Shown: piece after piece, positions 1-64,000 of the stretch
Numbering within the stretch: position 1 is the stretch's first letter
Layout: the number at the start of each line of letters is the position of its first letter
From: Gammaproteobacteria bacterium
GTDB taxonomy: Bacteria > Pseudomonadota > Gammaproteobacteria > Eutrophobiales > Eutrophobiaceae
Length of the DNA: 64,000 nt
NCBI GenBank assembly: GCA_965116495.1
Contig: OZ220696.1
Location: 4,011,018-4,075,017, forward strand
Direction of reading: 5' to 3'
Program-made: the position numbers and the translations under genes
The notes under the pieces: model-generated
What the model was told of the DNA's origin: nothing
Seen by the model: only the letters and a program-made list of their open reading frames with translations
The model's database searches: none

Positions 1-9
1 GATAAATAA

Positions 10-333
10 ATGAAAGGTGGTTTCGGTGACATCATGCAGCAGGCCCAGAAAATGCAGGAAAACATGCAGCGGGTGCAGGAGGAAATTGCGGCTACGGAAG
101 TGCAGGGTGAGGCCGGCGCCGGCATGGTCAAGGTCATCATGACCGGGAGGCACGACGTTAAACGGGTTGAAATTGAACCGTCCCTGCTGAGCGGCGACAA
201 GGAGATGCTGGAAGACCTGATTGCCGCCGCCGTGAATGATGCCAACAGGCGGGTGGAAAAGGCCACCCAGGACAAGATGGCCAATGTGGCTTCCGGTCTG
301 GAACTCCCCGCAGGATTGAAACTGCCGTTTTAA
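10..333 (+). CDS. ybaB: YbaB/EbfC family nucleoid-associated DNA-binding protein
   Basis: 107-aa ORF with the typical N-terminal [12 protein letters not shown] helix. It lies directly upstream of recR, the conserved ybaB-recR pair. Confidence 0.9.
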
Positions 334-341
334 CAACCAGA

Positions 342-437
342 GTAATGGGGTCAGGTCGCACATTGCACACGTAAAAATAATGACTGTGAAACTGTGACAA
401 ACCTGCGCGTGTGCAATGTGCGACCTGACCCCATTAC
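342..437. repeat. Perfect 30-bp inverted repeat (arms 342-371 and 408-437) with a 36-nt loop; MITE/REP-like hairpin
   Basis: gtaatggggtcaggtcgcacattgcacacg is exactly reverse-complementary to cgtgtgcaatgtgcgacctgaccccattac. It sits in the normally tight ybaB-recR junction. Confidence 0.85.
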
Positions 438-462
438 CCGCATTACCCGAAGCCGGTGACAG

Positions 463-1086
463 ATGCAAGCTGAACCGCCCAGGCTGAGCGCGCTGATCCA
501 GGCGCTTTGCTGTCTGCCGGGGATCGGCAAGAAATCGGCCCAGCGTATCAGTTACCATTTGTTGCAACGGGATCGGAACGGGGCCAGGTCCTTGTCCGCG
601 GCGCTGGCTGAAGCAATGGATAACATAGGCAGTTGTGAGAGGTGCCGCAATTTCAGTGAAACCCCGCTGTGTGATCTTTGTCAGAGCGATAGACGGGATA
701 GCTCGCTGCTTTGCATCGTGGAAAGTCCGGTGGACGTGTTTGCCATGGAAGAGGCGGGCTATAAGGGAAAATATTTCGTGTTGATGGGGCACCTCTCTCC
801 CCTGGACGGCATCGGGCCGCAGGAACTGGGGCTGGACAAACTGGCGGCGTATCTTGCCGGCCCGCCCGGGAGTGAAACGGGAGGAGAGATCAGGGAGGTG
901 ATACTTGCGACCAACTCGACCATGGAAGGGGAAGCGACCGCGCATTTTATCAACAGCATCGTGCAGAGATACTCAATTCGCGTTACCCGTATCGCCCACG
1001 GCGTGCCGCTAGGTGGTGAACTGGAATATATCGACAGTAATACGCTCTCCCATGCCCTGGCCGGCCGGCACGAAATACCCGAATGA
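463..1086 (+). CDS. recR: Recombination protein RecR
   Basis: LPGIGKKSAQRISYHLL helix-hairpin-helix, C4 zinc finger (CERCRNFSETPLCDLC), Toprim-like C-terminus. Confidence 0.93.
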   Translation: MQAEPPRLSALIQALCCLPGIGKKSAQRISYHLLQRDRNGARSLSAALAEAMDNIGSCERCRNFSETPLCDLCQSDRRDSSLLCIVESPVDVFAMEEAGYKGKYFVLMGHLSPLDGIGPQELGLDKLAAYLAGPPGSETGGEIREVILATNSTMEGEATAHFINSIVQRYSIRVTRIAHGVPLGGELEYIDSNTLSHALAGRHEIPE

Positions 1087-1122
1087 TCAGGGTAACCGTA
1101 TTGAAACTGCTTGCCTGATCCC

Positions 1123-2361
1123 TTACCCGGCGGACAAGTGGGCTATTCTTATGGGCGCCGGCGGGTGCGAATCATGAAAAGCTGAATACAACGGGTCCGG
1201 GGTCAGGGTATTGGCATTTTCCTTGTAAAGCTTGACCAGGGCGTTGATCAGGCTGCCGGCCTGCACCTGGGCCTTGGCAAAATCGTCGGCTTCAAACTCG
1301 TGTTTGCGCGAGAGAGATGAAAACATGGGTTGCAGAAAGAAGGTGAATGCCGGCGCTACCAGTACGAACAGGGTCAGGGCCATGTAGGTCGAGGCTGCGC
1401 TGACACCCAGGCCTGCGTAGAACCAGGGTACTTCCAGCAAAACGCCTAGTATGGCGAAACCGGTGAGAAAGGTCAGCCCCAGGATGGCAAGGCGTTTCTT
1501 GATATGGCCGCATTTGAAATGCCCCAGTTCATGGGCCAGGACCGCCTCGATCTCATCGTGGGACAGTTCATCGATCAGGGTGTCAAAAAATACGATCCGC
1601 TTGTTTGCTCCCAGACCGGTGAAGTAGGCGTTCCCATGGGTGGAGCGGGTCGAACCGTCCATGACGAAGATGCCGTTGCTGGTGAAGCCGTTACGGTCCA
1701 GCAAGGCGGCGATACGTTGCGCGAGCTCGGCGTTGCTTAACGGTCTGAACTTGTTGAACAACGGCGCGATCAGGGCGGGATAAGCCCATACCATGACCAG
1801 GTTGAAACCGAACCAGGTCAACCATACGTACAACCACCACCAGGCGCCCGAGTTGTCCATGAACCACAACACCAGCATGATCAGCGGTGTGCCGATAAGC
1901 AGCGCCAGCAGGGTATTTTTCAGCAGGTCGTTGAAAAACAGCTTGAGGGTCATCTTGTTGAATCCGAAGCGCTGTTCCAGCCTGAATGTGCGATACAGCG
2001 ACAGGGGCAGGTCCAGCAGGGATGAGATCAATAACACTGCCAGGATGAAGACAGTTCCCGTCCACAAGGTGGATAACTGGTATGGACGGACGACGCTGTC
2101 AAGTAAATCCAGGCCCCCTCCCAGGGTCCAGATCAGCAACAGCAGCGATGACACGACCAGTTCGAGCAAGCCGGCGCGGGTCTTGGCGCAAGTGTAATCA
2201 GCCGCCTTGCGGTGTGCGTCAAGGGGGATCTTGTCCGCGAACTCATCCGGCACCGCATCCCGTTTGGCCCTGATGTGGCGGACATGACGCACGCTCAGGC
2301 GCCATTGAAGTAAAACGCCTGAAATCAATGCTATGATAAACAGGTAGGTAAATGTATTCAT
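1123..2361 (-). CDS. M48 family zinc metalloprotease (Ste24/HtpX-like, multi-TM)
   Basis: 412 aa with several N-terminal TM segments, an HELGH zinc motif (LAHELGHFKCGH) and a C-terminal SHPP motif. Confidence 0.85.
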   Translation of the reverse strand: MNTFTYLFIIALISGVLLQWRLSVRHVRHIRAKRDAVPDEFADKIPLDAHRKAADYTCAKTRAGLLELVVSSLLLLIWTLGGGLDLLDSVVRPYQLSTLWTGTVFILAVLLISSLLDLPLSLYRTFRLEQRFGFNKMTLKLFFNDLLKNTLLALLIGTPLIMLVLWFMDNSGAWWWLYVWLTWFGFNLVMVWAYPALIAPLFNKFRPLSNAELAQRIAALLDRNGFTSNGIFVMDGSTRSTHGNAYFTGLGANKRIVFFDTLIDELSHDEIEAVLAHELGHFKCGHIKKRLAILGLTFLTGFAILGVLLEVPWFYAGLGVSAASTYMALTLFVLVAPAFTFFLQPMFSSLSRKHEFEADDFAKAQVQAGSLINALVKLYKENANTLTPDPLYSAFHDSHPPAPIRIAHLSAG

Positions 2362-2429
2362 GGATCAACTGTCGGTTCCCAATACGATTAAGGTAGTATC
2401 AACTAAAAACAAATATCGAACAACCCTGA

Positions 2430-2487
2430 ACAAATTTGGGACACCCGTAAATTTGCAACAATCACAAATTTGGGACACCCATAAATT
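2430..2487. repeat. Two direct copies of a 24-nt motif acaaatttgggacaccc(g/a)taaatt in the divergent M48-protease/orn promoter region
   Basis: Copies at 2430-2453 and 2464-2487 differ at one position, with a 34-bp period. Confidence 0.6.
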
Positions 2488-2499
2488 CGTAACTCTAAG

Positions 2500-3042
2500 A
2501 TGCCTTCGCTGGATACCAACCTGATATGGATCGACCTGGAAATGACCGGATTGCTCCCGGAGCAGGATTACATCATAGAGATTGCAACCGTGATCACCGA
2601 TGCCCAGTTGAACCTGCTGGCGGAAGGTCCGGTGATGGCCCTGAACCAGCCTGAATCGGTCCTGTCCCGCATGGATGACTGGAACATGAACCAGCATACC
2701 CGCTCAGGCTTGTTGCAGCGGGTGCGCAGCAGTGAATATTCCGAGTCGGATGGCGAGAAACTCACCCTGGAATTTTTGCGTAAATACGTAGCGGCCGGGG
2801 TCTCCCCCATGTGCGGCAACAGTATCTGCCAGGACCGCCGTTTCCTCGTCCGGCACATGCCCGGGCTTGAGAAATATTTTCACTATCGTAATCTGGACGT
2901 GAGCACAGTGAAGGAACTGGTCAAGCGCTGGACCAACAACCAGGAGCCGTTTGACAAGGAATCGACCCATCTTGCCCTGAACGACATCCGCGATTCCATC
3001 GAAGAATTACGCCATTACCGGAAACTGTATTTCAACTGTTAA
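2500..3042 (+). CDS. orn: Oligoribonuclease
   Basis: [16 protein letters not shown] exonuclease motif; 180 aa, colinear with the Orn sequence as I recall it. Confidence 0.93.
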
Positions 3043-3048
3043 GGGAAA

Positions 3049-4632
3049 ATGCCTGATTACGACGTCATCATTGCCGGCGGCGGCCATAACGCACTGATCT
3101 GTGCTGCGCTCCTGGTCAGAAACGGCCTGAAAGTCCTGGTGGCCGAGCGCAATGACTGGGTGGGCGGCGGTGTGGTTACCCGGGAAGTTACCCTGCCCGG
3201 TTATAAACATGACATGTTCGGTTCTTCCCACGTCTGGATCCACCTGAACCCCGATTTCAAGACCCTGCAGCCCGAACTGGAACAATACGGCCTGAAATAC
3301 ATCTGGTCCGAAGACCACATTACCGGCCACCCGAACAAGTACGAGGGGCAGGGTATCATCGTTTACAAGGACGTGGACAAGACCTGTGACACGATAGCGG
3401 AATACTCCCGCCGGGACGCCAGGCGCTACCGGGAAATCTACGAGGAATTCGGCGAGATCCGGGAGGGTGTGATCAAGGGCATGTTCTCTCCCCCGGCGCC
3501 GCCCAGTTACCTGTACCAGGCCATGGAAAACAGCCCCGAAGGGTTAAAGCGTTTACGTGACTACCAGTTGAGTTCGCGCCAGTTCACCCTGGAGAATTTC
3601 GAGAACGATCATGTGCGCGCCTTTATCCTGGGTTGGGCGATGGCGCCACAGACGCTGCCGGACCAGTTGGGCACGGCAGCCGGCTTCTACGTCATGATCC
3701 CCAGTATCCATTACTACGGGCAGGCCATACCGGAAGGCGGCAGCGGTATGCTGGCGGTGGCCCTGCAGCAATATATCGAGGCCAACGGCGGCGTGGTGCT
3801 GACCGGCGCGACGGTCAGAAAGTTTATCGTCGAAAACGATGAGTGTATCGGCATTCGCCTGGAGGACGGTTCTGAAATCAGCGCCGGACAGGCGGTTGTC
3901 TCGGAACTGGACCCCTACCAGACCTACCTGCACGGTTTCGATGAGGGCGTGCTCACACAGGAGTTTCTTGACCTGGTGCGAAATTTCCGCTTCGGTGACG
4001 TGACCATCGCCCGCGTCCATTACGCGCTGAACGAAGCGCCTAAATTCAGGAACGGGACGGACATGGACAGGACGGCCTTCCAGCGCATCTTCGGCACGGT
4101 GGCGGATATCGATAAACAATACAACGAGATGGCCGCGGGGCTGGCCCCGACCGATCCGTTTTTATGGACTGCCGCCTGGACCACCATGGACCCCAGCCGG
4201 GCGCCGGCGGGCAAGCATACGCTGATCATGGATACCTTTGTGCCGGTAGACCTGGCATCCGGCCAGGACTGGGAACAGATCGGCCCCGCGTATGTACGCA
4301 ATACCTTACTGGAGCAATTGCGCAATTACACGGTCAACATGGATGATGACAATATACTGGCTGAATACGTGGAAACAGGACCAAGCCTGGCCAGGGCAAA
4401 CCTGTGCTTTTACCGGGGCGTCACCACCGGCGGCGAACGCACCCTGTCCCAGATGGGGGCGTTCCGGCCGTTTCCGAATTATGCCGACTATCGGGGTCCC
4501 ATCAAGAAATTCTATATGACCGGGCCGTCCTGTCACCCCGGCGGGGGTATCTGCGGTATGGGTTCCATCGCGGCTAACGAAATTCTCCTGGACCTGGGGT
4601 TGAAGCAGGAAGATGATGATTTTGATTTTTGA
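3049..4632 (+). CDS. NAD(P)/FAD-dependent oxidoreductase, phytoene desaturase (CrtI)-like family
   Basis: N-terminal Rossmann fold YDVIIAGGGHNALICAALL...ERNDWVGGG. The 527-aa length is typical of CrtI-like amine/desaturase oxidoreductases. Confidence 0.75.
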   Translation: MPDYDVIIAGGGHNALICAALLVRNGLKVLVAERNDWVGGGVVTREVTLPGYKHDMFGSSHVWIHLNPDFKTLQPELEQYGLKYIWSEDHITGHPNKYEGQGIIVYKDVDKTCDTIAEYSRRDARRYREIYEEFGEIREGVIKGMFSPPAPPSYLYQAMENSPEGLKRLRDYQLSSRQFTLENFENDHVRAFILGWAMAPQTLPDQLGTAAGFYVMIPSIHYYGQAIPEGGSGMLAVALQQYIEANGGVVLTGATVRKFIVENDECIGIRLEDGSEISAGQAVVSELDPYQTYLHGFDEGVLTQEFLDLVRNFRFGDVTIARVHYALNEAPKFRNGTDMDRTAFQRIFGTVADIDKQYNEMAAGLAPTDPFLWTAAWTTMDPSRAPAGKHTLIMDTFVPVDLASGQDWEQIGPAYVRNTLLEQLRNYTVNMDDDNILAEYVETGPSLARANLCFYRGVTTGGERTLSQMGAFRPFPNYADYRGPIKKFYMTGPSCHPGGGICGMGSIAANEILLDLGLKQEDDDFDF

Positions 4633-4650
4633 TTTTGTAGATAGAGCGTG

Positions 4651-4708
4651 CACAGAGGAAAACAAATTTGGACAGCGAAAAGTCTGTCCAGATTTGTTTT
4701 CCTCTGTG
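4651..4708. terminator. 25-bp-stem hairpin (one mismatch) downstream of the oxidoreductase gene; REP-like or terminator
   Basis: cacagaggaaaacaaatttggacag / ctgtccagatttgttttcctctgtg around an 8-nt loop. Confidence 0.6.
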
Positions 4709-4744
4709 TCTGGTGGATGTAACATTAATCGGGACGAGAGGGCT

Positions 4745-4768
4745 GGGGACGGAATTAATTCCGTCCCC
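4745..4768. repeat. REP family B: perfect 24-bp palindrome ggggacggaattaattccgtcccc
   Basis: Self-complementary. Related copies lie at 25249, 29445, 33817 and 60817. Confidence 0.85.
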
Positions 4769-4795
4769 TGATAAACAAACAACAAGGTATTAAAC

Positions 4796-5956
4796 ATGTC
4801 TGAAAAAGCTGAGCGTATCGCGCCTTACACGGCGCTGGTGGTGCAACCGGAGGTAACGGTTGTAAAGAAACGGGAAGATATCAGGAAAAACCTGGACCGG
4901 GTGTGCAACCTGATCCACTTCGGCGTGGGTTATTTCTGGGAACAGCCGGTGCGCCTGGTGGTGTTACCGGAATATTTCATGCAGGGTGTCGGCACGCCGG
5001 GCAAGGGTGAAAGCCGCATCAAGGACCAGATGGACAAGGTGGTGACCATTCCGGGACCTGAATCGGAACAACTGGGTGAAATAGCCCGGCAGTATGGATT
5101 GTATATCGTCGCCGGCGGCGTCTGCGAGGAATTGCCTGAGTTTCCGGACCGCTGGTTCAACAGCAATTTTATCGTCGGGCCGGAAGGCGACATCGTACTG
5201 AAATACCACAAGTGGCATATCCCCGCGTACATCGGCCTCGGCACCAGCCCCCATGACCTGTTTACCGAGTACTGCGAAAAAATCGGCGGCGATATCAAGG
5301 ACCTGTTCCCCGTGGTCGATACCCCCATCGGCAAGCTCGGCACCATGACCTGCCATGACGGCTGTACCCCGGAGGTCTCCCGCGCCCTGGGCTATAACGG
5401 GGTGGAGATCATCTGCCATCCCGGCGCCATCCAGGAGGTGGAAGGCGTGTCCGAACCCTGGGATTTCTGGATGTTCACCCGGCGCGCCCGGGCCCACGAT
5501 AATATGTGTTACCTGCTGGGTTCCAACTGGGGCAAGGTCAATTACGAGTATTACCCCAAGGCCTTTTGCCCGGGTAATTCATTTGCCATTGATTATACCG
5601 GTATGGTCCTGCGCCATGTGCCTTACCCTGAGGAACAAGTGCTGGCGGTTTCCATCGACATCGAGGCATTGCGGCATCACCGGACAAAGACCATCCACAA
5701 CTGCTGGGTGGACCTGCGTACCGAGGGATTTCGCCAGATCTACGATAATCCCATCTACCCGCCCAACCGCTTCCCCCCCGGCAAGGCCCCGCGCAGTCTG
5801 TCGGAAAAGGTGTCAATCTGCAAGGAGGTATTTGACGACCTGTACGGGCGCGGCCAGTTCACGCCGCCGGCGGGGTATGCGCCCGAAGACATTTCCCAAT
5901 TGCTGGAAGACAGGATCGCCTACGCCCAGGAAACAGGGCGCCTGAAGAAGAGTTAA
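4796..5956 (+). CDS. Carbon-nitrogen hydrolase (nitrilase superfamily, amidase-like) with a ~100-aa C-terminal extension
   Basis: Glu-Lys-Cys triad context: VVLPEYF, YHKWHIP, GTMTCHDG. 386 aa. Confidence 0.8.
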   Translation: MSEKAERIAPYTALVVQPEVTVVKKREDIRKNLDRVCNLIHFGVGYFWEQPVRLVVLPEYFMQGVGTPGKGESRIKDQMDKVVTIPGPESEQLGEIARQYGLYIVAGGVCEELPEFPDRWFNSNFIVGPEGDIVLKYHKWHIPAYIGLGTSPHDLFTEYCEKIGGDIKDLFPVVDTPIGKLGTMTCHDGCTPEVSRALGYNGVEIICHPGAIQEVEGVSEPWDFWMFTRRARAHDNMCYLLGSNWGKVNYEYYPKAFCPGNSFAIDYTGMVLRHVPYPEEQVLAVSIDIEALRHHRTKTIHNCWVDLRTEGFRQIYDNPIYPPNRFPPGKAPRSLSEKVSICKEVFDDLYGRGQFTPPAGYAPEDISQLLEDRIAYAQETGRLKKS

Positions 5957-5960
5957 TCCG

Positions 5961-6203
5961 ATGAGAGTACGCAGCAAACTGGCGGACGTCGAATTTCAGT
6001 TCGGCGAGTTCGAATACAGGAAAGATCACCTGGTCATCCACAGCGCAGCGGAGCAGGCCATGCAGACCCGGGTCTACGTCAGCCCCGATGATATCGTCAA
6101 TGCCTTGAAGAAAGCCCTGTCCAATCCGCGGGTGTGGCTATACTTTGCCGGGTTCCCGTTTTTCCTGGCCAGGTACCGGCGTAGGAAGAAAATTAGGAAT
6201 TAG
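5961..6203 (+). CDS. Small hypothetical protein with a hydrophobic/basic C-terminus
   Basis: 80-aa ORF starting 5 nt after the hydrolase stop. I recognise no family, and its stop lies inside a heptamer repeat array. Confidence 0.3.
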   Translation: MRVRSKLADVEFQFGEFEYRKDHLVIHSAAEQAMQTRVYVSPDDIVNALKKALSNPRVWLYFAGFPFFLARYRRRKKIRN

Positions 6204-6241
6204 GAATTAGGAATTACGAATTAGGAATTGGAAGGGGGGGG
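6191..6241. repeat. Tandem heptamer array (AATTAGG x5, one variant, plus a partial unit) followed by a G8 homopolymer tract
   Basis: Units at 6191, 6198, 6205, 6212 (aattacg) and 6219; G8 at 6234-6241. The array lies about 100 bp upstream of the TonB-dependent receptor start. Confidence 0.85.
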
Positions 6242-6266
6242 TGGAATATTTCTATAATAGAATTCA

Positions 6267-6308
6267 GGGGTCAGAGTAAAAATTCTTCGAATTTCTTACT
6301 CTGAGCCC
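6267..6308. repeat. REP family A palindrome (ggggtcagagtaa...ttactctgagccc)
   Basis: Inverted arms around an AT-rich loop. Same family as 8609, 9537, 48385 and 60864. Confidence 0.8.
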
Positions 6309-6344
6309 GCACCCCATCGATACAAGAGGACAGCCTGTTCACCC

Positions 6345-8549
6345 ATGATCGATAAACGCTGGAACCTGCCTGGCGGCGTTCGGCCGGCGTTAATCATTGC
6401 CGGACTCATGGCGGAATTTGCCTTGCCCGTCTTTCCCGCGTCCGCGCAAACACAAGCGTCAAGCATGGAAGAGATCGTCGTGAGCGCGCGCAAACGCGAG
6501 GAATCCCTGCACGAGGTTCCGAATGCGATCACCGTACTACAGGAACAGGACCTGCGTCAGCGCGGGATCACCGAGCTTAACCAGGTCGAGAAATTCGCGC
6601 CCAACGTGGTTCAGACAAACTTCGGCCAGGGCAACACGGGGCACGCGGCCATATTCATGCGCGGCGCCGGGTTGCAGGACCACATCATCACTACGGATCC
6701 GTCCGTGGGCATCTACCTGGACGGGGTGTACCTGGGGCGCAACATGGGCGCCAACATGGACCTGATGAATATTGAACGGGTCGAGGTGGCGCGCGGCCCC
6801 CAGGGCAGCCTGTCAGGCCGCAATACCCTGGGCGGCGCCCTGCACATCGTCACCAGGGAGCCTGCAGGAGACAATAGCGCACGCCTCGATATCAAAGCCG
6901 GCAGTCTCGGGCGCATTGACGGACACCTGTTTGCTGATGTGGCGTTGGCCGAGACGCTCTCCGTCGCGGTCTCGGCCGGCGCCAAGTCCCGTAACGGAAC
7001 GGGCAAAGCTTTATTGATTGAAGACCCCGACGCGGATATCGGTGAAATCTTGCGCGGCTTCGGTCGCGTCGCGCTGCTCTGGGAGGCGTCTGATACGCTG
7101 AGTTTCCTGGCAACGGCTGATCTTGCCCGTTCAGACCAGGGGGTGGCGCCGCATGCAGTCGAAGTTTTCAACGTCCCCAACGGCTTCGGACTCCGCCCTG
7201 AAGATCAGCCGGCGGACCCTGATGATACCTTTTCCGTAAACGACGATTTGACCGCTACGGAAGACCGGACCCTGGGGGTCTCGCTGACCGCCGACTGGAA
7301 CATTTCGGACCGGCTGGATCTCAGGGCGATCCTCAGCTATCGCGATATGTGGTATGAGGGGGGGCTGGACAATGAGAAGGTTAGAGCGACCTTGATCGAG
7401 TTTCCCGAACGCGGCGAAGCTGACCAAGCAACGGTAGAGATACAGTTGCGCGGCAGCGCCGGTTGGGGCGACTGGATTGCCGGTTTCTACGCCTTTGACG
7501 AAGACGGGTACAACGACAGTCCGTTTGTATTCCGCGCCGGCGGGCTGGCGGACGGCCGACCGGAAGTGATACCGACCCGCGATTTTGACGGGAGGCTCTA
7601 CCTGGAGCAGGAGACCAGCAGCAGGGCCGGTTTCGGCCACGCCAATATCGATCTCGACGAGCGCTGGGTCCTGGGCCTGGGCGCCCGTTACACCCACGAT
7701 AAGAAAGACGCCCTGGCATCCCTGCATTACTTTCCGGCGCCGGCGCAGCGCGGGGACGACTGGGATGAATTCAGCGGCGATGCAACGCTTTCGTACCGCA
7801 TTGCCGAGAACCTCAACACCTATATCAGCTACGCGCGCGGGTACCAGGCCGGCGGCTACCCGCCCCGCCCCTTCGCCGGCGCGGCCACGTTTGTCGCCTT
7901 CGACCCCACCTTTGCCGACTCGTTTGAACTCGGCGCAAAAGGCGCCTGGGGCAGCCGCCTGTGGCTGCACGCCGCCCTGTTCCACGTCCGCTACCGGGAC
8001 CTGGCGGTGCAGAGCAATGAATTGATCGACGATGGCTTTCTCACCCTGACCCAGAACGCCGCCGAATCCGAAGCCACGGGCTTGGAACTGGAAGGCCGCT
8101 TGCAGCTTGCAGGCGCTTTTGACATCCACTTCACCCTGGGCTATATCGATGTCGAGATATCCGAAGTGGACGAGGGAGTGCAAGGCATCGGCAAGGGCGA
8201 CAGGCCGGCGCTGACGCCTGAATTGACCGTTTCATTGTCGCCCCGCTACGCCCACGACCTGCCCGGCGGCGCTACACTGGAGTCGCGCCTGGACTACTAC
8301 CACCGGGGCGGGATGTTCGGCCAACCGGTCAATACGCCGCTCAACAAAATCGAGGCGGTTGACCGGCTCAACGCCTCCCTGACCTGGACCAGCCCGAAGC
8401 GCGCCTGGAGCATCTCCCTGTACGGCGACAATCTCACCAACGAAGTCTATCCCCTGGCCAAACTGGACATCGACCCCACGACCCTGATCATCAACAGCAA
8501 TGATCGAAGGGAATACGGGATACGCATCAGCCGGCGTTTCGGGAGTTGA
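6345..8549 (+). CDS. TonB-dependent outer-membrane receptor
   Basis: Signal peptide ending in ASAQT, a plug domain (EEIVVSARKREESL, ERVEVARGPQG), and a long beta-barrel ending in an aromatic-rich C-terminus RISRRFGS. Confidence 0.9.
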   Translation: MIDKRWNLPGGVRPALIIAGLMAEFALPVFPASAQTQASSMEEIVVSARKREESLHEVPNAITVLQEQDLRQRGITELNQVEKFAPNVVQTNFGQGNTGHAAIFMRGAGLQDHIITTDPSVGIYLDGVYLGRNMGANMDLMNIERVEVARGPQGSLSGRNTLGGALHIVTREPAGDNSARLDIKAGSLGRIDGHLFADVALAETLSVAVSAGAKSRNGTGKALLIEDPDADIGEILRGFGRVALLWEASDTLSFLATADLARSDQGVAPHAVEVFNVPNGFGLRPEDQPADPDDTFSVNDDLTATEDRTLGVSLTADWNISDRLDLRAILSYRDMWYEGGLDNEKVRATLIEFPERGEADQATVEIQLRGSAGWGDWIAGFYAFDEDGYNDSPFVFRAGGLADGRPEVIPTRDFDGRLYLEQETSSRAGFGHANIDLDERWVLGLGARYTHDKKDALASLHYFPAPAQRGDDWDEFSGDATLSYRIAENLNTYISYARGYQAGGYPPRPFAGAATFVAFDPTFADSFELGAKGAWGSRLWLHAALFHVRYRDLAVQSNELIDDGFLTLTQNAAESEATGLELEGRLQLAGAFDIHFTLGYIDVEISEVDEGVQGIGKGDRPALTPELTVSLSPRYAHDLPGGATLESRLDYYHRGGMFGQPVNTPLNKIEAVDRLNASLTWTSPKRAWSISLYGDNLTNEVYPLAKLDIDPTTLIINSNDRREYGIRISRRFGS

Positions 8550-8608
8550 TAACAGTGGAAAAACCGCTATAGTTGAACCTGAAAAAAGCCATGACTTTGA
8601 TAAATTCA

Positions 8609-8650
8609 GGGGTCAGAGTAAGAAATTCGAAGAATTTTTGCTCTGACCCC
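8609..8650. repeat. REP family A palindrome
   Basis: ggggtcagagtaagaaattcgaagaatttttgctctgacccc. Confidence 0.85.
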
Positions 8651-8655
8651 ATTGA

Positions 8656-9519
8656 ATGGGGGGAGAAACCGTGCCGGACATAGCTTACAGAGACCTCACC
8701 GACGAAGAAATAACAGCCTACCAGGAAGAAGGCGCAGTAGTGGTGCCGCAATGCGTCGACCCGATATGGATAGAACGCATGATCAAGGCCATAGACCGGC
8801 AGCTTGCCAGCCCCAGCGTATGGGTGCATGATACCAATCCGGGTGGGAACCAGGAACGTTTTCTCCATGACCGTTACCTGTGGCCTACCGATACGGACTT
8901 CAGGGAGTTTGCGTTCAACTCAGGGGTGGCTGAACTGGCCGCCCAGGCCATGGGGTCGGATAGCGCGCGTATCTATTTCGACCACGTGTTCGTCAAGGAA
9001 CCGAATACGCCGGAAGAGTTTTTCTGGCACCAGGACCTGCCTTACTGGCCGTTCAAGGGAGAGCAGATCTGCTCGGTCTGGCTGTCCCTGACCGACGCCG
9101 ATCTCAGGTCGAGCGGCCTCGAATTCGTGCGCGGTTCACATAACTGGGACAAATGGTTCAGGCCGGTGTTGCCCGACGGCGGGGAAGACACCAGCCAGGC
9201 CGAGTGGATCGGGTCCAGTTCCGAGGAGGAAATACCTGATTTCAACGCCCTGAGGGATGATTACGAGTTCCTGTCTTACGAGACCAGGGCAGGGGACGCC
9301 ATAATCTTCAACACGTCCATCATCCACACGTCCCACGGCAATTTCTCACCCACCCGGCGGCGCCTGGCCCTGTCCACGCGCTGGCTCGGCGACGATGCCT
9401 GCTGGGACCCGCGCCCCGGTACCGACCCGATCGTGACCCAGGAGCATGTTTCCATCAGTCCCGGCGCTCCCGCCAGGGATGAGAAGGCCTTTCCACTGGT
9501 GTGGCAGGCCGAGGCCTGA
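8656..9519 (+). CDS. Phytanoyl-CoA dioxygenase (PhyH) family Fe(II)/2-oxoglutarate oxygenase
   Basis: WHQD (HxD) facial-triad motif and a distal IIHTSHGN His. An alternative GTG start at 8671 follows a GGAG. Confidence 0.78.
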   Translation: MGGETVPDIAYRDLTDEEITAYQEEGAVVVPQCVDPIWIERMIKAIDRQLASPSVWVHDTNPGGNQERFLHDRYLWPTDTDFREFAFNSGVAELAAQAMGSDSARIYFDHVFVKEPNTPEEFFWHQDLPYWPFKGEQICSVWLSLTDADLRSSGLEFVRGSHNWDKWFRPVLPDGGEDTSQAEWIGSSSEEEIPDFNALRDDYEFLSYETRAGDAIIFNTSIIHTSHGNFSPTRRRLALSTRWLGDDACWDPRPGTDPIVTQEHVSISPGAPARDEKAFPLVWQAEA

Positions 9520-9536
9520 GGGGCCAGCAGATACCT

Positions 9537-9573
9537 GGGGTCAGAGTAAGAAATTCGCCAGAATTTTTACTCT
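9537..9573. repeat. REP family A copy with a broken right arm
   Basis: ggggtcagagtaagaaattcgccagaatttttactct is followed by aaagcg instead of gacccc. Confidence 0.7.
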
Positions 9574-9614
9574 AAAGCGCGTTACCCGGCCCGCCTGCTG
9601 GAGAACTTTCACCG

Positions 9615-9699
9615 TGAAAAATCCGCATATTATGCGGGTTTTCTCGAATGGTTTTTCCGGCAGTAAACATTCATGTTGAAAAATCCGTATTTTAAGCGG
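9615..9699. promoter_or_regulatory. Two 23-nt direct repeats (20/23 identical) upstream of abiEi; candidate AbiEi operator pair
   Basis: tgaaaaatccgcatattatgcgg at 9615-9637, containing the ccgcata-t-tatgcgg palindrome, and tgaaaaatccgtattttaagcgg at 9677-9699. The second ends 10 nt before the ATG. Confidence 0.5.
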
Positions 9700-9709
9700 A
9701 TAATAAAGC

Positions 9710-10537
9710 ATGATTCACGATAAGCGTTCAACACTGTCATCCTATGCTTCCCGCTTGCTGTCAGAGGGGCGATTAGTCTTCTCGGCAGGCGAGGCCGAGA
9801 GGGCACTGGGAATCAGTAGGGGCGCGTTTCTGGACGCCGCCGAGCGACTCCAGCGCCGCAAGCACCTCGTCAAACCAAGACGCGGGTTCTATGTCGTGGT
9901 ACCGCCCCAGTACGCGTCCTGGGGCGCCCCGCCCCCGAGTTGGTATATTGATGACCTCATGCGGCATGAAGGGCGACCGTATTATGTCGGCCTCCTCAAG
10001 GCGGCCGAGTTGAGTGGCGCTACGCATCAGGCCGTCATGGAGTTCCAGGTTGTCACGGACAAACGGCTGCCGAAACTCCACGTTGGCAGGACTCTGATCG
10101 CTTTCTATTATCGCAAAGATCTGAAAACTGTCCTGAATGGCATAGAGGACCGCAAGACCAACACTGGCAAGATGAATGCGTCCTCCGTCGAACTCACAGC
10201 GCTCGACCTTCTGCGCTACCCCCATGCCGCCGGCGGTATGGACAACATCGTTACCGCCTTGACAGATCTCGGGCCGAAACTCAGATCACAAGAACTGGCA
10301 GAGCTTTCATCGGCGGTGGAGCGCCCGGTCATTCAGCGTCTCGGCTACCTGCTGGACCGGCTCGGACACGAGGGTCGTACCGGCTCGTTGTTCAATACGC
10401 TGTCTGGCAGCGGCGCTTTTCCGTGGGTCGAACTTGACAGCAAGGAAACCCGCCATCCTGAATTCACCTTGCCGCCACTGGAGCGTGACGAACGATGGCG
10501 CGTCATCGTTCGCCGCCCGCCGGAGATTGATGAATGA
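9710..10537 (+). CDS. abiEi: Type IV toxin-antitoxin system AbiEi family antitoxin/transcriptional regulator
   Basis: 275 aa, with an ATGA overlap onto a DUF1814/AbiEii nucleotidyltransferase gene. N-terminal wHTH-like region followed by a PRRGFYVVVP motif. Confidence 0.78.
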   Translation: MIHDKRSTLSSYASRLLSEGRLVFSAGEAERALGISRGAFLDAAERLQRRKHLVKPRRGFYVVVPPQYASWGAPPPSWYIDDLMRHEGRPYYVGLLKAAELSGATHQAVMEFQVVTDKRLPKLHVGRTLIAFYYRKDLKTVLNGIEDRKTNTGKMNASSVELTALDLLRYPHAAGGMDNIVTALTDLGPKLRSQELAELSSAVERPVIQRLGYLLDRLGHEGRTGSLFNTLSGSGAFPWVELDSKETRHPEFTLPPLERDERWRVIVRRPPEIDE

Positions 10538-11394
10538 TCCCTGTGATGAACATCATTGCCTGGGGAAATGTCGTCCCTTGGGTAGAGCAACGCCAGGTTG
10601 AGCAAGATCTCATCATAAGCCGCGCACTTGTCGAGATGTTTTCCGATCCCGGGTTGTCCCGGCAACTACGATTCCGGGGTGGTACAGCGCTTAACAAACT
10701 CCATTTTTCCCAGCCCTTTCGCTATTCGGAAGACATTGACCTCGTCAGGACCGAGGCGGGACCAGTTGGCCCCGTTCTCGATGCTATTCGAACTGCTCTT
10801 GAGCCTTGGCTGGGGCAAGCAAATTTCCGTCAAAGCGCCGTATCGCCCAGACTTTTGTTCCGGGCTGAAGCTGAAGACCGGGAGGCAGCTGCTCCGATCC
10901 GCCTGAAAGTCGAAATCAATACGCGTGAGATTGAGACGTTCGATCCGCCAGTCGCCGTTCCTTTCGAAGTAGAAAACCCCTGGTTCAGTGGAGCGGCCGA
11001 AATACCGACTTTCTCGCCCGAGGAAATGCTTGCCACGAAACTCAGGGCTCTCCTACAGAGAAACAAGGGGCGTGACCTGTTCGATCTCGCTCATGGACTG
11101 CGCACGTTTGACGGATTGAACAAAGTACGGATCGTGGAAAGCCTGGCGTTCTATCTTAAAACATCAGGCTTGAGCATTTCACGCGCCATGGCGCAGCAGC
11201 GAATGTTTGCCAAGCTCGCAATTCCCGCTTTTCTTACGGATATGCGACCGCTAGTTCCGGCCGACCGTGCCGAAACCCTGAACGAGGAGGCTACGAAGGA
11301 CGCATTCAGGCGGGTCCTGTCGGAACTAATCGACCTCATCCCGGGCGAGGATTGGAAGGTGACTCCAGACATGATTGAGCGCTTTGCGCTTTAA
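10534..11394 (+). CDS. abiEii: Nucleotidyltransferase AbiEii/AbiGii family toxin
   Basis: FRGGTALNKL ... SEDIDL NTase motifs; 286 aa; translationally coupled to abiEi. Confidence 0.85.
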   Translation: MIPVMNIIAWGNVVPWVEQRQVEQDLIISRALVEMFSDPGLSRQLRFRGGTALNKLHFSQPFRYSEDIDLVRTEAGPVGPVLDAIRTALEPWLGQANFRQSAVSPRLLFRAEAEDREAAAPIRLKVEINTREIETFDPPVAVPFEVENPWFSGAAEIPTFSPEEMLATKLRALLQRNKGRDLFDLAHGLRTFDGLNKVRIVESLAFYLKTSGLSISRAMAQQRMFAKLAIPAFLTDMRPLVPADRAETLNEEATKDAFRRVLSELIDLIPGEDWKVTPDMIERFAL

Positions 11395-11596
11395 ATCCGG
11401 GGATGCTGTATTTGCCGTCCTGTGTCTGGAGGGACAGAGTGCATTGATGGAAGGGGCCAGACGATGAGATTAAATGGATTACCCATCTACGGCGAGAACA
11501 TCAGTGCATAACAGATAGCGGAAAATTGTAATATTCCGTCTAATATATGCCAGCAATCGAACTATACTGGTACATCCCTGAACCACTTATTTTCAT

Positions 11597-11857
11597 TTGG
11601 GGTGCAACATGGCGGGAAAAGCATTTGTCGGCGTTGCCAAACTGTTCATGAATGGTCGCAGTCAGGCTGTGAGGTTGCCGGCTGAATGCAGGTTCGATAC
11701 AGACGAAGTCACTATCCAGAAACTGGGCAATACTGTGATCATCAGCCCGAAGACAAATCGCTGGGATGAATTTTTTGCAAGAGAGGCCCTGCCAGAAGAC
11801 GAACGAATTCCGGATATCGAGGAGATGGAGTATGAGCAACGGGAAGTCTTTAACTGA
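11597..11857 (+). CDS. vapB: VapB family antitoxin (AbrB/SpoVT fold)
   Basis: AKLFMNGRSQAVRLPAECRF, a swapped-hairpin motif typical of VapB. Confidence 0.8.
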   Translation: MGCNMAGKAFVGVAKLFMNGRSQAVRLPAECRFDTDEVTIQKLGNTVIISPKTNRWDEFFAREALPEDERIPDIEEMEYEQREVFN

Positions 11858-11967
11858 ATGATATGCTGATCGCGTCCCATGCCCGCAGTATTGGAGCAAC
11901 ATTAGTAACAAATAATATCCAGGAGTTTAACCGGGTAGAGAGTTTGCAAGTAGAGAGCTGGATCTGA
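11857..11967 (+). pseudogene. vapC: VapC PIN-domain toxin remnant (C-terminal ~36 codons only)
   Basis: Directly after the vapB stop the frame reads NDMLIASHARSIGATLVTNNIQEFNRVESLQVESWI*, the conserved C-terminal PIN segment. The N-terminal ~95 codons are absent. Confidence 0.65.
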
Positions 11968-12000
11968 AAATTTGCGGCCCGATTATCTTTATCTCCGGTG

Positions 12001-14095
12001 TTAACCCAAGTTTACCAAGATTCACTGGCATTTAGTTGGATGTTGCTATTTTCTGCCGGGTTCGTCATCGTAACGCATTGATTTTTGGTGAGTGACGGGT
12101 TGTCTGGCCATTGTAGTGCCATAATATGAATATTTATATTGACATCGGTGTGGTAGAGCGGTATCCTCTCCCCCTATGTTCATCCGCCGTACCCTCACCC
12201 GCCGTACCGACGGCCAGGCCTATTACTCCCACCGCCTGGTGCACAGTGAGCGCGCGGGCACCAAGGTGCGCCAACGCACCCTGCTGAACCTCGGCAGCGA
12301 GTTTGCTATCGACAAACAACACTGGCCGACCCTGTGCCAACGTATTGAGGCGTTGCGCCAGGGCCAGACGTCGCTGCTGGCGAGCCTGCCCGCCGGCGTG
12401 GAGAGTGCGGCACAACAGATTAGCGCCCAACTGCTGGCCCGGTCTCGACCGGACGAGACGGGAACGGCGCCGGCGTGGATGGCAGTCGATCTGGACTCGC
12501 TGGCCTTGACCCGCCCGCGCAGCGTGGGCGTGGAGCAGGTGGGGTTGTGGGCCCTGGCACAGGTGGGGCTGGACGAGTTACTCGCGGCACAGGGCGTCAA
12601 TGCATCCCTGCGCGCCGCCACCATCGGCTCCATCGTGGGCCGGCTGGCGTGCCCGGCCTCGGAGCGGGCCACCCATGCCTGGTTATGCGAGCGCAGTGCC
12701 CTGGGCGAGTTGCTGGACGTGAACTTCGAACGCATGGGCGCCATGCAGTTGTACCGGGCTTCCGATGCGCTGCTCAAACACCGTGCGGTCATTGAGACAC
12801 ACCTGTTCGCGCAGGCCATGGACTTGTTTGACCTGGCGCCGACGGTCACCCTGTATGACCTGACCAACACCTACTACGAGGGCGAGGCCCACGGGCAGCC
12901 GCTGGCGCAGCGCGGCCATTCGAAAGAGAAACGCAGCGACTGCAAGCTGCTCACCCTGGGGCTGGTGCTCGATGCGAGCGGCTTCGTGCGCCGTTCACGG
13001 GTGTTTGCCGGCAACGTGCGCGAGGAGACCACCCTGGCCGGGATGCTGGAGGCGCTCAAGACCCCGCCGGGGGCCTTGGTCATTCTCGACCGGGGCATCG
13101 CCACCGAGGCGCAGGTCACCTGGCTCAAGGATAACGACTACCGTTACATCGTGGTGAGCCGGGAACAACAGCGCCGGTTCGACGTGGACGCCGCCCTGGC
13201 CCATCGTACCCGTGGGGGCGAGACGGTCCAACTGGAGCAGGTGGCCGATGCCAAGGCCGGTGAGGTGCGCCTGTACTGTTACTCGGCGGCGCGGGCCGAG
13301 AAAGAGCGCGCCATCGCCGAACGCTTCATGGCGCGCTTTGAGCAGGGCCTCAGCGCGCTGCACGAGGGCCTGTCCCGGCCGCGTACGCGCAAGCAGCCAG
13401 GCTACGTCCGGGAACGTATCGGACGCTTGAAAGCCCGCAGCCACGGCATCGGCCAGCACTATACCATCGAGGTCGACACCGATGCCAAGGGCCAACGGGC
13501 CGTGGCCGTACGCTGGCAGCGCCAGCCGGTCACCGGCTCGATGCTCACCCACCCCGGCATCTATTGCCTGCGCAGCAACCTCACCGACTGGGATGAGGCG
13601 CGGCTGTGGCAGACCTACACCCTGCTCACCGACATCGAAGCAGTGTTCCGCGCCTTGAAATCCGAGCTGGGATTGCGCCCCATCTATCACCGCACGCCCC
13701 GACGCGCCGAGGGCCACCTGTTCATCACCGTCATCGCCTACCAACTGGTCCAGGTGGTCCGCCGTCGTCTGGCCGCGCACGGCGATGAATCCTGCCGCAA
13801 CGCAAGTTGGACCACGCTGCGGCGCATCCTCGGCGCCCGTCAGCGGGTGACCGCCACGGTCCGGCGCAAAGACGGACGTACCGTGCACGTGCGCAAGGCC
13901 ACCCGTCCGGAACCGCCGCAACAGGCCATCCTGGACGCCTTGGGAATTCGTGGACCACCCGGCGGTACGCAGAAAGAGATCGTCTGAGTACAGCGTCCGC
14001 AACATGGCGCGAATGTAGTGCCATAAGCGGAATTATGTCAATCTAACCCATTGACATATAACGATTTATTTTTTAGATTGGTAAACTTGGGTTAA
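12001..14095 (+). mobile_element. IS1634-family (IS4-related) insertion sequence, apparently intact
   Basis: Perfect 18-bp terminal inverted repeats ttaacccaagtttaccaa (12001-12018) / ttggtaaacttgggttaa (14078-14095) flank a single 603-aa transposase ORF. Confidence 0.85.
12176..13987 (+). CDS. IS1634 family transposase (DDE)
   Basis: N-terminus MFIRRTLTRRTDGQAYYSHRLVHSER is typical of IS1634 transposases; 603 aa. Confidence 0.88.
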   Translation: MFIRRTLTRRTDGQAYYSHRLVHSERAGTKVRQRTLLNLGSEFAIDKQHWPTLCQRIEALRQGQTSLLASLPAGVESAAQQISAQLLARSRPDETGTAPAWMAVDLDSLALTRPRSVGVEQVGLWALAQVGLDELLAAQGVNASLRAATIGSIVGRLACPASERATHAWLCERSALGELLDVNFERMGAMQLYRASDALLKHRAVIETHLFAQAMDLFDLAPTVTLYDLTNTYYEGEAHGQPLAQRGHSKEKRSDCKLLTLGLVLDASGFVRRSRVFAGNVREETTLAGMLEALKTPPGALVILDRGIATEAQVTWLKDNDYRYIVVSREQQRRFDVDAALAHRTRGGETVQLEQVADAKAGEVRLYCYSAARAEKERAIAERFMARFEQGLSALHEGLSRPRTRKQPGYVRERIGRLKARSHGIGQHYTIEVDTDAKGQRAVAVRWQRQPVTGSMLTHPGIYCLRSNLTDWDEARLWQTYTLLTDIEAVFRALKSELGLRPIYHRTPRRAEGHLFITVIAYQLVQVVRRRLAAHGDESCRNASWTTLRRILGARQRVTATVRRKDGRTVHVRKATRPEPPQQAILDALGIRGPPGGTQKEIV

Positions 14096-14152
14096 GATAT
14101 AACCCGAAGCGGCCCCTGAGGGGTCAGGCCAGTCCAGATTTATCTTCTGATT

Positions 14153-14449
14153 TTACGCAACGGCTGAAATCTGGTTAAGTGTCTTACCCAATATTTTACT
14201 GGCTTCTTCCAGATCATCATCACCCTGTAATCCCAACCAGAATTTTTCACTATTACCAAAATAACGGGCAAGACGTAACGCCGTGTCCGCGGTAATTGCC
14301 CGCTTGCCAAGAACGATTTCATTTATTCGTCTCGGCGGAACAGAAATATCTCTGGCCAGTTTATTCTGGCTGATACCCATCGGCTGCAAAAATTTATGGA
14401 GGAGAATATCGCCGGGATGGATATTTTTTAGTCTCGTCATCTGTTTCAC
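14153..14449 (-). CDS. higA: HigA family antitoxin (XRE HTH)
   Basis: NIHPGDILL...GISQNKLARDISVPPRRINEIVLGKRAITADTALRLARYFGNS. The likely true start is the ATG at 14440. Confidence 0.85.
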   Translation of the reverse strand: MKQMTRLKNIHPGDILLHKFLQPMGISQNKLARDISVPPRRINEIVLGKRAITADTALRLARYFGNSEKFWLGLQGDDDLEEASKILGKTLNQISAVA

Positions 14450-14506
14450 CTAATGATAATCAACGATTTCAACTTGATATGCATTGCAGCCAAAACAGGG
14501 AAATTC
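14450..14506 (-). pseudogene. higB: HigB toxin remnant (last 18 codons)
   Basis: The minus strand reads EFPCFGCNAYQVEIVDYH* and ends immediately upstream of higA. There is an in-frame stop upstream, and only ~40 bp separate it from the czcA stop. Confidence 0.55.
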
Positions 14507-14548
14507 TTAAACCGCAGGTGGATCAGGTTACGGGGAGAGGGTCAATGC

Positions 14549-17500
14549 TTACCCAACATGGGCTGTCTCCTTAGGCATGTGAGGCTCATTGCGATGCAGC
14601 ATCCGATAAAGCGCCGGGATCACAAACAACGTCAGTAAGGTGGATGAAATCACACCGCCAATCACCACGGTGGCCAACGGTCGTTGCACTTCCGAACCGA
14701 TACCGGTATTCAGTGCCATGGGAACAAAGCCCAGGGAGGCGACAAGTGCTGTGGTAAGCACCGGACGCAAACGTGTTAAGGCACCTTCGGTAATGGCCTG
14801 ATCCAAAGGTAATTTATCTTTGATCAATTCCCGGATAAACGACACCATCACCAGGCCGTTGAGAACAGCGATACCCGACAGTGCGATAAATCCCACAGCA
14901 GCGGAAATGGAAAAGGGAATATCCCGCAACATCAGCGCAGCAACGCCGCCGGTCAACGCCAGCGGCACACCAGAAAAAATAATCATGGCGTCTTTAAAAG
15001 ATCCCAGTGCCAGCACCAACAAGCCAACGATCATGAGCAGTGTGACTGGCACCACAATCGACAGACGCTGTGAGGCCGACTGCAATTTCTGATAGGTGCC
15101 GCCGTACTCCACCCAGTAACCCGCAGGCAGTTCTACCGAGTTGTTAATGGCGCTCTGAATATCCGCTACAAAACTCCCCAGATCACGGTCCCGCACGTTG
15201 GCGGTAACCACAACTCGGCGCTTGCCGTTTTCACGGTTAATCTGATTGACCCCTTCCATGCTCTCCAGTGTCGCCAGCTCCTGCAAGGGAACACTCATAC
15301 CATCGGATAGATGGATGGGTAGACGGAGCATGGCATCCACATCATTACGCAGAGACTCATCGAGTCGCACAACGATATCCGCACGCCGGTCTCCCTCGTA
15401 AAACTTGCCAGCTACACGCCCACCAAAGGCCGTCGCCAGTTGTTCCTGTACCTCCATTTTACTGACACCATACTGGGCCAGCTTGTCCAGCTTCGGTACG
15501 ATCACCAGCATCGGTAGGCCGGTGGTCTGTTCCGCCTGCACATCGGCAATACCCTCAACAGCCCCTATAGCAGCTTCAATAGCATCACCCAGTGTCGCTA
15601 GCATCTCCAGGTCATCTCCAAACACTTTAATGGCCAGCTCCGCCCGCACACCGGACAACAGCTCGTTAAAACGCATTTGAATCGGCTGCAAAAATTCGTA
15701 GCGGTTGCCGGGAATATCGCTGACCAATGCATCCAGCTCAGCCACTACTTGATTTTTGGGTTTACTCGGGTCGGGCCACTGATCGCGGGGTTTCAGAATA
15801 ATAAAATTGTCCGCCACGCTAGGGGGTACCGCATCGGTAGCGACATCCGCCGTACCGATTTTGGCGAAGACCCGCTCAACTTCCGGCAGGGCTTTAATGC
15901 GCTCTTCCAACGTCTCCTGCATGGCAATCGCCTGGCTCAGGGACGTTCCAGGAATGCGCAGTGCGTGCATGGCAATATCACCTTCGTCCAGATTGGGCGC
16001 AAATTCGCTGCCCAGACGCGTCGCGCCAAAACCACTGATGATAACCAAAAGCGTGGCAAGTCCAACAAACAGCCCACGATGATTGAGCACCCAAGCCAAT
16101 GCAGGCTGATACAGCGATAATGCACCACTGGTAATAACATTGCGCTTTTCCTGCACCGGTTTTTTAAACAGCAGCGCAATCATCGCTGGAACAAAGGTGA
16201 CAGACAGCACCATAGCACTGAGCAGGGCTATCACCACGGTAATGGCCATCGGATGGAACATTTTGCCCTCGGTACCTTCCAAGGCAAAAATCGGCAGGTA
16301 GACCGCGGTGATAATGAATACACCAAATAGCGCTGGTCGTATGACTTCGCGGGTTGCTTCAAACACCAATTCGAGACGTTCACGAACCGCCAGCACTTGT
16401 CCGCTGGCACTGGACTGACTTAGTCGCCGCAGGCAGTTTTCAACAATAATAATGGCACCATCAACCAGCAAGCCAAAATCCAGAGCGCCGAGGCTCATCA
16501 GGTTGGCGCTGACCCGCGTTTGCACCATGCCGGTGATGGTCATCAGCATGGCGAAGGGAATCACCAACGCGGTCAGAAACGCCGCACGGATATTGCCCAG
16601 CAACAGGAACAAAATAACGATAACCAGCAGCGCCCCTTCGGCCAGGTTGGTCTGCACGGTGGTCAGGGTTTTATCCACCAGTTTGGTTCGATCATAAACC
16701 GCCGTCGCCGCCACTCCTTCCGGCAGGTTCTCATTGATCTCCTTCAGCTTTTCAGCGACGCCATTGGCAACGGTGCGACTGTTTTCGCCAATCAGAATAA
16801 ACACCGTACTCATGACCACTTCACGCCCGTTCTGTGTTGCCGCGCCGATACGTAGTCCTTTCCCTTCACTGACCTGCGCCACATCAGCGATTCTGACTGT
16901 GGCACCATCCTGAGTGGCGAGGGGAATCTGGCTGATATCGTCGATGACTTCCGCCTGTCCGGGGATTCGCATCAACCACTGGGCACCGTTGCGCTCTATA
17001 AACCCGGTACCCTGATTGCTGTTATTAGCGTTGATCGCCGCCACCACATCGGCTTGGGTCAAGCCAAATGCCAGCAGACGTGCCGGATCAAAGGCGACCA
17101 GAATCTCGCGCTCGTAGCCACCGATGGGATTGACTTCCACCACGCCGGGCACCCGCATCAGTTGCGGGCGAATAATCCAGTCATGCACCGCGCGCAGGTC
17201 CATGGGCGTAATGGGGTGGCCGTCTTCGTTGGTGGCGCCGGGTTCGGCATCTACCGTGAACATAAAGATCTCACCGAGACCGGTGGCAATCGGCCCCATT
17301 TCAGGCTCCAGTCCACTCGGCAGTCTGGAGCGGGCGGCCGAAAGCCGCTCATTGACCAGCTGGCGGGCAAAATAGATATCGGTGTCATCGCTAAAAACAG
17401 CGACCACCTGTGACAGCCCATAGCGGGAGACCGAGCGGGTATGTGCTAATCCGGGCAATCCCGCTAACGAGGTTTCCAGCGGCAGGAAGCGCTGTTCCAC

Positions 17501-17680
17501 TTCCAGGGGGGTAAAGCCCGGCGCTTCGGTGTTGATCATCACCTGTACATTGGTGATGTCGGGTACGGCATCAATGGGTAGCCTGGTGAAATTCCAGGCA
17601 CCCAGCGCCGCCAGCGCCAAAACCAGCAGGATCACGACACCATTGCGGTGTATGGAAAACCGTAAAATCCTGTCCAGCAT
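14549..17680 (-). CDS. czcA: CusA/CzcA family heavy-metal efflux RND transporter
   Basis: 1043 aa, 12-TM RND architecture with a CzcA-type N-terminus (MLDRILRFSIHRNGVVILL) and conserved LGALDFG. Confidence 0.93.
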   Translation of the reverse strand: MLDRILRFSIHRNGVVILLVLALAALGAWNFTRLPIDAVPDITNVQVMINTEAPGFTPLEVEQRFLPLETSLAGLPGLAHTRSVSRYGLSQVVAVFSDDTDIYFARQLVNERLSAARSRLPSGLEPEMGPIATGLGEIFMFTVDAEPGATNEDGHPITPMDLRAVHDWIIRPQLMRVPGVVEVNPIGGYEREILVAFDPARLLAFGLTQADVVAAINANNSNQGTGFIERNGAQWLMRIPGQAEVIDDISQIPLATQDGATVRIADVAQVSEGKGLRIGAATQNGREVVMSTVFILIGENSRTVANGVAEKLKEINENLPEGVAATAVYDRTKLVDKTLTTVQTNLAEGALLVIVILFLLLGNIRAAFLTALVIPFAMLMTITGMVQTRVSANLMSLGALDFGLLVDGAIIIVENCLRRLSQSSASGQVLAVRERLELVFEATREVIRPALFGVFIITAVYLPIFALEGTEGKMFHPMAITVVIALLSAMVLSVTFVPAMIALLFKKPVQEKRNVITSGALSLYQPALAWVLNHRGLFVGLATLLVIISGFGATRLGSEFAPNLDEGDIAMHALRIPGTSLSQAIAMQETLEERIKALPEVERVFAKIGTADVATDAVPPSVADNFIILKPRDQWPDPSKPKNQVVAELDALVSDIPGNRYEFLQPIQMRFNELLSGVRAELAIKVFGDDLEMLATLGDAIEAAIGAVEGIADVQAEQTTGLPMLVIVPKLDKLAQYGVSKMEVQEQLATAFGGRVAGKFYEGDRRADIVVRLDESLRNDVDAMLRLPIHLSDGMSVPLQELATLESMEGVNQINRENGKRRVVVTANVRDRDLGSFVADIQSAINNSVELPAGYWVEYGGTYQKLQSASQRLSIVVPVTLLMIVGLLVLALGSFKDAMIIFSGVPLALTGGVAALMLRDIPFSISAAVGFIALSGIAVLNGLVMVSFIRELIKDKLPLDQAITEGALTRLRPVLTTALVASLGFVPMALNTGIGSEVQRPLATVVIGGVISSTLLTLFVIPALYRMLHRNEPHMPKETAHVG

Positions 17681-17689
17681 GGGCTGCTC

Positions 17690-18937
17690 CTAGTGGTCGT
17701 GCGACGCGCCGGATTTTTCGATATCGGCTTTGATGATGTAGCTGTTCTCAGTCACGTATTCTGTGCCAGGCTCCAATCCACCCAACACTTCCACCCAGGG
17801 GCCCGCTTCACGGCCCAGCTCCAGCATCCGTACCTCATATTCTTCTCCAACCTTGGCATAAACGACGGTGAAGTCACGGAAACTCTGCAAGCCGCTGCGT
17901 TTTACCGCCAGTGGCGCGTCAACGGTGTCGACTTCGATATCGCCGCGGACAAACAGCCCGGCACTCAACAACCCATTGTTGTTAATTTCGGCCAGGAATA
18001 GCCGCGCCTGATCACTGCGCAAAGCCGCTCTCGATCCACTGACGGTACTGCTCAGTGGCGCATCAACACCGTTAATCGACAGGGTTACCGGAGCGCCAAC
18101 GTTGACCTTACTTCTGTCCGCCGGATAAATCGCCAATTCGGCCAGAAGGGTATCGGTATTGGTCATTTCCAATAATGTGCGCCCGGCCGTTTGCTCACCG
18201 GCACTTGTAAATTGCTCGCTGACCACACCAGCCATGGGTGCCTGAATCGGATAGGTTTTCAGGCTCTCATTGCTTTCTACCGTAATCAGTACCTGGCCTT
18301 TGCTGACCGAATCTCCGAGGCTGACGTGCATCTGTTTGATTACACCGTCAAAGCGGGCCTGAATCTGCCGTTTGGCACTTGGGGGATAAACGAGCTTGCC
18401 ATAAACCCGGATGGTCTGATGCAGAGTGGCACTGCCAGCGGTTTCTGTGCCAATACCCATGGCTTTAGCGACGCCGTCGCCTATGAGGGTACGGCCTTCA
18501 AAGTTGTCGTATTCCCAGCGATAGGTTTTGCCTTGGTATTGCGCGATAAGGGTGACGACAAATGAATGCGGTTCGTAAATCACCGTATCGCCACGCAGGT
18601 AGTCCCCTTCGGCTCTAAAACGGATATCGTCAACGACATTGCCCAGGCGTGTGAGCTTGACCTGAAGGTCCACCGCATCGGGTGATACCGCTTCACCGTC
18701 ATCACTTACCCAGACACGAAATTCCGGTGGTACGCCGGTTTCAAAAACAGCCAGCTCCACCGCAAAATCGCCATCGCGCAACATCCAACCCCGGTGCGGC
18801 CCTTTTTCGGGTTCTGCTTCCTGAGCCCCCGACTCTGAGGCAGCGGCGGCGATTGAAGGCAGAAACATGGCGCCCAGTACTACCTGGCACACCAGGAATA
18901 ATCGTAGAGCATAGCGGTTCATAATGGTTTCTCTCAC
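17690..18937 (-). CDS. czcB: Efflux RND periplasmic adaptor (CzcB-like) with an N-terminal extension
   Basis: Signal peptide and a barrel-sandwich/lipoyl-like core. It sits between the OMF and RND pump genes. Confidence 0.85.
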   Translation of the reverse strand: MRETIMNRYALRLFLVCQVVLGAMFLPSIAAAASESGAQEAEPEKGPHRGWMLRDGDFAVELAVFETGVPPEFRVWVSDDGEAVSPDAVDLQVKLTRLGNVVDDIRFRAEGDYLRGDTVIYEPHSFVVTLIAQYQGKTYRWEYDNFEGRTLIGDGVAKAMGIGTETAGSATLHQTIRVYGKLVYPPSAKRQIQARFDGVIKQMHVSLGDSVSKGQVLITVESNESLKTYPIQAPMAGVVSEQFTSAGEQTAGRTLLEMTNTDTLLAELAIYPADRSKVNVGAPVTLSINGVDAPLSSTVSGSRAALRSDQARLFLAEINNNGLLSAGLFVRGDIEVDTVDAPLAVKRSGLQSFRDFTVVYAKVGEEYEVRMLELGREAGPWVEVLGGLEPGTEYVTENSYIIKADIEKSGASHDH

Positions 18938-18950
18938 GGTAGCGGCGTCC

Positions 18951-20255
18951 TTAGAATGTCAGCGTGGTACCGGTGAGGCGCTGAAGTTCGATATGTTGTA
19001 AATGGATCGCTTCAAAGGCACTTAACAGATCCTGTTGCGCGCCCAGTTTTTTATTCAGAAGGATGATCCACTGCTGATAACCCAGCTTGCCGGTTTCATA
19101 GGCATGCGTGGCCTGTGCATGGGCAGTGTTTAAGGCGGGGATAATTCGCTTTTGCAGCGTTTCAATTACATGATGGCTGTGTTTAATTTCCTGGAGCAGG
19201 ACATAAAGCTGCGTATCCAACTGGCGTTGCAGTGCTTCGGATTCACTGGCAAATTCAGCCTGCCTGGCCTGAAGGCTTCTGATTTTCCCGGTGCTACTGC
19301 GGTCCTTACCGAGCGGCACAGAAACACCGGCTAACATGCCGAAATCATTGCTTGCCTCCAAACGCCGAACACCAACCGAAAACTGCCACTGCGGCTTGGC
19401 CTCAATTCTGGCAAGCTCTATTTCTGATTCTGCAATACGCTGCTGGTTCGCCAGCAATGCCAATGTGGGGTTTTGTTTCAGTTGATCAAATTGCTGTTCA
19501 ACACTTCCCAGTGTTGGAATGGTAAGAAGCTCACCCACTAACCGAAAGTCATTACGCTCACCACCCCATTGCGCGCGCAACTGGTAACGCGTTGACGTCA
19601 GCACGTGCTGCAGGTCTTCGGCCTCCAATTCCCTTTGCGCCATTTCCACCTCCGCCTGGAGACGTTCGAATTCCGGGCTTTTACCGGCCTCGACCCGCTT
19701 TTTGAGGGCGTTGACGGTGCTTCTGGCCTGTTGTTGCGCCTGTCGAGCCAGCGTTAAACGCTGTTCTTCGACCAGTGTCTGAACAAATAACCGGGCAGTC
19801 TGAGCAGACAGGTCAAGCGCTTTGATTTGTCGTTGGATATCCACCTGAGTGGAGGTAACCTGTGCTGCCTGAATCCGTTGATCGATTCGTGCTCCTTGCA
19901 TTACCCAACTAATGGATAACGTAGACTGAGCGCTATCAAAGCCGTTGTAATCACCATCACCACCAAAATCTTCAATTATTAAGCCGATACCGGGCCGCTG
20001 TCCCACGCTGACTTGTTCTACCAAGCCTTGATACGCTTCGCGTTGGTGGAGAAACGTACCCAACTGTGGATGCTGTTCCAAAGTGAGTCGCACCGCTTTC
20101 TCCAGTGACAACAGGGTGGGTTCTGACTCACTCTGTGCGTGAACAGCTGAAACAGTTAGGCACATTGCAGCGAAAACGACTACAGACAACCCAAATGGCC
20201 TCATAAACCGATTGGCAATCGGTATTTTTTGCAAACTGAAAGAGCACAGATTCAT
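18951..20255 (-). CDS. czcC: TolC-family outer-membrane efflux protein (CzcC-like)
   Basis: Coiled-coil-rich 434-aa ORF. An alternative start at 20204 (MRPFGLSVVVFAAMCLTVSAVHA) gives a cleaner signal peptide. Confidence 0.83.
   Translation of the reverse strand: MNLCSFSLQKIPIANRFMRPFGLSVVVFAAMCLTVSAVHAQSESEPTLLSLEKAVRLTLEQHPQLGTFLHQREAYQGLVEQVSVGQRPGIGLIIEDFGGDGDYNGFDSAQSTLSISWVMQGARIDQRIQAAQVTSTQVDIQRQIKALDLSAQTARLFVQTLVEEQRLTLARQAQQQARSTVNALKKRVEAGKSPEFERLQAEVEMAQRELEAEDLQHVLTSTRYQLRAQWGGERNDFRLVGELLTIPTLGSVEQQFDQLKQNPTLALLANQQRIAESEIELARIEAKPQWQFSVGVRRLEASNDFGMLAGVSVPLGKDRSSTGKIRSLQARQAEFASESEALQRQLDTQLYVLLQEIKHSHHVIETLQKRIIPALNTAHAQATHAYETGKLGYQQWIILLNKKLGAQQDLLSAFEAIHLQHIELQRLTGTTLTF
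20207..20223. promoter_or_regulatory. 17-bp perfect palindrome ACCGATTGGCAATCGGT between the blaR1-like gene and czcC
   Basis: 8-1-8 inverted repeat with A/T-rich flanks. A near-identical copy lies at 21716-21732. Confidence 0.55.
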
Positions 20256-20280
20256 TCATCAGCCTTCTTGATTTAAAAAA

Positions 20281-21282
20281 TTAGTGGGAAAAAATCACTT
20301 CGATCAGATGGTGCAAGGTATCAACCCCGGCGAATGACAGGGTCATTGTTACCATCATGATCAACAGGCAGTGTATCCAGGGAAACGATCGAAATTTTTG
20401 CGGTGCCACCAAAGCTCTAACCCGCACATCAATGTCGTCGGTAATAAAATAGTTTATGCTGACCGTATTCACACTGTTCCCAGAGAAGCGCCGAATTTTG
20501 GCCGCGTTAACCAGGGTTTGGGCGACATCGAAAGCACTGTAGGATTGACTGACGTGTGCATCAGCCAATTGCTCAGTGGCCAGCGAGAACAACCGATTTA
20601 ATCGCTGTGTTATTGGCTTCGGGTAAAGCGATGCCAATAGCGCAAAAAACAATTTTTTCTGGGTATCTTTGTGCTTAATATGCGCTCGCTCATGGGCAAG
20701 AATGATATCCAGCTCCGCCTCGGTGACCTGCCCGATAAGACCGGTTGTCACGTAACACTTGGGACTTAACAGACCTGCGGTGAACGCTACCGGGGTGCGG
20801 GATTCAAGCACAATAATGTCCCGCCCAATTTTCCACTGCCTGGAATTGCTCTGAGTCCGACTACCGGGGCTCTCCTTAGAAAGGCGTGTCAGTAAATCCA
20901 GTGCGTTCAAGTGGCGAGCTGCACCTAGCCCGTTCTTAATGAACACATACGCAGTACCCAGCATAAACAGGCACAGTGCCGCTCCGTGCCAGCTATCCAG
21001 GTAAAACACGTACGGATGATGCCAGTGCACCAGTGGGGTCAGCCACAGCGTACTTTCTAATTGAAACACCGAGGGTAAAAAAATGAATAGGCAAAGAACG
21101 CTTGCTACCCAAGGTGTAACCACAAACAGCCACAGCAGTTTTTTTTGTGTAGCGGCAGAAAACAGCGTGATATGGCGAGCTATTAACGGCCAGATCAAAG
21201 CAAGCAGTGCTGCCGCTGCCAACAGCTCCATCAGCGCAATACTCAGCAGATTGAAAACAATCGCCCACTCATTAATTAGCAT
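20281..21282 (-). CDS. M56 family (BlaR1/MecR1-type) membrane metalloprotease lacking a penicillin-binding sensor domain
   Basis: HERAH zinc motif (ILAHERAHIKHKD), several TM segments, and a His-rich loop LVHWHHPYVFYLDSWH. At 333 aa it is much shorter than BlaR1, which I recall as roughly 600 aa. Confidence 0.8.
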   Translation of the reverse strand: MLINEWAIVFNLLSIALMELLAAAALLALIWPLIARHITLFSAATQKKLLWLFVVTPWVASVLCLFIFLPSVFQLESTLWLTPLVHWHHPYVFYLDSWHGAALCLFMLGTAYVFIKNGLGAARHLNALDLLTRLSKESPGSRTQSNSRQWKIGRDIIVLESRTPVAFTAGLLSPKCYVTTGLIGQVTEAELDIILAHERAHIKHKDTQKKLFFALLASLYPKPITQRLNRLFSLATEQLADAHVSQSYSAFDVAQTLVNAAKIRRFSGNSVNTVSINYFITDDIDVRVRALVAPQKFRSFPWIHCLLIMMVTMTLSFAGVDTLHHLIEVIFSH

Positions 21283-21667
21283 CGCTGTCTGCCTGACTGC
21301 GCAATTGACGTTGTTGTTGAATCAACTTTTCAAATTGAGACAGCTTATCGTCATCCAGTCCTGCCGAGAAGGAAGAAAAGGCGGCTATCAAATGGTCTTC
21401 ACCTTCACCGATAAAATCGCTGGTCACATTCTGAATCAGCTGGGCGATGAGCTCTTTCCTGGCGACCTTAGCGCGATAATAGTAGGCATGCCCCTGCTTC
21501 TGACGGGTGAGCAGATCTTTTTTGAACAGTCTGTCCAGAGTGCTCTGAATGGTATTAAGTGTGCCACCCCGGCGCTTGGTTAATGCTGTATGCGTCTGTT
21601 TGGCATCGGCCTCTGTCGCCTCCCACAAGTACTGCAGAACGCGTTTTTCTAATTCACCCAATATCAC
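21272..21667 (-). CDS. BlaI/MecI/CopY family transcriptional repressor
   Basis: 131-aa winged-helix protein (LGELEKRVLQYLWE...TLNTIQSTLDRLFKKDLLTR) overlapping the start of the M56 gene. Confidence 0.85.
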   Translation of the reverse strand: MILGELEKRVLQYLWEATEADAKQTHTALTKRRGGTLNTIQSTLDRLFKKDLLTRQKQGHAYYYRAKVARKELIAQLIQNVTSDFIGEGEDHLIAAFSSFSAGLDDDKLSQFEKLIQQQRQLRSQADSDAN

Positions 21668-21715
21668 AATACAGCTTTCCTAAGTGTTAACCGGAGCTTA
21701 TATTAGCATACAAAT

Positions 21716-21732
21716 ACCGATAGGCAATCGGT
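21716..21732. promoter_or_regulatory. 17-bp palindrome ACCGATAGGCAATCGGT upstream of the blaI-like gene, overlapping a candidate sigma70 promoter
   Basis: The sense strand reads TTGCCT-16 nt-TAATAT, with the -35 inside the palindrome, about 50 bp upstream of the GTG start. Confidence 0.55.
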
Positions 21733-22027
21733 TTTTCTTGATTGCTTATATTTTAAACAAGGGGCACGCGATGGGAATGGGTCAGGCTGTACAAAATTGG
21801 AGGGAGGGAACCTAAATACGTTGGGTAAATTGTGGGTATTGAAAAGATGGTGTTGAATAAAACTTGGTACAATCAAGAGGTTGTAAATCTAGTTCTACTC
21901 CCCCTCCAGGAACATCTGAATAATGTCGATCTGGTAATGCCGAAGGAATCGACTTCAAAAACCAAACTGGGACTTGTCTTGCCGTTTGCGATCTTCCCCC
22001 TCGTCCAGCAAGCTGCCTGATCCAGAC

Positions 22028-22849
22028 TTACAAATCCCGCAACAACTCATTCAAACTAACCTTCCCCCGCGTCTTCTCATCCACCTGCTTAACAATAACC
22101 GCACAATACAGACTATATTTCCCATCCTTCGACGGCAGGTTCCCCGATACCACCACCGATCCCGGCGGCACCCTCCCGTAACTGATCTCACCGGTATCCC
22201 GGTTGTAAATCCGGGTACTCTGCCCGATGTACACACCCATGGAAATCACCGACCCTTCACCGACCACAACACCTTCGACAACTTCAGAACGCGCCCCGAT
22301 AAAACAATTGTCTTCTATGATGGTCGGGTTGGCCTGTAACGGTTCCAGCACCCCGCCCAGGCCGACACCGCCGGAAAGGTGTACGTTTTTGCCTACCTGG
22401 GCGCAGGAACCTACGGTGGCCCAGGTGTCCACCATGGTGCCCGAGTCCACGTAGGCGCCGATATTGACGTAGCTGGGCATGAGGACAACGTTGGGCGCCA
22501 CGTAGCTGCCGTAACGTGCCATAGTCGGCGGCACAACCCGCGCACCGCCTGCTATGAAATCATCTTTACCGTAACCTGCGAACTTGGGTTCTACCTTGTC
22601 GTAATAATTGGTCCAGCCCCCTTCCATTACGCGGTTATCGTTCAATGCAAAAGACAGGAGCACGGCCTTTTTCAGCCACTGGTTGACCACCCATTCGCCG
22701 TTTTGTTTCTCCGCCACCCGCAATTCGCCGCTGTCCAGCCCGGCTATTGCCTCGTTTACGGCATCTTTGAGTGAATCACCGGCGTTGCCGGGACTGATGC
22801 GGCTGCGTTGCTCGAAAGCCTCGTTGATAATGTCTGCAATACTGCTCAT
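22028..22849 (-). CDS. dapD: 2,3,4,5-tetrahydropyridine-2,6-dicarboxylate N-succinyltransferase
   Basis: 273 aa with hexapeptide repeats and a DapD-type N-terminus. Confidence 0.93.
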
Positions 22850-22869
22850 CGGCTGCTAGCTCCTGTTCC

Positions 22870-24069
22870 TTATGTTGGTTTGCGAATAAATTCTGCCACG
22901 CGTTCTGCTGCTTCTATACACCGGGGTAACGGGGCAGTCAAGGCGATACGCAGCCTGTTTGCCCCAGGGTCCCTGCCTGCGGCCGGCCGCGACAGGAAAC
23001 GTCCCGGTAGAACCAGCAGGTTCTGCTCCAAGTATAGTGAGCGGGCAAAGTCTACATCATTTTCGGGTATCTGCGGCCATAAATAAAAACCTGCCTCGGG
23101 TTCGCTCACGTCCATTACGGGTTGCAGGATCGCCAGGACCGCAGCGAATTTTTCCCGGTACAGGTTGCGGTTATTCAGGACATGGGCTTCATCACTCCAG
23201 GCTGCGCGGCTGGCCCGTTGCACGTGGAGCGGCATGGCGCCGCCGAGATAAGTCCGGTACGTATAAAATGTATCGATGATAGCGGCGTCGCCGGCGACAA
23301 ACCCCGAGCGCAGTCCGGGGACGTTGGAGCGCTTGGAGAGTGAGTGAAACACGATGCAGTGGCGGTAGTCATCCCGGCCCAGCTTTGCTGCGGCCTCGAG
23401 CAGCCCCAGGGGGGGATTGTCCTCATCCGGGTAGATTTCCGAGTAACACTCATCGGCGGCGATTGTAAAATCGTACCGCTCGGCGTAGTCCAGCAGCAGT
23501 TCCAGGATTTCCAGCCTGGTAACGGTGCCCGTGGGGTTGTTTGGCGAACACAGGTAGAGCAGTTCACAACGCTGCCAGACGTCATCGCCGATTCTGGAGA
23601 AATCCGGCTGATATCCATCTTCTTCAGCCATGTTGACGTAACAGGGGGTGGCTCCGGCGAGTAGCGCGGCGCCTTCGTAAATCTGGTAGAACGGGTTGGG
23701 AAGCACGACCAGTGGACCCGCCCTGTTGCGGTCGACGACCGACTGCGCGATAGCAAACAGCGCTTCCCGCGTGCCGTTGACGGGGAGTACCTGACCGGCT
23801 CCCAGGCTCCGGGCAGGCAGGGAGAACCGTTTCGTCAGCCACCCCGCTATGGTTTCGCGCAGTTCTTCCATGCCCCGGGTAGAGGGATACACTGATGTCA
23901 GGCCCAGGTTTTCCGTCAGCGCTTGCAGTATGAAGTCCGGCGTTTCGTGTTTCGGCTCTCCCAGGGAAAGGTCGATAAGTGGTTTCCCCGGTACGGGCGT
24001 ACCGGCCTTTTTCAAAGCTGCCAGTTTCTCAAAAGGATAAGGCTGCAGTTGTTCGAAACCCGGGTTCAT
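22870..24069 (-). CDS. dapC: Succinyldiaminopimelate transaminase (class I aminotransferase)
   Basis: PLP aminotransferase motifs (SLSKRSNVPGLRSGF), adjacent to dapD. Confidence 0.83.
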   Translation of the reverse strand: MNPGFEQLQPYPFEKLAALKKAGTPVPGKPLIDLSLGEPKHETPDFILQALTENLGLTSVYPSTRGMEELRETIAGWLTKRFSLPARSLGAGQVLPVNGTREALFAIAQSVVDRNRAGPLVVLPNPFYQIYEGAALLAGATPCYVNMAEEDGYQPDFSRIGDDVWQRCELLYLCSPNNPTGTVTRLEILELLLDYAERYDFTIAADECYSEIYPDEDNPPLGLLEAAAKLGRDDYRHCIVFHSLSKRSNVPGLRSGFVAGDAAIIDTFYTYRTYLGGAMPLHVQRASRAAWSDEAHVLNNRNLYREKFAAVLAILQPVMDVSEPEAGFYLWPQIPENDVDFARSLYLEQNLLVLPGRFLSRPAAGRDPGANRLRIALTAPLPRCIEAAERVAEFIRKPT

Positions 24070-24160
24070 AAGTGGTTATCCTGTACCGAAAATAAGCGGC
24101 ACGCCATTATGATACAATTCGCAAACTTACAACAACACACAACGTACGAAAAACTGTTGA

Positions 24161-25243
24161 ATGAGTCACAAAGTTCTGATACTGGCAGGAGACGGAATCG
24201 GCCCGGATATCATGCGGGAGGCGGAAAAAGTCCTGGCTGCCCTGGTGGCGGAGTACGGGCTGGATATTTCCGTTGAGCATGCCCTGGTGGGCGGTGCGGC
24301 CTACGATGATTGCGGCACCCCGTTGCCCGGGTCGACCCTGCAACTGGCACAGGCGAGCGATGCCGTGTTGTTCGGCGCCGTCGGCGGTCCCAAATGGGAC
24401 GGGCTGGCACGGGATTTACGGCCGGAGCGCGGCGCGCTGCTGCCCCTGCGCGCGGAACTCGCCCTGTTTGCCAACCTGAGGCCGGCGCTGATCTACCCGC
24501 AACTGGTGGCCGCCTCGTCGCTGAAACCGGAACTGGTCAGCGGACTGGACATCATGATCGTGCGCGAGTTGACCGGCGGTATCTATTTCGGCAAGCCCAG
24601 GGGTATACACACCATGGAGTCAGGGGAACGTGAAGGGATCAACACGCTGCGTTATACGGAGACGGAAATTCGCCGTATCGCCCGCGTGGCTTTTTCAATA
24701 GCCATGCACCGGGACAAGCGGCTGTGTTCCGTGGACAAGGAGAATGTGCTGGAAGCGACCCAACTCTGGCGCCAGGTGATACTGGAGGTTGCCGCCGAAT
24801 ACCCTGAAGTCGAACTGGAACACCTGTACGTGGATAATGCGGCCATGCAACTGGTGCGCCGCCCGAAGCAGTTTGACGTGATGGTCACCACCAATATGTT
24901 CGGTGACATCCTGTCCGACCTGGCTTCCATGCTCAGCGGCTCCATCGGTATGTTGCCGTCCGCCTCACTGGATGAACGCAACAAGGGGTTGTATGAGCCC
25001 ATACACGGCTCCGCGCCGGATATTGCGGGTCGGGGGCTGGCCAACCCCCTGGCCATGATATTGTCCGCGGCAATGCTGTTGCGCTATTCGCTGAACCTGG
25101 CGGAACAGGCGGACAGGATTGAAAATGCGGTGAAATCCGTGTTGACCCGGGGCCTGAGAACGGCGGATATCCACACGCCGGGCACCGAAAAGGTATCCAC
25201 CGCGCAGATGGGCGACGCAGTGGTGCGTGCGCTTGCAGGATAA
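24161..25243 (+). CDS. leuB: 3-isopropylmalate dehydrogenase
   Basis: [15 protein letters not shown] and NMFGDILSD motifs. Confidence 0.94.
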
Positions 25244-25248
25244 ATTGT

Positions 25249-25272
25249 GAGGACAGAATTAATTCTGTCCCC
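25249..25272. repeat. REP family B palindrome (ggacagaattaattctgtcc core)
   Basis: 20-bp perfect palindrome between leuB and asd. Confidence 0.8.
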
Positions 25273-25297
25273 GGACTGATGAGAGTTTGACACTGAA

Positions 25298-26320
25298 ATG
25301 GGCAAGAAAGTCAATGTTGCAGTTGTAGGGGCAACGGGTGAGGTAGGAGGCGCCATGTTGTCCATCCTGGCAGAGCGGGATTTCCCGGTTGCCGGACTGC
25401 ACGCAGTTGCCAGCAGCCGTTCTGCAGGAAAGCGGATCGAGTTCAGGGATGACGAACTGGTGGTCGAAGACCTGGATTCATTCGATTTTTCCGGTATCGA
25501 TATCGGGCTGTTCTCCCCGGGAGGCTCCGTTTCCGCGGTACATGCGCCCCGTGCCGCTGCCGCGGGGACGATCGTGATCGATAATACCTCGCAGTTCCGT
25601 TATGAGGACGATATTCCCCTGGTTGTACCGGAAGTGAATCCCGCAGCCGTAGTGCAACATGTCACGCGCGGCATTATTGCGAACCCGAACTGTTCGACCA
25701 TACAGATGGTCATGGCCTTGAAACCCGTTTACGACGCCGTGGGCATTGAACGCATCAATGTTGCCACTTACCAGGCCGTGTCGGGTAAGGGAAAAAAGGC
25801 AATTGAAGAACTGGAGCAGCAGACCATCGCCCTGTTCAACGGCAAACCGGTTTTGCCCACCGAGCATCCCCGGCAGATGGCGTTTAACGTGTTGCCCCAG
25901 ATCGATGCATTTCAGGACAACGGCTATACCAGGGAAGAGATGAAGATGGTCTGGGAGACGCGCAAGATCCTGGGTGACGATGCAATACGGGTGAACCCCA
26001 CCTGTGTCCGGGTGCCGGTCTTCTACGGTCATTCCGAGGCCGTGCATATCGAAACGAAGGAAAAGATCTCCGTTGCCGAGGTGAGAGCGCTATTGACCGA
26101 TTTTCCCGGTGTCACTGTCATAGACGAACGGGAGGACGGCGGATACCCTACTGCCGTGACCGAGGCATCCGGGCATGACCCGGTCTTCGTCGGCAGGATC
26201 AGGGAAGACCTGTCTCATCCCAGGGGCATCGATTTCTGGGTGGTTTCCGACAATATCAGGAAGGGAGCGGCGTTAAACAGTGTTCAAATTGCGGAATATC
26301 TGCTAAAACATCATTTTTGA
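25298..26320 (+). CDS. asd: Aspartate-semialdehyde dehydrogenase
   Basis: VAVVGATGEVGG; active-site region NPNCSTIQMV. Confidence 0.94.
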   Translation: MGKKVNVAVVGATGEVGGAMLSILAERDFPVAGLHAVASSRSAGKRIEFRDDELVVEDLDSFDFSGIDIGLFSPGGSVSAVHAPRAAAAGTIVIDNTSQFRYEDDIPLVVPEVNPAAVVQHVTRGIIANPNCSTIQMVMALKPVYDAVGIERINVATYQAVSGKGKKAIEELEQQTIALFNGKPVLPTEHPRQMAFNVLPQIDAFQDNGYTREEMKMVWETRKILGDDAIRVNPTCVRVPVFYGHSEAVHIETKEKISVAEVRALLTDFPGVTVIDEREDGGYPTAVTEASGHDPVFVGRIREDLSHPRGIDFWVVSDNIRKGAALNSVQIAEYLLKHHF

Positions 26321-26357
26321 CTGCCTGTACGGATTTACGCAGAGGGGGAAAGCCGGG

Positions 26358-27971
26358 GTGAATCAGAGAAAATCAACAATTCAGATATTATTTTACTGTT
26401 TACTGTTGATACTTGTGCCCGCTTCGGCGTATGCCTTGAACCTGGGGGAAATCAACCTGAAATCGGCCCCGGGCGAACCGCTGGAGGCTGAAATTCAGTT
26501 GCTGGGTGTGGCGCCGGACGAACAGGACAGCCTGACCGTCGGCCTGGCGGATGTCGCCGGGTTTCGCTGGGCCGGCATACAATGGTCCCCGGTCCTGAAC
26601 CAGTTGCAATTTGAGCTGAAGCGCGGCGCGGATGATATGGACTACATCCGTATCCTCAGCAGTGAAGTGGTTCAGGCGCAACGGTTACATTTTCTATTGA
26701 AAGTGGCCTGGTCCAGGGGGCGGCTGTTCAGGGAGTATACCCTGGAACTCGGTACGCCGCCGTACGTCTCGGGTGAACAGCCGGGTCAGGCTGTCTCGCA
26801 ACCTGCCGCCGTGCCTGCCGCTGAACGCGATTGGGACAAGGTAAGGGCAGCAGTCGGCGCGGCCCGCAATTACGGGCCGGTTGTCCGGTTCGATACCCTG
26901 TGGTCGCTTGCCCGGGAACTGCGCCCGGACGCTTCGGTCTCCATACAACAAATGATGCTGGCCCTGTTGCGAACCAACCCGGATGCCTTCAGTTACGGTA
27001 ATATCAACCGGTTGAAGGAAGGCGCAGTCCTGTGGATGCCCAATAACTTCGAATTAAAGGCGCTTTCCGGGTCCGAGGCGTATGCCGAAGTACTGGCCCA
27101 GAACAACGTCTGGCGCGAGGCTCGCGGCTACGCCAGCATTGATACGGGCTTGCCCACTGAGCCCGCCACGGTTGCCGTTGACGGGGGGCTGCGCCTGGTT
27201 GCGGTTGCCGAGGAAGACCGGGAAGATAACGGCGCCGCGGCTGTCGACCCGGACGGGACTGCCCGGGCGGAAGCGCTGGCGCTGGCAAATGAGCAGGTCG
27301 AAGGGTTGTCACAGGAAAAAATTGACCTTGAAGACAAGCTGTCTGAATCTGAAACTATCATCAAAGATCTGAGGCGTCTGGTTGAGCTCAAGGATGACGA
27401 ATTGGCTGCCTTGCAGGGGCAAGAGCTGAGTGAACAGGCAGAGCCGGGCCCCGGTCTGGTGGAGCGATTGGAGTCATTCCATGACTCAACGATTGAGCCG
27501 ACGTACAACCTGGCCAGGGATAACTGGCGGGTCGCGCTTGCCTGCCTCGTAGCGCTGCTCCTGGCCGGGTGGTGGTTGCTGCGCAGAAAATCCGCTAATG
27601 CCGTGGGTGGACTGACGATCCCGGCGGCCACAATTCGGCCCGATTTTGTCAAGGTGACCCGCGGCGAAAAAGCGGCTCCCCCGGAAGAAATCATAGAGAG
27701 AGAGGATGATTTCGCAAACGAAATTGAAGCGGAGGAAGAGGAATCCCGTGATGAAACTGAAGCAGCTTTGGATGACAATCAGGAGGATGGAGGGCAGGGC
27801 GAAGATGACGAAGAGGACATGGTGCAGAATAAACTTGAACTCGCCAGGGCGTATCTTGAGCTTGGCGATGCGGAAAACGTCCGTTCCATCCTGCATGAGG
27901 TCCTGTCCGAAGGGAATGCAGCGCAAAGGGAAAAGGCCCGGCAATTACTGGAGCAGACCGCATCAGAGTGA
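26358..27971 (+). CDS. fimV: FimV/HubP-family polar landmark protein (short form)
   Basis: Signal peptide, LysM-like region (YGPVVRFDTLWSLA), coiled coil, one TM segment, an acidic tract and a C-terminal TPR-like FimV motif (LELARAYLELGD). It occupies the conserved asd-fimV-truA position. Confidence 0.78.
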   Translation: MNQRKSTIQILFYCLLLILVPASAYALNLGEINLKSAPGEPLEAEIQLLGVAPDEQDSLTVGLADVAGFRWAGIQWSPVLNQLQFELKRGADDMDYIRILSSEVVQAQRLHFLLKVAWSRGRLFREYTLELGTPPYVSGEQPGQAVSQPAAVPAAERDWDKVRAAVGAARNYGPVVRFDTLWSLARELRPDASVSIQQMMLALLRTNPDAFSYGNINRLKEGAVLWMPNNFELKALSGSEAYAEVLAQNNVWREARGYASIDTGLPTEPATVAVDGGLRLVAVAEEDREDNGAAAVDPDGTARAEALALANEQVEGLSQEKIDLEDKLSESETIIKDLRRLVELKDDELAALQGQELSEQAEPGPGLVERLESFHDSTIEPTYNLARDNWRVALACLVALLLAGWWLLRRKSANAVGGLTIPAATIRPDFVKVTRGEKAAPPEEIIEREDDFANEIEAEEEESRDETEAALDDNQEDGGQGEDDEEDMVQNKLELARAYLELGDAENVRSILHEVLSEGNAAQREKARQLLEQTASE

Positions 27972-27977
27972 CGTCTC

Positions 27978-28769
27978 ATGTTAAAGATTGCCGCCGGTGT
28001 TGAATACGACGGATCGAAATATTCGGGATGGCAAAGACAAAAACACTCGCCGTCCGTGCAAGAGCATGTGGAAGCAGCCTTGTCGGCAGTCGCCGACCAT
28101 CCGCTTTCGGTAACCTGTGCCGGCAGAACGGATGCCGGGGTACACGCGCTCAACCAGGTTATTCATTTTGAGTCAGGTGCTGTGCGGGATACCCATTCCT
28201 GGGTATTCGGCGCTAATTCCCACTTGCCCGGGGACATCAGTTTAACTTGGGCAAAACCTGTCCAGGTTGATTTTCATGCGCGCTACTCGGCAATGAGTCG
28301 CGTTTATAAATATATTATCCTGAACCGCCCGGCGCGGCCGGGACTGGGACATGGCTGTGTAACCTGGGAATGCCGCCGCTTGGATTCCGACAGGATGTCC
28401 ACGGCGGCCCTGTCATTGGTCGGTGAGCATGATTTTACTTCTTACAGGGCAAAATCCTGCCAGGCAAAAACACCCGTCAGAAACGTATTGAACCTGAGCG
28501 TCAAACGGGATAACGAGTATGTCATTATTGTTATTGAAGCCAATGCCTTCCTGCATCACATGGTGCGCAATATCGCAGGCGTGTTGATGGAGATTGGAAT
28601 GGGCAAGCGCGCAGTCGGCTGGGAACTTGACGTGCTTCACGCGAAAAGCAGGGACCACGGCGGTGTGACCGCTGCGCCGGACGGTCTGTGCCTTACGGGA
28701 GTGAACTATCCTGAAAAATATGGAATTCCGGGACAACACACGGACCGTTATTCGGATTACTATATATAA
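27978..28769 (+). CDS. truA: tRNA pseudouridine(38-40) synthase
   Basis: VEYDGSKYSGWQRQ and AGRTDAGVHA catalytic Asp motif. Confidence 0.93.
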   Translation: MLKIAAGVEYDGSKYSGWQRQKHSPSVQEHVEAALSAVADHPLSVTCAGRTDAGVHALNQVIHFESGAVRDTHSWVFGANSHLPGDISLTWAKPVQVDFHARYSAMSRVYKYIILNRPARPGLGHGCVTWECRRLDSDRMSTAALSLVGEHDFTSYRAKSCQAKTPVRNVLNLSVKRDNEYVIIVIEANAFLHHMVRNIAGVLMEIGMGKRAVGWELDVLHAKSRDHGGVTAAPDGLCLTGVNYPEKYGIPGQHTDRYSDYYI

Positions 28770-28796
28770 TCCCATGCCGGATAGTCAGGAGGATAA

Positions 28797-29426
28797 ATGA
28801 CTCCAGGTCGAAGGGTAAGGGCAAAGATCTGCGGGATTACCCGCATCGAAGATGCCCGTGCTGCAATCGACGCGGGGGCCGATGCCCTGGGCTTCGTCTT
28901 CTACCGGGCCAGTCCCCGCTATATCGCGCCGCGCCCGGCACAGGAAATCATCAGCCGGTTGGCGCCGTTCCCGGCAAAGGTCGGGCTGTTCGTTGATCCG
29001 GACAGGGACTTTGTTTCTGCCGTGCTGGAGACGGTCAACCTGGATCTTATCCAGTTTCACGGGGATGAGGATCCCGCTTTTTGCCGCAGTTTCGACAGAC
29101 CTTATATCAAGGCTGTGAGGATGGCGCATGATGTTGATTTACAGGAGAAGTGCCGGCGCTATGCCGATGCCGCGGCCCTGTTGCTGGACAGCTATTCCGA
29201 AACCGTCCATGGCGGGACCGGCGCCAGTTTTGACTGGAGTTTAATGCCGGCCGGATTATCGAAGCCCATCATCCTTGCCGGGGGGTTGACGGTTGCAAAC
29301 GTCGGCCGAGCCATAGTCGCCTGCAAACCGTATGCGGTTGACGTAAGCAGCGGCGTCGAACTTGACAAGGGGGTCAAGGATAAGACGAAAATGATCGCAT
29401 TCATACGAGAGGTATTAAATGGTTAG
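28797..29426 (+). CDS. trpF: Phosphoribosylanthranilate isomerase
   Basis: KICGITR...DALGFVF; 209 aa. Confidence 0.9.
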   Translation: MTPGRRVRAKICGITRIEDARAAIDAGADALGFVFYRASPRYIAPRPAQEIISRLAPFPAKVGLFVDPDRDFVSAVLETVNLDLIQFHGDEDPAFCRSFDRPYIKAVRMAHDVDLQEKCRRYADAAALLLDSYSETVHGGTGASFDWSLMPAGLSKPIILAGGLTVANVGRAIVACKPYAVDVSSGVELDKGVKDKTKMIAFIREVLNG

Positions 29427-29444
29427 GATATTTGAGGTCAGTCC

Positions 29445-29469
29445 GGGGACAGAATTCAATTCTCTCCCC
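29445..29469. repeat. REP family B variant
   Basis: ggggacagaattcaattctctcccc. Confidence 0.7.
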
Positions 29470-29489
29470 TCTGTGGCTAAAAAGGCAGC

Positions 29490-30683
29490 ATGATGTCGGT
29501 ACCGGATGAACACGGCCATTTCGGCGTTTATGGCGGCCGATTCGTCGCAGAGACATTGATTGAGCCGTTGGAGGAGTTGACCAGGGCCTACACGAAGTAC
29601 ATAAACGATGAAGAATTCCTGGCGGAATTTTACCGTGACCTGAAGACGTTCGTGGGCAGGCCGTCACCCCTGTATCACGCGCAGAGGTGGAGCGAAAAAC
29701 TGGGCGGCGCCCGGGTCTACCTCAAGCGGGAGGATTTAAATCATACCGGCGCCCATAAGGTCAATAATACGGTCGGCCAGGCCTTGTTGGCAAAGAGAAT
29801 GGGGAAGACCCGTATCATTGCGGAAACCGGCGCGGGGCAGCACGGTGTGGCTACCGCTACCGTTGCCGCCCGCATGGGCCTGGAGTGCGTCGTGTACATG
29901 GGCGCCGAAGATATACAACGCCAGGCCGTGAACGTATTCCGGATGAAGTTACTGGGGGCCGAGGTCGTGGAAGTCACCTCCGGTTCGCAGACCCTGAAAG
30001 ACGCCATGAACGAAGCCATGCGGGACTGGGTAAGCAATGTCGATGATACGTTCTATATTATCGGGACCGTGGCGGGGCCGCATCCCTACCCGGTACTGGT
30101 CAGGGACCTGCAATCGATCATAGGCAGGGAAACCCGGCAACAATGTCTCGAACTGACGGGCAAACTGCCCGATGTTCTCATAGCCTGTGTCGGCGGTGGA
30201 TCCAATGCGATAGGGTTATTTTATCCATTCCTGAATGATACATCGGTCAGGTTAATCGGCGTGGAGGCCGGTGGCCTGGGCCTGCAGAGCGGCCGCCACG
30301 CGGCCCCGTTAAGCGCCGGCAAACCCGGTGTCCTGCATGGCAACCGGACTTACCTGATGGAAGACGAGCATGGACAGATCAGCCCGACCCATTCCATTTC
30401 TGCCGGGCTTGATTACCCGGGCGTAGGTCCGGAACATGCCTGGTTAAAGGATAGCGGCAGGGTGGAATATGCCACGGTAAATGACACGGAGGCTATTGCC
30501 GCATTTCATGACCTGACCCGTACCGAGGGGGTCATGCCGGCGCTGGAATCAAGTCATGCCCTGGCATACACACCGGAGATTGTCGCACAGGTGGGCAGGG
30601 ACGCAACGATTATCATCAATCTTTCCGGCCGTGGCGATAAGGATATTGAGACGATCGCGACCATGGAGGGAATAACACTTTAA
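29490..30683 (+). CDS. trpB: Tryptophan synthase beta chain
   Basis: [15 protein letters not shown]-lysine motif and GGGSNAIG. Confidence 0.95.
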
Positions 30684-30813
30684 GGAATAAACAGCTCAGC
30701 AGTTTCCGCAGCCCCCGCCGCGGAACAGCGCGCGCTCCTGAAAATAAACCTGTCCCCTTTACCCCGTTTGTTGTAGTCTATTGCGTTTAAATACCATTGG
30801 TTTTCGTCAACAG

Positions 30814-31623
30814 ATGAGTCGTATTTCATCCACATACCAGGCGCTTAAACAGCATAACAGAAAGGCCTTGATCCCCTTTATCACCGCCGGAGATCCCGCT
30901 CCGCCGGTTACACTCGAGATCATGCATTCCCTGGTGCGGCACGGGGCTGATTTAATTGAGCTGGGCGTTCCGTTTTCAGACCCGATGGCGGACGGCCCGG
31001 TGATTCAACGCGCCAATGAACGGGCATTGACACAGGGAGTCTCACTGGCGGATGTTTTGCAGATGGTTGAACAATTCCGCCAGTCCGATATCCGTACCCC
31101 GGTAATTTTGATGGGTTACTTGAACCCCATAGAAATCTTCGGCTACGAGGAGTTCGCCCGGAATGCCGCTGCGGCCGGTGTTGACGGGGTCATAATCGTG
31201 GATATGCCGCCCGAAGAGGCGGTGTCGCTCAACCGGCTGTTGCGCGCCAGCCAAATCGACCAGATTTTCCTGGTGACCCCCACTACCACCGAGCAGCGGA
31301 TTAAAGTTATAGACGGGATTGCCTCCGGGTTTCTGTATTATGTCTCCGTGAAAGGGACGACCGGCGGCAAGGGAGCTGACCCGGATGAGATAAAAACAAG
31401 GTTGCGCCTGCTGAGAAGCAAAACCGGTTTGCCCCTGGCTGTCGGTTTCGGGATAAAAGATGCCGAAACGGCTGCGCGGGTAGCAGGTTATTGTGATGCC
31501 GTCGTCATCGGCAGTGCCCTGGTTGAAACGATCCATGCTGCCGCAACTGCAGGATGGGACATTGCAGACCGGGCCGGCTCTTTTGTCGCGCCTGTCAGAC
31601 ATACCCTGGATAAGGCGGCATAG
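30814..31623 (+). CDS. trpA: Tryptophan synthase alpha chain
   Basis: ALIPFITAGDP, ELGVPFSDPMADGPVIQ. The start is placed at the internal ATG (MSRISS...) of ORF 30781. Confidence 0.92.
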   Translation: MSRISSTYQALKQHNRKALIPFITAGDPAPPVTLEIMHSLVRHGADLIELGVPFSDPMADGPVIQRANERALTQGVSLADVLQMVEQFRQSDIRTPVILMGYLNPIEIFGYEEFARNAAAAGVDGVIIVDMPPEEAVSLNRLLRASQIDQIFLVTPTTTEQRIKVIDGIASGFLYYVSVKGTTGGKGADPDEIKTRLRLLRSKTGLPLAVGFGIKDAETAARVAGYCDAVVIGSALVETIHAAATAGWDIADRAGSFVAPVRHTLDKAA

Positions 31624-31632
31624 CGAAGTGTC

Positions 31633-32496
31633 ATGAGCTGGCTGGATAAATTACTTCCCTCGAGAATAAAAACCAACAGCACCAATCGCCGGTCTGTGCC
31701 GGAGGGTGTGTGGACGAAATGCGATAGCTGTAATGCGACGCTTTATCGCGCGGAACTGGCGCGTAACCTGGAAGTTTGTCCGAAATGCGGCCACCATATG
31801 CGTATCGGCGCCCGGGCCAGGCTGGACAGCTTTCTCAACCCGGACGAACGGGTCGAGATCGGTTCTCACATCAAACCGGTAGACAAGTTAAGATTTCGCG
31901 ACAGCAGGAAATACAAGGAAAGACTGACAAGCGCCCATAAGGAAACCGGTGAAAATGACGCCCTGGTAACGGTTATGGGCAAGGTAAAAACAGTATCCCT
32001 GGTTGCCGCTGCATTTGAATTTGAATTTATGGGCGGTTCCATGGGATCGGTCGTGGGAGAGCGGTTTGTGCGCGCCGTGGATACCTGTATGGAACATGAT
32101 GTTCCGCTGGTCTGTTTCTCCGCAAGTGGCGGCGCACGCATGCAGGAAGCCCTGATTTCGCTTTTCCAGATGGCAAAAACAAGCTCGGCCCTGGGTAAAC
32201 TGCGCAATGCCGGTTTGCCTTATATCTCGGTTCTGACAAATCCTACAATGGGTGGTGTGTCAGCGAGCCTGGGCAGCCTGGGAGATATCAATATTGCAGA
32301 ACCGGGCGCTTTGATAGGCTTTGCCGGCCCCCGCGTCATTGAACAAACCGTACGCCAGACCCTGCCTGAGGAATTTCAGAAAAGTGAGTTTTTACTGGAA
32401 CACGGGAATATCGATATGATTTCGGACCGGCGTGAAATGCGGGACAAGATAGTATCATTATTATCCATCCTGTGTCATAAACCGCGCGTCGTTTAA
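31633..32496 (+). CDS. accD: Acetyl-CoA carboxylase carboxyltransferase beta subunit
   Basis: N-terminal C4 zinc ribbon (CDSC...CPKC) and a carboxyltransferase domain. Confidence 0.93.
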
Positions 32497-32501
32497 CGCC
32501 C

Positions 32502-33830
32502 ATGAGTTCAGTCCCGAAAGTACTGACCACGCCGATACAGGATCCCGCACCCAGGTTTTCTTACCTGGTAGACTGGCTGGCATGGCAGGAAAGCCTGCAT
32601 TTCACTGCCATAGAACTGGGTCTGGACCGCTGCAACAAGGTGGCTGAGAGAATGGGTCTGCTGCAACCGGACAGCAAGGTGATCAGCATATCCGGCACTA
32701 ACGGAAAAGGGTCCAGCGCGGCGATGCTGGATGCGATGTTGAGACAATCCGGTTACAGGGTCGGAGCATACACTTCACCACACTTAACCAGGTACAACGA
32801 GCGGATTTGTATTGACGGCAGGCAGGTAACGGATGACCAGTTGTGCCATTCATTTAACCGCATTGACCAGGCGCGCGGAGATATTTCCCTGACCTATTTC
32901 GAGTTCGGCACCCTGGCCGCCCTGGATATCTTCCAGCGTTCAGAGTTGGACATCATTATCCTGGAGGTCGGGCTGGGCGGCCGGCTGGATGCCGTCAATA
33001 TACTGGATGCCGATATTGCCCTGGTAGTGACGATTGACCTGGACCACGAGAAATGGCTGGGTTATACCAGGGAAAGCATCGGCAGGGAAAAGGCGGGGAT
33101 ATTCAGACGCGACCGCCCGGCAGTCTGCTCGGACCTGGCCGCGCCGGACTCCATTTCAGCCTATGCACAGGAAGCAGGCGCGTTGCTGTACCAGGCGGGG
33201 CAGGACTTTACCTGTGCGATGGGTTCGGATACCTGGACCTGGAAGTGTACGGACAAGGTTTATGAAGGTCTACCCAAGCCCGGTGTCAATAATACCAGGC
33301 AGGTACAAAATGCCGCCGGTGTGCTGATGGCGCTGGAAACCATGGCCGGTGAATTTCCGGTCAGCCAGGAAACAATCAGGGCCTGTCTGCGGGATTTTCG
33401 ACTTGCCGGCCGGTTTCAGGTTATCCCCGGGGAGATTCCCTGTATCCTGGACGTCGCGCATAATCGGCAGGCCGTTTCGGCACTGGTCGAAAATGTAAGG
33501 AAAATTCCCTGTCACGGCGAAACACATATCGTGATAGGTATGCTCAAGGATAAAAATCATGCCGCCGTGTTCGAGGAGTTGGAGGAAATTGCCGACTGCT
33601 GGTATGTAGCTGAGTTGCAGGCGGATCGAGCGGCAAGCCTGACAGAATTAACCGGTGCCTTGGGAAAATATGAAGATGAGGCGAAAATCAAGCAGTTCCG
33701 GACTGTCAATGAAGCGCTGGCAGATGCCGAAGCCTGTTGTTATATCGGTGACAGGATCATTGTTACCGGGTCGTTCGTAACCGTCGGCACTGCAATTGAT
33801 TACCTGAAGCGTAATTGGGGGCGGAATTAA
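32502..33830 (+). CDS. folC: Bifunctional folylpolyglutamate synthase/dihydrofolate synthase
   Basis: Mur-ligase P-loop ISGTNGKGS. It occupies the conserved accD-folC position. Confidence 0.9.
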   Translation: MSSVPKVLTTPIQDPAPRFSYLVDWLAWQESLHFTAIELGLDRCNKVAERMGLLQPDSKVISISGTNGKGSSAAMLDAMLRQSGYRVGAYTSPHLTRYNERICIDGRQVTDDQLCHSFNRIDQARGDISLTYFEFGTLAALDIFQRSELDIIILEVGLGGRLDAVNILDADIALVVTIDLDHEKWLGYTRESIGREKAGIFRRDRPAVCSDLAAPDSISAYAQEAGALLYQAGQDFTCAMGSDTWTWKCTDKVYEGLPKPGVNNTRQVQNAAGVLMALETMAGEFPVSQETIRACLRDFRLAGRFQVIPGEIPCILDVAHNRQAVSALVENVRKIPCHGETHIVIGMLKDKNHAAVFEELEEIADCWYVAELQADRAASLTELTGALGKYEDEAKIKQFRTVNEALADAEACCYIGDRIIVTGSFVTVGTAIDYLKRNWGRN

Positions 33831-33840
33831 TTCCGTCCCC
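33817..33840. repeat. REP family B palindrome overlapping the folC stop
   Basis: gggggcggaattaattccgtcccc. Confidence 0.75.
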
Positions 33841-33853
33841 TGTGGAACTGGAA

Positions 33854-34420
33854 ATGGAACAGAAATTAAAAGAAAGACTTACCGGAGCTGTCGTTCTGAT
33901 TTTGCTGGCCGTGATCGTTGTCCCCCTGCTCCTGGATGATACCCGGCGAGTGGATACCAGGATCACGGCAACCAACATCCCGGAAAAACCGGATGACAAA
34001 TTCACAACGCGGTTGGTGCCCATCCTGGAACAGGATGAAATCCTCCCGGGAGCAGATCTGGAGGAAGCTATTCCGGCCCCGGTCGATGCGAAAGACGCAA
34101 CCATCGCCGAGGCGCCGGACCCGGATGAACCCACAGAAACTGCACCCGATGCAGGCGCTGAACCGACAAACAAGGATTTAACCGGTTGGGTTGTTCAGGT
34201 CGGCAGTCTTTCCAGGGCAAATGCCGATAAACTTAATGATCAACTGCGGCAAGCAGGGTATCGCTCATACGTTGTTGATGAGCCGGTAACAGCGAAAGAC
34301 GGTTCCCTGTTGTACCGGGTAAGAATAGGGCCTGAGGTGCTACGTTCGGAAGCATTGAAATTGAAAGCGGAATTAAAGAAGGAAATGAAACTGGATGGTT
34401 TTGTATTGAACTATCCGTGA
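33854..34420 (+). CDS. dedD: SPOR domain cell-division protein (DedD-like)
   Basis: N-terminal TM segment (LTGAVVLILLAVIVVPLLL), a Pro/Asp/Glu-rich linker and a C-terminal SPOR domain (GWVVQVGSLS...YRVRIGP). Confidence 0.75.
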   Translation: MEQKLKERLTGAVVLILLAVIVVPLLLDDTRRVDTRITATNIPEKPDDKFTTRLVPILEQDEILPGADLEEAIPAPVDAKDATIAEAPDPDEPTETAPDAGAEPTNKDLTGWVVQVGSLSRANADKLNDQLRQAGYRSYVVDEPVTAKDGSLLYRVRIGPEVLRSEALKLKAELKKEMKLDGFVLNYP

Positions 34421-34427
34421 CCTGATC

Positions 34428-34934
34428 GTGGAAGGCGTAGACATAGGCATTCTGGTAATTCTGTTCCTGCCTGCAATCATGGGATTGCTGTACGGCTTAT
34501 TACATCTCCTGTTTTCGATTGCCGCATGGATAATGGCCGCCGTGACGGCGACTAAACTCAGCGGGTTATTTTCTCCCCTGTTGGCTGATCATATGGAACC
34601 GGTACTCAGGAATGTCATCGCATTTGCCGGCGTCTTTGTTATCAGCCTGGTAATCTTTACGGCGTTGGGATATTTCATTGTAAAGTTACTCGGCAGGACA
34701 GGGTTGACCGCCGTTGACAGGTTTCTGGGTTTTTTCTTTGGGATTGGGCTGGGCGGCGCGACAATTACCATCCTCGTATTCCTGGCCGGCTTTACGGTAA
34801 TATCTAAACATGAATGGTGGCATGAGGCGGTGCTGATTGAACCGTTCCAGCGTGCCTGCGTGTGGGGGCAGCGCTTTCTTTCGGAAGACATCGCTGTTTA
34901 TCATCGATATGAACTTTCTCCGTCAGCAGAATAA
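34428..34934 (+). CDS. cvpA: Colicin V production protein CvpA
   Basis: Four-TM small membrane protein in the conserved dedD-cvpA-purF arrangement; GTG start. Confidence 0.85.
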   Translation: MEGVDIGILVILFLPAIMGLLYGLLHLLFSIAAWIMAAVTATKLSGLFSPLLADHMEPVLRNVIAFAGVFVISLVIFTALGYFIVKLLGRTGLTAVDRFLGFFFGIGLGGATITILVFLAGFTVISKHEWWHEAVLIEPFQRACVWGQRFLSEDIAVYHRYELSPSAE

Positions 34935-34962
34935 AGAGGGCCGGGGACCAGGGCGGACATCA

Positions 34963-35038
34963 GGGGACAGCCCCCTGCTTACAACCCTGCCTCGAGGGCC
35001 AGGGCAGGCATGCAGGGACATGCTTACAATCTGTCCCC
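34963..35038. repeat. REP family C: 76-nt structured repeat (copy 1)
   Basis: ggggacag...ccctgcctcgagggccagggcaggcatgcaggg...ctgtcccc. It is near-identical to 38414-38488. Confidence 0.85.
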
Positions 35039-35072
35039 GGCAGTTTGTCCCAGCTAGCTTACAGTAGAGAAA

Positions 35073-36590
35073 ATGTGTGGCATTATCGGAATTGTTGCAA
35101 AATCAAATGTCAACCAGGCGCTGTTCGACGGCCTGACGATCCTGCAGCACAGGGGGCAGGATGCAGCCGGTATAGTTACCTGCGATAATGCCCGGCTTTA
35201 TCTCTGTAAAAACAACGGCCTTGTCAGGGATGTCTTCAATTCCAGCCAGATGTTGAACCTCAAGGGCAACATGGGCATCGGGCATATCCGCTATCCCACT
35301 GCGGGCTGTTCATCTTCCTCCGAGGCGCAGCCATTTTATGTCAATTCTCCCTACGGGATTGCCCTTGCTCATAACGGCAATCTCACCAACAGCGAAGAAC
35401 TGAAACGGGATCTCATAATGGATGAGTTAAGGCACATCAATACGGAATCGGATTCCGAGGTGTTGCTGAATATCCTGGCCTTCGAATTGCAGCACATCGG
35501 CAAACTGAAAAAGGACCTGACGCCGCATGATATTTTTTCGGCCGTACGCAGGCTGCACACGCGTTGTCGCGGCGGGTATTCTGCCGTTGCGCTGATTTCC
35601 GGCGTGGGTGTTCTTGCCTTCCGCGACCAGTTCGGCATTCGCCCGATTATCTTCGGCGAGCGCACCACCGACAGGGGCAAGGAATTTGTTGTTGCCTCTG
35701 AAAGTGTGGCCATGGACGCCCTGGATTTCAGCGTGCTGCGTGATATAAGTCCGGGCGAGGCTATATTCATCAGTGAACAGGGTGAGTTATTTTCAGACCA
35801 ATGTACGGAACACCCACAACATACGCCTTGTATCTTTGAATATGTGTACCTGGCCAGGCCGGATTCCGTCATCGACAACATCTCCGTATATAAAACCCGT
35901 CTGCGCATGGGTGAGGCCCTTGCCGCGAAGATATTAAGGCTGCGGCCGGACCATGATATCGACGTAGTGATCCCCATCCCGGATACGGGCCGCACCGCTG
36001 CGCTGCCCCTGGCCTATGAACTGGGCGTTAAATACCGCGAAGGATTTATCAAGAACAGGTATATCCCGCGCACGTTTATCATGCCCGGTCAGAGCATCAG
36101 GAAAAAGTCCGTAAGGCAGAAACTGAACGCGATAGGACTGGAGTTCCGGGGCAAGAATGTGCTGCTGGTGGATGATTCCATCGTACGCGGCACGACGTCC
36201 AGGGAAATCGTGCAAATGGCCCGGGATGCGGGCGCGGCAAAAGTATATTTTGCCTCAGCCGCGCCGCCGGTGCTGTATCCCAACGTTTACGGCATTGATA
36301 TACCGACCCCTGATGAGCTGGTTGCCTATGGCCGGACTGAAGAAGAAGTGTGCGCGTCAATCGGCGCTGACTGGCTGATCTACCAGGAAGTGGAAGACCT
36401 GGTGGAAGCGGCAAGAGAAGGGAACCCCGGCATCAACCGCTTCGAGATGTCGGTCTTCACCGGTGAATACGTAACCGGAGACGTGAGCGAAGACTACCTG
36501 GCGCAACTGTCGGTCGAGCGTAGTGATTCAGCCAAACAGTCGCGCTCCCTGGTGGATGACGTGCTCAACGACCTGTCGAATATGACCTGA
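35073..36590 (+). CDS. purF: Amidophosphoribosyltransferase
   Basis: MCGIIGIV Ntn-Cys start and a PRTase motif VLLVDDSIVRGTT. Confidence 0.95.
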   Translation: MCGIIGIVAKSNVNQALFDGLTILQHRGQDAAGIVTCDNARLYLCKNNGLVRDVFNSSQMLNLKGNMGIGHIRYPTAGCSSSSEAQPFYVNSPYGIALAHNGNLTNSEELKRDLIMDELRHINTESDSEVLLNILAFELQHIGKLKKDLTPHDIFSAVRRLHTRCRGGYSAVALISGVGVLAFRDQFGIRPIIFGERTTDRGKEFVVASESVAMDALDFSVLRDISPGEAIFISEQGELFSDQCTEHPQHTPCIFEYVYLARPDSVIDNISVYKTRLRMGEALAAKILRLRPDHDIDVVIPIPDTGRTAALPLAYELGVKYREGFIKNRYIPRTFIMPGQSIRKKSVRQKLNAIGLEFRGKNVLLVDDSIVRGTTSREIVQMARDAGAAKVYFASAAPPVLYPNVYGIDIPTPDELVAYGRTEEEVCASIGADWLIYQEVEDLVEAAREGNPGINRFEMSVFTGEYVTGDVSEDYLAQLSVERSDSAKQSRSLVDDVLNDLSNMT

Positions 36591-36593
36591 CCG

Positions 36594-37061
36594 CTATTCC
36601 TTGTTTTCCTGGTCCGGGCCGGCAGAACCCGTCGACTTGAAAAAGCTGTTCTGCAGTTGCCGCCATGCCTCCATGTTTTGCTCGGTGATCTCACTCATTG
36701 TTGCGGCAAAAGGATTGCTGCTGACCGCCTGCTGAAAGTTTTTCTGCATGTTCTGTTGTTGCGCAGCAAACATTTCCAGGCTCTTTTGCAGGTAGTCGCT
36801 GAATGCGGACTGGTAGGCGTTGCCGTAAAAACGGATGAGCTGAGTCAGCATCGGTGTATTGAATATGGGTTTCCCCTCGTGTTCCTGTTCCGCGATGATC
36901 TGCAACAAGACGTTGCGCGTCAGGTCTTCCTCAGTCTTGACGTCCGTAATACGAAATTCGACTCCGTCCAGTACCAGCTTCCTGACGTCATCGAGCGTGA
37001 TGTATTTGCTGATCTCGGTATCGTAGAGTCGGCGGTTCGGGTATTTTTTTATGATTCGCAT
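36594..37061 (-). CDS. phaR: Polyhydroxyalkanoate synthesis repressor PhaR
   Basis: MRIIKKYPNRRLYDTEISKYITLDDV. The start is trimmed to this Met because the longer ORF overlaps the thiolase gene. Confidence 0.88.
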   Translation of the reverse strand: MRIIKKYPNRRLYDTEISKYITLDDVRKLVLDGVEFRITDVKTEEDLTRNVLLQIIAEQEHEGKPIFNTPMLTQLIRFYGNAYQSAFSDYLQKSLEMFAAQQQNMQKNFQQAVSSNPFAATMSEITEQNMEAWRQLQNSFFKSTGSAGPDQENKE

Positions 37062-37078
37062 AGCGGTTAAACACTCGG

Positions 37079-38260
37079 TTATCTTTCCACAGCCAGGGCG
37101 ACCCCCTGGCCGCCGCCAATGCACAACGTGGCCAGGCCCTTGTGTGCGTCCCGGCGCTGCATGGCATGGAGGAGGGTGACCAGGACCCGGCAACCCGAAG
37201 CTCCGATGGGGTGTCCCAGCGCTATAGCGCCGCCGTTGACATTCACTTTCTCCTGATCCCAGCCCAGTTCGCTGTTCACAGAAATGGCCTGTGCCGCAAA
37301 GGCCTCGTTGGCTTCAACCAGGTCAAGTTCATCGACGCTCCAGCCCGCCTTGTCCAGGCAGCGTTGTGTTGCCGGAATCGGCCCGGTCCCCATGATCGCC
37401 GGGTCAACGCCGGCGCTGGAGTAAGCCCTGATGCCGGCCATTACCGGCAGGCCCAGTTCGTCGGCTTTTTGACGGCTCATGACAACCACCGCCGCGGCGC
37501 CGTCGTTGATGCCGGAGGCATTGGCCGCGGTGACAGTCCCTTCGCGGCTAAAAGCAGGGCGCAACCTTCCAATTTTTTCCGCAGTCACCCCCTGTTTAGG
37601 GTACTCGTCGTCAGCGAATATGACAGGGTCGGCCTTGCGTTGCGGGATGCTTATGGGAACTATTTCTTCCCTGAATACGCCGCCTGCCTGGGCTTGTTCC
37701 GTTTTTTGCTGGGACAGCGCAGCGAACCGGTCCTGTTCCTCCCGCGATATCCCGAACTTTTCCACGATATTCTCAGCGGTCATGCCCATGTGGTAATCAT
37801 TAAATGCATCCCACAGACCGTCGCTGATCATGGAGTCCAACATCTTCCAGTCGCCCATCTTGGTGCCGGACCGGGATTTGGGCAACACGTGCGGCGCCCG
37901 ACTCATGTTTTCCTGCCCCCCGGCTATGATGACTTCAGCATCACCACACTTTATTGCCTGTGCTGCCAGGTGAACGGCTTTCAGGCCGCTGCCGCAGACC
38001 TTGTTAATCGTCATGGCCGGTACCGAATGTGGCAGGCCGGCTTCAATGGCAGCCTGGCGCGCCGGGTTCTGGCCTTCACCGGCAGTCAGCACCTGTCCCA
38101 GGATAACCTCGTCGATCCGGTTGGGATCAAGGCCGGTTTTATCCAGTAATGATTTGATTACCGCGGCACCCAGGGAATGGGCCGGGATATTCGCAAGGGT
38201 GCCGCTGAAAGAACCGATTGGGGTCCGCCCTGCAGCGACGATGACTATTTCGTCGGTCAT
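37079..38260 (-). CDS. phaA: Acetyl-CoA C-acetyltransferase (beta-ketothiolase)
   Basis: Thiolase active-site motifs: [10 protein letters not shown] (Cys), [17 protein letters not shown], and C-terminal CIGGGQG. Confidence 0.92.
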
Positions 38261-38413
38261 GGAATTACTACCTCTAAATCATGAATCTTCATGTTGGTAT
38301 CGTGAATTATCATTCTAAACCATCTGGTTGCACTGCACAAAACGACCTTGCATCCTAACAAATACGTATTAAGGATACCAGTACCAATCGTAACAACGGC
38401 TTGCGGCTTCGGC

Positions 38414-38488
38414 GGGGACAGACCCCTGCTTACAACCCTGCCTCGGGGGCCAGGGCAGGCATGCAGGGGCATGCTTAAATCTGTCCCC
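38414..38488. repeat. REP family C: structured repeat (copy 2)
   Basis: Same orientation as copy 1 and almost identical to it. Confidence 0.85.
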
Positions 38489-38500
38489 TGTGTTGTTCAG

Positions 38501-39925
38501 TCAGATGTGCAGCGCCCGCTTATTACTTGCCAGGGCTGCCTCATGCATGGCTTCGGCGAGGGTCGGGTGTGCGTGAATGGTGCGGGCAATATCTTCGGAA
38601 CTGCCGTCGAATTCCATGGCAAGAACGGCCTCGGCTATCAGTTCGGAAGCGTTCGGCCCCAGTACGTGGACACCGAGGATCTGGTCGGTGTCGGCATCAC
38701 TGATCATTTTTACCATACCGCCGTTATCGCCCGCAGCCAGCGCGCGGCCGCTTGCCGCCAGTGGAAATACGCCCGTTTTACAGGGTTGCCCGGCTTCTAT
38801 TAATTCGAACTCGGTCTTTCCGACCCAGGCGATTTCCGGCCAGGTGTAGATTACCCAGGGGACCAGGTCCAGGTTGAAACCGCTTTTTTGCCCGGCAAGA
38901 CGTTCGGCGACCATCACGCCTTCTTCAGCGGCCTTGTGGGCCAGCATCGGGCCGCGCACCACGTCGCCGATTGCATAAACATTCGGCAGATTTGTGGCGC
39001 AATGTTCATCAACTACGATGCCGCCATTTTCATTCAGGGCCAGACCCGCTTCTTCAGCCCCAAGCCCCGCTACATTGGGAGAGCGTCCGACAGCTACTAT
39101 CAGTTTGTCAAAAGTCAACCGCTGTTTGTCATTGCCCTGCTCATAAGAGACACTGACCTCCCGGTTGTTGGCACTGGAACCCATGACCCTGGCGCCAAGG
39201 CGGATATCCAGTCCCTGGTTCGTCAGCATCTTTTCAGCTGCGGACGCAATCTGCCGGTCCACGGGTGCCAGAAAGTCATCCAGTGCCTCCAGTATGACGA
39301 CCTGTGATCCCAACCTGCTCCATACGCTGCCCAGTTCCAGCCCGATTACCCCCGCGCCGATCACGCCCAGTCTCTTCGGCACTTCCTTGAAGGCGAGCGC
39401 ACCGGTGGAATCGACAATCCTGTTCTGGTCTACCGTGGCCAAAGAAAATCCGGCCGGAACGGAACCGGTAGCGATAATGATGTTCCGGGCAGATACCGTG
39501 TATTCCTCGCCGGGCTGCTTACCTGCCGGTGCTACCTGCACCTCATTTTTTCCCAGGAGTGTCGCGCGGCCCTGGAGCCAGTCTATGTTGTTCTTTTTGA
39601 ACAGACCGGCGATCCCCCGGGTCAGTTTCTGCACGATCCTGTTTTTCCTGGTAATCATTTTATGGACGTCAAGTTTTACGCCGCTGATATTGATGCCGTG
39701 GTTGGACGCCTGCTTGTTGATGAAGGCGTAATGGTGCGAGGAATCCAGCAGGGCCTTGGACGGAATGCAGCCTGTATTCAGGCAGGTTCCGCCCAGGACA
39801 GGATTGTCGCCATCGCCCAGCCCGTTATCCGCGCAGGCGGTGGAAAGTCCCAGTTGCGCACAGCGGATCGCACTGATGTAACCGCCGGGACCGGCGCCAA
39901 TCACTACCACGTCATAACTTTTCAT
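38501..39925 (-). CDS. lpdA: Dihydrolipoyl dehydrogenase (E3)
   Basis: GAGPGGY FAD fold and redox disulfide GGTCLNTGCIPSK. Confidence 0.94.
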   Translation of the reverse strand: MKSYDVVVIGAGPGGYISAIRCAQLGLSTACADNGLGDGDNPVLGGTCLNTGCIPSKALLDSSHHYAFINKQASNHGINISGVKLDVHKMITRKNRIVQKLTRGIAGLFKKNNIDWLQGRATLLGKNEVQVAPAGKQPGEEYTVSARNIIIATGSVPAGFSLATVDQNRIVDSTGALAFKEVPKRLGVIGAGVIGLELGSVWSRLGSQVVILEALDDFLAPVDRQIASAAEKMLTNQGLDIRLGARVMGSSANNREVSVSYEQGNDKQRLTFDKLIVAVGRSPNVAGLGAEEAGLALNENGGIVVDEHCATNLPNVYAIGDVVRGPMLAHKAAEEGVMVAERLAGQKSGFNLDLVPWVIYTWPEIAWVGKTEFELIEAGQPCKTGVFPLAASGRALAAGDNGGMVKMISDADTDQILGVHVLGPNASELIAEAVLAMEFDGSSEDIARTIHAHPTLAEAMHEAALASNKRALHI

Positions 39926-39932
39926 GTCCGGG

Positions 39933-41363
39933 TCAGATTTGTAACAGCAGGCGTGACGGGTCTTCCAGTGCCTCTCTCAGCGCCACCAGGAAAGAGACTG
40001 CCTCGCGCCCGTCGATAATGCGATGATCGTAGGACAAGGCCAGGTACATCATGGGCCGGACCACGACTGCGCCGTCCTCCGCAATCGGACGTTCCTCGAT
40101 CTTGTGCATGCCCAGGATAGCGCTTTGTGGCGGGTTGATGATGGGTGTGGATAACAGGGATCCGAATACGCCACCGTTGGTTATTGTAAAAGTCCCGCCG
40201 GTCAACTCTTCTATAGTGAGTTTTGCGTCACGGGCTTTGCGCCCGTATTCGCCTATGGTCTTCTCTATTTCGGCAAAGCTGAGTTTGTCAGCCGCGCGTA
40301 TTACCGGTACGACCAGCCCGCGCGGGGAACTGACGGCAATGCCTATATCGTAATAGTTGTGATAGATAATATCATTGCCGTCCACCGAGGCGTTGACGAC
40401 CGGAATTTTTTTCAGGGCTTCAACTGCCGCCTTGGTAAAGAACGACATGAACCCCAGTTTAACCTCGTAGGTTTTCTCAAAACTGTCCTTGTAACGGCTA
40501 CGCAAGTCCATGACCGGTTTCATGTTCACTTCGTTGAACGTAGTCAGTATCGCATTTTCCCGCTGCGCCGCCAGCAGGCGTTGCGCCGCCCGCCTGCGCA
40601 GACGACTCATGGGAACACGGTTTTCAGCCCCGTCAGGACTTTCCCCGTCTTTCGTTTTACCGTTGCTGTCCCTGTCCACCTGCGCACGAGCCTCCTGCGC
40701 CTTCCCTGGCGGGACTTCTGCCACCGGTACCGGCTTATTGTCGTCCTGGCCTGTTTTTCCGCGATTTCCGTTATCTGCGACCAGGGTGCCGGCTTCGGAT
40801 ACCGGTTTCCCGGTTTGCGTGTCCTTTGCAGTAGTCTCCGTTTTCGCCAGGTAAGCCAGCACCTGTTTTTTTGTCAGTCTGTCGCCGCTTGCCGGAATAT
40901 CCCGGGCATCCAGACCATGTTCGGCCAGCAGGTTCCTGACGGCAGGGCTTAGTTTGGGTTTCTGCCCGGAAAGTGGCGGCTGTGAACTTGTCTCGTCTGC
41001 AGGTTCCGGTCCGGGTTCTGCCGCCGCTGTCACGCTGTCCGCCCCATCAGCAGGGTTCAGTGCAGCTTCAGGTTCCGGCGCTTCAGCATCCGTGCTATCC
41101 GCCGGTTCTGTGACGGATGCCTGTGCCTCGGTATCGATCTGTGCGATTAACTCGTTACTCTCCACATCTTCGCCGCTGTTTTTAAGGATGCTGGCGAGCA
41201 TCCCGTCTTCCGGTGCGACCACTTCCAGGGTGACTTTATCCGTTTCCACGTCAATCAGGACATCACCAAACTTCACCGCGTCTCCGGGCTGTTTATGCCA
41301 GTCCATTAATGTGGCCTCCGCAACCGATTCGGCCAGTACCGGGACTCTTACTTCAACTAACAC
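39933..41363 (-). CDS. sucB: 2-oxoglutarate dehydrogenase E2, dihydrolipoyllysine succinyltransferase
   Basis: Lipoyl domain ([12 protein letters not shown]), PSBD ([14 protein letters not shown]) and a catalytic DHRIIDG motif. The inter-domain linkers are unusually long. Confidence 0.92.
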
Positions 41364-41396
41364 ATCTTTCTCCTGTTATTACCGGGATATTTCCGC

Positions 41397-44264
41397 TTAG
41401 CGGATGCCGCGAGACTTTTGCTTGTGGGTGGTCACTTCCAGTTTTTCCTGTTGCAGCGCATCGTCAACCAGCTTCTTTTGCTGCGCCAGGTGCAGGCTCA
41501 AAGAGCCGACTGCAGGGGAGGCCGAATAAATACGTCCGGCATAGCCGAACACATGCCGGGCGCTGAGACAGCCGATCATGGTCCCCCTGGATTGCATGTA
41601 GTACCAGCCACCCTGGTTCTTTGGTTCTTCCTGTACCCAGACGACTTCCTTTGCATTCGGGTACGAATCAATCACGCGTTTCATCTCCTTTTGTGGAAAC
41701 GGGAACAATTGTTCCAGACGTATAACGGCAATGTTTCCGACCTCATTGCCGCGTCTTGCTGCCAGCAGGTCATAGTACACCTTGCCACTGCATATCAACA
41801 ATCGTGTAACATCTTCTTTTACTATATTTTCGTCAATTTCGTCGATCACCAGCCTGAACCCGCCACCGGTGATTTTATCCAGGGTAGAGGTGGACAGTTT
41901 ATGCCTGAGCAGACTTTTCGGACTCATGACGATCAGCGGTTTACGGTAAGGCCTGATGACCTGCCGCCGTAACAGGTGGAACATCTGGGCCGGTGTGCTG
42001 GGCTGGCACACCTGCATGTTCTCCCGGGCGCATAGCTGCAGAAAACGCTCCAGCCGGGCGGAGGAGTGCTCCGGCCCCTGGCCGTCATAGCCGTGAGGTA
42101 AAAATACCGTGAGACCGCAGAACCGTCGCCACTTCGCTTCGCATGAACTGATGAACTGGTCGAAAACGACTTGCGCGCCGTTGGCGAAATCACCGAACTG
42201 GGCTTCCCAGAGCACCAGGGCGTTAGGCTCTGCGCTGCTGTAGCCGTAGTCAAAAGCCAGCACGGCCTCTTCGGAGAGTGTCGAGTTGATGGCCAGGAAT
42301 GAAGGCTGTCCCTCATTGAGGTGTTGCAGGGGCAGGTACGTATCACCGTCATCCTGGTTGTGTATCACAGCGTGACGGTGGAAGAAGGTTCCGCGGCCGC
42401 TGTCCTGGCCGGAAATACGCACCGGGAAACCGGCATCCAGCAAGGTCGCATAGGCCAGGGTTTCGGCATAGCCCCAGTCCATTTCCAGTTCACCGGCGCC
42501 CATCTTTTTGCGGTTCTCAATAATCTTCGTGACTGTCGGGTGCAGGTTGAAATGCTCCGGCACGGCAGTGAAGCGTTCCGTCAGGCGCGCTACCTGCTCG
42601 GGACTGACGGCCGTTTCGACCCACATATCCCATGCCGTTCTCTTGAACGGTTCGTAATTGATCATGAACCTGTAATCGGCATTGCTTGCCCGCGAGCCTG
42701 CCACGCTCCGGTTGGATTCCAGCGCCTCGAGGTAGGATTTGTGAATGGTCCGGACCTCATCATGGGTAACCACTTTTTCCTGAACGAGACGCTCGGAATG
42801 TATATCCTCTATGTTCCTGTGCTGCCTGATCTTCCGGTACATGATGGGCTGGGTGGCGGCCGGTTCGTCCGCTTCGCTGTGGCCGTGCCTGCGGTAGCAC
42901 ACCATGTCGATGACCACGTCTTTCTTGAATTCCATGCGGAAATCCAGGGCCAGTTTCGCAACGTACACGACAGCGTCGGGATCATCGCCATTGACGTGAA
43001 AGATCGGCGCCTGCACCATCTTGGCGACATCCGTGCAATACAGGGTCGAGCGGGAATCCAGCGGGTCGCTCGTGGTGAAACCGATCTGGTTGTTGACGAT
43101 GATGTGGATAGTGCCGCCGGTACTGTACCCGCGGGTCTGGGACAGGTTGAAGGTTTCCATCACCACGCCCTGACCGGCGAATGCGGCGTCACCGTGGATA
43201 ATTATCGGCAATACCTGGGAGCGGGATTTATCGTTACGCCGGTCCTGGCGCGCCCGCACCGAACCTTCCACCACGGGGTCGATGATCTCGAGATGGGAGG
43301 GATTGAACGACAGGGTCAGGTGTATGACGCCCCCGGGTGTCTGGATATCCGAGGAATAACCCAGGTGGTATTTGACATCACCCGAGTTGCTGGATTCGAC
43401 GTCCTGTGCCTGATTGTGGATCCCTTCGAATTCATCGAACAGTTCCCCGGGCAGCTTACCTATGATATTGATCAGGACGTTAAGTCTGCCGCGGTGAGCC
43501 ATGCCGATAACCGCTTCGCGCACACCCGCTTCCCCTCCTGCCTGCACGATTTCATCAAGCAACGGGATCAGGGATTCACCGCCCTCCAGCGAGAAGCGCT
43601 TCTGTCCCACGTATTTTCTGTGCAGGTATTCTTCCAGGGCATTGGCGGCGATGACGCGTTCCAGTACACGTTTCCTCTTTTCCGGCGAGAACCGGTGATG
43701 TCCTTCGGATTCTTCCAGCCTGCGCTGGATCCAGCGTTTTTGTTCGGTTTCGTTGATGTGCATGTACTCGGCGCCGATGGTCCGGCAATACGTGCCTTTG
43801 ACGATGTAGAAGATTTCAGCCAGGGTAAGCTCATCGGGCGCAAACAGTGAACCCGTATTGAAAACCCGCACAAGGTCTTCTTCCGTGAAATTGTAATAAG
43901 CGGGATCCAGTTCCGGCACTTTCGGCCGCTCGTACTGTTTCAGGGGATCCAGGTCAGCTTGCTGGTGGCCGCGGAAACGGTGGGCATTGATCAACTGTAA
44001 TACTGAGGCCTGCTTTTTGTTATCCGTGTTGACGGCGATGTTGGTTTTCGGCGTCGGGACCTGTCCGGTTTCCGCCGCGGGCGCGGATTCCCCGGCCTGC
44101 GCGTTGCCGCTGTTATCAGCCTGTCCGGTTTCCTCTTGCAGGGTATCAAAATAACTGCGCCATTCAACGGCTACGCCGGCGGGGTCGTCCAGGTAGCGTT
44201 CGTATATTTCTTCGATAAACGCGGTATTACCGCTGTAAAGGTGGGATGTTTCGCGCGTGCTCAT
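41397..44264 (-). CDS. sucA: 2-oxoglutarate dehydrogenase E1 component
   Basis: 955 aa with a ThDP-binding region (GDAAFAGQG) and a conserved N-terminus (YLYSGNTAFIEEIYERYL). Confidence 0.95.
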   Translation of the reverse strand: MSTRETSHLYSGNTAFIEEIYERYLDDPAGVAVEWRSYFDTLQEETGQADNSGNAQAGESAPAAETGQVPTPKTNIAVNTDNKKQASVLQLINAHRFRGHQQADLDPLKQYERPKVPELDPAYYNFTEEDLVRVFNTGSLFAPDELTLAEIFYIVKGTYCRTIGAEYMHINETEQKRWIQRRLEESEGHHRFSPEKRKRVLERVIAANALEEYLHRKYVGQKRFSLEGGESLIPLLDEIVQAGGEAGVREAVIGMAHRGRLNVLINIIGKLPGELFDEFEGIHNQAQDVESSNSGDVKYHLGYSSDIQTPGGVIHLTLSFNPSHLEIIDPVVEGSVRARQDRRNDKSRSQVLPIIIHGDAAFAGQGVVMETFNLSQTRGYSTGGTIHIIVNNQIGFTTSDPLDSRSTLYCTDVAKMVQAPIFHVNGDDPDAVVYVAKLALDFRMEFKKDVVIDMVCYRRHGHSEADEPAATQPIMYRKIRQHRNIEDIHSERLVQEKVVTHDEVRTIHKSYLEALESNRSVAGSRASNADYRFMINYEPFKRTAWDMWVETAVSPEQVARLTERFTAVPEHFNLHPTVTKIIENRKKMGAGELEMDWGYAETLAYATLLDAGFPVRISGQDSGRGTFFHRHAVIHNQDDGDTYLPLQHLNEGQPSFLAINSTLSEEAVLAFDYGYSSAEPNALVLWEAQFGDFANGAQVVFDQFISSCEAKWRRFCGLTVFLPHGYDGQGPEHSSARLERFLQLCARENMQVCQPSTPAQMFHLLRRQVIRPYRKPLIVMSPKSLLRHKLSTSTLDKITGGGFRLVIDEIDENIVKEDVTRLLICSGKVYYDLLAARRGNEVGNIAVIRLEQLFPFPQKEMKRVIDSYPNAKEVVWVQEEPKNQGGWYYMQSRGTMIGCLSARHVFGYAGRIYSASPAVGSLSLHLAQQKKLVDDALQQEKLEVTTHKQKSRGIR

Positions 44265-44545
44265 CGTTATCCACGTTTCTGCAAGAGTTTTGTCTGTAAT
44301 GTCCGGGGTTTGTCAGCAGTTTTTCAGTCTCATACACGATATCAAGCCACATTATATGACAATTTCTTGAAATTTAACTGAATACTTCCGTAACACATTA
44401 AACTATAAGCTGTTTTATTCCCGGTGCAAATTTTATACGGGACAGACGCCCGACATATGGACTTGCGGTCTGTTCCCATAGATGTATGCTAGATAAATAA
44501 AAAACGTATAAAGCTGCAAAATCCCGTGTAGATGGAGAAGATTAC

Positions 44546-45835
44546 ATGATGCGTACTGTTACAATCACTGATAACAAAACCGGCAAGCAACTCGAATGTC
44601 CGGTTTCTGAGGGTACCTACGGCGCTCCGGTTATCAATACCAAATCCCTGTACAAGGAGTTGGGGATGTTTACCTTTGATCCGGGTTATGCCACCACTGC
44701 AAGCTGTCGCAGCGCAATCACTTACCTGGATGGGGAGAAAGGGATACTGTTGCACCGGGGCTACCCGATAGAACAACTGGCGGAAAAAAGCACCTTCCTG
44801 GAAGTTGTCTACCTGTTGATTCACGGCGAGTTACCGAACCGGCAGCAGATGGATGAGTGGGAGCATTCCATCAAGATGCACATGCTGACCCATGAGCATA
44901 TTTCCCGGTTTTACTCAGCCTATCGCTACGATGCACATCCCATGTCGATCATGGCAGGCGTGACCAGCGCCATTGCCTCGTACTACCATGACCGTACCGA
45001 TATCAGGGACCCTGATAACCGCCTGATGACCGCCAAGCGCGTTATCGGCAAGGTTCCCAACGTGGCGTCCAAATGCTACCGCTACGCCTCCGGCCTGCCG
45101 TTTGTCTATCCCGATAATTCTCTCAACTATATTGAAAATTTCATGTATATGACGTTTTCATGGCCTACCGAGGATTTCACGCCGTCAGCGGTTGCCGTAC
45201 GCGCTCTGGACCTTCTTTTCATACTCCATGCCGACCACGAACAGAATGCCAGTACGTCGACCGTGCGCCTCGCTGGCAGTTCGGAGGCCAATCCTTTTGC
45301 CTGTGTTGCTGCAGGCATAACAACCCTGTGGGGCAAGTCCCACGGGGGCGCCAATGAGGCCGTGATCCAGATGCTGGAGGAGATCGGCACGCCGTCCAAC
45401 GTCGGGAAATTCGTTGCCCGGGCAAAAGACAGCAAGGATAACTTCAGGTTGATGGGCTTCGGCCACCGGGTCTACAAGAAATACGACCCAAGGGCAAAAA
45501 TCATCCGTGGGGCATGCCATGATTTACTGGAGGAAATGAACCTGAACCAGCCTCTGTTCGAAATCGCCATGGAACTGGAACGGATAGCCCTGGAGGATGA
45601 ATATTTCATCAAGCGCAAGCTATACCCGAACGTTGATTTTTATTCCGGCCTGATCTACCAGGCCCTGCGCATTCCTACCTCCATGTTTACGGTGATGTTT
45701 GCCCTGGCGCGCAGTGCCGGCTGGATTGCCCAGTGGATGGAATTGGTGGAGGATAAGGACTTTCGTATCGGTCGCCCCAGGCAGCTGTATGTCGGCGAAA
45801 AGTCCCGTAACTACATACCGATGGAAGACAGGTGA
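44546..45835 (+). CDS. gltA: Citrate synthase (type II)
   Basis: GFGHRVYK signature; 429 aa. Confidence 0.95.
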
Positions 45836-45837
45836 GC

Positions 45838-46815
45838 ATGAAACCCCCGGTACGCGTTGCCGTTACCGGCGCTGCCGGCCAAATCGGTTATGCCTTGTTG
45901 TTCCGGATTGCTGCCGGGGAGTTACTGGGCAAGGAGCAGCCGGTGATCCTGCAACTTCTCGAGATTCCCCCCGCATTACCGGCATTGGACGGCGTGGTTA
46001 TGGAACTGGAAGATTGCGCTTTTGCGACTCTGGCCGGTGTGGTGACCACTGCTGATGCCGGTGTTGCCTTCAGGGATGCAGATTTTGCTTTCCTGGTCGG
46101 GGCAAGACCGCGCGGGCCCGGAATGGAACGCGCAGACCTTTTGTTGAGCAACGCCGAAATCTTTAACGTGCAGGGCAGGGCATTGAACGATCATGCAAAC
46201 CGTGACGTAAAAATACTCGTTATCGGTAATCCGGCCAATACGAATGCCCTGATTGCCATGAAGAATGCACCTGACCTGGACCCGCGCCAGGTCATGGCGA
46301 TGATGCGTCTTGATCATAACAGGGCATTGGCAATGCTTGCCGCGCGGGTTCAGTGCTCGGTAGACGCCATCCGTAAAATTGCCGTTTGGGGCAATCATTC
46401 AGCCACGCAGTATCCGGACCTTCACCATACCCTGGTGGATGGGAAAGCAGCCATGGACCTGGTCGAACGAAACTGGTATGAAAATGAATTTATCCCCGGG
46501 GTGGCAAAGCGCGGCGCCGAAATCATAAAGGCCCGGGGCGCCTCCAGCGCTGCGTCTGCGGCAAACGCCATCTTGGACCATACCCGTGACTGGGTATTCG
46601 GAACCCGTGAAAACGACTGGACCAGTATGGCTGTGGCCGCGGATGGTTCTTACGGCATTCCGGAGGGCCTCGTCTACTCCTTCCCCGTTACCTGTGCAGA
46701 TGGCGGTTATGAGATAGTTAAGGGGCTGGACATCAATGAATTCAGCCGGGTAAAGATGAAGCAGACGCAAGCGGAACTGGAACAGGAACGGGACGCGATC
46801 GAACACCTGTTTTAA
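45838..46815 (+). CDS. mdh: Malate dehydrogenase (LDH-like)
   Basis: [19 protein letters not shown]. The start is placed at ATG 45838; an in-frame GTG at 45832 overlaps the gltA stop. Confidence 0.92.
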
Positions 46816-46899
46816 CTGGGCAGTATTCGTAACCCATGGTTGCCGTCACCAATAATCTATGGTAAGTGTATTATCTTTTGTACTGGTATAACTGACAAA

Positions 46900-47394
46900 A
46901 TGCCCCGTTCACGTTCACAAATTGATACACACGGATTCCGCGCTAACGTGGCGATCGTCCTGTTCAACGATGAAGGCCGCCTGTTCTGGGCAAAGCGGGT
47001 AGGCATGGATGCTTGGCAGTTTCCCCAGGGCGGCATCAGGCAGGACGAGTCTGTTGAAGCGGCCATGTACAGGGAATTGAATGAGGAAGTCGGGCTGTTG
47101 CCCGAACACGTGGAAGTGGTCGGCGTCAGCCGGAACTGGTTACAGTACAAGCTACCGAAAAAATACATCCGGCGTCATGTCAGGCCGCTCTGTATCGGCC
47201 AGAAACAACGCTGGTACCTGCTTAAACTGACCGGTGATGAAAGCAACGTCAACCTGGCCTCGAGCAGGCGCCCCGAATTTGACCACTGGCGCTGGGTAGA
47301 CACCTCAGAGCCCGCCAGAAGCGTCGTGTTCTTTAAACGGGATGTCTACAAACGGGCACTGGCGGAATTGGAACCGCTGATGAAGGTTTCCTAA
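46900..47394 (+). CDS. rppH: RNA pyrophosphohydrolase (Nudix)
   Basis: YRANV-type N-terminus (FRANVAIVLFN) and Nudix box GGIRQDESVEAAMYRELNEEVGL. Confidence 0.9.
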   Translation: MPRSRSQIDTHGFRANVAIVLFNDEGRLFWAKRVGMDAWQFPQGGIRQDESVEAAMYRELNEEVGLLPEHVEVVGVSRNWLQYKLPKKYIRRHVRPLCIGQKQRWYLLKLTGDESNVNLASSRRPEFDHWRWVDTSEPARSVVFFKRDVYKRALAELEPLMKVS

Positions 47395-47421
47395 CCCATA
47401 TCACTTGGTGAGAAATCCGGT

Positions 47422-47793
47422 CTAGCGCTGGTTCGATTTCTCCATCATAAGCAACGGCAACAAGCGCCGGATAGCCCCGTTCTTTATTCTCTCTACCGCA
47501 CCCGTAAAGAATTCGGGGTTGACCCCGTTGTCCGTCAGGGCGGTTTGCAGTTCGGCCAGGATCGAACTGCAGGATTCAACCGCATTGCCTGCGATGACGC
47601 GAATATCGGGACTGGACGCCACATGCTGCCGTGCGTTTTCCTGCAAACAGCTTGTATATGCCAGGTTTGTTTCGCCCATCAACATCATATCTGCGCTGTC
47701 AAACGAGTTTCTCAGCGGCGTTTCCGCAAATGCCGCAACGCCGGTAAGATACAGGAACATTATTAGCCCGTATTTCCTGCCGGGGCTAACCAT
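47422..47793 (-). CDS. Hypothetical secreted protein
   Basis: Signal-peptide-like N-terminus (MVSPGRKYGLIMFLYLTGVAAFA). I recognise no family. Confidence 0.4.
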   Translation of the reverse strand: MVSPGRKYGLIMFLYLTGVAAFAETPLRNSFDSADMMLMGETNLAYTSCLQENARQHVASSPDIRVIAGNAVESCSSILAELQTALTDNGVNPEFFTGAVERIKNGAIRRLLPLLMMEKSNQR

Positions 47794-48262
47794 GGTCTTC
47801 CAGCAAACTGCGCAGCATCCAGGCATTCTTTTCGTGAATTTGCATGCGTTGCGTCAACAGGTCCGCCGATGGTTCGTCATTGGCGCTCTCCACTACCGGG
47901 AAAATACTCCTGGCTGTCTTGACCACCGCTTCCTGGCCCTGGACCAGTTGCCGTATCATCTCCTGTGCACCGGGCACCCCGGTTTCTTCCGGGATCGAAG
48001 ACAACCGGCTGAATTGCTGATAAGACCCCGGCGCCGCTACCCCGAGCGCCCTGATACGCTCAGCGATCTCATCCACTGCCGTCGCCAGCTCCGTATAGTG
48101 CTGTTCGAACAAGGTGTGCAAGGTAGTGAACATAGGTCCGGTCACGTTCCAATGAAAATTATGTGTCTTCAGGTACAGTGTATAACTGTCGGCAAGCAAC
48201 CTGGACAAACCTTCGGCTATCTGTTGCCGCTGGTTTTCGGAAATACCAATATCTATCTGCAT
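47786..48262 (-). CDS. dps: Dps family DNA starvation/stationary-phase protection protein
   Basis: LYLKTHNFHWNVTGPMFTTLHTLFEQHY ferroxidase-centre motif. The start is trimmed to MQIDIG. Confidence 0.9.
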   Translation of the reverse strand: MQIDIGISENQRQQIAEGLSRLLADSYTLYLKTHNFHWNVTGPMFTTLHTLFEQHYTELATAVDEIAERIRALGVAAPGSYQQFSRLSSIPEETGVPGAQEMIRQLVQGQEAVVKTARSIFPVVESANDEPSADLLTQRMQIHEKNAWMLRSLLEDHG

Positions 48263-48384
48263 GTTTACCTCCTGTTCAATAGCGTGTTTGCCTGATTTAA
48301 AAACAGCATAGCGCAATATCGGGGATAACGATATTTTTAATATTTAATGGAATCGATAGATTAAATTAATCGATGACGATATTC

Positions 48385-48459
48385 GGGGTCAGAGTAAAAA
48401 TACCTGATAGTACAGCAACGGTAACGCTACCGGATTGACCGTATTTTTACTCTGACCCC
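48385..48459. repeat. REP family A, long-loop copy
   Basis: ggggtcagagtaaaaata...tatttttactctgacccc with a ~40-nt loop. Confidence 0.85.
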
Positions 48460-48526
48460 AGGTTTCCGGCAGGAGTCAGGGAACTGCTGCAATACAAGTG
48501 ATCTGATTTTCATATAAACTGTTGCC

Positions 48527-49054
48527 ATGTATAGGGATGCCGTCACACTCGCAAAGACTTATTTTTATATCTGCCTGTTGAAGTACCGGCCCCAGGATGT
48601 TCCCGCTTCCCGGGAATTACTGGTAATCAGCGTCGGTATTTATTTTCTGCTTGGTTACGTGTTGGCGGGGCTGGATGAGAACATAGTGAATGCGCTGCCG
48701 GCAGCCATGGTCGATACCGTGTTTTTACTGGCATTCACCCTGTTACTTCTGTTGTTGCGCCGTATGCCGGGCAGGTGGATACAGACGGCAACGGCATTGG
48801 CAGGTACCGGGATAGTGTTTGGCCTGCTGCTCATGCCCGGTATCGTAATCCTGTCCGAATCCGGCCCGGTGACACTCATTCAACAGATCCTGTCCATCCT
48901 GCTCTATCTTGTCCTAATCTGGTACGTGGTTGTACTGGCGCATATCTTCCGGCATGCGCTGTCGTCCTCGTTCGCACTCGGGATATTCATCTCAATGATA
49001 TACCTGTTGCTGGGGGTCTTCATCGAATTAACCATCGTATATCCGGAGCCGTGA
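48527..49054 (+). CDS. Hypothetical polytopic inner-membrane protein
   Basis: 175 aa with about five hydrophobic helices. Its stop overlaps the GTG start of mpl. Confidence 0.5.
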   Translation: MYRDAVTLAKTYFYICLLKYRPQDVPASRELLVISVGIYFLLGYVLAGLDENIVNALPAAMVDTVFLLAFTLLLLLLRRMPGRWIQTATALAGTGIVFGLLLMPGIVILSESGPVTLIQQILSILLYLVLIWYVVVLAHIFRHALSSSFALGIFISMIYLLLGVFIELTIVYPEP

Positions 49055-50406
49055 ATCTGCATATACTCGGGATTTGCGGTACGTTTATGGGCGGCATCGC
49101 CCGTCTGGCGCAACAACTCGGACACCAGGTTGCCGGGAGCGATCAAAATGTTTACCCCCCCATGAGTGACGAGCTGGTGAAGTTGGGCATAGAGGTCAGG
49201 CAGGGTTATGAACCGGACTGGCTCAAGCCCAGGCCGGACCTGGTCATAGTCGGGAATGCCCTGTCGCGGGGCAACAGGAGCGTGGAGTACGTGCTGGCGG
49301 AGAAGCTGCCTTATATATCCGGACCGCAATGGCTGGCGGAAAATGTTTTGCCGGGACACACGGTATTTGCCGTTTCCGGCACACACGGCAAAACCACTAC
49401 TGCAAGTATACTTGCCTGGCTCCTGCATGCCGCGGGGCAGGACCCCGGGTTTCTGATCGGGGGGGTGCCGGAAAATTTCGGGCACTCAGCAGCGCTCGGC
49501 AGTCCGGGTTTGTTCGTGGTTGAAGCCGATGAATATGACACTGCTTTTTTCGATAAACGTTCGAAGTTTATCCACTATCGCCCCGACGTATTAATTATCA
49601 ATAATATAGAATATGATCACGCGGACATATTCGCTGACGTAGGGGCGATCCGGAGGCAGTTCCATCACCTTGTCCGGACCGTACCCGGCAACGGCAGGAT
49701 TATTGCAAAGGCGGCATGCCCACATATCGATACGGTACTGGAGATGGGATGCTGGTCGCCGCTGGACCGTTTTGGTGACAGTTCCTGCGTCTGGCAGACC
49801 GTGCCGTTGAACCCGGACTATTCGAAATTCCAGGTGGTCAGACAGGGACAGGAAGTTGGGAGAGTAGACTGGCCGTTATTTGGCGAGCATAACGCGGAAA
49901 ATGCCCTGGCGGCGCTGATAGCGGCGTACAGTGCCGGCGTACTCCCGCAGCAGGCCTGTGCAAGCCTGTCCGCTTTTACCAGCGTAAAGCGGCGCTTGCA
50001 ATTACTGGCGACGGTTGACGGCGTTTCAGTTTATGATGATTTCGCCCACCATCCGACAGCCATCGCGCACGCCTTGCAAGCACTGAGAAACCGCATCGGT
50101 AATCAGCGTCTTATTGCCATACTGGAGTTGCGTTCGAACACGATGAAAGCAGGAATACATAAAGATACCCTGGCCGGGGCGCTGACTGCGGCAGACCTGG
50201 TCTATGTACTTGAACCTTCCAGGCTTGGCTGGGACCTGCGCACAAGTCTCAACGGCCTGGGTGACAGGTTGCGCGTGGCTCCCACTGTGGGGGATATTGT
50301 GGAACAACTTGACCGGCTCCGGATGCGGCACGATCATATCCTGATCATGAGTAACGGCGGGTTCGATAATATTTACCGGCGTCTGATAGAGAGGTTGTCG
50401 AATTGA
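49051..50406 (+). CDS. mpl: UDP-N-acetylmuramate:L-alanyl-gamma-D-glutamyl-meso-diaminopimelate ligase
   Basis: HILGICGTFMGG and Mur-ligase P-loop VSGTHGKTTT. The start is trimmed to GTG 49051 within ORF 48775. Confidence 0.9.
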   Translation: MNLHILGICGTFMGGIARLAQQLGHQVAGSDQNVYPPMSDELVKLGIEVRQGYEPDWLKPRPDLVIVGNALSRGNRSVEYVLAEKLPYISGPQWLAENVLPGHTVFAVSGTHGKTTTASILAWLLHAAGQDPGFLIGGVPENFGHSAALGSPGLFVVEADEYDTAFFDKRSKFIHYRPDVLIINNIEYDHADIFADVGAIRRQFHHLVRTVPGNGRIIAKAACPHIDTVLEMGCWSPLDRFGDSSCVWQTVPLNPDYSKFQVVRQGQEVGRVDWPLFGEHNAENALAALIAAYSAGVLPQQACASLSAFTSVKRRLQLLATVDGVSVYDDFAHHPTAIAHALQALRNRIGNQRLIAILELRSNTMKAGIHKDTLAGALTAADLVYVLEPSRLGWDLRTSLNGLGDRLRVAPTVGDIVEQLDRLRMRHDHILIMSNGGFDNIYRRLIERLSN

Positions 50407-51014
50407 TGCAAAACATTCCCTTGTTTCCGCTCCACACGGTTTTATATCCGGACGGACAATTGCCGTTGCGGATATTCGAGCCGCGCTACGTGGACATGGT
50501 CAGTAAGTGCCTGAAAAACAATACGGGATTTGGTGTTTGCCTGATAAAGCAGGGCGCGGAAACCGGTCCGGTCGCCACCTGTTTCAACATAGGCACCTAC
50601 GCGGAAATTATTGATTTCTCCCGCCAGACTAATGGTTTGCTGACCATTACCATACAGGGAAAAAAACGCTTGAGGGTTTTGCAGACGGCTGTTCGGAGCA
50701 ACAATTTACTCACAGGGGATATCGACTGGATCGCCCCGAACGAAGCGGAGGAAGATATGGAACAGTACCCGTTACTCAAGGAACTGTACCAGCATATCGT
50801 CGAGAATTATGACACCTTGTACGAATATGAAGAGCGCTTATCCGTCAGTCCGGCAGTACTCAGCTATCGCCTGGCAGAATTTTTGCCGTTTGACAATAAT
50901 ATCAAGCAGGAAATCCTGGAAACAGACAAGGCGAATGACCGCCTGGAGTTAATCAATACAAACCTGATGAGCATGGAAATCGAGTTTGATACCAGCGGGA
51001 CCAGTATGCAATAA
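50406..51014 (+). CDS. LON peptidase N-terminal (substrate-binding) domain protein
   Basis: IPLFPLHTVLYPDGQLPLRIFEPRYVDMV. Confidence 0.8.
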   Translation: MQNIPLFPLHTVLYPDGQLPLRIFEPRYVDMVSKCLKNNTGFGVCLIKQGAETGPVATCFNIGTYAEIIDFSRQTNGLLTITIQGKKRLRVLQTAVRSNNLLTGDIDWIAPNEAEEDMEQYPLLKELYQHIVENYDTLYEYEERLSVSPAVLSYRLAEFLPFDNNIKQEILETDKANDRLELINTNLMSMEIEFDTSGTSMQ

Positions 51015-51054
51015 CGGGGCTTGACTATTGCCTTACCCCGATTTAACCAAATCC

Positions 51055-51678
51055 ATGGATCCGGCCACGCTCAGCCTGGCCGGCCTGACGCCCATGCTGG
51101 CGGTCTCTACAACGCTGCTCAGCAGTCTGTCGATAGGGATTGCCTACCTTGCCGTGCTGGTCCTGACCGGTGTAACCGTGTCCTGTACCAGGCGTTTTGT
51201 CCCGGCAGGTTTCAAATCTGTTTATGTGTTGCTGCTTGCAGCGGCCTGGGTCTCAATCATCGATTTACTGATGCAGTCCTGGTGCTATGCGCTCAGGGAC
51301 CAACTGGGTATTTACCTGTGTCTCCTGGCTATGAATACTACTCTCCTGTTCCACCTGGAGGTGTCACCGCTGCAAAAAAGTCTGAGGGAGAGTGCACTGC
51401 CCGGTCTGAAAACAGCCCTGACAGGCGTTGCCCTGCTCACTGCGACAGGCCTGTTGCGTGAATTGGCGGCCACGGGAGGCGTCCTGACGGATATCCGCGT
51501 GCTGTCCCATGTTGAACTGTTGGCATCACTGCAGCCCGTACCCATTTTCACGAGGGGATTACCCCTGTTTGGCGCCAGCGCCGGCGCGTTCATCATCTTC
51601 GGATTACTGCTGGCTGCCCTGTCACATGCCGTCCCGGGTAGAATCCGGTCTTCCAGATCAGCCGCAGACGTTGAATAA
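51055..51678 (+). CDS. Rnf-Nqr family membrane protein (RnfE/RsxE-like), orphan
   Basis: GLTPMLAVSTTLLSSLSIGIAYLAVL and LGIYLCLLAMNTTLL resemble the RnfE/RnfA repeats. It lies immediately upstream of nth, as rsxE does in the rsx-nth operon. Confidence 0.62.
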   Translation: MDPATLSLAGLTPMLAVSTTLLSSLSIGIAYLAVLVLTGVTVSCTRRFVPAGFKSVYVLLLAAAWVSIIDLLMQSWCYALRDQLGIYLCLLAMNTTLLFHLEVSPLQKSLRESALPGLKTALTGVALLTATGLLRELAATGGVLTDIRVLSHVELLASLQPVPIFTRGLPLFGASAGAFIIFGLLLAALSHAVPGRIRSSRSAADVE

Positions 51679-52327
51679 CACCAGGCGCGCACAGATCTTT
51701 TCCCTGTTGAGGCAGCACAACCCTGCGCCTGCGACGGAGCTTCGCTACACCAGTCCCTTCGAGTTGCTGGTATCCGTTATCCTGTCGGCGCAGGCGACGG
51801 ATGTCAGCGTCAACAAGGCCACGGAAAAACTGTTCAGGACGGCCAATACGCCGGAACAGTTTATCAGGCTGGGCGGGCCGGGATTGAAGCAATATATAAA
51901 ATCGATCGGCCTTTACAATACCAAAGCCGAAAACATTATCAGGACCTGCCAAATCCTGGTCGAGACCCATGCCGGCGAGGTTCCCGAGAGTCGTGAAGCA
52001 TTGGAAAAATTGCCGGGGGTCGGCAGGAAAACGGCAAACGTCATCCTCAATACCGCCTTCGGCCAGCCCACCATCGCCGTGGATACCCACATATTCCGGG
52101 TATCCAACCGCACCGGTCTGGCGCCCGGCAAAAACGTCCTGGAAGTTGAGCAGCGCCTGCTGAAGCACGTCCCCGATGAGTACAAACAGGACGCCCACCA
52201 CTGGCTGATCCTGCACGGCCGTTATACCTGCATGGCGCGCAAACCGAAGTGTGGCGAGTGCCTGATTTATGACCTGTGTGAGTGGGGGGAGAAAAGATCG
52301 TTCAGGGACATTGATTATCCAAGATGA
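51671..52327 (+). CDS. nth: Endonuclease III
   Basis: PFELLVSVILSAQATD, HhH-GPD motif LPGVGRKTANV and a C-terminal [4Fe-4S] cluster CX6CX2CX5C. TTG 51671 is the preferred start; ATG 51626 is also possible. Confidence 0.92.
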   Translation: MNNTRRAQIFSLLRQHNPAPATELRYTSPFELLVSVILSAQATDVSVNKATEKLFRTANTPEQFIRLGGPGLKQYIKSIGLYNTKAENIIRTCQILVETHAGEVPESREALEKLPGVGRKTANVILNTAFGQPTIAVDTHIFRVSNRTGLAPGKNVLEVEQRLLKHVPDEYKQDAHHWLILHGRYTCMARKPKCGECLIYDLCEWGEKRSFRDIDYPR

Positions 52328-52381
52328 TCCATTTACATTTGTTTAAAGTTGGTAAGCTGAACCAGATACACTCAAATAGGA

Positions 52382-53167
52382 ATGACCATGTCAAGTTGCT
52401 ATGATGTTTTTGCTGAATGTGTCTCCGCCATTCGAGGTGGCGAGCTCATTCAGGCCGTAAGCGCGACCGATAAGGAATATCACTTTCAAAACTGGTTTCA
52501 AGCCAGACTTGATCATATTCACCTGAATTATGATGAACCAGGACGAAATACCTATCCTGACTTTCGTTTAGTCAATGTGCCGGAAGGTTATGAAGTAAAA
52601 GGACTTGCTACGCCGGGGCGCGACAAAAATTATGACAGCAACAGCCGGATACCTGCAGGATCACACAACGGACGTACGATTTTCTACGTATTCGGACGTT
52701 ATCCCAAAGACCTCTCAGAGTTTGCAACAAACGCAGACGGCAACAAGGAATACCCTGTGATTGACCTGATTATTTGTCATGGAGATTTTTTGAATATCGA
52801 TCATGGTTATATCCATGAAAACAAGAGCATAAAGTGTTTTGGCAGTTATGGTGATATCATGATTCGAGATCGGAAAATGTACGTGGTTCCAACTCCTTAT
52901 GCCCTGACAACAGGTACGACAGGCGTTTACACTTTGATTGTACCGGGTGATTTTGCTGGCGATCCAAGGTTTGAACAAGTTGGTGATTTGGCGCGAGTTG
53001 AAGCAGAAAAGCTGGTCGTGGGTTACAGCTTTAATTTACGCACCAATGATTTGACATCCGAGACCATACCTAACCCATCCACAGGCAAAGAACATCATTT
53101 CATAGCATACAGGCTTAAAGCTCAAGGTGGGAGACCTGTGTCGATGACTATAACGGACAATACATAA
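52382..53167 (+). CDS. Hypothetical protein; candidate PD-(D/E)xK restriction endonuclease
   Basis: 261 aa, AT-rich. It has Glu32 (KEYHFQNW), Pro59-Asp60 (TYPDF) and Glu71-Val-Lys73 (YEVKG) with the spacing expected for a PD-(D/E)xK core. It sits 15 bp upstream of a DNA methyltransferase gene. An alternative start at 52388 has better SD spacing. Confidence 0.5.
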   Translation: MTMSSCYDVFAECVSAIRGGELIQAVSATDKEYHFQNWFQARLDHIHLNYDEPGRNTYPDFRLVNVPEGYEVKGLATPGRDKNYDSNSRIPAGSHNGRTIFYVFGRYPKDLSEFATNADGNKEYPVIDLIICHGDFLNIDHGYIHENKSIKCFGSYGDIMIRDRKMYVVPTPYALTTGTTGVYTLIVPGDFAGDPRFEQVGDLARVEAEKLVVGYSFNLRTNDLTSETIPNPSTGKEHHFIAYRLKAQGGRPVSMTITDNT

Positions 53168-53182
53168 GGGTAAACCAGGACT

Positions 53183-55408
53183 ATGGAAAATTCGGCTGTA
53201 ACGATTGAAGAAAATAAGGAATCTCCAGGTTGTCCCATTTCAGAGTTCGTTTCCGGCCCTAAGTCGGGACAGGCTGCGGAAACATCGCTTACCCAGAGAG
53301 ATCGCGTTAAAGCGATTGAAGTTGCCTTCCCGGTTGAAGAAATAAGCCAACTGGCAGAGCGTGAAAGCTACCGAAAAGAAATTTTCAGGCCGATCTACCA
53401 TATTCATAAGTGGTGGGCTAATCGTTTGGGTTCCGTCTTCCGGGGGATCGTATTAGGCGCCGTTTCAGCTAGCAATATTGATATATGGAAAGAATTTTAT
53501 AAAAAACATGACTTGCAGGATGTCTGTGTCCTGGATCCGTTTATGGGTAGCGGCACAACCCTTGGTGAGGCGGCGAAACTGGGTGTTAAACCGGTTGGTT
53601 GTGATATTAACCCAATAAGCACGTTCGCGGTCAGGCAGGCATTGACCAACGTAGATATTGATGAGCTGGAACGTGTATTTCATAAGCTGGAACAGGAAGT
53701 AAAGCCGGAAATTCAACGGTACTACACAACTCTTGACCGGGAAACCAATCGTCCCATTCCTGGACTGTATTATTTCTGGGTAAAGCTGGTTGAAACGCCC
53801 AGCGGCGAAACGGTGCCGCTGTTCAATTCATACATCTTCAGTAAGAATGCTTATCCAAAGCAGAAGCCATCAGCCCGGATAGTTTGTCCTTCTTGCTGGT
53901 CAGTGAACACGGGCAGATATGATGCAAGCTCTCTCCGATGCCCTCAATGCAGCCACGAGTTTAATCCGCAAAACGGTCCGTCAAATGGGCAATATGTTAC
54001 GGACAGCCTGGGCAACAAATTCAGGATTAAAGAGCTGTTACCGAAAGATGGCCGGCCCCTGCGGCACAGGCTTTATGCAATCATGGTGTTAAACAACGAG
54101 GGCGAAAAAGTTTACCTGTCACCGAATACCTATGACCTTGACTTGGTGGAAGAAGCCAGGCGGCGATTGGCAGAAGAAAATCTGCTTTTACCGCAAATGC
54201 CGGTACGCCCCGGCTACAACACCAACCAGGCAAGGGGTTATAACTATTTGTACTGGAGGGATTTTTTTAACTCAAGGCAACTGCTGTGCCTGGGTTTATT
54301 ACTGAAAAAAATCCAGGCGATAAAGAGTGAAGTGATCAGGGACCAGTTTCTCTGTTTGTTTTCCAGCACACTGGAATTCAACAATTTGTTTTGCAGTTTT
54401 AAAGGTGAAGGAACGGGCGCCGTGAGACATACGTTTTCGCATCATATCCTTAAACCTGAAAGAACTCCGCTTGAGAACAGTGTATGGGGCACTTCCAAAA
54501 GCAGCGGCACTTTTGCTTCTTTATTCAAATCCCGCTTGTTGAAGGCGAAAACATATTTGCAAACACCCTCCGAAATTTATTTCCCCGAAGATATGTTCGG
54601 GAGCATGGAAATGAAGTCGCGATACCTGGTAGCAAGCGATCCGGTTAAGCTGAAAATCACAAATTCATGGGAAGAATTCAGTCGCGCTCCAAACCGGGCA
54701 ATGGTGCTGAATGGAGACAGCGCTGCCCTGCCAATTCCTGACAAGAGTATAGATGCCGTTGTTACTGACCCGCCTTACTTTGACTTCGTTCACTACAGCG
54801 AGTTGAGTGATTTCTTCTTTGCCTGGCTAGCGCCGGTTCTGTCAAGTCGCTACCCGTTTTTTGGTCGAGCCAGCAGCTATCATAAGGATGAGGTGCAGAA
54901 CAAAGACCCTGATCAGTTCGCTACTAACCTGGGCCGCGTTTTCCGCGAATGTTACCGAGTCCTCAAGGACGACGGTGTTTTGTCCTTTAGCTTTCATCAT
55001 TCGCGTCCGGAAGGCTGGTCGGCAATCTACAAGGCGTTGTGTGAAGCAAGGTTCGCTGTGATGACTTCTTATCCCGTCCACGCTGAGATGAAGGTCGCAA
55101 GCCCCAAAACGAGCGCCAAAGAACCCATCTCCCTTGACATGATCCTGGTTTGTAAAAAACAGGAGCAGGCCGTCTCAAGCATATCCGAAGACGATATGGA
55201 AAAACTACTGTCCAGGAAAATCAAACAGGTGGAAAATGGAGGCAATCCAATCTCAAAATCGGACCGGTTTAATATCAGGGCATCGCTGCTCCTGGCTACT
55301 GCATCCAGAATGTCTTTATCCAGCGAGGGCTTTGAAAAGCTGATCAAGGAAGGACAAAACCCAGATGCTGGATTACGAAATAGAGATCAAATGGAAACCG
55401 TTGGATGA
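53183..55408 (+). CDS. Zn-ribbon-containing DNA methyltransferase, DUF1156/COG1743-like (DPPY, probably N6-adenine)
   Basis: N-terminal IYHIHKWWANR (DUF1156-like), motif I DPFMGSGTT (aa 118-126), DINP, CPSC...CPQC ribbon (aa 235-256) and motif IV TDPPY (aa 528-532). Confidence 0.8.
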   Translation: MENSAVTIEENKESPGCPISEFVSGPKSGQAAETSLTQRDRVKAIEVAFPVEEISQLAERESYRKEIFRPIYHIHKWWANRLGSVFRGIVLGAVSASNIDIWKEFYKKHDLQDVCVLDPFMGSGTTLGEAAKLGVKPVGCDINPISTFAVRQALTNVDIDELERVFHKLEQEVKPEIQRYYTTLDRETNRPIPGLYYFWVKLVETPSGETVPLFNSYIFSKNAYPKQKPSARIVCPSCWSVNTGRYDASSLRCPQCSHEFNPQNGPSNGQYVTDSLGNKFRIKELLPKDGRPLRHRLYAIMVLNNEGEKVYLSPNTYDLDLVEEARRRLAEENLLLPQMPVRPGYNTNQARGYNYLYWRDFFNSRQLLCLGLLLKKIQAIKSEVIRDQFLCLFSSTLEFNNLFCSFKGEGTGAVRHTFSHHILKPERTPLENSVWGTSKSSGTFASLFKSRLLKAKTYLQTPSEIYFPEDMFGSMEMKSRYLVASDPVKLKITNSWEEFSRAPNRAMVLNGDSAALPIPDKSIDAVVTDPPYFDFVHYSELSDFFFAWLAPVLSSRYPFFGRASSYHKDEVQNKDPDQFATNLGRVFRECYRVLKDDGVLSFSFHHSRPEGWSAIYKALCEARFAVMTSYPVHAEMKVASPKTSAKEPISLDMILVCKKQEQAVSSISEDDMEKLLSRKIKQVENGGNPISKSDRFNIRASLLLATASRMSLSSEGFEKLIKEGQNPDAGLRNRDQMETVG

Positions 55409-55579
55409 CAGCATGGCGGGTGCGCCTGTGGATCTTTGGATGTCTGATATTGTTTCGCAAACGTTCAGGACTTCATCAAGAAATTCTTTGCCCAAACCTT
55501 TACGTTGTCTCTCATACCAAACAGCAGCAGATTCTATGTCCGTTTCCGCCTCTGGCCGGAGACGTATCTCGAGACTCAC
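55344..55579 (-). pseudogene. ParE/RelE family toxin, frameshifted and probably 3'-truncated
   Basis: Frame 1 reads MSLEIRLRPEAETDIESAAVWYERQRKGLGKEFLDEVLNVCETIS. After ~55443 the family-typical continuation HPKIHRRTRHAVIQRFPFDLYFVI appears in another frame. The tail overlaps the methyltransferase 3' end. Confidence 0.6.
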
Positions 55580-55947
55580 AATCGTTGCTTGAACGCTGCT
55601 ATGACTTCACCTGCTTCACGGCCTTTGATTTTATCCACTTCATAAGCGTCCAGACGCCGATCAAGTTCAGTCCTTTGTTCATCGGTTAACGGCAAGTTGG
55701 CCAGGTTCGCAAGAACCTCCCTGGAGGCATCGAACTGTCTCAGGCTCTGGGCAGGTTCTTCCAATGCCGCAATGGTGTCATCATTGGGTATGCGGGCGTC
55801 AAACGGCAACCCCTTGCGCAGGACTAATTGGCTCAGCGCCATGCGGATATATTCTGTGGGTTTTAACCCAAGTCGGGAGAGTACGGCTTCAGCTTCGGCT
55901 TTAAGTTCCGGTTCAATTCGGATTTGCATCTGTTTGGTCCTGCTCAT
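55576..55947 (-). CDS. Antitoxin with composite architecture (RelB/DinJ-like RHH N-terminus plus 'addiction module component' C-terminus)
   Basis: The N-terminus MSRTKQMQIRIEPELKAEAEAVLSRLGLKPTEYIRMAL is DinJ/RelB-like. The C-terminus LPLTDEQRTELDRRLDAYE...EVIAAFKQRL is TIGR02574-like. A GTGA overlap couples it to the toxin gene. Confidence 0.62.
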   Translation of the reverse strand: MSRTKQMQIRIEPELKAEAEAVLSRLGLKPTEYIRMALSQLVLRKGLPFDARIPNDDTIAALEEPAQSLRQFDASREVLANLANLPLTDEQRTELDRRLDAYEVDKIKGREAGEVIAAFKQRL

Positions 55948-56200
55948 AACGATAATTGCCCTGTGTTTGCCTGGATATAGTCTGAATGAAATAGCTACCA
56001 TTTGCAATACAAATATTGCGCCGGTTCGCGGATGTCAATACTGCTTTGGGATGACACATGAAAAATAATTCCTGCGTCTGTCAGCTTGTCTGAAAATGCC
56101 CATCGAACGATACTGCCCTGTAAACGATCATCAGTACGTATTTTAAAGGAGTCAATGGAGGTGACACGTATCTACTACCTCAGTCGGGTTCTCTGATCGC

Positions 56201-56431
56201 TTGAAACAGGAAAAGATATTCGATGCGGAAAAAGCCGACGCCTTTGCCGGGGCGTTGAATGACGAGCTGTCGGATCAACTGGCGACTAAACCTGACCTTG
56301 TTGAGTTGGATAACAGGATGGAAATAAGAATGATACAAATGGAAAACAGGCTCATCAAACGGATGATCGGTCTTGTTCTCGCTGCTACTGCCATCAATCT
56401 GACAGTTACCGGTTCCCTGGTAACACTTTGA
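56201..56431 (+). CDS. DUF1640-like coiled-coil, C-terminally membrane-anchored protein (possibly 5'-truncated)
   Basis: LATKPDLVELDNRMEIRMIQMENRLIKRMIGLVLAATAINL resembles DUF1640 proteins. It has only a TTG start, with an in-frame stop 12 codons upstream. Confidence 0.4.
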   Translation: MKQEKIFDAEKADAFAGALNDELSDQLATKPDLVELDNRMEIRMIQMENRLIKRMIGLVLAATAINLTVTGSLVTL

Positions 56432-56463
56432 ATACAACTTTCAATCAGTTGACTCGATAGGCT

Positions 56464-57675
56464 TCATGCCTGTTGAGCATCACTTACAGCCTTTGGCAGG
56501 CTGATCTGCAGCAGTACCCAGGCAGCCAGCGCGGACAGCAACGAACCCACCAGAATGCCCAGGCGGTCGCCGCTGAAATAGGCGCCGCTCCCGTGTTCAA
56601 AAGCCAGGCCGGCGATAAACAGGCTCATGGTGAAGCCGATACCACAGGCGCAGGCCGCGCCGAGAAGCTGCATCCAGTTGACGTCTTTCGGCAACCGCGC
56701 CAGACCCAGGGCTACGGCAAGGCCGGTGAAGATGATGATGCCGAGCGGTTTGCCTAGTACCAGACCGGTTGTCACGCCCAGTGTGACGGGATGCACCAGT
56801 GCATCCAGTGATATTCCTGACAGGGACAGCCCGGCATTGACAAAGGCAAACGCCGGGAGAATTACGAACGCGACGGGTTCGTGCAGGTTATGTTCCAGTT
56901 CGCGCAAGGGGCAGTGCCCCTCTTTATCCCGCATCGGTATGCAAAATGCGATGAGAACGCCAGCCAGTGTCGCATGGACCCCGGATTTCAGCACGGCGAT
57001 CCACAGGACTACCCCCAGCAATATGTAGCTGGAAGTACTCGTCACTTCCATGCGGTTCATGCCAGCCGCGATGCCGAGTGTGACAGCGCCGATAACCAGC
57101 ATGGCGGGAGAGAGATCTGCAGAATAGAACAGCGCGATGATGACGATGGCGGCAAGATCATCCAGTATCGCCAGCGTAAGCAAAAAAACCTTGAGGGACA
57201 CAGGGACCCTGGCGCCGAAAGACCCCAGCAGGGCGAGCGCGAAGGCGATGTCGGTCGCGACCGGGATTGCCCAGCCGTCCAATGCCACGGCATCTCCCAG
57301 GTTGAGCCAGATATATATGGATGCGGGCACAACCATGCCGCCCAGCGCGCCCATTCCCGGCAAAATCACCTGGTCGAAAGAGGACAGCTCACCATCCATG
57401 ATCTCGCGCTTGATTTCGAGCCCTATCAGGAAAAAGAACACTGCCATGAGCCCGTCATTTACCCAGAGCAGCAGCGGCTTGTTGATGACCAGGTTACCGA
57501 CCTGGACCGCAATCGTCATATCGATAAGGGCCGCATAGATGCCCGATAACGGCGAGTTGGCTATCAGCATGGCGATGACGACGCAGATGGTAAGCAGAAC
57601 GCCGCCGGCAGTCTCAAGTTGCAGAAACTCGCGCAACGCGTCCGCCATGGTTGGTGTCTGTTTTCGTGTTTCCAT
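56464..57675 (-). CDS. nhaA: Na+/H+ antiporter NhaA
   Basis: FFFLIGLEIKREI and a conserved DD-containing TM region (LAILDDLAAI); 403 aa. Confidence 0.93.
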   Translation of the reverse strand: METRKQTPTMADALREFLQLETAGGVLLTICVVIAMLIANSPLSGIYAALIDMTIAVQVGNLVINKPLLLWVNDGLMAVFFFLIGLEIKREIMDGELSSFDQVILPGMGALGGMVVPASIYIWLNLGDAVALDGWAIPVATDIAFALALLGSFGARVPVSLKVFLLTLAILDDLAAIVIIALFYSADLSPAMLVIGAVTLGIAAGMNRMEVTSTSSYILLGVVLWIAVLKSGVHATLAGVLIAFCIPMRDKEGHCPLRELEHNLHEPVAFVILPAFAFVNAGLSLSGISLDALVHPVTLGVTTGLVLGKPLGIIIFTGLAVALGLARLPKDVNWMQLLGAACACGIGFTMSLFIAGLAFEHGSGAYFSGDRLGILVGSLLSALAAWVLLQISLPKAVSDAQQA

Positions 57676-57676
57676 G

Positions 57677-57850
57677 CTAGCCGGGTATTTTGACCAGTAT
57701 CACTGAGATATTATCCTTAGCGCCGTTTTCGTTAGCCGTCTGCACCAGTTCCGCGGCGGTTTGCGCAAGTTTGCCCCTGTCGGCGAGGGCTGAGATAGTA
57801 ATGTTCCCGGCAGCGCTTACGGTACCGGTTGGGGGAAGACGCCCGGGTCT
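57677..57850 (-). pseudogene. PP2C-type Ser/Thr phosphatase remnant (C-terminal ~45 codons)
   Basis: The minus strand reads ...ISALADRGKLAQTAAELVQTANENGAKDNISVILVKIPG*, the typical PP2C C-terminal DNI(T/S)V motif. I found no usable in-frame ATG/GTG start in the fragment, and no minus-strand ORF of 60 aa or more is listed here. Confidence 0.5.
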
Positions 57851-57851
57851 G

Positions 57852-58175
57852 TTAACGCTCCAGGTATTGGAGCTTGCCTTCTGTCTCTTTCCAGTCGTCC
57901 GCGTCGGCAGGCGCGTCCTTCATTTCGTTGATGACAGGCCATTCCCTGGAGAGTTCTGCATTCAGTGCTATGAATTTCTGCTGGCTTTCGTCAACGTCTT
58001 CATCAGACATGATGGCTTCTACCGGGCATTCGGGTTCACACAAGGTGCAGTCAATACATTCGTCGGGGTCGATAACCAGCATATTCGGACCTTCATGGAA
58101 GCAATCGACCGGGCACACTTCCACGCAATCAGTATATTTACACTTGATGCAGCTTTCTACGACGATAAAGGGCAT
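57852..58175 (-). CDS. fdxA: 7Fe ferredoxin (Azotobacter type)
   Basis: [18 protein letters not shown] ... [12 protein letters not shown]. Confidence 0.93.
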
Positions 58176-58258
58176 AAGAATATCCTACCATAAGTTAAGT
58201 TACGATATTGTGACTTTGAATTATAGCTTGTTAAATATCATGTGGCCATTACCCGTCA

Positions 58259-60796
58259 TCATTTCAGTTCCCGCAGCCGGTACAATATTTCCAGTGCCTG
58301 TTTAGGCGTGACGGCATCGGGGTCGATCTCTTTCAATACTTCCCGCAGCTCGTCGGGTTGCTGGAACAAGTCCTGTTGCGGTATGTCCGGTAGCAGGTCT
58401 ACGGTATTTTTTTCCATGATGCTGAGTTGGTGGTTCGCTTGGTTAATGACCGCACGGGGAATGCCCGCCAGTTGCGCCACCTGGATCCCGTAACTCCTGT
58501 TTGTGGCGCCGGGTTTGACCGTATACAGGAATACGACCTCATTATTATGTTTGATCGCGTCCAGGTGTGCGTTCTGTACGGTATCCATGATCTCGGGCAA
58601 ACTGGTCAATTCGAAATAATGGGTGGCGAACAGCGTAAACGCCCGGATCTTGTTTGCCAGGTAGACCGCGCAGGCCCAGGCCAGGGCCAAGCCGTCGTAA
58701 GTGCTGGTGCCGCGGCCTATCTCGTCTATCAATACCAAGCTCCTGTCCGTCGCGTTGTTCAGGATAGTTGCGGTTTCCACCATTTCGGCCATGAAGGTGG
58801 ATTTCCCGGAGGTGATATCATCGACCGCGCCGATACGGGTGAAGATACGGTCAACAGGGCCCAGGACTGCCTTATCTGCCGGTACGAAACTGCCGATATG
58901 CGCCAGCAGCGTGATGAGCGCAGTCTGGCGCATGTATGTGGATTTCCCCCCCATATTCGGGCCTGTAATCAGCAGCATACTGGTAGCTTCGTCCAGCCGG
59001 ATATCGTTGGCCATAAAGGGGCTGGCCTGTAACCGTTCGATGACGGCGTGACGGCCCGCCCGGATATCGAGCCCGGGGGTCTCGACGAATTCAGGTTGAC
59101 AATAATCAAGCAGGTCGGCCCGTTCCGCAAAACAGGCCAGCACGTCCGTTTCGGAAAGCGCTGCGGCGGTTGTCTGCAGGGCGGCCAGTTCGGTACAGAT
59201 GCGCTCCAGGACCTGCTCATACAACACTTTTTCCCGCGCCAGTGCGCGCTCCTTTGCACTCAGTACCTTATCTTCGAAGTCTTTCAGTTCCGCAGTAATG
59301 AAACGTTCCGTGGATTTCAGGGTTTGCCGCCTGTGATATTGCTCCGGGACGGCTTCGCTGTGTAACCGGGAAACTTCTATGTAGTAGCCGTGTACGCGGT
59401 TAAATCCCACTTTCAGCGTGGGGATGCCGGTATGTTCCCGCTCGCGTTCTTCAAGCGAATTCAGGAAGGTCCCGGCATCACGGCCCAGTTGCCGCAACTG
59501 GTCCAGTTCAGTGTCGAAACCATCGGCGATCACACCGCCGTCCCGGATACTTGCCGCCGGTGTTTCCGCCAGCGCATCTCCCAGGAACGTCTTTAAGCCG
59601 GGGAATACCCGGATCAGGCCGTTAAGTTCATTCAGGCGCGGGCTGTTCACGGCCGCCAGCGTTGATTTCAGGTCCGGCAGCCGGAGCAGTGATTTGTGCA
59701 GTTGCGCCAGGTCACGGGGGCGGGCGGATTTCAGGGCTACCCGCGCCAGGATGCGTTCCAGGTCATTAACGTGTTTCAATGATTCGTGTACGGCAACGTA
59801 AGTTTTGCCGGTTGACAGGTGGTTAACGGCGTCATGGCGCAGGCGCAGGGTCTGCTGGTCGCGCAGGGGCCGGTTCAGCCAGCGCTTCAGCAGCCGGCTG
59901 CCCATAGTTGTCGCCGTCATGTCCAGTACGCCCAGCAGGCTGTTTGCTTTCCTGCCGCTGAGGTCCTGCTCAAGTTCCAGGTTGCGGCGGGTGACGGCAT
60001 CGAGGATGATGCTGTCCGAACGGTATTCTACCTTGATCGGTTGCAGGTGCAGCAGCGCCGTGCTCTGGGTTTCATTGACGTATTGCAACAGGGCTCCTGC
60101 CGCCGCAGTTGCCGCCGCCAACCCGGAACATTCCAGTTCACTTACCTGGTATTGCCGCTTGATGAGGTTTACCGCAGCAGCAAGGTCGAAGTGCCAGGCA
60201 GCGCGGGATACCACACTGCTACAGGAAATATCCGGGTCCTGTTTCAGTCCGCTGTCTTCACTCATCAACAGTTCCGCGGGTTGCAGGCGCGCCAACTCGT
60301 CCCGCATCGAGCCCGTATCGGAGGTCTGGCTGAGTGTGAAGCGGCCGTCAGCCAGGTTCAGACTGGCGATACCCTGCTCATTTGCGAGGACATGAACGCA
60401 TACCAGCAGGTTATCGGTCTTTTCCTCCAGTAACAGTTCGTCGGTGACGGTACCGGGCGTGACTACGCGGGTGACCTTTCTCTCAACCGGGCCTTTGGCC
60501 AGCGCCGGATCGCCGATTTGTTCGCATATCGCGACCGATTCACCCAGCCGGATTAATTTCGCCAGGTAAGAATCAACAGCATGGTAGGGCACGCCTGCCA
60601 TGGGTATGACCTGGTTGTCAGACCTGCCCCGGGAGGTCAGGGTAATGTCAAGCAAGCGCGCAGCCTTGCGCGCGTCTTCAAAAAACAACTCGTAGAAATC
60701 ACCCATGCGAAACAGCAGCAGGATATCTGGATAATCAGCCTTGAAACCCAGGTATTGCTGCATGACCGGGGTGTGCGCGGAGTTGTTTGCGGGCAT
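58259..60796 (-). CDS. mutS: DNA mismatch repair protein MutS
   Basis: HTPVMQQYL, mismatch-binding GDFYELF and Walker [12 protein letters not shown]. Confidence 0.95.
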
Positions 60797-60816
60797 AGGC
60801 TTATTCTGCTTACAAA

Positions 60817-60841
60817 GGGGACGGACTTCAAGTCCGTCCCC
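60817..60841. repeat. REP family B variant palindrome
   Basis: ggggacggacttcaagtccgtcccc. Confidence 0.75.
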
Positions 60842-60863
60842 TTTGTCAGTCTCTCCGTATTCA

Positions 60864-60905
60864 GGGCCAGAGTAAAACTCCTGGCGTGAGTTTTACTCTG
60901 GCCCC
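60864..60905. repeat. REP family A variant
   Basis: gggccagagtaaaactcctggcgtgagttttactctggcccc. Confidence 0.8.
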
Positions 60906-60961
60906 AAACTTCCCGGGCCGGCATGGAGAAGGGCTTAAACCGTCATTATTACGCAATTACA

Positions 60962-60990
60962 CTTGAAATTCTGCATCGTCAACCCCAGAT
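60962..60990 (+). promoter_or_regulatory. Sigma32 (RpoH) heat-shock promoter of htpG
   Basis: CTTGAAA-14 nt-CCCCAGAT closely matches the CTTGAAA-N13-15-CCCCATNT consensus. It ends 38 nt upstream of the htpG ATG. Confidence 0.7.
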
Positions 60991-61027
60991 AAGGCACTTG
61001 AACACTCTGAGTAATAATGGGGACACC

Positions 61028-62938
61028 ATGACTGTAGATACGAAAAAAGAAGCGCTTGGTTTTCAGACCGAGGTCCAGCAATTACTGGACCTGATGATCC
61101 ATTCCTTATACAGCAACCAGGAGATCTTTCTGCGCGAGCTGATCTCAAACGCCTCCGATGCAGCCGACAGGTTGCGCTTCGAGGGATTGCAGGACGACAG
61201 CCTGTTCGAAGACGATCCGGAATTGAATATCAGGGTCGAGTATAACAAGACCCAGAAAACCATTACCGTCCTGGATAACGGCATCGGGATGTCCAGGCAG
61301 GAGGTGGTCGATAACCTGGGAACCATCGCCAAGTCGGGTTCCAGGCAGTTTTTCGAGTCATTGACAGGTGACCAGACCAGGGATACACAGCTGATTGGCC
61401 AGTTCGGCGTGGGGTTTTACTCTTCCTTTATCGTTGCCGAGAAGGTGGAGGTCATCAGCCGCCGCGCCGGTCTACCCCGGGAGGAAGGCGTGCGCTGGTC
61501 TTCCGACGGCAAGAGCGAATATACCGTGGAGAGTATCGATCGGCCGAAGCGGGGGACCAAGGTGGTATTGTATTTACGCAAGGAGGCCGGGGAATTCCTG
61601 GACGGCTACCGGTTGCGCAGCATTATCAACAAGTATTCGGACCACATCTCCCTGCCCGTCGTCATGCCGAAAGAAGGTGAGGACGAAAAGGGGGAGGAGA
61701 CGGTCAACGCGGCAAAGGCATTGTGGACGCGCAATAAAAAGGACATCAAGGAGGAGGAATACAACGAGTTCTATAAAACCGTGTCCCACGATTTTGAAGA
61801 CCCGCTTTGTCATATCCACAACAAGGTGGAAGGCAAGCTGGAATATACCAGCCTGTTGTTCATCCCCACTCGCGCACCGTTCGATTTATGGGACCGGGAA
61901 CAACGCCACGGCGTAAAACTGTATGTGAAGCGCGTCTTTATCATGGATGACGCAAAACAGTTATTGCCCTCATACCTGCGCTTCGTAAAAGGGGTGGTGG
62001 ATTCCGATGACCTGCCGTTGAATATCTCCAGGGAAATACTGCAACAGAACAGGATCATTGAAACCATCCGTTCCGGATGCACAAAAAAGATACTGGACCT
62101 GTTGAAAAAACTGGCGGACAAGGAACCGGACCAGTACAAACAGTTCTGGCAGACCTTCGGCCGGGTCTTGAAGGAAGGCATCATCGATGCGCACGATAAA
62201 CGCGAGGAACTTGCAAAACTGTTCCGCTTCAAGTCAACCCATGAAGACACGGAGGAGGAAACAGTCTCCCTGGACGATTATATCGCCAGGATGAAGGAGG
62301 GACAGAAAGCTGTTTATTACGTGACTGCGGAAAATTATGCCACTGCAAAAAACAGCCCTCACCTTGAGATTTTCGAGAAGGAAAAGATTGAAGTCCTGCT
62401 GCTGACCGACCCAATCGACGAGTGGCTGGTTACCCACCTGACTGAATACGGGGAAAAACCGCTGACGTCGGTGAACAAGGGTGAGTTGGACCTGGGTGAT
62501 CTGGCCAGCGGGAAAAGCGGGGATCAAACCGAAGAAACTGCGGATGACAAGCTGGACGATCTCACCAAACGTATCGGGAAAGTGCTGGATGAGCGGGTAA
62601 AAGAAGTCCGCATCACTCGGCGCCTGACCGAGTCTCCGGCCTGCCTGGTGGCTGACGAGCATGAAATGGGGCGCCACCTGGAGCAGATACTGAAGGCATC
62701 GGGCCAGGAAATACCCGGTTCAAAACCCATACTGGAAATCAACCCGGGCCATCCCATAGTCGGGAAACTGGAGAACGAAACGGATGAAAACCGCTTCGGG
62801 GACTGGGCCAATATCCTGTATGAGCAGGCGCTGTTAAGTGAAGGCGGGCAACTGGAGGATCCGGCCGGGTTTGTACACCGGCTCAACAGTATCTTCCTGG
62901 AACTGAACCAGGCGGTCAGCCCAGGTCAAAAAACCTGA
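61028..62938 (+). CDS. htpG: Molecular chaperone HtpG (Hsp90)
   Basis: FQTEVQQLLDLMIHSLYSNQEIFLRELISNASDA. The start is trimmed to MTVDTKK within ORF 60923. Confidence 0.95.
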   Translation: MTVDTKKEALGFQTEVQQLLDLMIHSLYSNQEIFLRELISNASDAADRLRFEGLQDDSLFEDDPELNIRVEYNKTQKTITVLDNGIGMSRQEVVDNLGTIAKSGSRQFFESLTGDQTRDTQLIGQFGVGFYSSFIVAEKVEVISRRAGLPREEGVRWSSDGKSEYTVESIDRPKRGTKVVLYLRKEAGEFLDGYRLRSIINKYSDHISLPVVMPKEGEDEKGEETVNAAKALWTRNKKDIKEEEYNEFYKTVSHDFEDPLCHIHNKVEGKLEYTSLLFIPTRAPFDLWDREQRHGVKLYVKRVFIMDDAKQLLPSYLRFVKGVVDSDDLPLNISREILQQNRIIETIRSGCTKKILDLLKKLADKEPDQYKQFWQTFGRVLKEGIIDAHDKREELAKLFRFKSTHEDTEEETVSLDDYIARMKEGQKAVYYVTAENYATAKNSPHLEIFEKEKIEVLLLTDPIDEWLVTHLTEYGEKPLTSVNKGELDLGDLASGKSGDQTEETADDKLDDLTKRIGKVLDERVKEVRITRRLTESPACLVADEHEMGRHLEQILKASGQEIPGSKPILEINPGHPIVGKLENETDENRFGDWANILYEQALLSEGGQLEDPAGFVHRLNSIFLELNQAVSPGQKT

Positions 62939-63911
62939 CCGCATTTTCGCCCGACAACCTGGCTTTTGTCCCGGGGCTGAATACGGTTGAGTTTTTAATC
63001 AGGGAGCCGATGCGCTGTTCCCCCAGCGGGAACGGATAATCGGAACCCAGCATGACGCGTTCTTCCCCCATGACATGCACCAGCAGGGCCAGGGCGTTCT
63101 CATCAAACACGGCCGAGTCCGTGTAAAACCGGTCGGTATACCGGGACGGTGGATGGGGGCAGTCCTGGCGGATGATGTCCCGGTTGTGCCAGGCGTTTTC
63201 CACACGGCCGAGCAGGAAGGCAAAGCTGCCGCCGCCGTGGGCAAAACAGATGCGCAATGTCTCCGGCAGGCGTTCAAATGCGCCCGACAATATCAGGGAA
63301 AGAATCGATAACTGTGTTTCAGCCGGCATAGCCACCAGCCATTGCAGCATGTACCTCGGCATACGCTCCCGCGCCATCATGTCCCAGGGGTGGACCAGCA
63401 CTGCCGCCCGTTCCGCGGCGCAATGCTGCAGGAAGGTAACCAGTCCCTCGTCGTCCAGGTTCCTGAGTTCAACATGATTGCCGATTTGCACCCCCAGGTG
63501 CCCGGCTTCCATCGCCCGGCTGACTTCTTTGCAGGATGCATCTATGTCCTGCAGCGGTACCTGGCACAGCGATTTTAACCGGCCGGCGTTGTACGCGCAG
63601 ATCTCCAGGGCCATGTCGTTCAGCAGCCTGGCACATTCCAGCGCCTGGTGCGCCGGTTTTTCATAGGCAAATAACAACGGGGTTGCGCACATCACCTGGA
63701 TATCGACGCCGTCACGGTCCATTTCCTCCAGCCTGAGTCCAGGGCTCCAGCAGGCTTCATATACCGGCCGGTAGTCTTCCTTGCCGAGGGTGATCATGCC
63801 CTTGCCCGGTCCGGTATGGCGGAAACCCGGCCAATCCCCGCCGAAGCGGGCGGATAAATCAGGGATATTGTCAGGGTAGAAATGACTGTGGATATCTACA
63901 ACCGGTGTCAT
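62916..63911 (-). CDS. Amidohydrolase-2 family decarboxylase (ACMSD-like)
   Basis: VDIHSHFYP metal-binding start and AHGGG. It is ATGA-coupled to an upstream gene whose C-terminus looks like 3-hydroxyanthranilate dioxygenase. Confidence 0.72.
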   Translation of the reverse strand: MTPVVDIHSHFYPDNIPDLSARFGGDWPGFRHTGPGKGMITLGKEDYRPVYEACWSPGLRLEEMDRDGVDIQVMCATPLLFAYEKPAHQALECARLLNDMALEICAYNAGRLKSLCQVPLQDIDASCKEVSRAMEAGHLGVQIGNHVELRNLDDEGLVTFLQHCAAERAAVLVHPWDMMARERMPRYMLQWLVAMPAETQLSILSLILSGAFERLPETLRICFAHGGGSFAFLLGRVENAWHNRDIIRQDCPHPPSRYTDRFYTDSAVFDENALALLVHVMGEERVMLGSDYPFPLGEQRIGSLIKNSTVFSPGTKARLSGENAVRFFDLG

Positions 63912-64000
63912 ACGACAACCCAGCCTTCCGGTGGATACCTGCCGGGGTGCAATGCCTTGCAGGCGGGACAGGTGCGTAGTGTTTCATCGTTGAAGAACTG
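63908..64000 (-). CDS. Partial CDS (C-terminal 30 codons), possibly 3-hydroxyanthranilate 3,4-dioxygenase
   Basis: The minus strand reads QFFNDETLRTCPACKALHPGRYPPEGWVVV* with a CxxC rubredoxin-like site. The call rests mainly on context with the ACMSD-like gene. Confidence 0.4.
   Translation of the reverse strand, partial: QFFNDETLRTCPACKALHPGRYPPEGWVVV

Follow-up and report, generated by a model that had tools for sequence, protein, structure and literature searches.

The czcCBA pump of a marine, Gram-negative gammaproteobacterium is probably switched on by metal outside the cytoplasm, through the cutting of a BlaI-like repressor by a membrane protease that is encoded beside it. Metal-triggered proteolytic derepression is the best reading of the locus as judged from its predicted proteins and DNA sites, and it is reasonably probable when taken as a whole, with the five genes acting as one regulatory unit. 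The genes lie on the minus strand of the window, the whole stretch of 64,000 nucleotides that was analysed out of a 4.34-Mb genome, in the order blaI-like repressor gene, M56 protease gene, czcC, czcB and czcA. The initial annotation had described the first two genes as overlapping and had placed the pair directly upstream of czcC-czcB-czcA on the same strand. The minus-strand ORF coordinates confirm the overlap, which amounts to 11 nt between the repressor gene (21667..21272) and the protease gene (21282..20281), with the ATG of the protease sitting within the final codons of the repressor gene, and the open reading frames together with the profile matches bear out the position upstream of the pump. 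No two-component, ECF or MerR gene was found within or adjoining the five-gene block.

The first of the pump genes, czcC (18951..20255, minus strand), codes for an outer-membrane factor (PF02321 OEP, E 1.9e-23) and has the Shine-Dalgarno sequence AAGAAGG 7 nt before its ATG at 20255. It is followed by czcB (17690..18937, minus strand), a periplasmic adaptor matched by HlyD_3 and HlyD_D23 and, with an E of 1.5e-25 that falls under the model cut-off, by the CzcB/NccB model TIGR00999. The last gene, czcA (14549..17680, minus strand), encodes an HME-RND permease that scores 1418 bits against the CusA/CzcA model TIGR00914 (cut-off 701) and is the sole HME-RND of the genome scoring above the cut-off. 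Its TM4 motif, DFGLLVDGAIIIVEN at residues 401-415, fits the pattern DFGX3DGAX3VEN, which Nies in 2003 reportedly described as marking the Zn/Co/Cd and Ni/Co classes of HME-RND. The pump is putatively of the zinc/cobalt/cadmium type.

The repressor (21272..21667, minus strand) is a winged-helix protein of the BlaI/MecI/CopY family with 131 residues and no cysteine. Its match to PF03965 Penicillinase_R (E 5.9e-21, 75 bits, cut-off 22.6) spans residues 3-118 and profile positions 1-115 of 115, and its best NCBIfam match is the CopY/TcrY model TIGR02698, with an E of 1.4e-13 and 51.2 bits, below the cut-off of 121.95. The AF2 model, in which a two-strand wing separates two sets of three helices, matches MecI, BlaI and Mtb BlaI (Rv1846c) over ~118 columns. 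By sequence the best match in the PDB is Mtb BlaI (2g9w, E 5e-10). Residues 12-102 of BlaI align with residues 7-97 of the repressor, the alignment ending at F102 of BlaI, and the A96-F97 pair that is aligned to the BlaI cleavage position does not vary among 16 sequences, the most distant of them with 35% identity. From this position A96-F97 is a candidate cleavage site, though its conservation could alternatively reflect the packing of the dimer helix. BlaI has Asn-Phe where the repressor has Ala-Phe. The single conserved histidine of the repressor is H60, in the wing. The CopY/TcrY proteins of Firmicutes have in common with it the PF03965 winged-helix family and the control of metal export genes. 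In CopY a CxCx4CxC site at the C-terminus senses the metal directly, with no protease required; the present repressor, in contrast, has no cysteines and a TIGR02698 score far below the cut-off, and on these grounds its assignment as a CopY-type direct metal sensor was rejected.

The protease (20281..21282, minus strand) has 333 residues and four TM helices and is assigned from PF05569, the AF2 model and Foldseek as a sensor-less membrane zinc protease of the M56 (BlaR1) type. It scores 37.6 bits against PF05569 Peptidase_M56 (cut-off 31) and slightly more, 43 bits, against PF01435 M48, and HtpX models give weak matches. When the AF2 model (pLDDT 84, pTM 0.84) was compared with the PDB using Foldseek, the top six matches were chains of the S. 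aureus BlaR1 cryo-EM structures (top entries 8exs, 8ext, 8exq, 8exp and 8exr), ahead of Ste24 and HtpX. The HExxH motif is found at residues 197-201. The full catalytic set, H197-E198-xx-H201, D206 and E237-xxx-D241, is invariant in 68 sequences and R287 is also invariant among homologues; together these correspond to H201ExxH, D210, E242xxxD246 and R293/R294 of BlaR1. The catalytic residues are thus intact and the protease is predicted to be active. The absence of a penicillin-binding sensor, already remarked on in the initial annotation, is clear: a Pfam search of the 333 residues gave no transpeptidase or PBP domain, the score against NF000326 blaR1_generic is 17.6 bits, far under the cut-off of 400, and the chain ends 14 residues past TM4, the last helix.

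Two histidine-rich stretches of the protease had been pointed out at the outset, and both were located, LVHWHHPYVFYLDSWH at residues 84-99 (20986-21033) and TLHHLIEVIFSH at the C-terminus (20284-20319). By conservation and the AF2 model, the first belongs to the TM2-TM3 loop, the equivalent of EL1/L2 of BlaR1, with the residues H86-W-H88-H89 and S97-W98-H99 (20986..21027, minus strand), and the second to the tail that follows TM4, D321-TL-H324-H325-LI-E328-VIFS-H333 (20284..20322, minus strand). All of 22 homologues, the most distant of which has 28% identity, keep H86, W87, H88, H89, S97, W98, H99, H324, H325 and H333, which argues that these motifs are not chance histidine-richness. Homologues at 22-26% identity still keep H86, H89, H99, H324, H325 and E328. 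Across 68 sequences the residues of the loop motif are at least 91% conserved, and each of H324, H325 and E328 is kept by 66 or more of the 68; a tail of the form HHxx[E/D] is present in 110 of the 117 full-length top representatives. Outside the catalytic centre, full or nearly full conservation down to 22-28% identity holds for seven histidines and one glutamate of the protease.

Lysine and arginine are absent from both the TM2-TM3 loop and the C-terminal tail, with three in the L1 loop and 23 in the L3 protease loop. From this charge distribution and the homology to BlaR1 we predict a periplasmic location for both segments, the topology being based on hydropathy, the positive-inside rule and BlaR1 homology; the AF2 helices agree with the periplasmic placement of the loop that the initial annotation had envisaged. 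In the AF2 model the loop is made up of residues 73-97, with low confidence in the histidine loop (pLDDT ~60), helix 3 begins at residue 98 and the tail is a helical extension of TM4. We propose the TM2-TM3 loop, which adjoins the N-terminal end of helix 3, as a candidate element for metal binding in the periplasm, and the C-terminal tail as a candidate second half of this site, at the position that the penicillin-binding domain has in BlaR1.

A 17-bp palindrome of the pattern ACCGAT-N5-ATCGGT occurs in exactly two copies in the 4.34-Mb genome, both at this locus. The first, operator O1, ACCGATTGCCTATCGGT on the minus strand (21716..21732), sits between an A-tract and a T-tract and covers the -35 of the promoter of the blaI-like gene, its centre TTGCCT being the predicted -35 hexamer. 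O1 is kept at the same position in 29 of 29 related loci, the distant ones having TTGACA at the centre, and the palindrome is also found upstream of blaI-like genes in distant systems. The predicted extended -10, TGCTAATAT (21700..21708, minus strand), is 17 nt past the -35 hexamer that is embedded in O1. In a palindrome-anchored alignment of the 29 loci, TGn-nAnnAT recurs at a fixed spacing from the palindrome and the remaining flanks are not conserved, and from this we infer that TGn-nAnnAT is the extended -10 of the blaI-like promoter. A promoter obtained by scanning with a consensus (-35 at 21777, -10 at 21750) was dropped in favour of this one, which is conserved in the 29 loci and has its -35 inside O1.

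The second copy, operator O2, ACCGATTGCCAATCGGT on the minus strand (20207..20223), is inside czcC, ~31 nt past the ATG, where it codes for part of the signal-peptide n-region. Its offset from the czcC start is constant in 23 loci, and the ten preceding codons are not conserved. A czcC start at Met18, which would put O2 in the 5' UTR, was rejected because every locus has an in-frame ATG with a Shine-Dalgarno sequence ~31 nt before O2, followed by an open frame. In the multi-locus alignment no -10 element was found after O2, and there is no recognisable promoter at O2. The sense strand has a 6-7 bp stem followed by U3-6, but an RNA hairpin or attenuator would be less likely than a DNA operator because the same sequence, and not a mere stem, is present at O1, ahead of where transcription is predicted to begin, and because the arms are conserved in sequence. 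The repressor presumably binds both O1 and O2. That O2 acts as a roadblock is a guess.

The pairing of M56 and BlaI genes with HME-RND operons, a survey of which had been suggested, is present in every related locus that extends far enough to show it and also in distant homologues. In a set of 29 loci, which was gathered via the HWHH motif and describes the HWHH clade only, a blaI-like gene adjoins the M56 gene in every case, and same-strand czc genes follow in 28 of the 28 contigs that reach past the M56 gene, the one other contig stopping inside it. Among the loci are those of Haliea sp. E1-2-M8, Paraglaciecola arctica BSs20135, Brumicola pallidula DSM 14239, Alteromonas alba and Alteromonas oceani, which are candidate cultured carriers. 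Homologues at 22-24% identity have the same gene order, as do five of the eight informative loci of a neutral sample. The overlapping, co-oriented pairing of the BlaI-family and M56 genes is kept in every locus examined, distant ones included. The HWHH loop co-occurs with the pump motif DFGxxxDG[AT]xxxVEN in 26 of 26 loci and a Cys/His loop with the pump motif VDDAIxxVEN in six of seven, with one exception; this association of loop type with pump type is confounded by the common ancestry of the loci. Next to the pair, several relatives have genes for small His-rich proteins of the periplasm and for membrane proteins resembling HupE/UreJ. The clade comprises ~141 clusters at 50% identity and the wider family up to ~2,400. 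Since some members of the wider family adjoin a TonB-dependent receptor, with ZnuABC nearby, and some adjoin no pump, the module is not tied to efflux alone.

Taken together, the synteny, the predicted periplasmic histidines and the operator common to the repressor gene and czcC support the reading originally offered for the locus, a metal-triggered BlaR1-like protease acting on a BlaI-like repressor. Without metal, a dimer of the repressor would occupy both copies of ACCGAT-N5-ATCGGT. At O1 it would cover the -35 of the only recognisable promoter and therefore limit transcription of the repressor and protease genes, giving autoregulation; at O2 it would keep transcription from running on into czcCBA, acting as a roadblock or through a DNA loop formed with O1. 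The M56 protein would be placed in the inner membrane with the topology of BlaR1, so that its N-terminus, TM2-TM3 loop and C-terminal tail would be periplasmic and its gluzincin protease domain would be on the cytoplasmic side. The tail (HHxxE...H) and the loop (HWHH...SWH) may together make up a His/Glu site in the periplasm that binds a divalent cation, and the pump class and the all-histidine chemistry suggest Zn, Co, Ni or Cd. Bound metal would link loop and tail and move helix 3, which leads straight from the loop into the protease domain, and this shift would activate the protease. The active protease would then cut the dimerisation helix of the repressor at or near the invariant Ala96-Phe97, freeing both operators, and the pump would be made. 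We infer the cleavage of the repressor, the role of metal as the signal, its identity and the function of the histidines as ligands from these features of the proteins and the DNA.

The closest structural comparison is with BlaR1, in which the extracellular EL1 is the signalling loop and is gripped by the penicillin-binding domain, and in which helix 3 connects EL1 to the protease (Alexander et al., Nature 2023, PMC9834060). The pair described here has in common with BlaR1/BlaI and MecR1/MecI of Staphylococcus and Bacillus the protease and repressor families and their adjacent genes. The likeness to BlaR1 extends to the four TM helices with a gluzincin domain, the corresponding catalytic residues and the TM2-TM3 loop and helix 3 as the likely signalling path, and that to BlaI to the conserved x-Phe at the aligned cleavage position. 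What differs is the sensor, as the class D beta-lactamase-like domain of BlaR1 is absent and a 14-residue His/Glu tail is found instead, and the signal, which is acylation by a beta-lactam in BlaR1 and presumably a metal ion here; the RND efflux operon as target, the operator sequence and the Gram-negative host also set this system apart from BlaR1/MecR1. Mtb BlaI, Rv1846c, which is both the best PDB sequence match of the repressor and among its top fold matches, has a partner protease, Rv1845c, that is likewise without a sensor domain; Rv1846c is associated with beta-lactamase and further genes and is not known to be linked to a metal pump. Among known regulators, the CzcRS two-component systems and CnrYXH (periplasmic sensor, anti-sigma, ECF sigma) of Cupriavidus metallidurans induce HME-RND pumps on periplasmic metal, with CnrX binding Ni/Co via His/Glu ligands and the signal being passed across the membrane; their protein families and their logic, phosphorelay or sigma release, are unrelated to this pair.

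A precedent for the proposed logic is provided by PetR/PetP (Slr0240/Slr0241) of Synechocystis sp. PCC 6803, where the BlaI-type regulator PetR is degraded by PetP, an M48/M56 protease without a sensor domain, and only with copper present (Garcia-Canas et al., bioRxiv 10.1101/2020.07.31.226407). The conserved Met53 and Met58 in the TM2-TM3 loop are the candidate copper ligands of PetP, and PetRP controls the plastocyanin/cytochrome c6 switch, four genes in all, with PetR also activating a promoter (bioRxiv 10.1101/2020.07.31.226407). Both systems combine a BlaI/CopY-family regulator that lacks the CopY cysteine motif with a sensor-less M48/M56 membrane protease; the PetR operator and O1/O2 are both inverted repeats with a 5-nt spacer, and both proteases have candidate ligands in the TM2-TM3 loop, a likeness drawn from the published description of PetP. 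The proposed ligands are two methionines in PetP whereas here they are a histidine cluster and an HHxxE tail, the operator is GAC-N5-GTC in the one and CCGAT-N5-ATCGG in the other, and the target of PetRP is not a resistance pump whereas here it would be a czc-type pump.

Other explanations place the sensing elsewhere. The repressor might sense cytoplasmic metal as CopY does, the M56 protease merely turning over released or metal-bound repressor or tuning its level, with the protease histidines being structural or regulating the protease in some other way. The repressor is in the same Pfam family as CopY, CopY/TcrY is its best NCBIfam match (E 1.4e-13), and the authors of the PetRP study could not exclude metal binding by PetR (bioRxiv 10.1101/2020.07.31.226407); a protein with no cysteine and one conserved histidine (H60, in the wing), which reaches 51 bits against a cut-off of 122 for the CopY model, would however be a poor candidate, and the strongest non-catalytic conservation of the pair is in the predicted periplasmic histidines of the protease. 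We consider this explanation quite improbable. Alternatively, the M56/M48 protein may be a protease for membrane quality control, comparable to HtpX or Ste24 and working for the pump or the envelope, in which case the repressor would not be its substrate and would answer some ligand of its own. The overlapping, co-oriented pairing with a BlaI-family gene in every locus examined, a hallmark of BlaR/BlaI, makes this very improbable, as do the structural matches to BlaR1 that rank ahead of Ste24 and HtpX and the precedent of PetP acting on PetR, even with an M48 score slightly above that for M56 (43 against 38 bits) and the weak matches to HtpX models.

It is also conceivable that the switch is proteolytic and responds to something other than free metal, such as stress on the envelope or membrane, misfolding of a periplasmic protein, or a contact made with the pump in its loaded state or with an accessory periplasmic metal-binding protein. 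The histidines would then bind a metal of structural role or serve as an interface between proteins. A partner could deliver such a signal in those relatives that have His-rich periplasmic and HupE/UreJ-like neighbours, and the loop is poorly defined by AF2 when modelled alone. The operon in the window, however, has no accessory gene and yet every histidine is kept, the invariant His/Glu clusters without lysine or arginine are typical of metal sites, and the chemistry of the loop changes along with the class of pump. We regard a signal of this kind as unlikely, and retain metal-triggered proteolytic derepression of the pump as the preferred reading.

The initial annotation had held that no such circuit was known for czc-type pumps. 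A literature search, of incomplete coverage, found no characterised BlaI/BlaR-type regulator of czc or RND pumps, and the claim stands to that extent; the logic, on the other hand, has a precedent in the copper system PetR/PetP. By analogy with this characterised copper-dependent switch the principle is not new, and the wiring to a czc-type pump, with the histidine loop and HHxxE tail, is an uncharacterised variant of it.

Textbook control of heavy-metal RND pumps is by two-component systems and ECF sigma factors. A proteolytic BlaR/BlaI-type switch heading such a pump would be a third kind of control, and would carry the one metal-dependent case characterised so far, the copper-responsive PetRP with its photosynthetic electron carriers, over to resistance pumps and divalent cations. 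The parts are few: a pair of small genes, two operators of 17 bp, between six and eight residues as candidate ligands and a single candidate scissile bond. As nothing accessory is needed, the system could be used as a portable biosensor for metal in the periplasm. It would also be a natural experiment in which a BlaR1-type signal passes through loop EL1 and helix 3 without a penicillin-binding domain. For the family we put forward a broader proposal, which we hold tentatively and find plausible but, with all its parts taken jointly, somewhat short of probable. The sensor-less M56 proteins with an HHxx[E/D] tail and a His or Cys/His loop may be a large, so far uncharacterised family of one-protein transmembrane metal sensors in which the loop chemistry sets the metal specificity; their repressors may share the operator CCGAT-N5-ATCGG, built around the -35, and a second operator in the first pump gene may keep the sensor expressed and the pump shut. 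If this is true, the family would represent a third general way of coupling periplasmic metal to efflux in Gram-negative bacteria, beside two-component systems and ECF sigma factors.

The repressor, protease and pump genes form five successive genes on the minus strand, in the order that the initial annotation had described. The first ORF (21667..21272) encodes a 131-aa protein that matches Penicillinase_R (PF03965) across its whole length with an E value of 5.9e-21. It overlaps by 11 nt the gene for a 333-aa protein (21282..20281), which scores above the gathering threshold for Peptidase_M56 and also matches Peptidase_M48. These are followed by czcC (20255..18951) for the outer-membrane factor, czcB (18937..17690) for a HlyD/CzcB adaptor and czcA (17680..14549) for the RND permease, which reaches 1418 bits against the CusA/CzcA model (cut-off 701). 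The HExxH motif of the protease is at residues 197-201. No penicillin-binding domain is found in its 333 residues, the C-terminus lying 14 residues past the final hydrophobic segment, so that the description of it as a sensor-less M56 protein stands. Both His-rich strings quoted for it, in the loop between TM2 and TM3 (H86-W-H88-H89...S97-W98-H99) and in the tail after TM4 (H324-H325-LI-E328...H333), were found where they had been placed. The operon lies between dapD-like housekeeping genes and an IS transposase, and there are no two-component, ECF or MerR genes among the operon and flanking genes. CzcB ends in a short His-rich tail, SGASHDH, with GHGHAH in the distant homologues of two retrieved loci (L049 and L056); the adaptor may bind metal through these tails.

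To see how often the pair accompanies such pumps, a survey that the initial annotation had proposed, one genome per species was scanned with the HWHH motif of the loop as bait. The 29 loci recovered come from Halieaceae, Porticoccaceae, Glaciecola, Paraglaciecola, Brumicola, Alteromonas, Pseudohongiella, SAR86, Methylophaga and others. The protease gene is directly preceded by a blaI-like gene in all 29, and same-strand czc genes are present in 28 of the 28 contigs that reach past the protease gene, one contig stopping inside it. Because the motif had served as bait two further checks were added. A protein search gave homologues at 22-24% identity, with the order BlaI-M56-OEP-adaptor-RND in two cases. 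As a neutral check, 400 genomes sampled evenly across the class were used, of which nine (~2%) had a match, patchily distributed among families, and neither of the two genomes from the window's own family had one; with longer flanks, the OEP-adaptor-RND set lies downstream in five of eight informative loci. In a third distant case, on a JGI metagenome contig (L033:5715-11633), SCO1/CtaG genes directly precede the pair, the genes directly after it encode a TonB-dependent receptor along with a TonB-C protein, and there is a ZnuABC operon within a few kb. Its protease retains H86, H89, H99, H324, H325 and E328, and given the TonB/ZnuABC setting the same type of sensor may therefore also control metal uptake.

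The catalytic set of the protease (H197, E198, H201, D206, E237, D241 and R287) is invariant among 22 homologues down to 28% identity, as are H86, W87, H88, H89, S97, W98 and H99 of the loop and D321, H324, H325 and H333 of the tail. In BlaR1 the counterparts of the catalytic residues are H201ExxH, D210, E242xxxD246 and R293/R294 (PMC9834060). H86, H89, H99, H324, H325 and E328 are retained in at least 66 of 68 sequences, a set that includes homologues at 21-26% identity. An AlphaFold2 model based on the 68-sequence alignment (pLDDT 84, pTM 0.84) has helices at 5-38, 43-72, 98-137 and 302-332, the last continuing through the HHLIE tail, while the His loop (73-97) is of low confidence. The best six PDB matches to the model are chains of S. 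aureus BlaR1, with Ste24/ZMPSTE24 and HtpX ranking below. There are 3 Lys/Arg residues in the short loop after TM1 and 23 in the protease loop, and none in the N-terminus, His loop or tail. From hydropathy and these charge counts the protein is predicted to have the BlaR1 topology, with the His loop in the periplasm as the initial annotation required; the His loop would therefore be the counterpart of the extracellular loop EL1 of BlaR1. EL1 occupies the active site of the sensor domain until the antibiotic displaces it, and helix 3 connects this loop to the protease (PMC9834060). In the window's protease the His-His-x-x-Glu tail takes the place of the sensor domain on that side of the membrane. 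We would predict an active, BlaR1-like protease with conserved outward-facing histidines. A profile search over 1.84 billion representatives returned 141 clusters at E <= 1e-30 and 2,437 at E <= 1e-10. Among the matches listed, all 117 full-length proteins are 299-353 aa long with HExxH; 110 have the HHxx[E/D] tail, 67 a strict HWHH and 44 at least two cysteines in the loop region.

The 17-bp palindrome ACCGAT-N5-ATCGGT is present in two copies within the window: O1 (21716-21732), upstream of the repressor gene, and O2 (20207-20223), inside czcC. The degenerate form ACCGAY-N5-RTCGGT has just these two matches in the whole 4.34-Mb genome, both within the czc operon, and an operator of this type is also found upstream of blaI-like genes in far more distant systems. 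With the palindrome as anchor we aligned 29 related loci. At its centre O1 has a -35-like hexamer, TTGCCT in the window and TTGACA in distant loci, and an extended -10 element, TGCTAATAT, follows 17 nt on at 21708-21700; the remaining flank is unconserved. By binding O1 the repressor would therefore cover the -35 element of its own promoter. O2 has an in-frame ATG and a Shine-Dalgarno sequence ~31 nt upstream in every locus and is translated as K-x-P-I-A-x-R-F within the signal-peptide n-region of czcC; the ten codons preceding it are unconserved, and no -10 element was seen after it in the alignment. We infer that O2 works as an operator within the transcription unit, either by roadblock or by looping to O1, and that it would hold the pump off yet permit basal expression of the sensor pair. 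In a Methylophaga MAG (L026:10981-11215) czcC is lost and a 30-codon remnant ORF, MIKNDRLFWHKKPIHHRF..., retains O2 between the protease gene and czcB, which suggests selection on the operator itself.

Gene order varies among the loci. In six Alteromonas-group loci (L019-L024, three of them named Alteromonas; e.g. L023:3274-11010) the order is O1-blaI2-[O2]czcCBA-blaI-M56, and the two BlaI paralogues share ~50-60% identity with the window's repressor. Beyond the protease gene (L023:10980-11003) is a third palindrome of degenerate sequence, AAAAACCGACCGGCGATAGGTTTT, and downstream of it are genes for a periplasmic His-rich protein, a HupE/UreJ-like membrane protein and two more periplasmic proteins, together with CopC/CopD-like genes; the regulon may be larger in this group. 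The protease gene and czcC are ~1.8 kb apart in six loci (L016-L018, L021, L027, L029) that belong to Pseudohongiella, Halioglobus, SAR86 and unclassified proteobacterial MAGs, and no O2-like palindrome precedes czcC there with up to two mismatches allowed. This gap was read in L027 alone (10974-12612), where it encodes a membrane protein of 238 aa resembling HupE/UreJ, a protein of 178 aa and a secreted protein of 114 aa with HEGHEH; these are Ni/Co-type accessory genes within the unit.

The repressor-protease-czc module is accessory. G+C is 0.46-0.49 over the regulator genes (window 20000-22000), ~0.57 in the backbone and ~0.57-0.59 in the neighbouring housekeeping genes. In two close relatives (L001 and L003) the sequence upstream of O1 has already diverged a dozen or so bases from the palindrome, and the block accordingly resembles a mobile cassette with its edge just outside O1. 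Downstream of czcA are two overlapping ORFs of 275 and 286 aa (9710-11394), along with a transposase-like ORF of 603 aa (12176-13987); this fits an accessory island.

All the comparative evidence available supports the metal-triggered proteolytic control of the pump that the initial annotation had suggested. Without metal the repressor would sit on O1 and O2. A periplasmic divalent cation would be captured by the histidines of the loop and tail and by E328, and its binding would shift helix 3 and activate the cytoplasmic gluzincin site. The protease would then cut the repressor near A96-F97, so releasing it from the DNA and allowing transcription of the entire operon. It would seem reasonably probable that this whole chain, from metal sensing to transcription, is correct. 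Family membership, residue conservation, the predicted topology, the uniqueness of the operators and synteny come directly from the analysis; DNA binding, cleavage, the nature of the signal and the part played by O2 are inferred.

The chemistry of the loop goes with the class of the pump. With the all-His HWHH loop the permease has the motif DFGxxxDG[A/T]xxxVEN (26 of 26 loci), which is that of the Zn/Co/Cd and Ni/Co classes, and with a Cys/His loop (DHCxxH..HxHLC) it has AIAxGxxVDDAIxxVEN in six of seven loci. The exception (L054, G271:C2:3106000-3117500) combines a Cys/His loop, DHCRAHDHHIHLC, with a CzcA-type DFG...DGA...VEN permease; in its genome a further pair (L055) occurs with a VDDAI-type permease. 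Such a correlation would be expected of a loop that determines specificity, and shared descent could also be its source. That the signal is not a metal, or is delivered by a partner, we consider unlikely.

Direct sensing by the repressor itself would seem less likely again. There is no cysteine in its sequence, and it falls below the threshold of the CopY/TcrY model (51 bits, cut-off 122). Among proteins of known structure the closest to it in sequence is M. tuberculosis BlaI (2g9w). The alignment with S. aureus BlaI stops at F97, opposite F102 of BlaI; BlaI is cleaved between N101 and F102. A96 and F97 do not vary among 16 repressors with identities as low as 35%, and both fall within helix 90-102 of an AF2 model that most closely matches MecI, Rv1846c and BlaI. 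This fits a conserved scissile site, though the invariance could equally be explained by packing of the dimer helix. That the protease is a quality-control enzyme unconnected with the repressor seems very improbable. Cleavage of the repressor by its neighbour remains our preferred reading.

The system is not a CopY system. A test for the sensor domain showed none, which places it outside BlaR1/MecR1 in the strict sense. Judged from its published description, the closest in working logic would be PetRP of Synechocystis, where degradation of the BlaI/CopY-type PetR, both in vivo and in extracts, requires copper together with PetP, a sensor-less M48/M56 protease (Garcia-Canas et al, 10.1101/2020.07.31.226407). 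Its authors identify the TM2-TM3 loop as the signalling element of BlaR and propose two conserved Met residues in that loop of PetP as ligands. The window's system differs in having a resistance pump as its output, an all-His loop and HHxxE tail as presumed ligands, divalent cations as the presumed metal class, and two operators. A literature search of incomplete coverage found no characterised BlaI/BlaR-type control of czc or any other RND pump, and according to a 2023 review it has still to be worked out what BlaR homologues do in Alteromonas and other marine heterotrophs. The signalling logic has a precedent in PetRP, and this clade of proteases is sizeable, compact and so far uncharacterised.

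Follow-up and report, generated by a model that had tools for sequence, protein, structure and literature searches.

Layout and composition of the locus

The window, i.e. the whole 64,000-nucleotide stretch of a gammaproteobacterial contig (OZ220696.1) that was analysed, carries two intact co-directional open reading frames on the + strand between nth and a decayed toxin-antitoxin (TA) module (Table 1). The original prediction had singled out these two ORFs (261 and 741 aa, 15 bp apart) as an AT-rich segment, and both their coordinates and their composition were confirmed. The GC content of the cassette is 0.464, as compared with 0.549 for the whole window, and is the lowest of all 3-kb segments in it (mean 0.548, sd 0.027; about 3 sd lower). 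GC3 was found to be 0.40 in ORF1 and 0.52 in ORF2, as against 0.58-0.71 in mpl, nth, nhaA and mutS. The listed nth ORF overlaps rnfE, and hence the true start of nth is probably an internal Met.

Table 1. Features at the cassette locus, with positions in the window
Feature	Position	Strand	Basis
nth (endonuclease III), upstream core gene	51509..52327	+	Pfam HhH-GPD 7.5e-25, HHH, EndIII_4Fe-2S
Cassette left end and ORF1 leader	52307..52381	+	Alignment, blastn boundaries; conserved with loci L008 and L009
ORF1, 261 aa, predicted PD-(D/E)xK (EcoRV-like) restriction endonuclease	52382..53167	+	Motif conservation, AF2, Foldseek
ORF2, 741 aa, predicted alpha-order DNA N6/N4 methyltransferase	53183..55408	+	Pfam, NCBIfam, PADLOC, motif positions
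RelE/ParE-family toxin gene remnant	55359..55579	-	PF05016 14.1 bits; tblastn with 99-aa toxin
Antitoxin gene of decayed TA module, 143 aa	55576..56007	-	PF04221, PF09720, TIGR02384, TIGR02574

The leader presumably carries the promoter and RBS of ORF1; no consensus sigma-70 site was found in it, and the counts from promoter and terminator scans equalled the shuffle background. No controller (C) protein gene is present in the cassette. Within 15 kb on either side of it in the window there is no ATPase or helicase gene, the neighbours being genes of core metabolism, and for the window itself the cassette is an ordinary accessory island within a core-gene region.

The ORF1 protein

ORF1 contains the motifs DKE (30-32), PD (59-60) and EVK (71-73), with E32, D60, E71 and K73 as candidate catalytic residues, exactly where the original prediction had placed them. 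D60 and K73 never vary among relatives at 32-70% identity, conservation of P59 and E71 is at least 90%, and the PD...ExK motif of the family is intact in 82 of 84 loci; ORF1 thus displays the signature of the PD-(D/E)xK superfamily, (E)...PD...(D/E)xK, with family-wide conservation. A second invariant block reads G154-S-Y-G-D158 ... R162-D-R-K-M-Y-V. The inability of the first reading to name a family was borne out, in that ORF1 had zero matches in the Pfam, NCBIfam and PADLOC models, including those for type II restriction enzymes, and none in the PDB by sequence or profile search; scanning 21 diverse members of the family with Pfam likewise gave no match. No HTH or other regulator domain was detected in ORF1 with Pfam. 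All public copies seen carry the label 'hypothetical', and the PGAP name 'DUF956 family protein' on a Rhodococcus homologue was rejected as spurious (14.4 bits vs a cut-off of 26.9). The cross-phylum identity of ORF1 is 60-70%, which exceeds what is usual among type II restriction endonucleases (REases). This high conservation could arise from extra constraints, e.g. a protein-protein interface with the methylase.

An AF2 model of ORF1 obtained from a diverse alignment had a pLDDT of 91.5 and a pTM of 0.89, and it superseded a first model built from a shallow alignment (all sequences >60% identical), in which the pLDDT was 67 around the catalytic region. In the model, a helix (33-45) is followed by strands 61-63 and 68-77 bearing the motif; E32 is located at the helix start, D60 just before the first strand and E71/K73 inside the following strand. 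A Foldseek search of the PDB, which the original prediction had proposed as a check, put EcoRV first (1eon_A, E 5e-3, prob 0.99), followed by 2rve_B and then by HincII as a second, weaker match, and EcoRV was also the top PDB match for the first, poorer model. These matches are weak (TM 0.34-0.37, rmsd 8-9.5 Å, no PDB match with E <= 1e-3). No meaningful match to viral structures was returned by Foldseek. On hhalign of the ORF1 family with EcoRV, just the PD segment was aligned, in register (D60 to D74), at a probability of 2.7%, which is not significant.

EcoRV is a blunt-cutting type IIP enzyme of the PD-(D/E)xK class (PDB 1eon, 2rve, 1eo3). It resembles ORF1 in the order of catalytic residues (E45...P73-D74...D90-x-K92 in EcoRV, E32...P59-D60...E71-x-K73 in ORF1), in the E-to-D spacing (29 vs 28 residues), in the local motif N-x-Y-P-D-F-x-L, which aligns in register, and in size (245 vs 261 aa). 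It differs in the D-to-(D/E) spacing, which is 16 residues in EcoRV and 11 in ORF1; moreover, the invariant GSYGD..IRDRKMYV block is peculiar to ORF1, and ORF1 shows no significant sequence homology to EcoRV. EcoRV is also paired with a different kind of methylase, which is small and Dam-like, whereas the methylase beside ORF1 has 741 aa and is DUF1156-like.

The ORF2 methyltransferase

Judged by its sequence, ORF2 is an alpha-order DNA N6/N4 methyltransferase, and its product is probably m6A. It is composed of a DUF1156-like N-terminus (HIHKWWA at 73), motif I (DPFMGSG at 118), a Zn ribbon (CPSC at 235, CPQC at 253), an insert of about 270 aa that is presumed to be the TRD, and motif IV (TDPPY at 528-532), the last of which reads TDPPY in 80 of 84 loci and TDPPF in 3. 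The Pfam family N6_N4_Mtase (PF01555) matches with 60.9 bits (gathering threshold 26.7, E 2.3e-16) as two permuted stretches, aa ~109-189 containing motif I and aa 523-686 covering the motif IV region; PF02086 gave 4.3e-05.

The alpha order, the DUF1156-like N-terminus, the Zn ribbon and the large insert had all been described in the original prediction and held up, but membership of DUF1156 itself did not: PF06634 (DUF1156) scored 17.9 bits against a Pfam cut-off of 24, and NF042963 127.5 bits against a cut-off of 1000, with ORF2 113-424 aligned to profile positions 184-529. Since precomputed PF06634 matches are present on some close ORF2 homologues, the N-terminus was concluded to be homologous to DUF1156 but divergent. 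The proposed PADLOC search was productive for ORF2, with partial matches to MTase_II, HmaB, DUF1156_MTase and PglXI, but not for ORF1.

On these profile scores, ORF2 falls below the family cut-offs and is only distantly related to the DUF1156 methylases of BREX-related (BR) defence systems, which are longer. It shares with the DUF1156/COG1743 adenine methylases (BR; PADLOC Hma HmaB; NF042963) the HxHKWWA N-terminal helical segment and the order of motif I, Zn ribbon with large insert, and motif IV DPPY, and the homology runs through the insert (NF042963, HmaB, DUF1156_MTase, PglXI). In the BR-MTase architecture, the TRD insert follows core strand 2 (PMC12839542). Unlike these methylases, which are represented by profiles of ~945-975 positions, ORF2 has 741 aa and ends near profile position 700-760, so that it lacks a C-terminal part, presumably the HTH-like triad reported in PMC12839542. 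DUF1156/COG1743 methylases have been described in clusters with ATPases and helicase-nucleases, as the original prediction had stated (PMC12839542; PMC7641849). In contrast to BR systems, a DUF499 ATPase and a Snf2-family helicase(-nuclease) are absent from the window and do not recur in the 80+ loci compared, and the partner of ORF2 is a small, stand-alone predicted nuclease.

Linkage, gene order and distribution

Both ORF1 and ORF2 have thousands of homologues. Of 185,579 species genomes, 477 (~0.26%), spread over more than 10 phyla, contain the ORF1 family, and the two cassette proteins show 55-93% identity across phyla. Cultured carriers include Lautropia dentalis KCOM 2505, Tabrizicola piscis K13M18 (8.2-kb plasmid), Acidiphilium multivorum AIU301 (pACMV2), Peribacillus sp. 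SCS-26 and Lysobacter sp. FW306-1B-D06B. The supposition that ORF1 and ORF2 form a unit proved correct: an ORF2-family methylase adjoins the ORF1 relative in all 87 genome and assembly loci and on each of the three plasmids examined by annotation; among 80 metagenome loci it does so in 69, and the other 11 are at contig ends. The two genes are arranged in one of three ways, as R then M, as M then R or convergently, and in most copies the two genes overlap by 4 bp, as compared with the 15-bp gap in the window. There is no recurrent third gene; no other neighbour is present in more than about 10% of the 80+ loci. The pair occurs on MOBQ/MOBF plasmids, with unrelated flanks in each context, and in defence islands near GmrSD/HEPN and DISARM-like genes. 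No ORF1 homologue was found in the phage collection.

Insertion site and mobility

In a related genome (L008), the cassette occupies the identical position at the 3'-end of nth, with a different downstream flank. Another locus (L009), which is without nth, is homologous to the window from ~52305-52307; the stretch that moves with the cassette in another context hence takes in the last ~7 codons of nth (from ~52307). On the right, the cassette ends at ~55349. The final ~19 codons of ORF2 (55350-55408) are junction-derived and not cassette sequence, and the C-terminal tail differs in every copy beyond 'EKLI'. The final 12 codons (55373-55408) are antisense to a 68-aa ORF with a ParE-like N-terminus.

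This ORF belongs to a toxin gene remnant that was cut at ~55359, ~10 bp away from the cassette end. On tblastn with the 99-aa toxin of Desulforapulum pHRM2a, aa 4-34 matched 55570-55478 and aa 51-76 matched 55442-55359 in another frame; PF05016 gave 14.1 bits, below the threshold of 23. Because the homology is split over two frames, by a frameshift between ~55442 and 55478, and stops at about residue 76 of ~99, the remnant was taken to be a pseudogene. The neighbouring antitoxin gene is a single ORF encoding first a RelB/DinJ domain (PF04221 5.1e-12, aa 26-85; TIGR02384 4e-17) and then a TIGR02574/Unstab_antitox domain (PF09720 6.6e-06, aa 99-135; TIGR02574 8.2e-07); it is context and lies outside the restriction-modification unit.

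The original prediction had read this junction as the scar of a recent insertion. The junction with a truncated toxin gene was confirmed, but the idea of one recent insertion into parE was rejected as stated, in view of the L008 copy; since the downstream flank differs there, the nth 3' site acts as a variable hotspot. A search at 52307 and 55349 found neither terminal inverted repeats nor target-site duplications. The cassette is mobile, as is evident from its low GC, its occurrence in 477 species of many phyla and on MOBQ/MOBF plasmids, and its unrelated flanks.

A probable type II restriction-modification cassette

The segment from ~52307 to 55349 is likely to be a mobile two-gene type II restriction-modification (R-M) cassette, a reading that builds on the observed gene pair, its motifs and conservation, its strict linkage and its mobility. 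The pair consists of separate, adjacent and co-inherited genes, includes a methylase with motifs I and IV, and has no ATPase, helicase or specificity subunit. The 'simplest reading' of the original prediction, that of a type II R-M pair whose endonuclease is unclassified, has the best support of the explanations considered, but its further suggestion of an unusual defence architecture was not sustained, as a nuclease together with a methylase is the architecture of type II R-M.

According to the proposed mechanism, ORF1 and then ORF2 would be transcribed from the short leader that travels with the cassette. ORF2 would bind AdoMet at motif I (DPFMGSG) and, with catalysis at motif IV (DPPY), methylate adenine at N6 in a specific DNA sequence; the putative target-recognition module consists of the Zn ribbon together with the insert of ~270 aa, located between the two half-domains. 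ORF1 would be a Mg2+-dependent endonuclease of the PD-(D/E)xK class that belongs structurally with EcoRV and HincII and uses E32, D60, E71 and K73 for catalysis, and it would cut the target sequence of ORF2 when unmethylated, provided that the two share their specificity. Such cleavage may restrict incoming DNA and make loss of the cassette costly, giving a defence or addiction phenotype. A palindrome-avoidance scan of 1.5 Mb of carrier DNA, run without a non-carrier control, yielded no recognition site, as all 6-mer palindromes were depleted, CAGCTG being the lowest (O/E 0.52).

Classical two-gene type II R-M systems, such as EcoRI, which is likewise arranged as R then M, also encode nuclease and methylase in separate genes, occur sporadically across phyla and on plasmids, have atypical GC, vary in gene order and lack an ATPase. 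The cassette differs from them in that none of the libraries searched has an annotation for its nuclease family, its methylase is unusually large and of a DUF1156-like lineage, a C protein gene is lacking, and both proteins are unusually conserved. It also counts against a plain R-M system that other methylases of this lineage are known from systems dependent on an ATPase/helicase (PMC12839542), that the cross-phylum identity of ORF1 is so high, that its structural match to EcoRV is weak and that it matches no PADLOC model.

Alternative explanations

It is unlikely that the pair is a pared-down branch of the DUF1156-methylase defence systems (BR, DISARM-like) that has no ATPase and in which ORF1 and ORF2 form one complex; the methylase would supply target recognition and the small nuclease would act only when bound, according to a type III/IIG-like logic. 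Such a complex would be in keeping with the DUF1156-methylase architecture of ORF2 across the insert (NF042963; HmaB, DUF1156_MTase, PglXI), with the unusual conservation of ORF1, with the 4-bp overlap in most copies and with the full-length ORF2 paralogue (27% identity, E 4e-72) found beside DrmE and a helicase in two loci (L002 and L010). Linkage nevertheless persists while order and orientation vary (convergent, M before R), which fits two independently folding enzymes, and ORF1 is still at 54-59% identity in loci where the methylase has fallen to 41-45%. In addition, ORF1, with its 261 aa and an extra C-terminal beta domain, has the size of a self-sufficient type IIP enzyme, e.g. EcoRV, and no ORF1-ORF2 fusion was found among the homologues listed. 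It appears quite unlikely that the pair, as a methylase-nuclease complex, represents the simplest form of DUF1156-methylase defence, with the big methylase reading the target and licensing the small EcoRV-like nuclease. If it did, the relation of the multigene BREX-related and DISARM-like systems to plain R-M would become apparent, and the Pyrinomonadaceae paralogue with the DrmE/helicase system would mark that evolutionary link. In Pyrinomonadaceae, this system stands right beside the pair.

ORF1 could instead be a DNA-binding accessory or regulator protein, or a repair or nicking enzyme, accompanying an orphan or epigenetic methyltransferase, and it is true that it has no significant sequence match to characterised nuclease families and that its fold matches all lie above E = 1e-3. 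This is very unlikely, given that D60 and K73 are invariant and P59 and E71 almost invariant, all of them at the expected places in the secondary structure, that type II REases are the only consistent PDB matches, that regulator domains such as an HTH are lacking, and that ORF1 behaves like a component of a mobile cassette, being found on plasmids and, next to GmrSD/HEPN and DISARM-like genes, in defence islands. A modification-dependent (type IV-like) ORF1 nuclease directed against foreign modified DNA, with ORF2 in an unrelated role, is improbable in the extreme: DUF262/GmrSD_N and HEPN genes, typical of modification-dependent defence, adjoin the pair in 6-8 loci, but this is just ~10% of them, and one-to-one linkage with a single methylase family in three gene orders would be unexpected for type IV.

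If the type II R-M explanation is correct, ORF1 would found a restriction-endonuclease family unrecognised by the annotation libraries searched, possibly with a new or useful specificity, and several hundred 'orphan' large methyltransferase annotations would become complete R-M systems for tools like PADLOC. The DUF1156-type methylase architecture, known from ATPase/helicase-dependent defence, would then also be used in a plain two-gene format.

Gene pair and composition

The cassette between nth and a decayed RelE/ParE toxin gene holds two co-directional genes with a gap of 15 bp, ORF1 for a predicted PD-(D/E)xK nuclease and ORF2 for a predicted DNA methyltransferase. This is the arrangement given in the original prediction, and every motif named there for the two proteins was found at its residue. 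The AT-richness claimed for the segment was also recovered: the cassette has the lowest GC of all 3-kb segments (0.464 vs 0.549 window-wide; 3-kb mean 0.548, sd 0.027), GC being 0.44-0.50 over 52200-55600 vs 0.53-0.60 on both flanks. For mpl, nth, nhaA and mutS, GC3 lies at 0.58-0.71; ORF1 has 0.40 and ORF2 0.52. The 15 kb on either side encode core metabolism and housekeeping functions: one flank has sucAB-lpd, gltA, mdh, mpl, rnfE and nth, the other nhaA, fdx, mutS and htpG. Upstream of mpl, GC falls again to 0.42-0.46 in a second and smaller dip.

Positions of the cassette genes and of other features in the window and in loci of ORF1 relatives from other genomes (L numbers; L088-L090 are plasmid loci)
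Feature	Locus	Position	Strand	Description
ORF1	window	52382-53167	+	261 aa
ORF2	window	53183-55408	+	741 aa
Second GC dip	window	48000-48600
ORF	window	47519-48295	+	258 aa; no Pfam match; ends within dip
Hydrophobic ORF	window	48527-49054		175 aa; no Pfam match; starts within dip
rnfE-like gene	window	51028-51678
Overlap of longest nth ORF with rnfE-like gene	window	51509-51678		170 bp
Antitoxin ORF	window	55576-56007	-	143 aa; RelB/DinJ aa 23-99; TIGR02574/Unstab_antitox aa 99-135
DUF262/GmrSD_N + HEPN genes	L001	10987-13301
DUF262/GmrSD_N + HEPN genes	L088 (Tabrizicola plasmid)	4592-6936
DUF262/GmrSD_N + HEPN genes	L015, L025, L027, L040, L050
Serine resolvase/invertase	L089	6405-6992
Serine resolvase/invertase	L088	7308-7847
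Serine resolvase/invertase	L012, L014, L018, L029, L047, L050
ORF2 paralogue region	L002/L003/L010	11150-13102		650 aa
ORF2 paralogue region	L016	~13147-14853
Tandem 114-bp units	L005	6231-6674
Downstream of cassette	L008	13000-19000		BrnT/BrnA, Xre/MbcA-type antitoxin, DDE transposase; window counterpart: RelB/ParE remnant, nhaA, mutS
ORF1 homologue	L090 (Rhodococcus ruber plasmid pmega_3)	7046-7795		RefSeq 'DUF956 family protein'

The ORF1 family of putative nucleases

ORF1 gave no match in Pfam, NCBIfam or PADLOC scans, nor in the PDB by sequence or profile search; Pfam matched 0/21 diverse family members, and the public names of its relatives are 'hypothetical' or 'uncharacterized' throughout. 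The family comprises 3,399 matches in a 90%-clustered database (560 clusters at 50% identity) and is present in 477 of 185,579 species-representative genomes. Identity is 58-93% across Gamma-, Beta- and Alphaproteobacteria, Acidobacteria, Cyanobacteria, Chloroflexi, Firmicutes, Leptospira, Saccharibacteria and others; copies on Actinobacterial plasmids are ~56% identical. The name DUF956 on the Rhodococcus ruber homologue was rejected as misleading (Pfam 14.4 bits vs cut-off 26.9).

ORF1 carries DKE at 30-32, PD at 59-60 and EVK at 71-73, besides a family-specific conserved block, GSYGD..IRDRKMYV. In an alignment that took in the most distant full-length relatives (32-52% identity), D60, K73, R80, Y107, G154, G157, D158, R162, R205 and F240 are invariant, and conservation is at least 90% at K31, P59 and E71; thus the P-D ... 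E-x-K signature of the proposed nuclease core is the most conserved feature of ORF1. AlphaFold gave a poor initial model when the alignment was shallow (pLDDT 67) and a confident one when it was diverse (pLDDT 91.5, pTM 0.89). As modelled, E32 starts helix 33-45, D60 directly precedes strand 61-63, and E71 and K73 lie in strand 68-77, the layout that would be expected for PD-(D/E)xK. The Foldseek comparison with the PDB, which had been proposed as a check, agreed in ranking, with EcoRV on top for both models and then several HincII entries; in score it fell short (best match 1eon_A, E 5e-3, probability 0.99, TM 0.34/0.37), and since no match reached E <= 1e-3, the likeness to EcoRV is suggestive rather than proof. 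Profile comparison of the family with EcoRV (sequence identical to 1eo3_A) aligned the catalytic segment alone, in register and with insignificant probability (RNTYPDFRLV vs QNHYPDFTLY; D60 = D74). ORF1 is probably an EcoRV-like PD-(D/E)xK nuclease.

The ORF2 methyltransferase

ORF2 contains HIHKWWA at 73, DPFMGSG at 118, CPSC at 235, CPQC at 253 and DPPY at 529. PF01555 (N6_N4_Mtase) matches it at 60.9 bits (cut-off 26.7) in two stretches of permuted order, a motif-I half at ~109-189, where a D12/Dam-class model matches too, and a motif-IV half at 523-686. It is accordingly annotated here as a predicted DNA methyltransferase with the alpha-type order originally proposed: AdoMet half, insert, catalytic half. 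A D-P-P-Y motif IV is typical of N6-adenine enzymes, N4-cytosine enzymes usually having S-P-P-Y/F; because motif IV of ORF2 is D-P-P-Y, its product is predicted to be m6A.

Judged from profile comparisons, ORF2 is related to the DUF1156 defence methylases, yet stands outside them by those families' own criteria, so that the DUF1156-like identity held as kinship and not as membership. Profile positions 184-529 of NCBIfam NF042963 ('anti-phage-associated DUF1156') aligned with ORF2 113-424, and the similarity therefore extends across the Zn-ribbon and insert region; the score was 127.5 bits vs a cut-off of 1000. Pfam DUF1156 gave 17.9 bits vs a cut-off of 24, and the PADLOC models MTase_II, HmaB, DUF1156_MTase and PglXI matched only partially. 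The DUF1156-type profiles have ~945-975 positions, whereas ORF2 stops near position 700-760; it therefore lacks the C-terminal region, presumably the triad of HTH-like domains described for these methylases (PMC12839542 section 29).

A putative type II R-M cassette

In the neighbourhood check that had been proposed, an ORF2-family methylase adjoins the ORF1 relative in 87/87 genome and assembly loci, and also on the three plasmids whose annotation was read (Tabrizicola, Acidiphilium and Rhodococcus; the fourth plasmid match, Tomitella, is left out of this count). A further scan, run on metagenomes with the most distant ORF1 subgroup as seed, showed the methylase in 69 of 80 loci. Ten of the eleven others have < 900 bp of contig downstream, the side where most copies have the methylase; the eleventh has 2.1 kb downstream without a match and only 176 bp upstream. 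Nuclease then methylase is the majority order, usually with a 4-bp overlap; the reverse was found at seven metagenome loci, and a convergent order at L081, L082 and throughout the P0314-like subgroup. Both genes are intact, with motifs kept, in 80-82 of 84 loci. Such strict pairing, combined with a changeable gene order, a patchy distribution across phyla, plasmid carriage and atypical GC, is what type II R-M cassettes classically show.

We consider it likely that the pair is such a system. ORF2 would methylate adenine in a specific sequence, and ORF1, as an EcoRV-like Mg2+-dependent nuclease, would cut that sequence if unmethylated. The analysis shows the two genes with their motifs, conservation, linkage and mobility, whereas catalysis, the m6A product, shared specificity and phenotype are predictions of this scheme. 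In 1.5 Mb of carrier DNA, a scan for avoided palindromes gave generic depletion only. The main rival, a methylase-nuclease complex descended from DUF1156 defence systems, seems improbable: gene orders are rearranged, and ORF1 is large enough to be self-sufficient. In its favour are the ORF2 lineage, the unusual conservation of ORF1 and, in Pyrinomonadaceae loci, a full-length paralogue of ORF2 (27% identity, E 4e-72) that serves a DrmE/helicase system right next to the pair.

In the literature covered, the described partners of DUF1156/COG1743 methylases are always DUF499 ATPases and Snf2 helicase-nucleases (PMC12839542; PMC7641849; PMC1874659; PMC11232893). The ORF1-ORF2 pair was described in no paper found; REBASE lay outside this scope, and a prior entry there is possible. 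The suggestion of an unusual, possibly uncharacterised defence architecture was not borne out: the pair is a putative type II R-M system of a known kind whose nuclease family lacks annotation. Its use lies in annotation and perhaps in enzyme discovery; to the specialist it would be no surprise.

Neighbouring elements in other genomes

No recurring third gene was found in the neighbour survey. Commonest beside the pair are DUF262/GmrSD_N (8 loci), accompanied by a MAE_28990-type HEPN protein (6), and a serine resolvase (6). In 6-8 unrelated hosts, one carrier being an 8.2-kb MOBQ plasmid, the pair is directly followed downstream by the DUF262/GmrSD_N gene (~410 aa) and the MAE_28990/RiboL-PSP HEPN gene (~360 aa), which suggests a four-gene defence islet travelling together; the window is without these two genes. 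The ~195-aa serine resolvase/invertase (PF00239 2.7e-47), beside the cassette in six genomes and two plasmids and overlapping the ORF1 start in Acidiphilium pACMV2, is a possible vehicle of cassette mobility.

In Pyrinomonadaceae and Acidobacteria loci, the ORF2 paralogue directly follows the pair, shares the HKWWA / DPFMG / Zn-ribbon / DPPYF layout and is itself followed by a DrmE_C protein and then a DEAD/Helicase_C protein; thus the compact methylase architecture serves a DISARM-like multigene system too. In L005, four tandem 114-bp units (annotated as four 37-aa ORFs) lie between the IF-2B-like and Beta_elim_lyase genes and set it apart from L004, another assembly of this locus; they are a tandem expansion or else an artefact of assembly.

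Boundaries and history of the nth site

Three relatives have only the cassette in common with the window, L009 matching ~52307-55342 and L004 and L005 ~52372-55345. The common sequence starts within the last ~7 codons of nth, and the nth C-terminal residues past the Fe-S cluster motif (…SFRDIDYPR) come partly from cassette-associated sequence. The longest ORF for nth begins inside the end of the rnfE-like gene, with its HhH-GPD domain starting only at residue 88; the true start is probably an internal Met. On the right, similarity is lost in all copies past 'GAAAAGCTGATCAAGG' (~55349), beyond which each methylase has its own tail of 4-20 residues; the final ~19 codons of ORF2 in the window thus derive from the junction. 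The cassette ends show neither terminal repeats nor target duplications.

This junction sequence is the antisense of the RelE/ParE toxin gene. An intact 99-aa toxin homologue aligns to 55570-55478 (aa 4-34) and then, in another frame, to 55442-55359 (aa 51-76), where homology ends. The gene thus carries a frameshift and breaks off ~10 bp away from the end of the cassette, and was rightly called broken. The adjacent antitoxin ORF has two different antitoxin domains in one frame. It may be a fusion from a deletion between two TA modules, because in Desulforapulum pHRM2a the partner of a ParE-like toxin is a stand-alone 74-aa 'addiction module protein' of TIGR02574/Unstab_antitox type.

Recent insertion into parE, as first claimed, agrees with the junction at a truncated toxin gene and not with L008, a related MAG (flanking core genes 73-80% identical in DNA to the window) where the cassette occupies this nth position too, with other content downstream. 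At fourfold-degenerate sites, the cassettes of the window and L008 are 76-81% identical vs 57-66% for neighbouring core genes; the common ancestor of the cassette copies is therefore younger than that of their hosts. That both copies nevertheless occupy one site, the nth 3' end, suggests either a recombination hotspot or repeated acquisition there, with independent turnover of TA-rich DNA downstream. In this lineage, the DNA flanking nth on its 3' side is a hotspot, variable and TA-rich.
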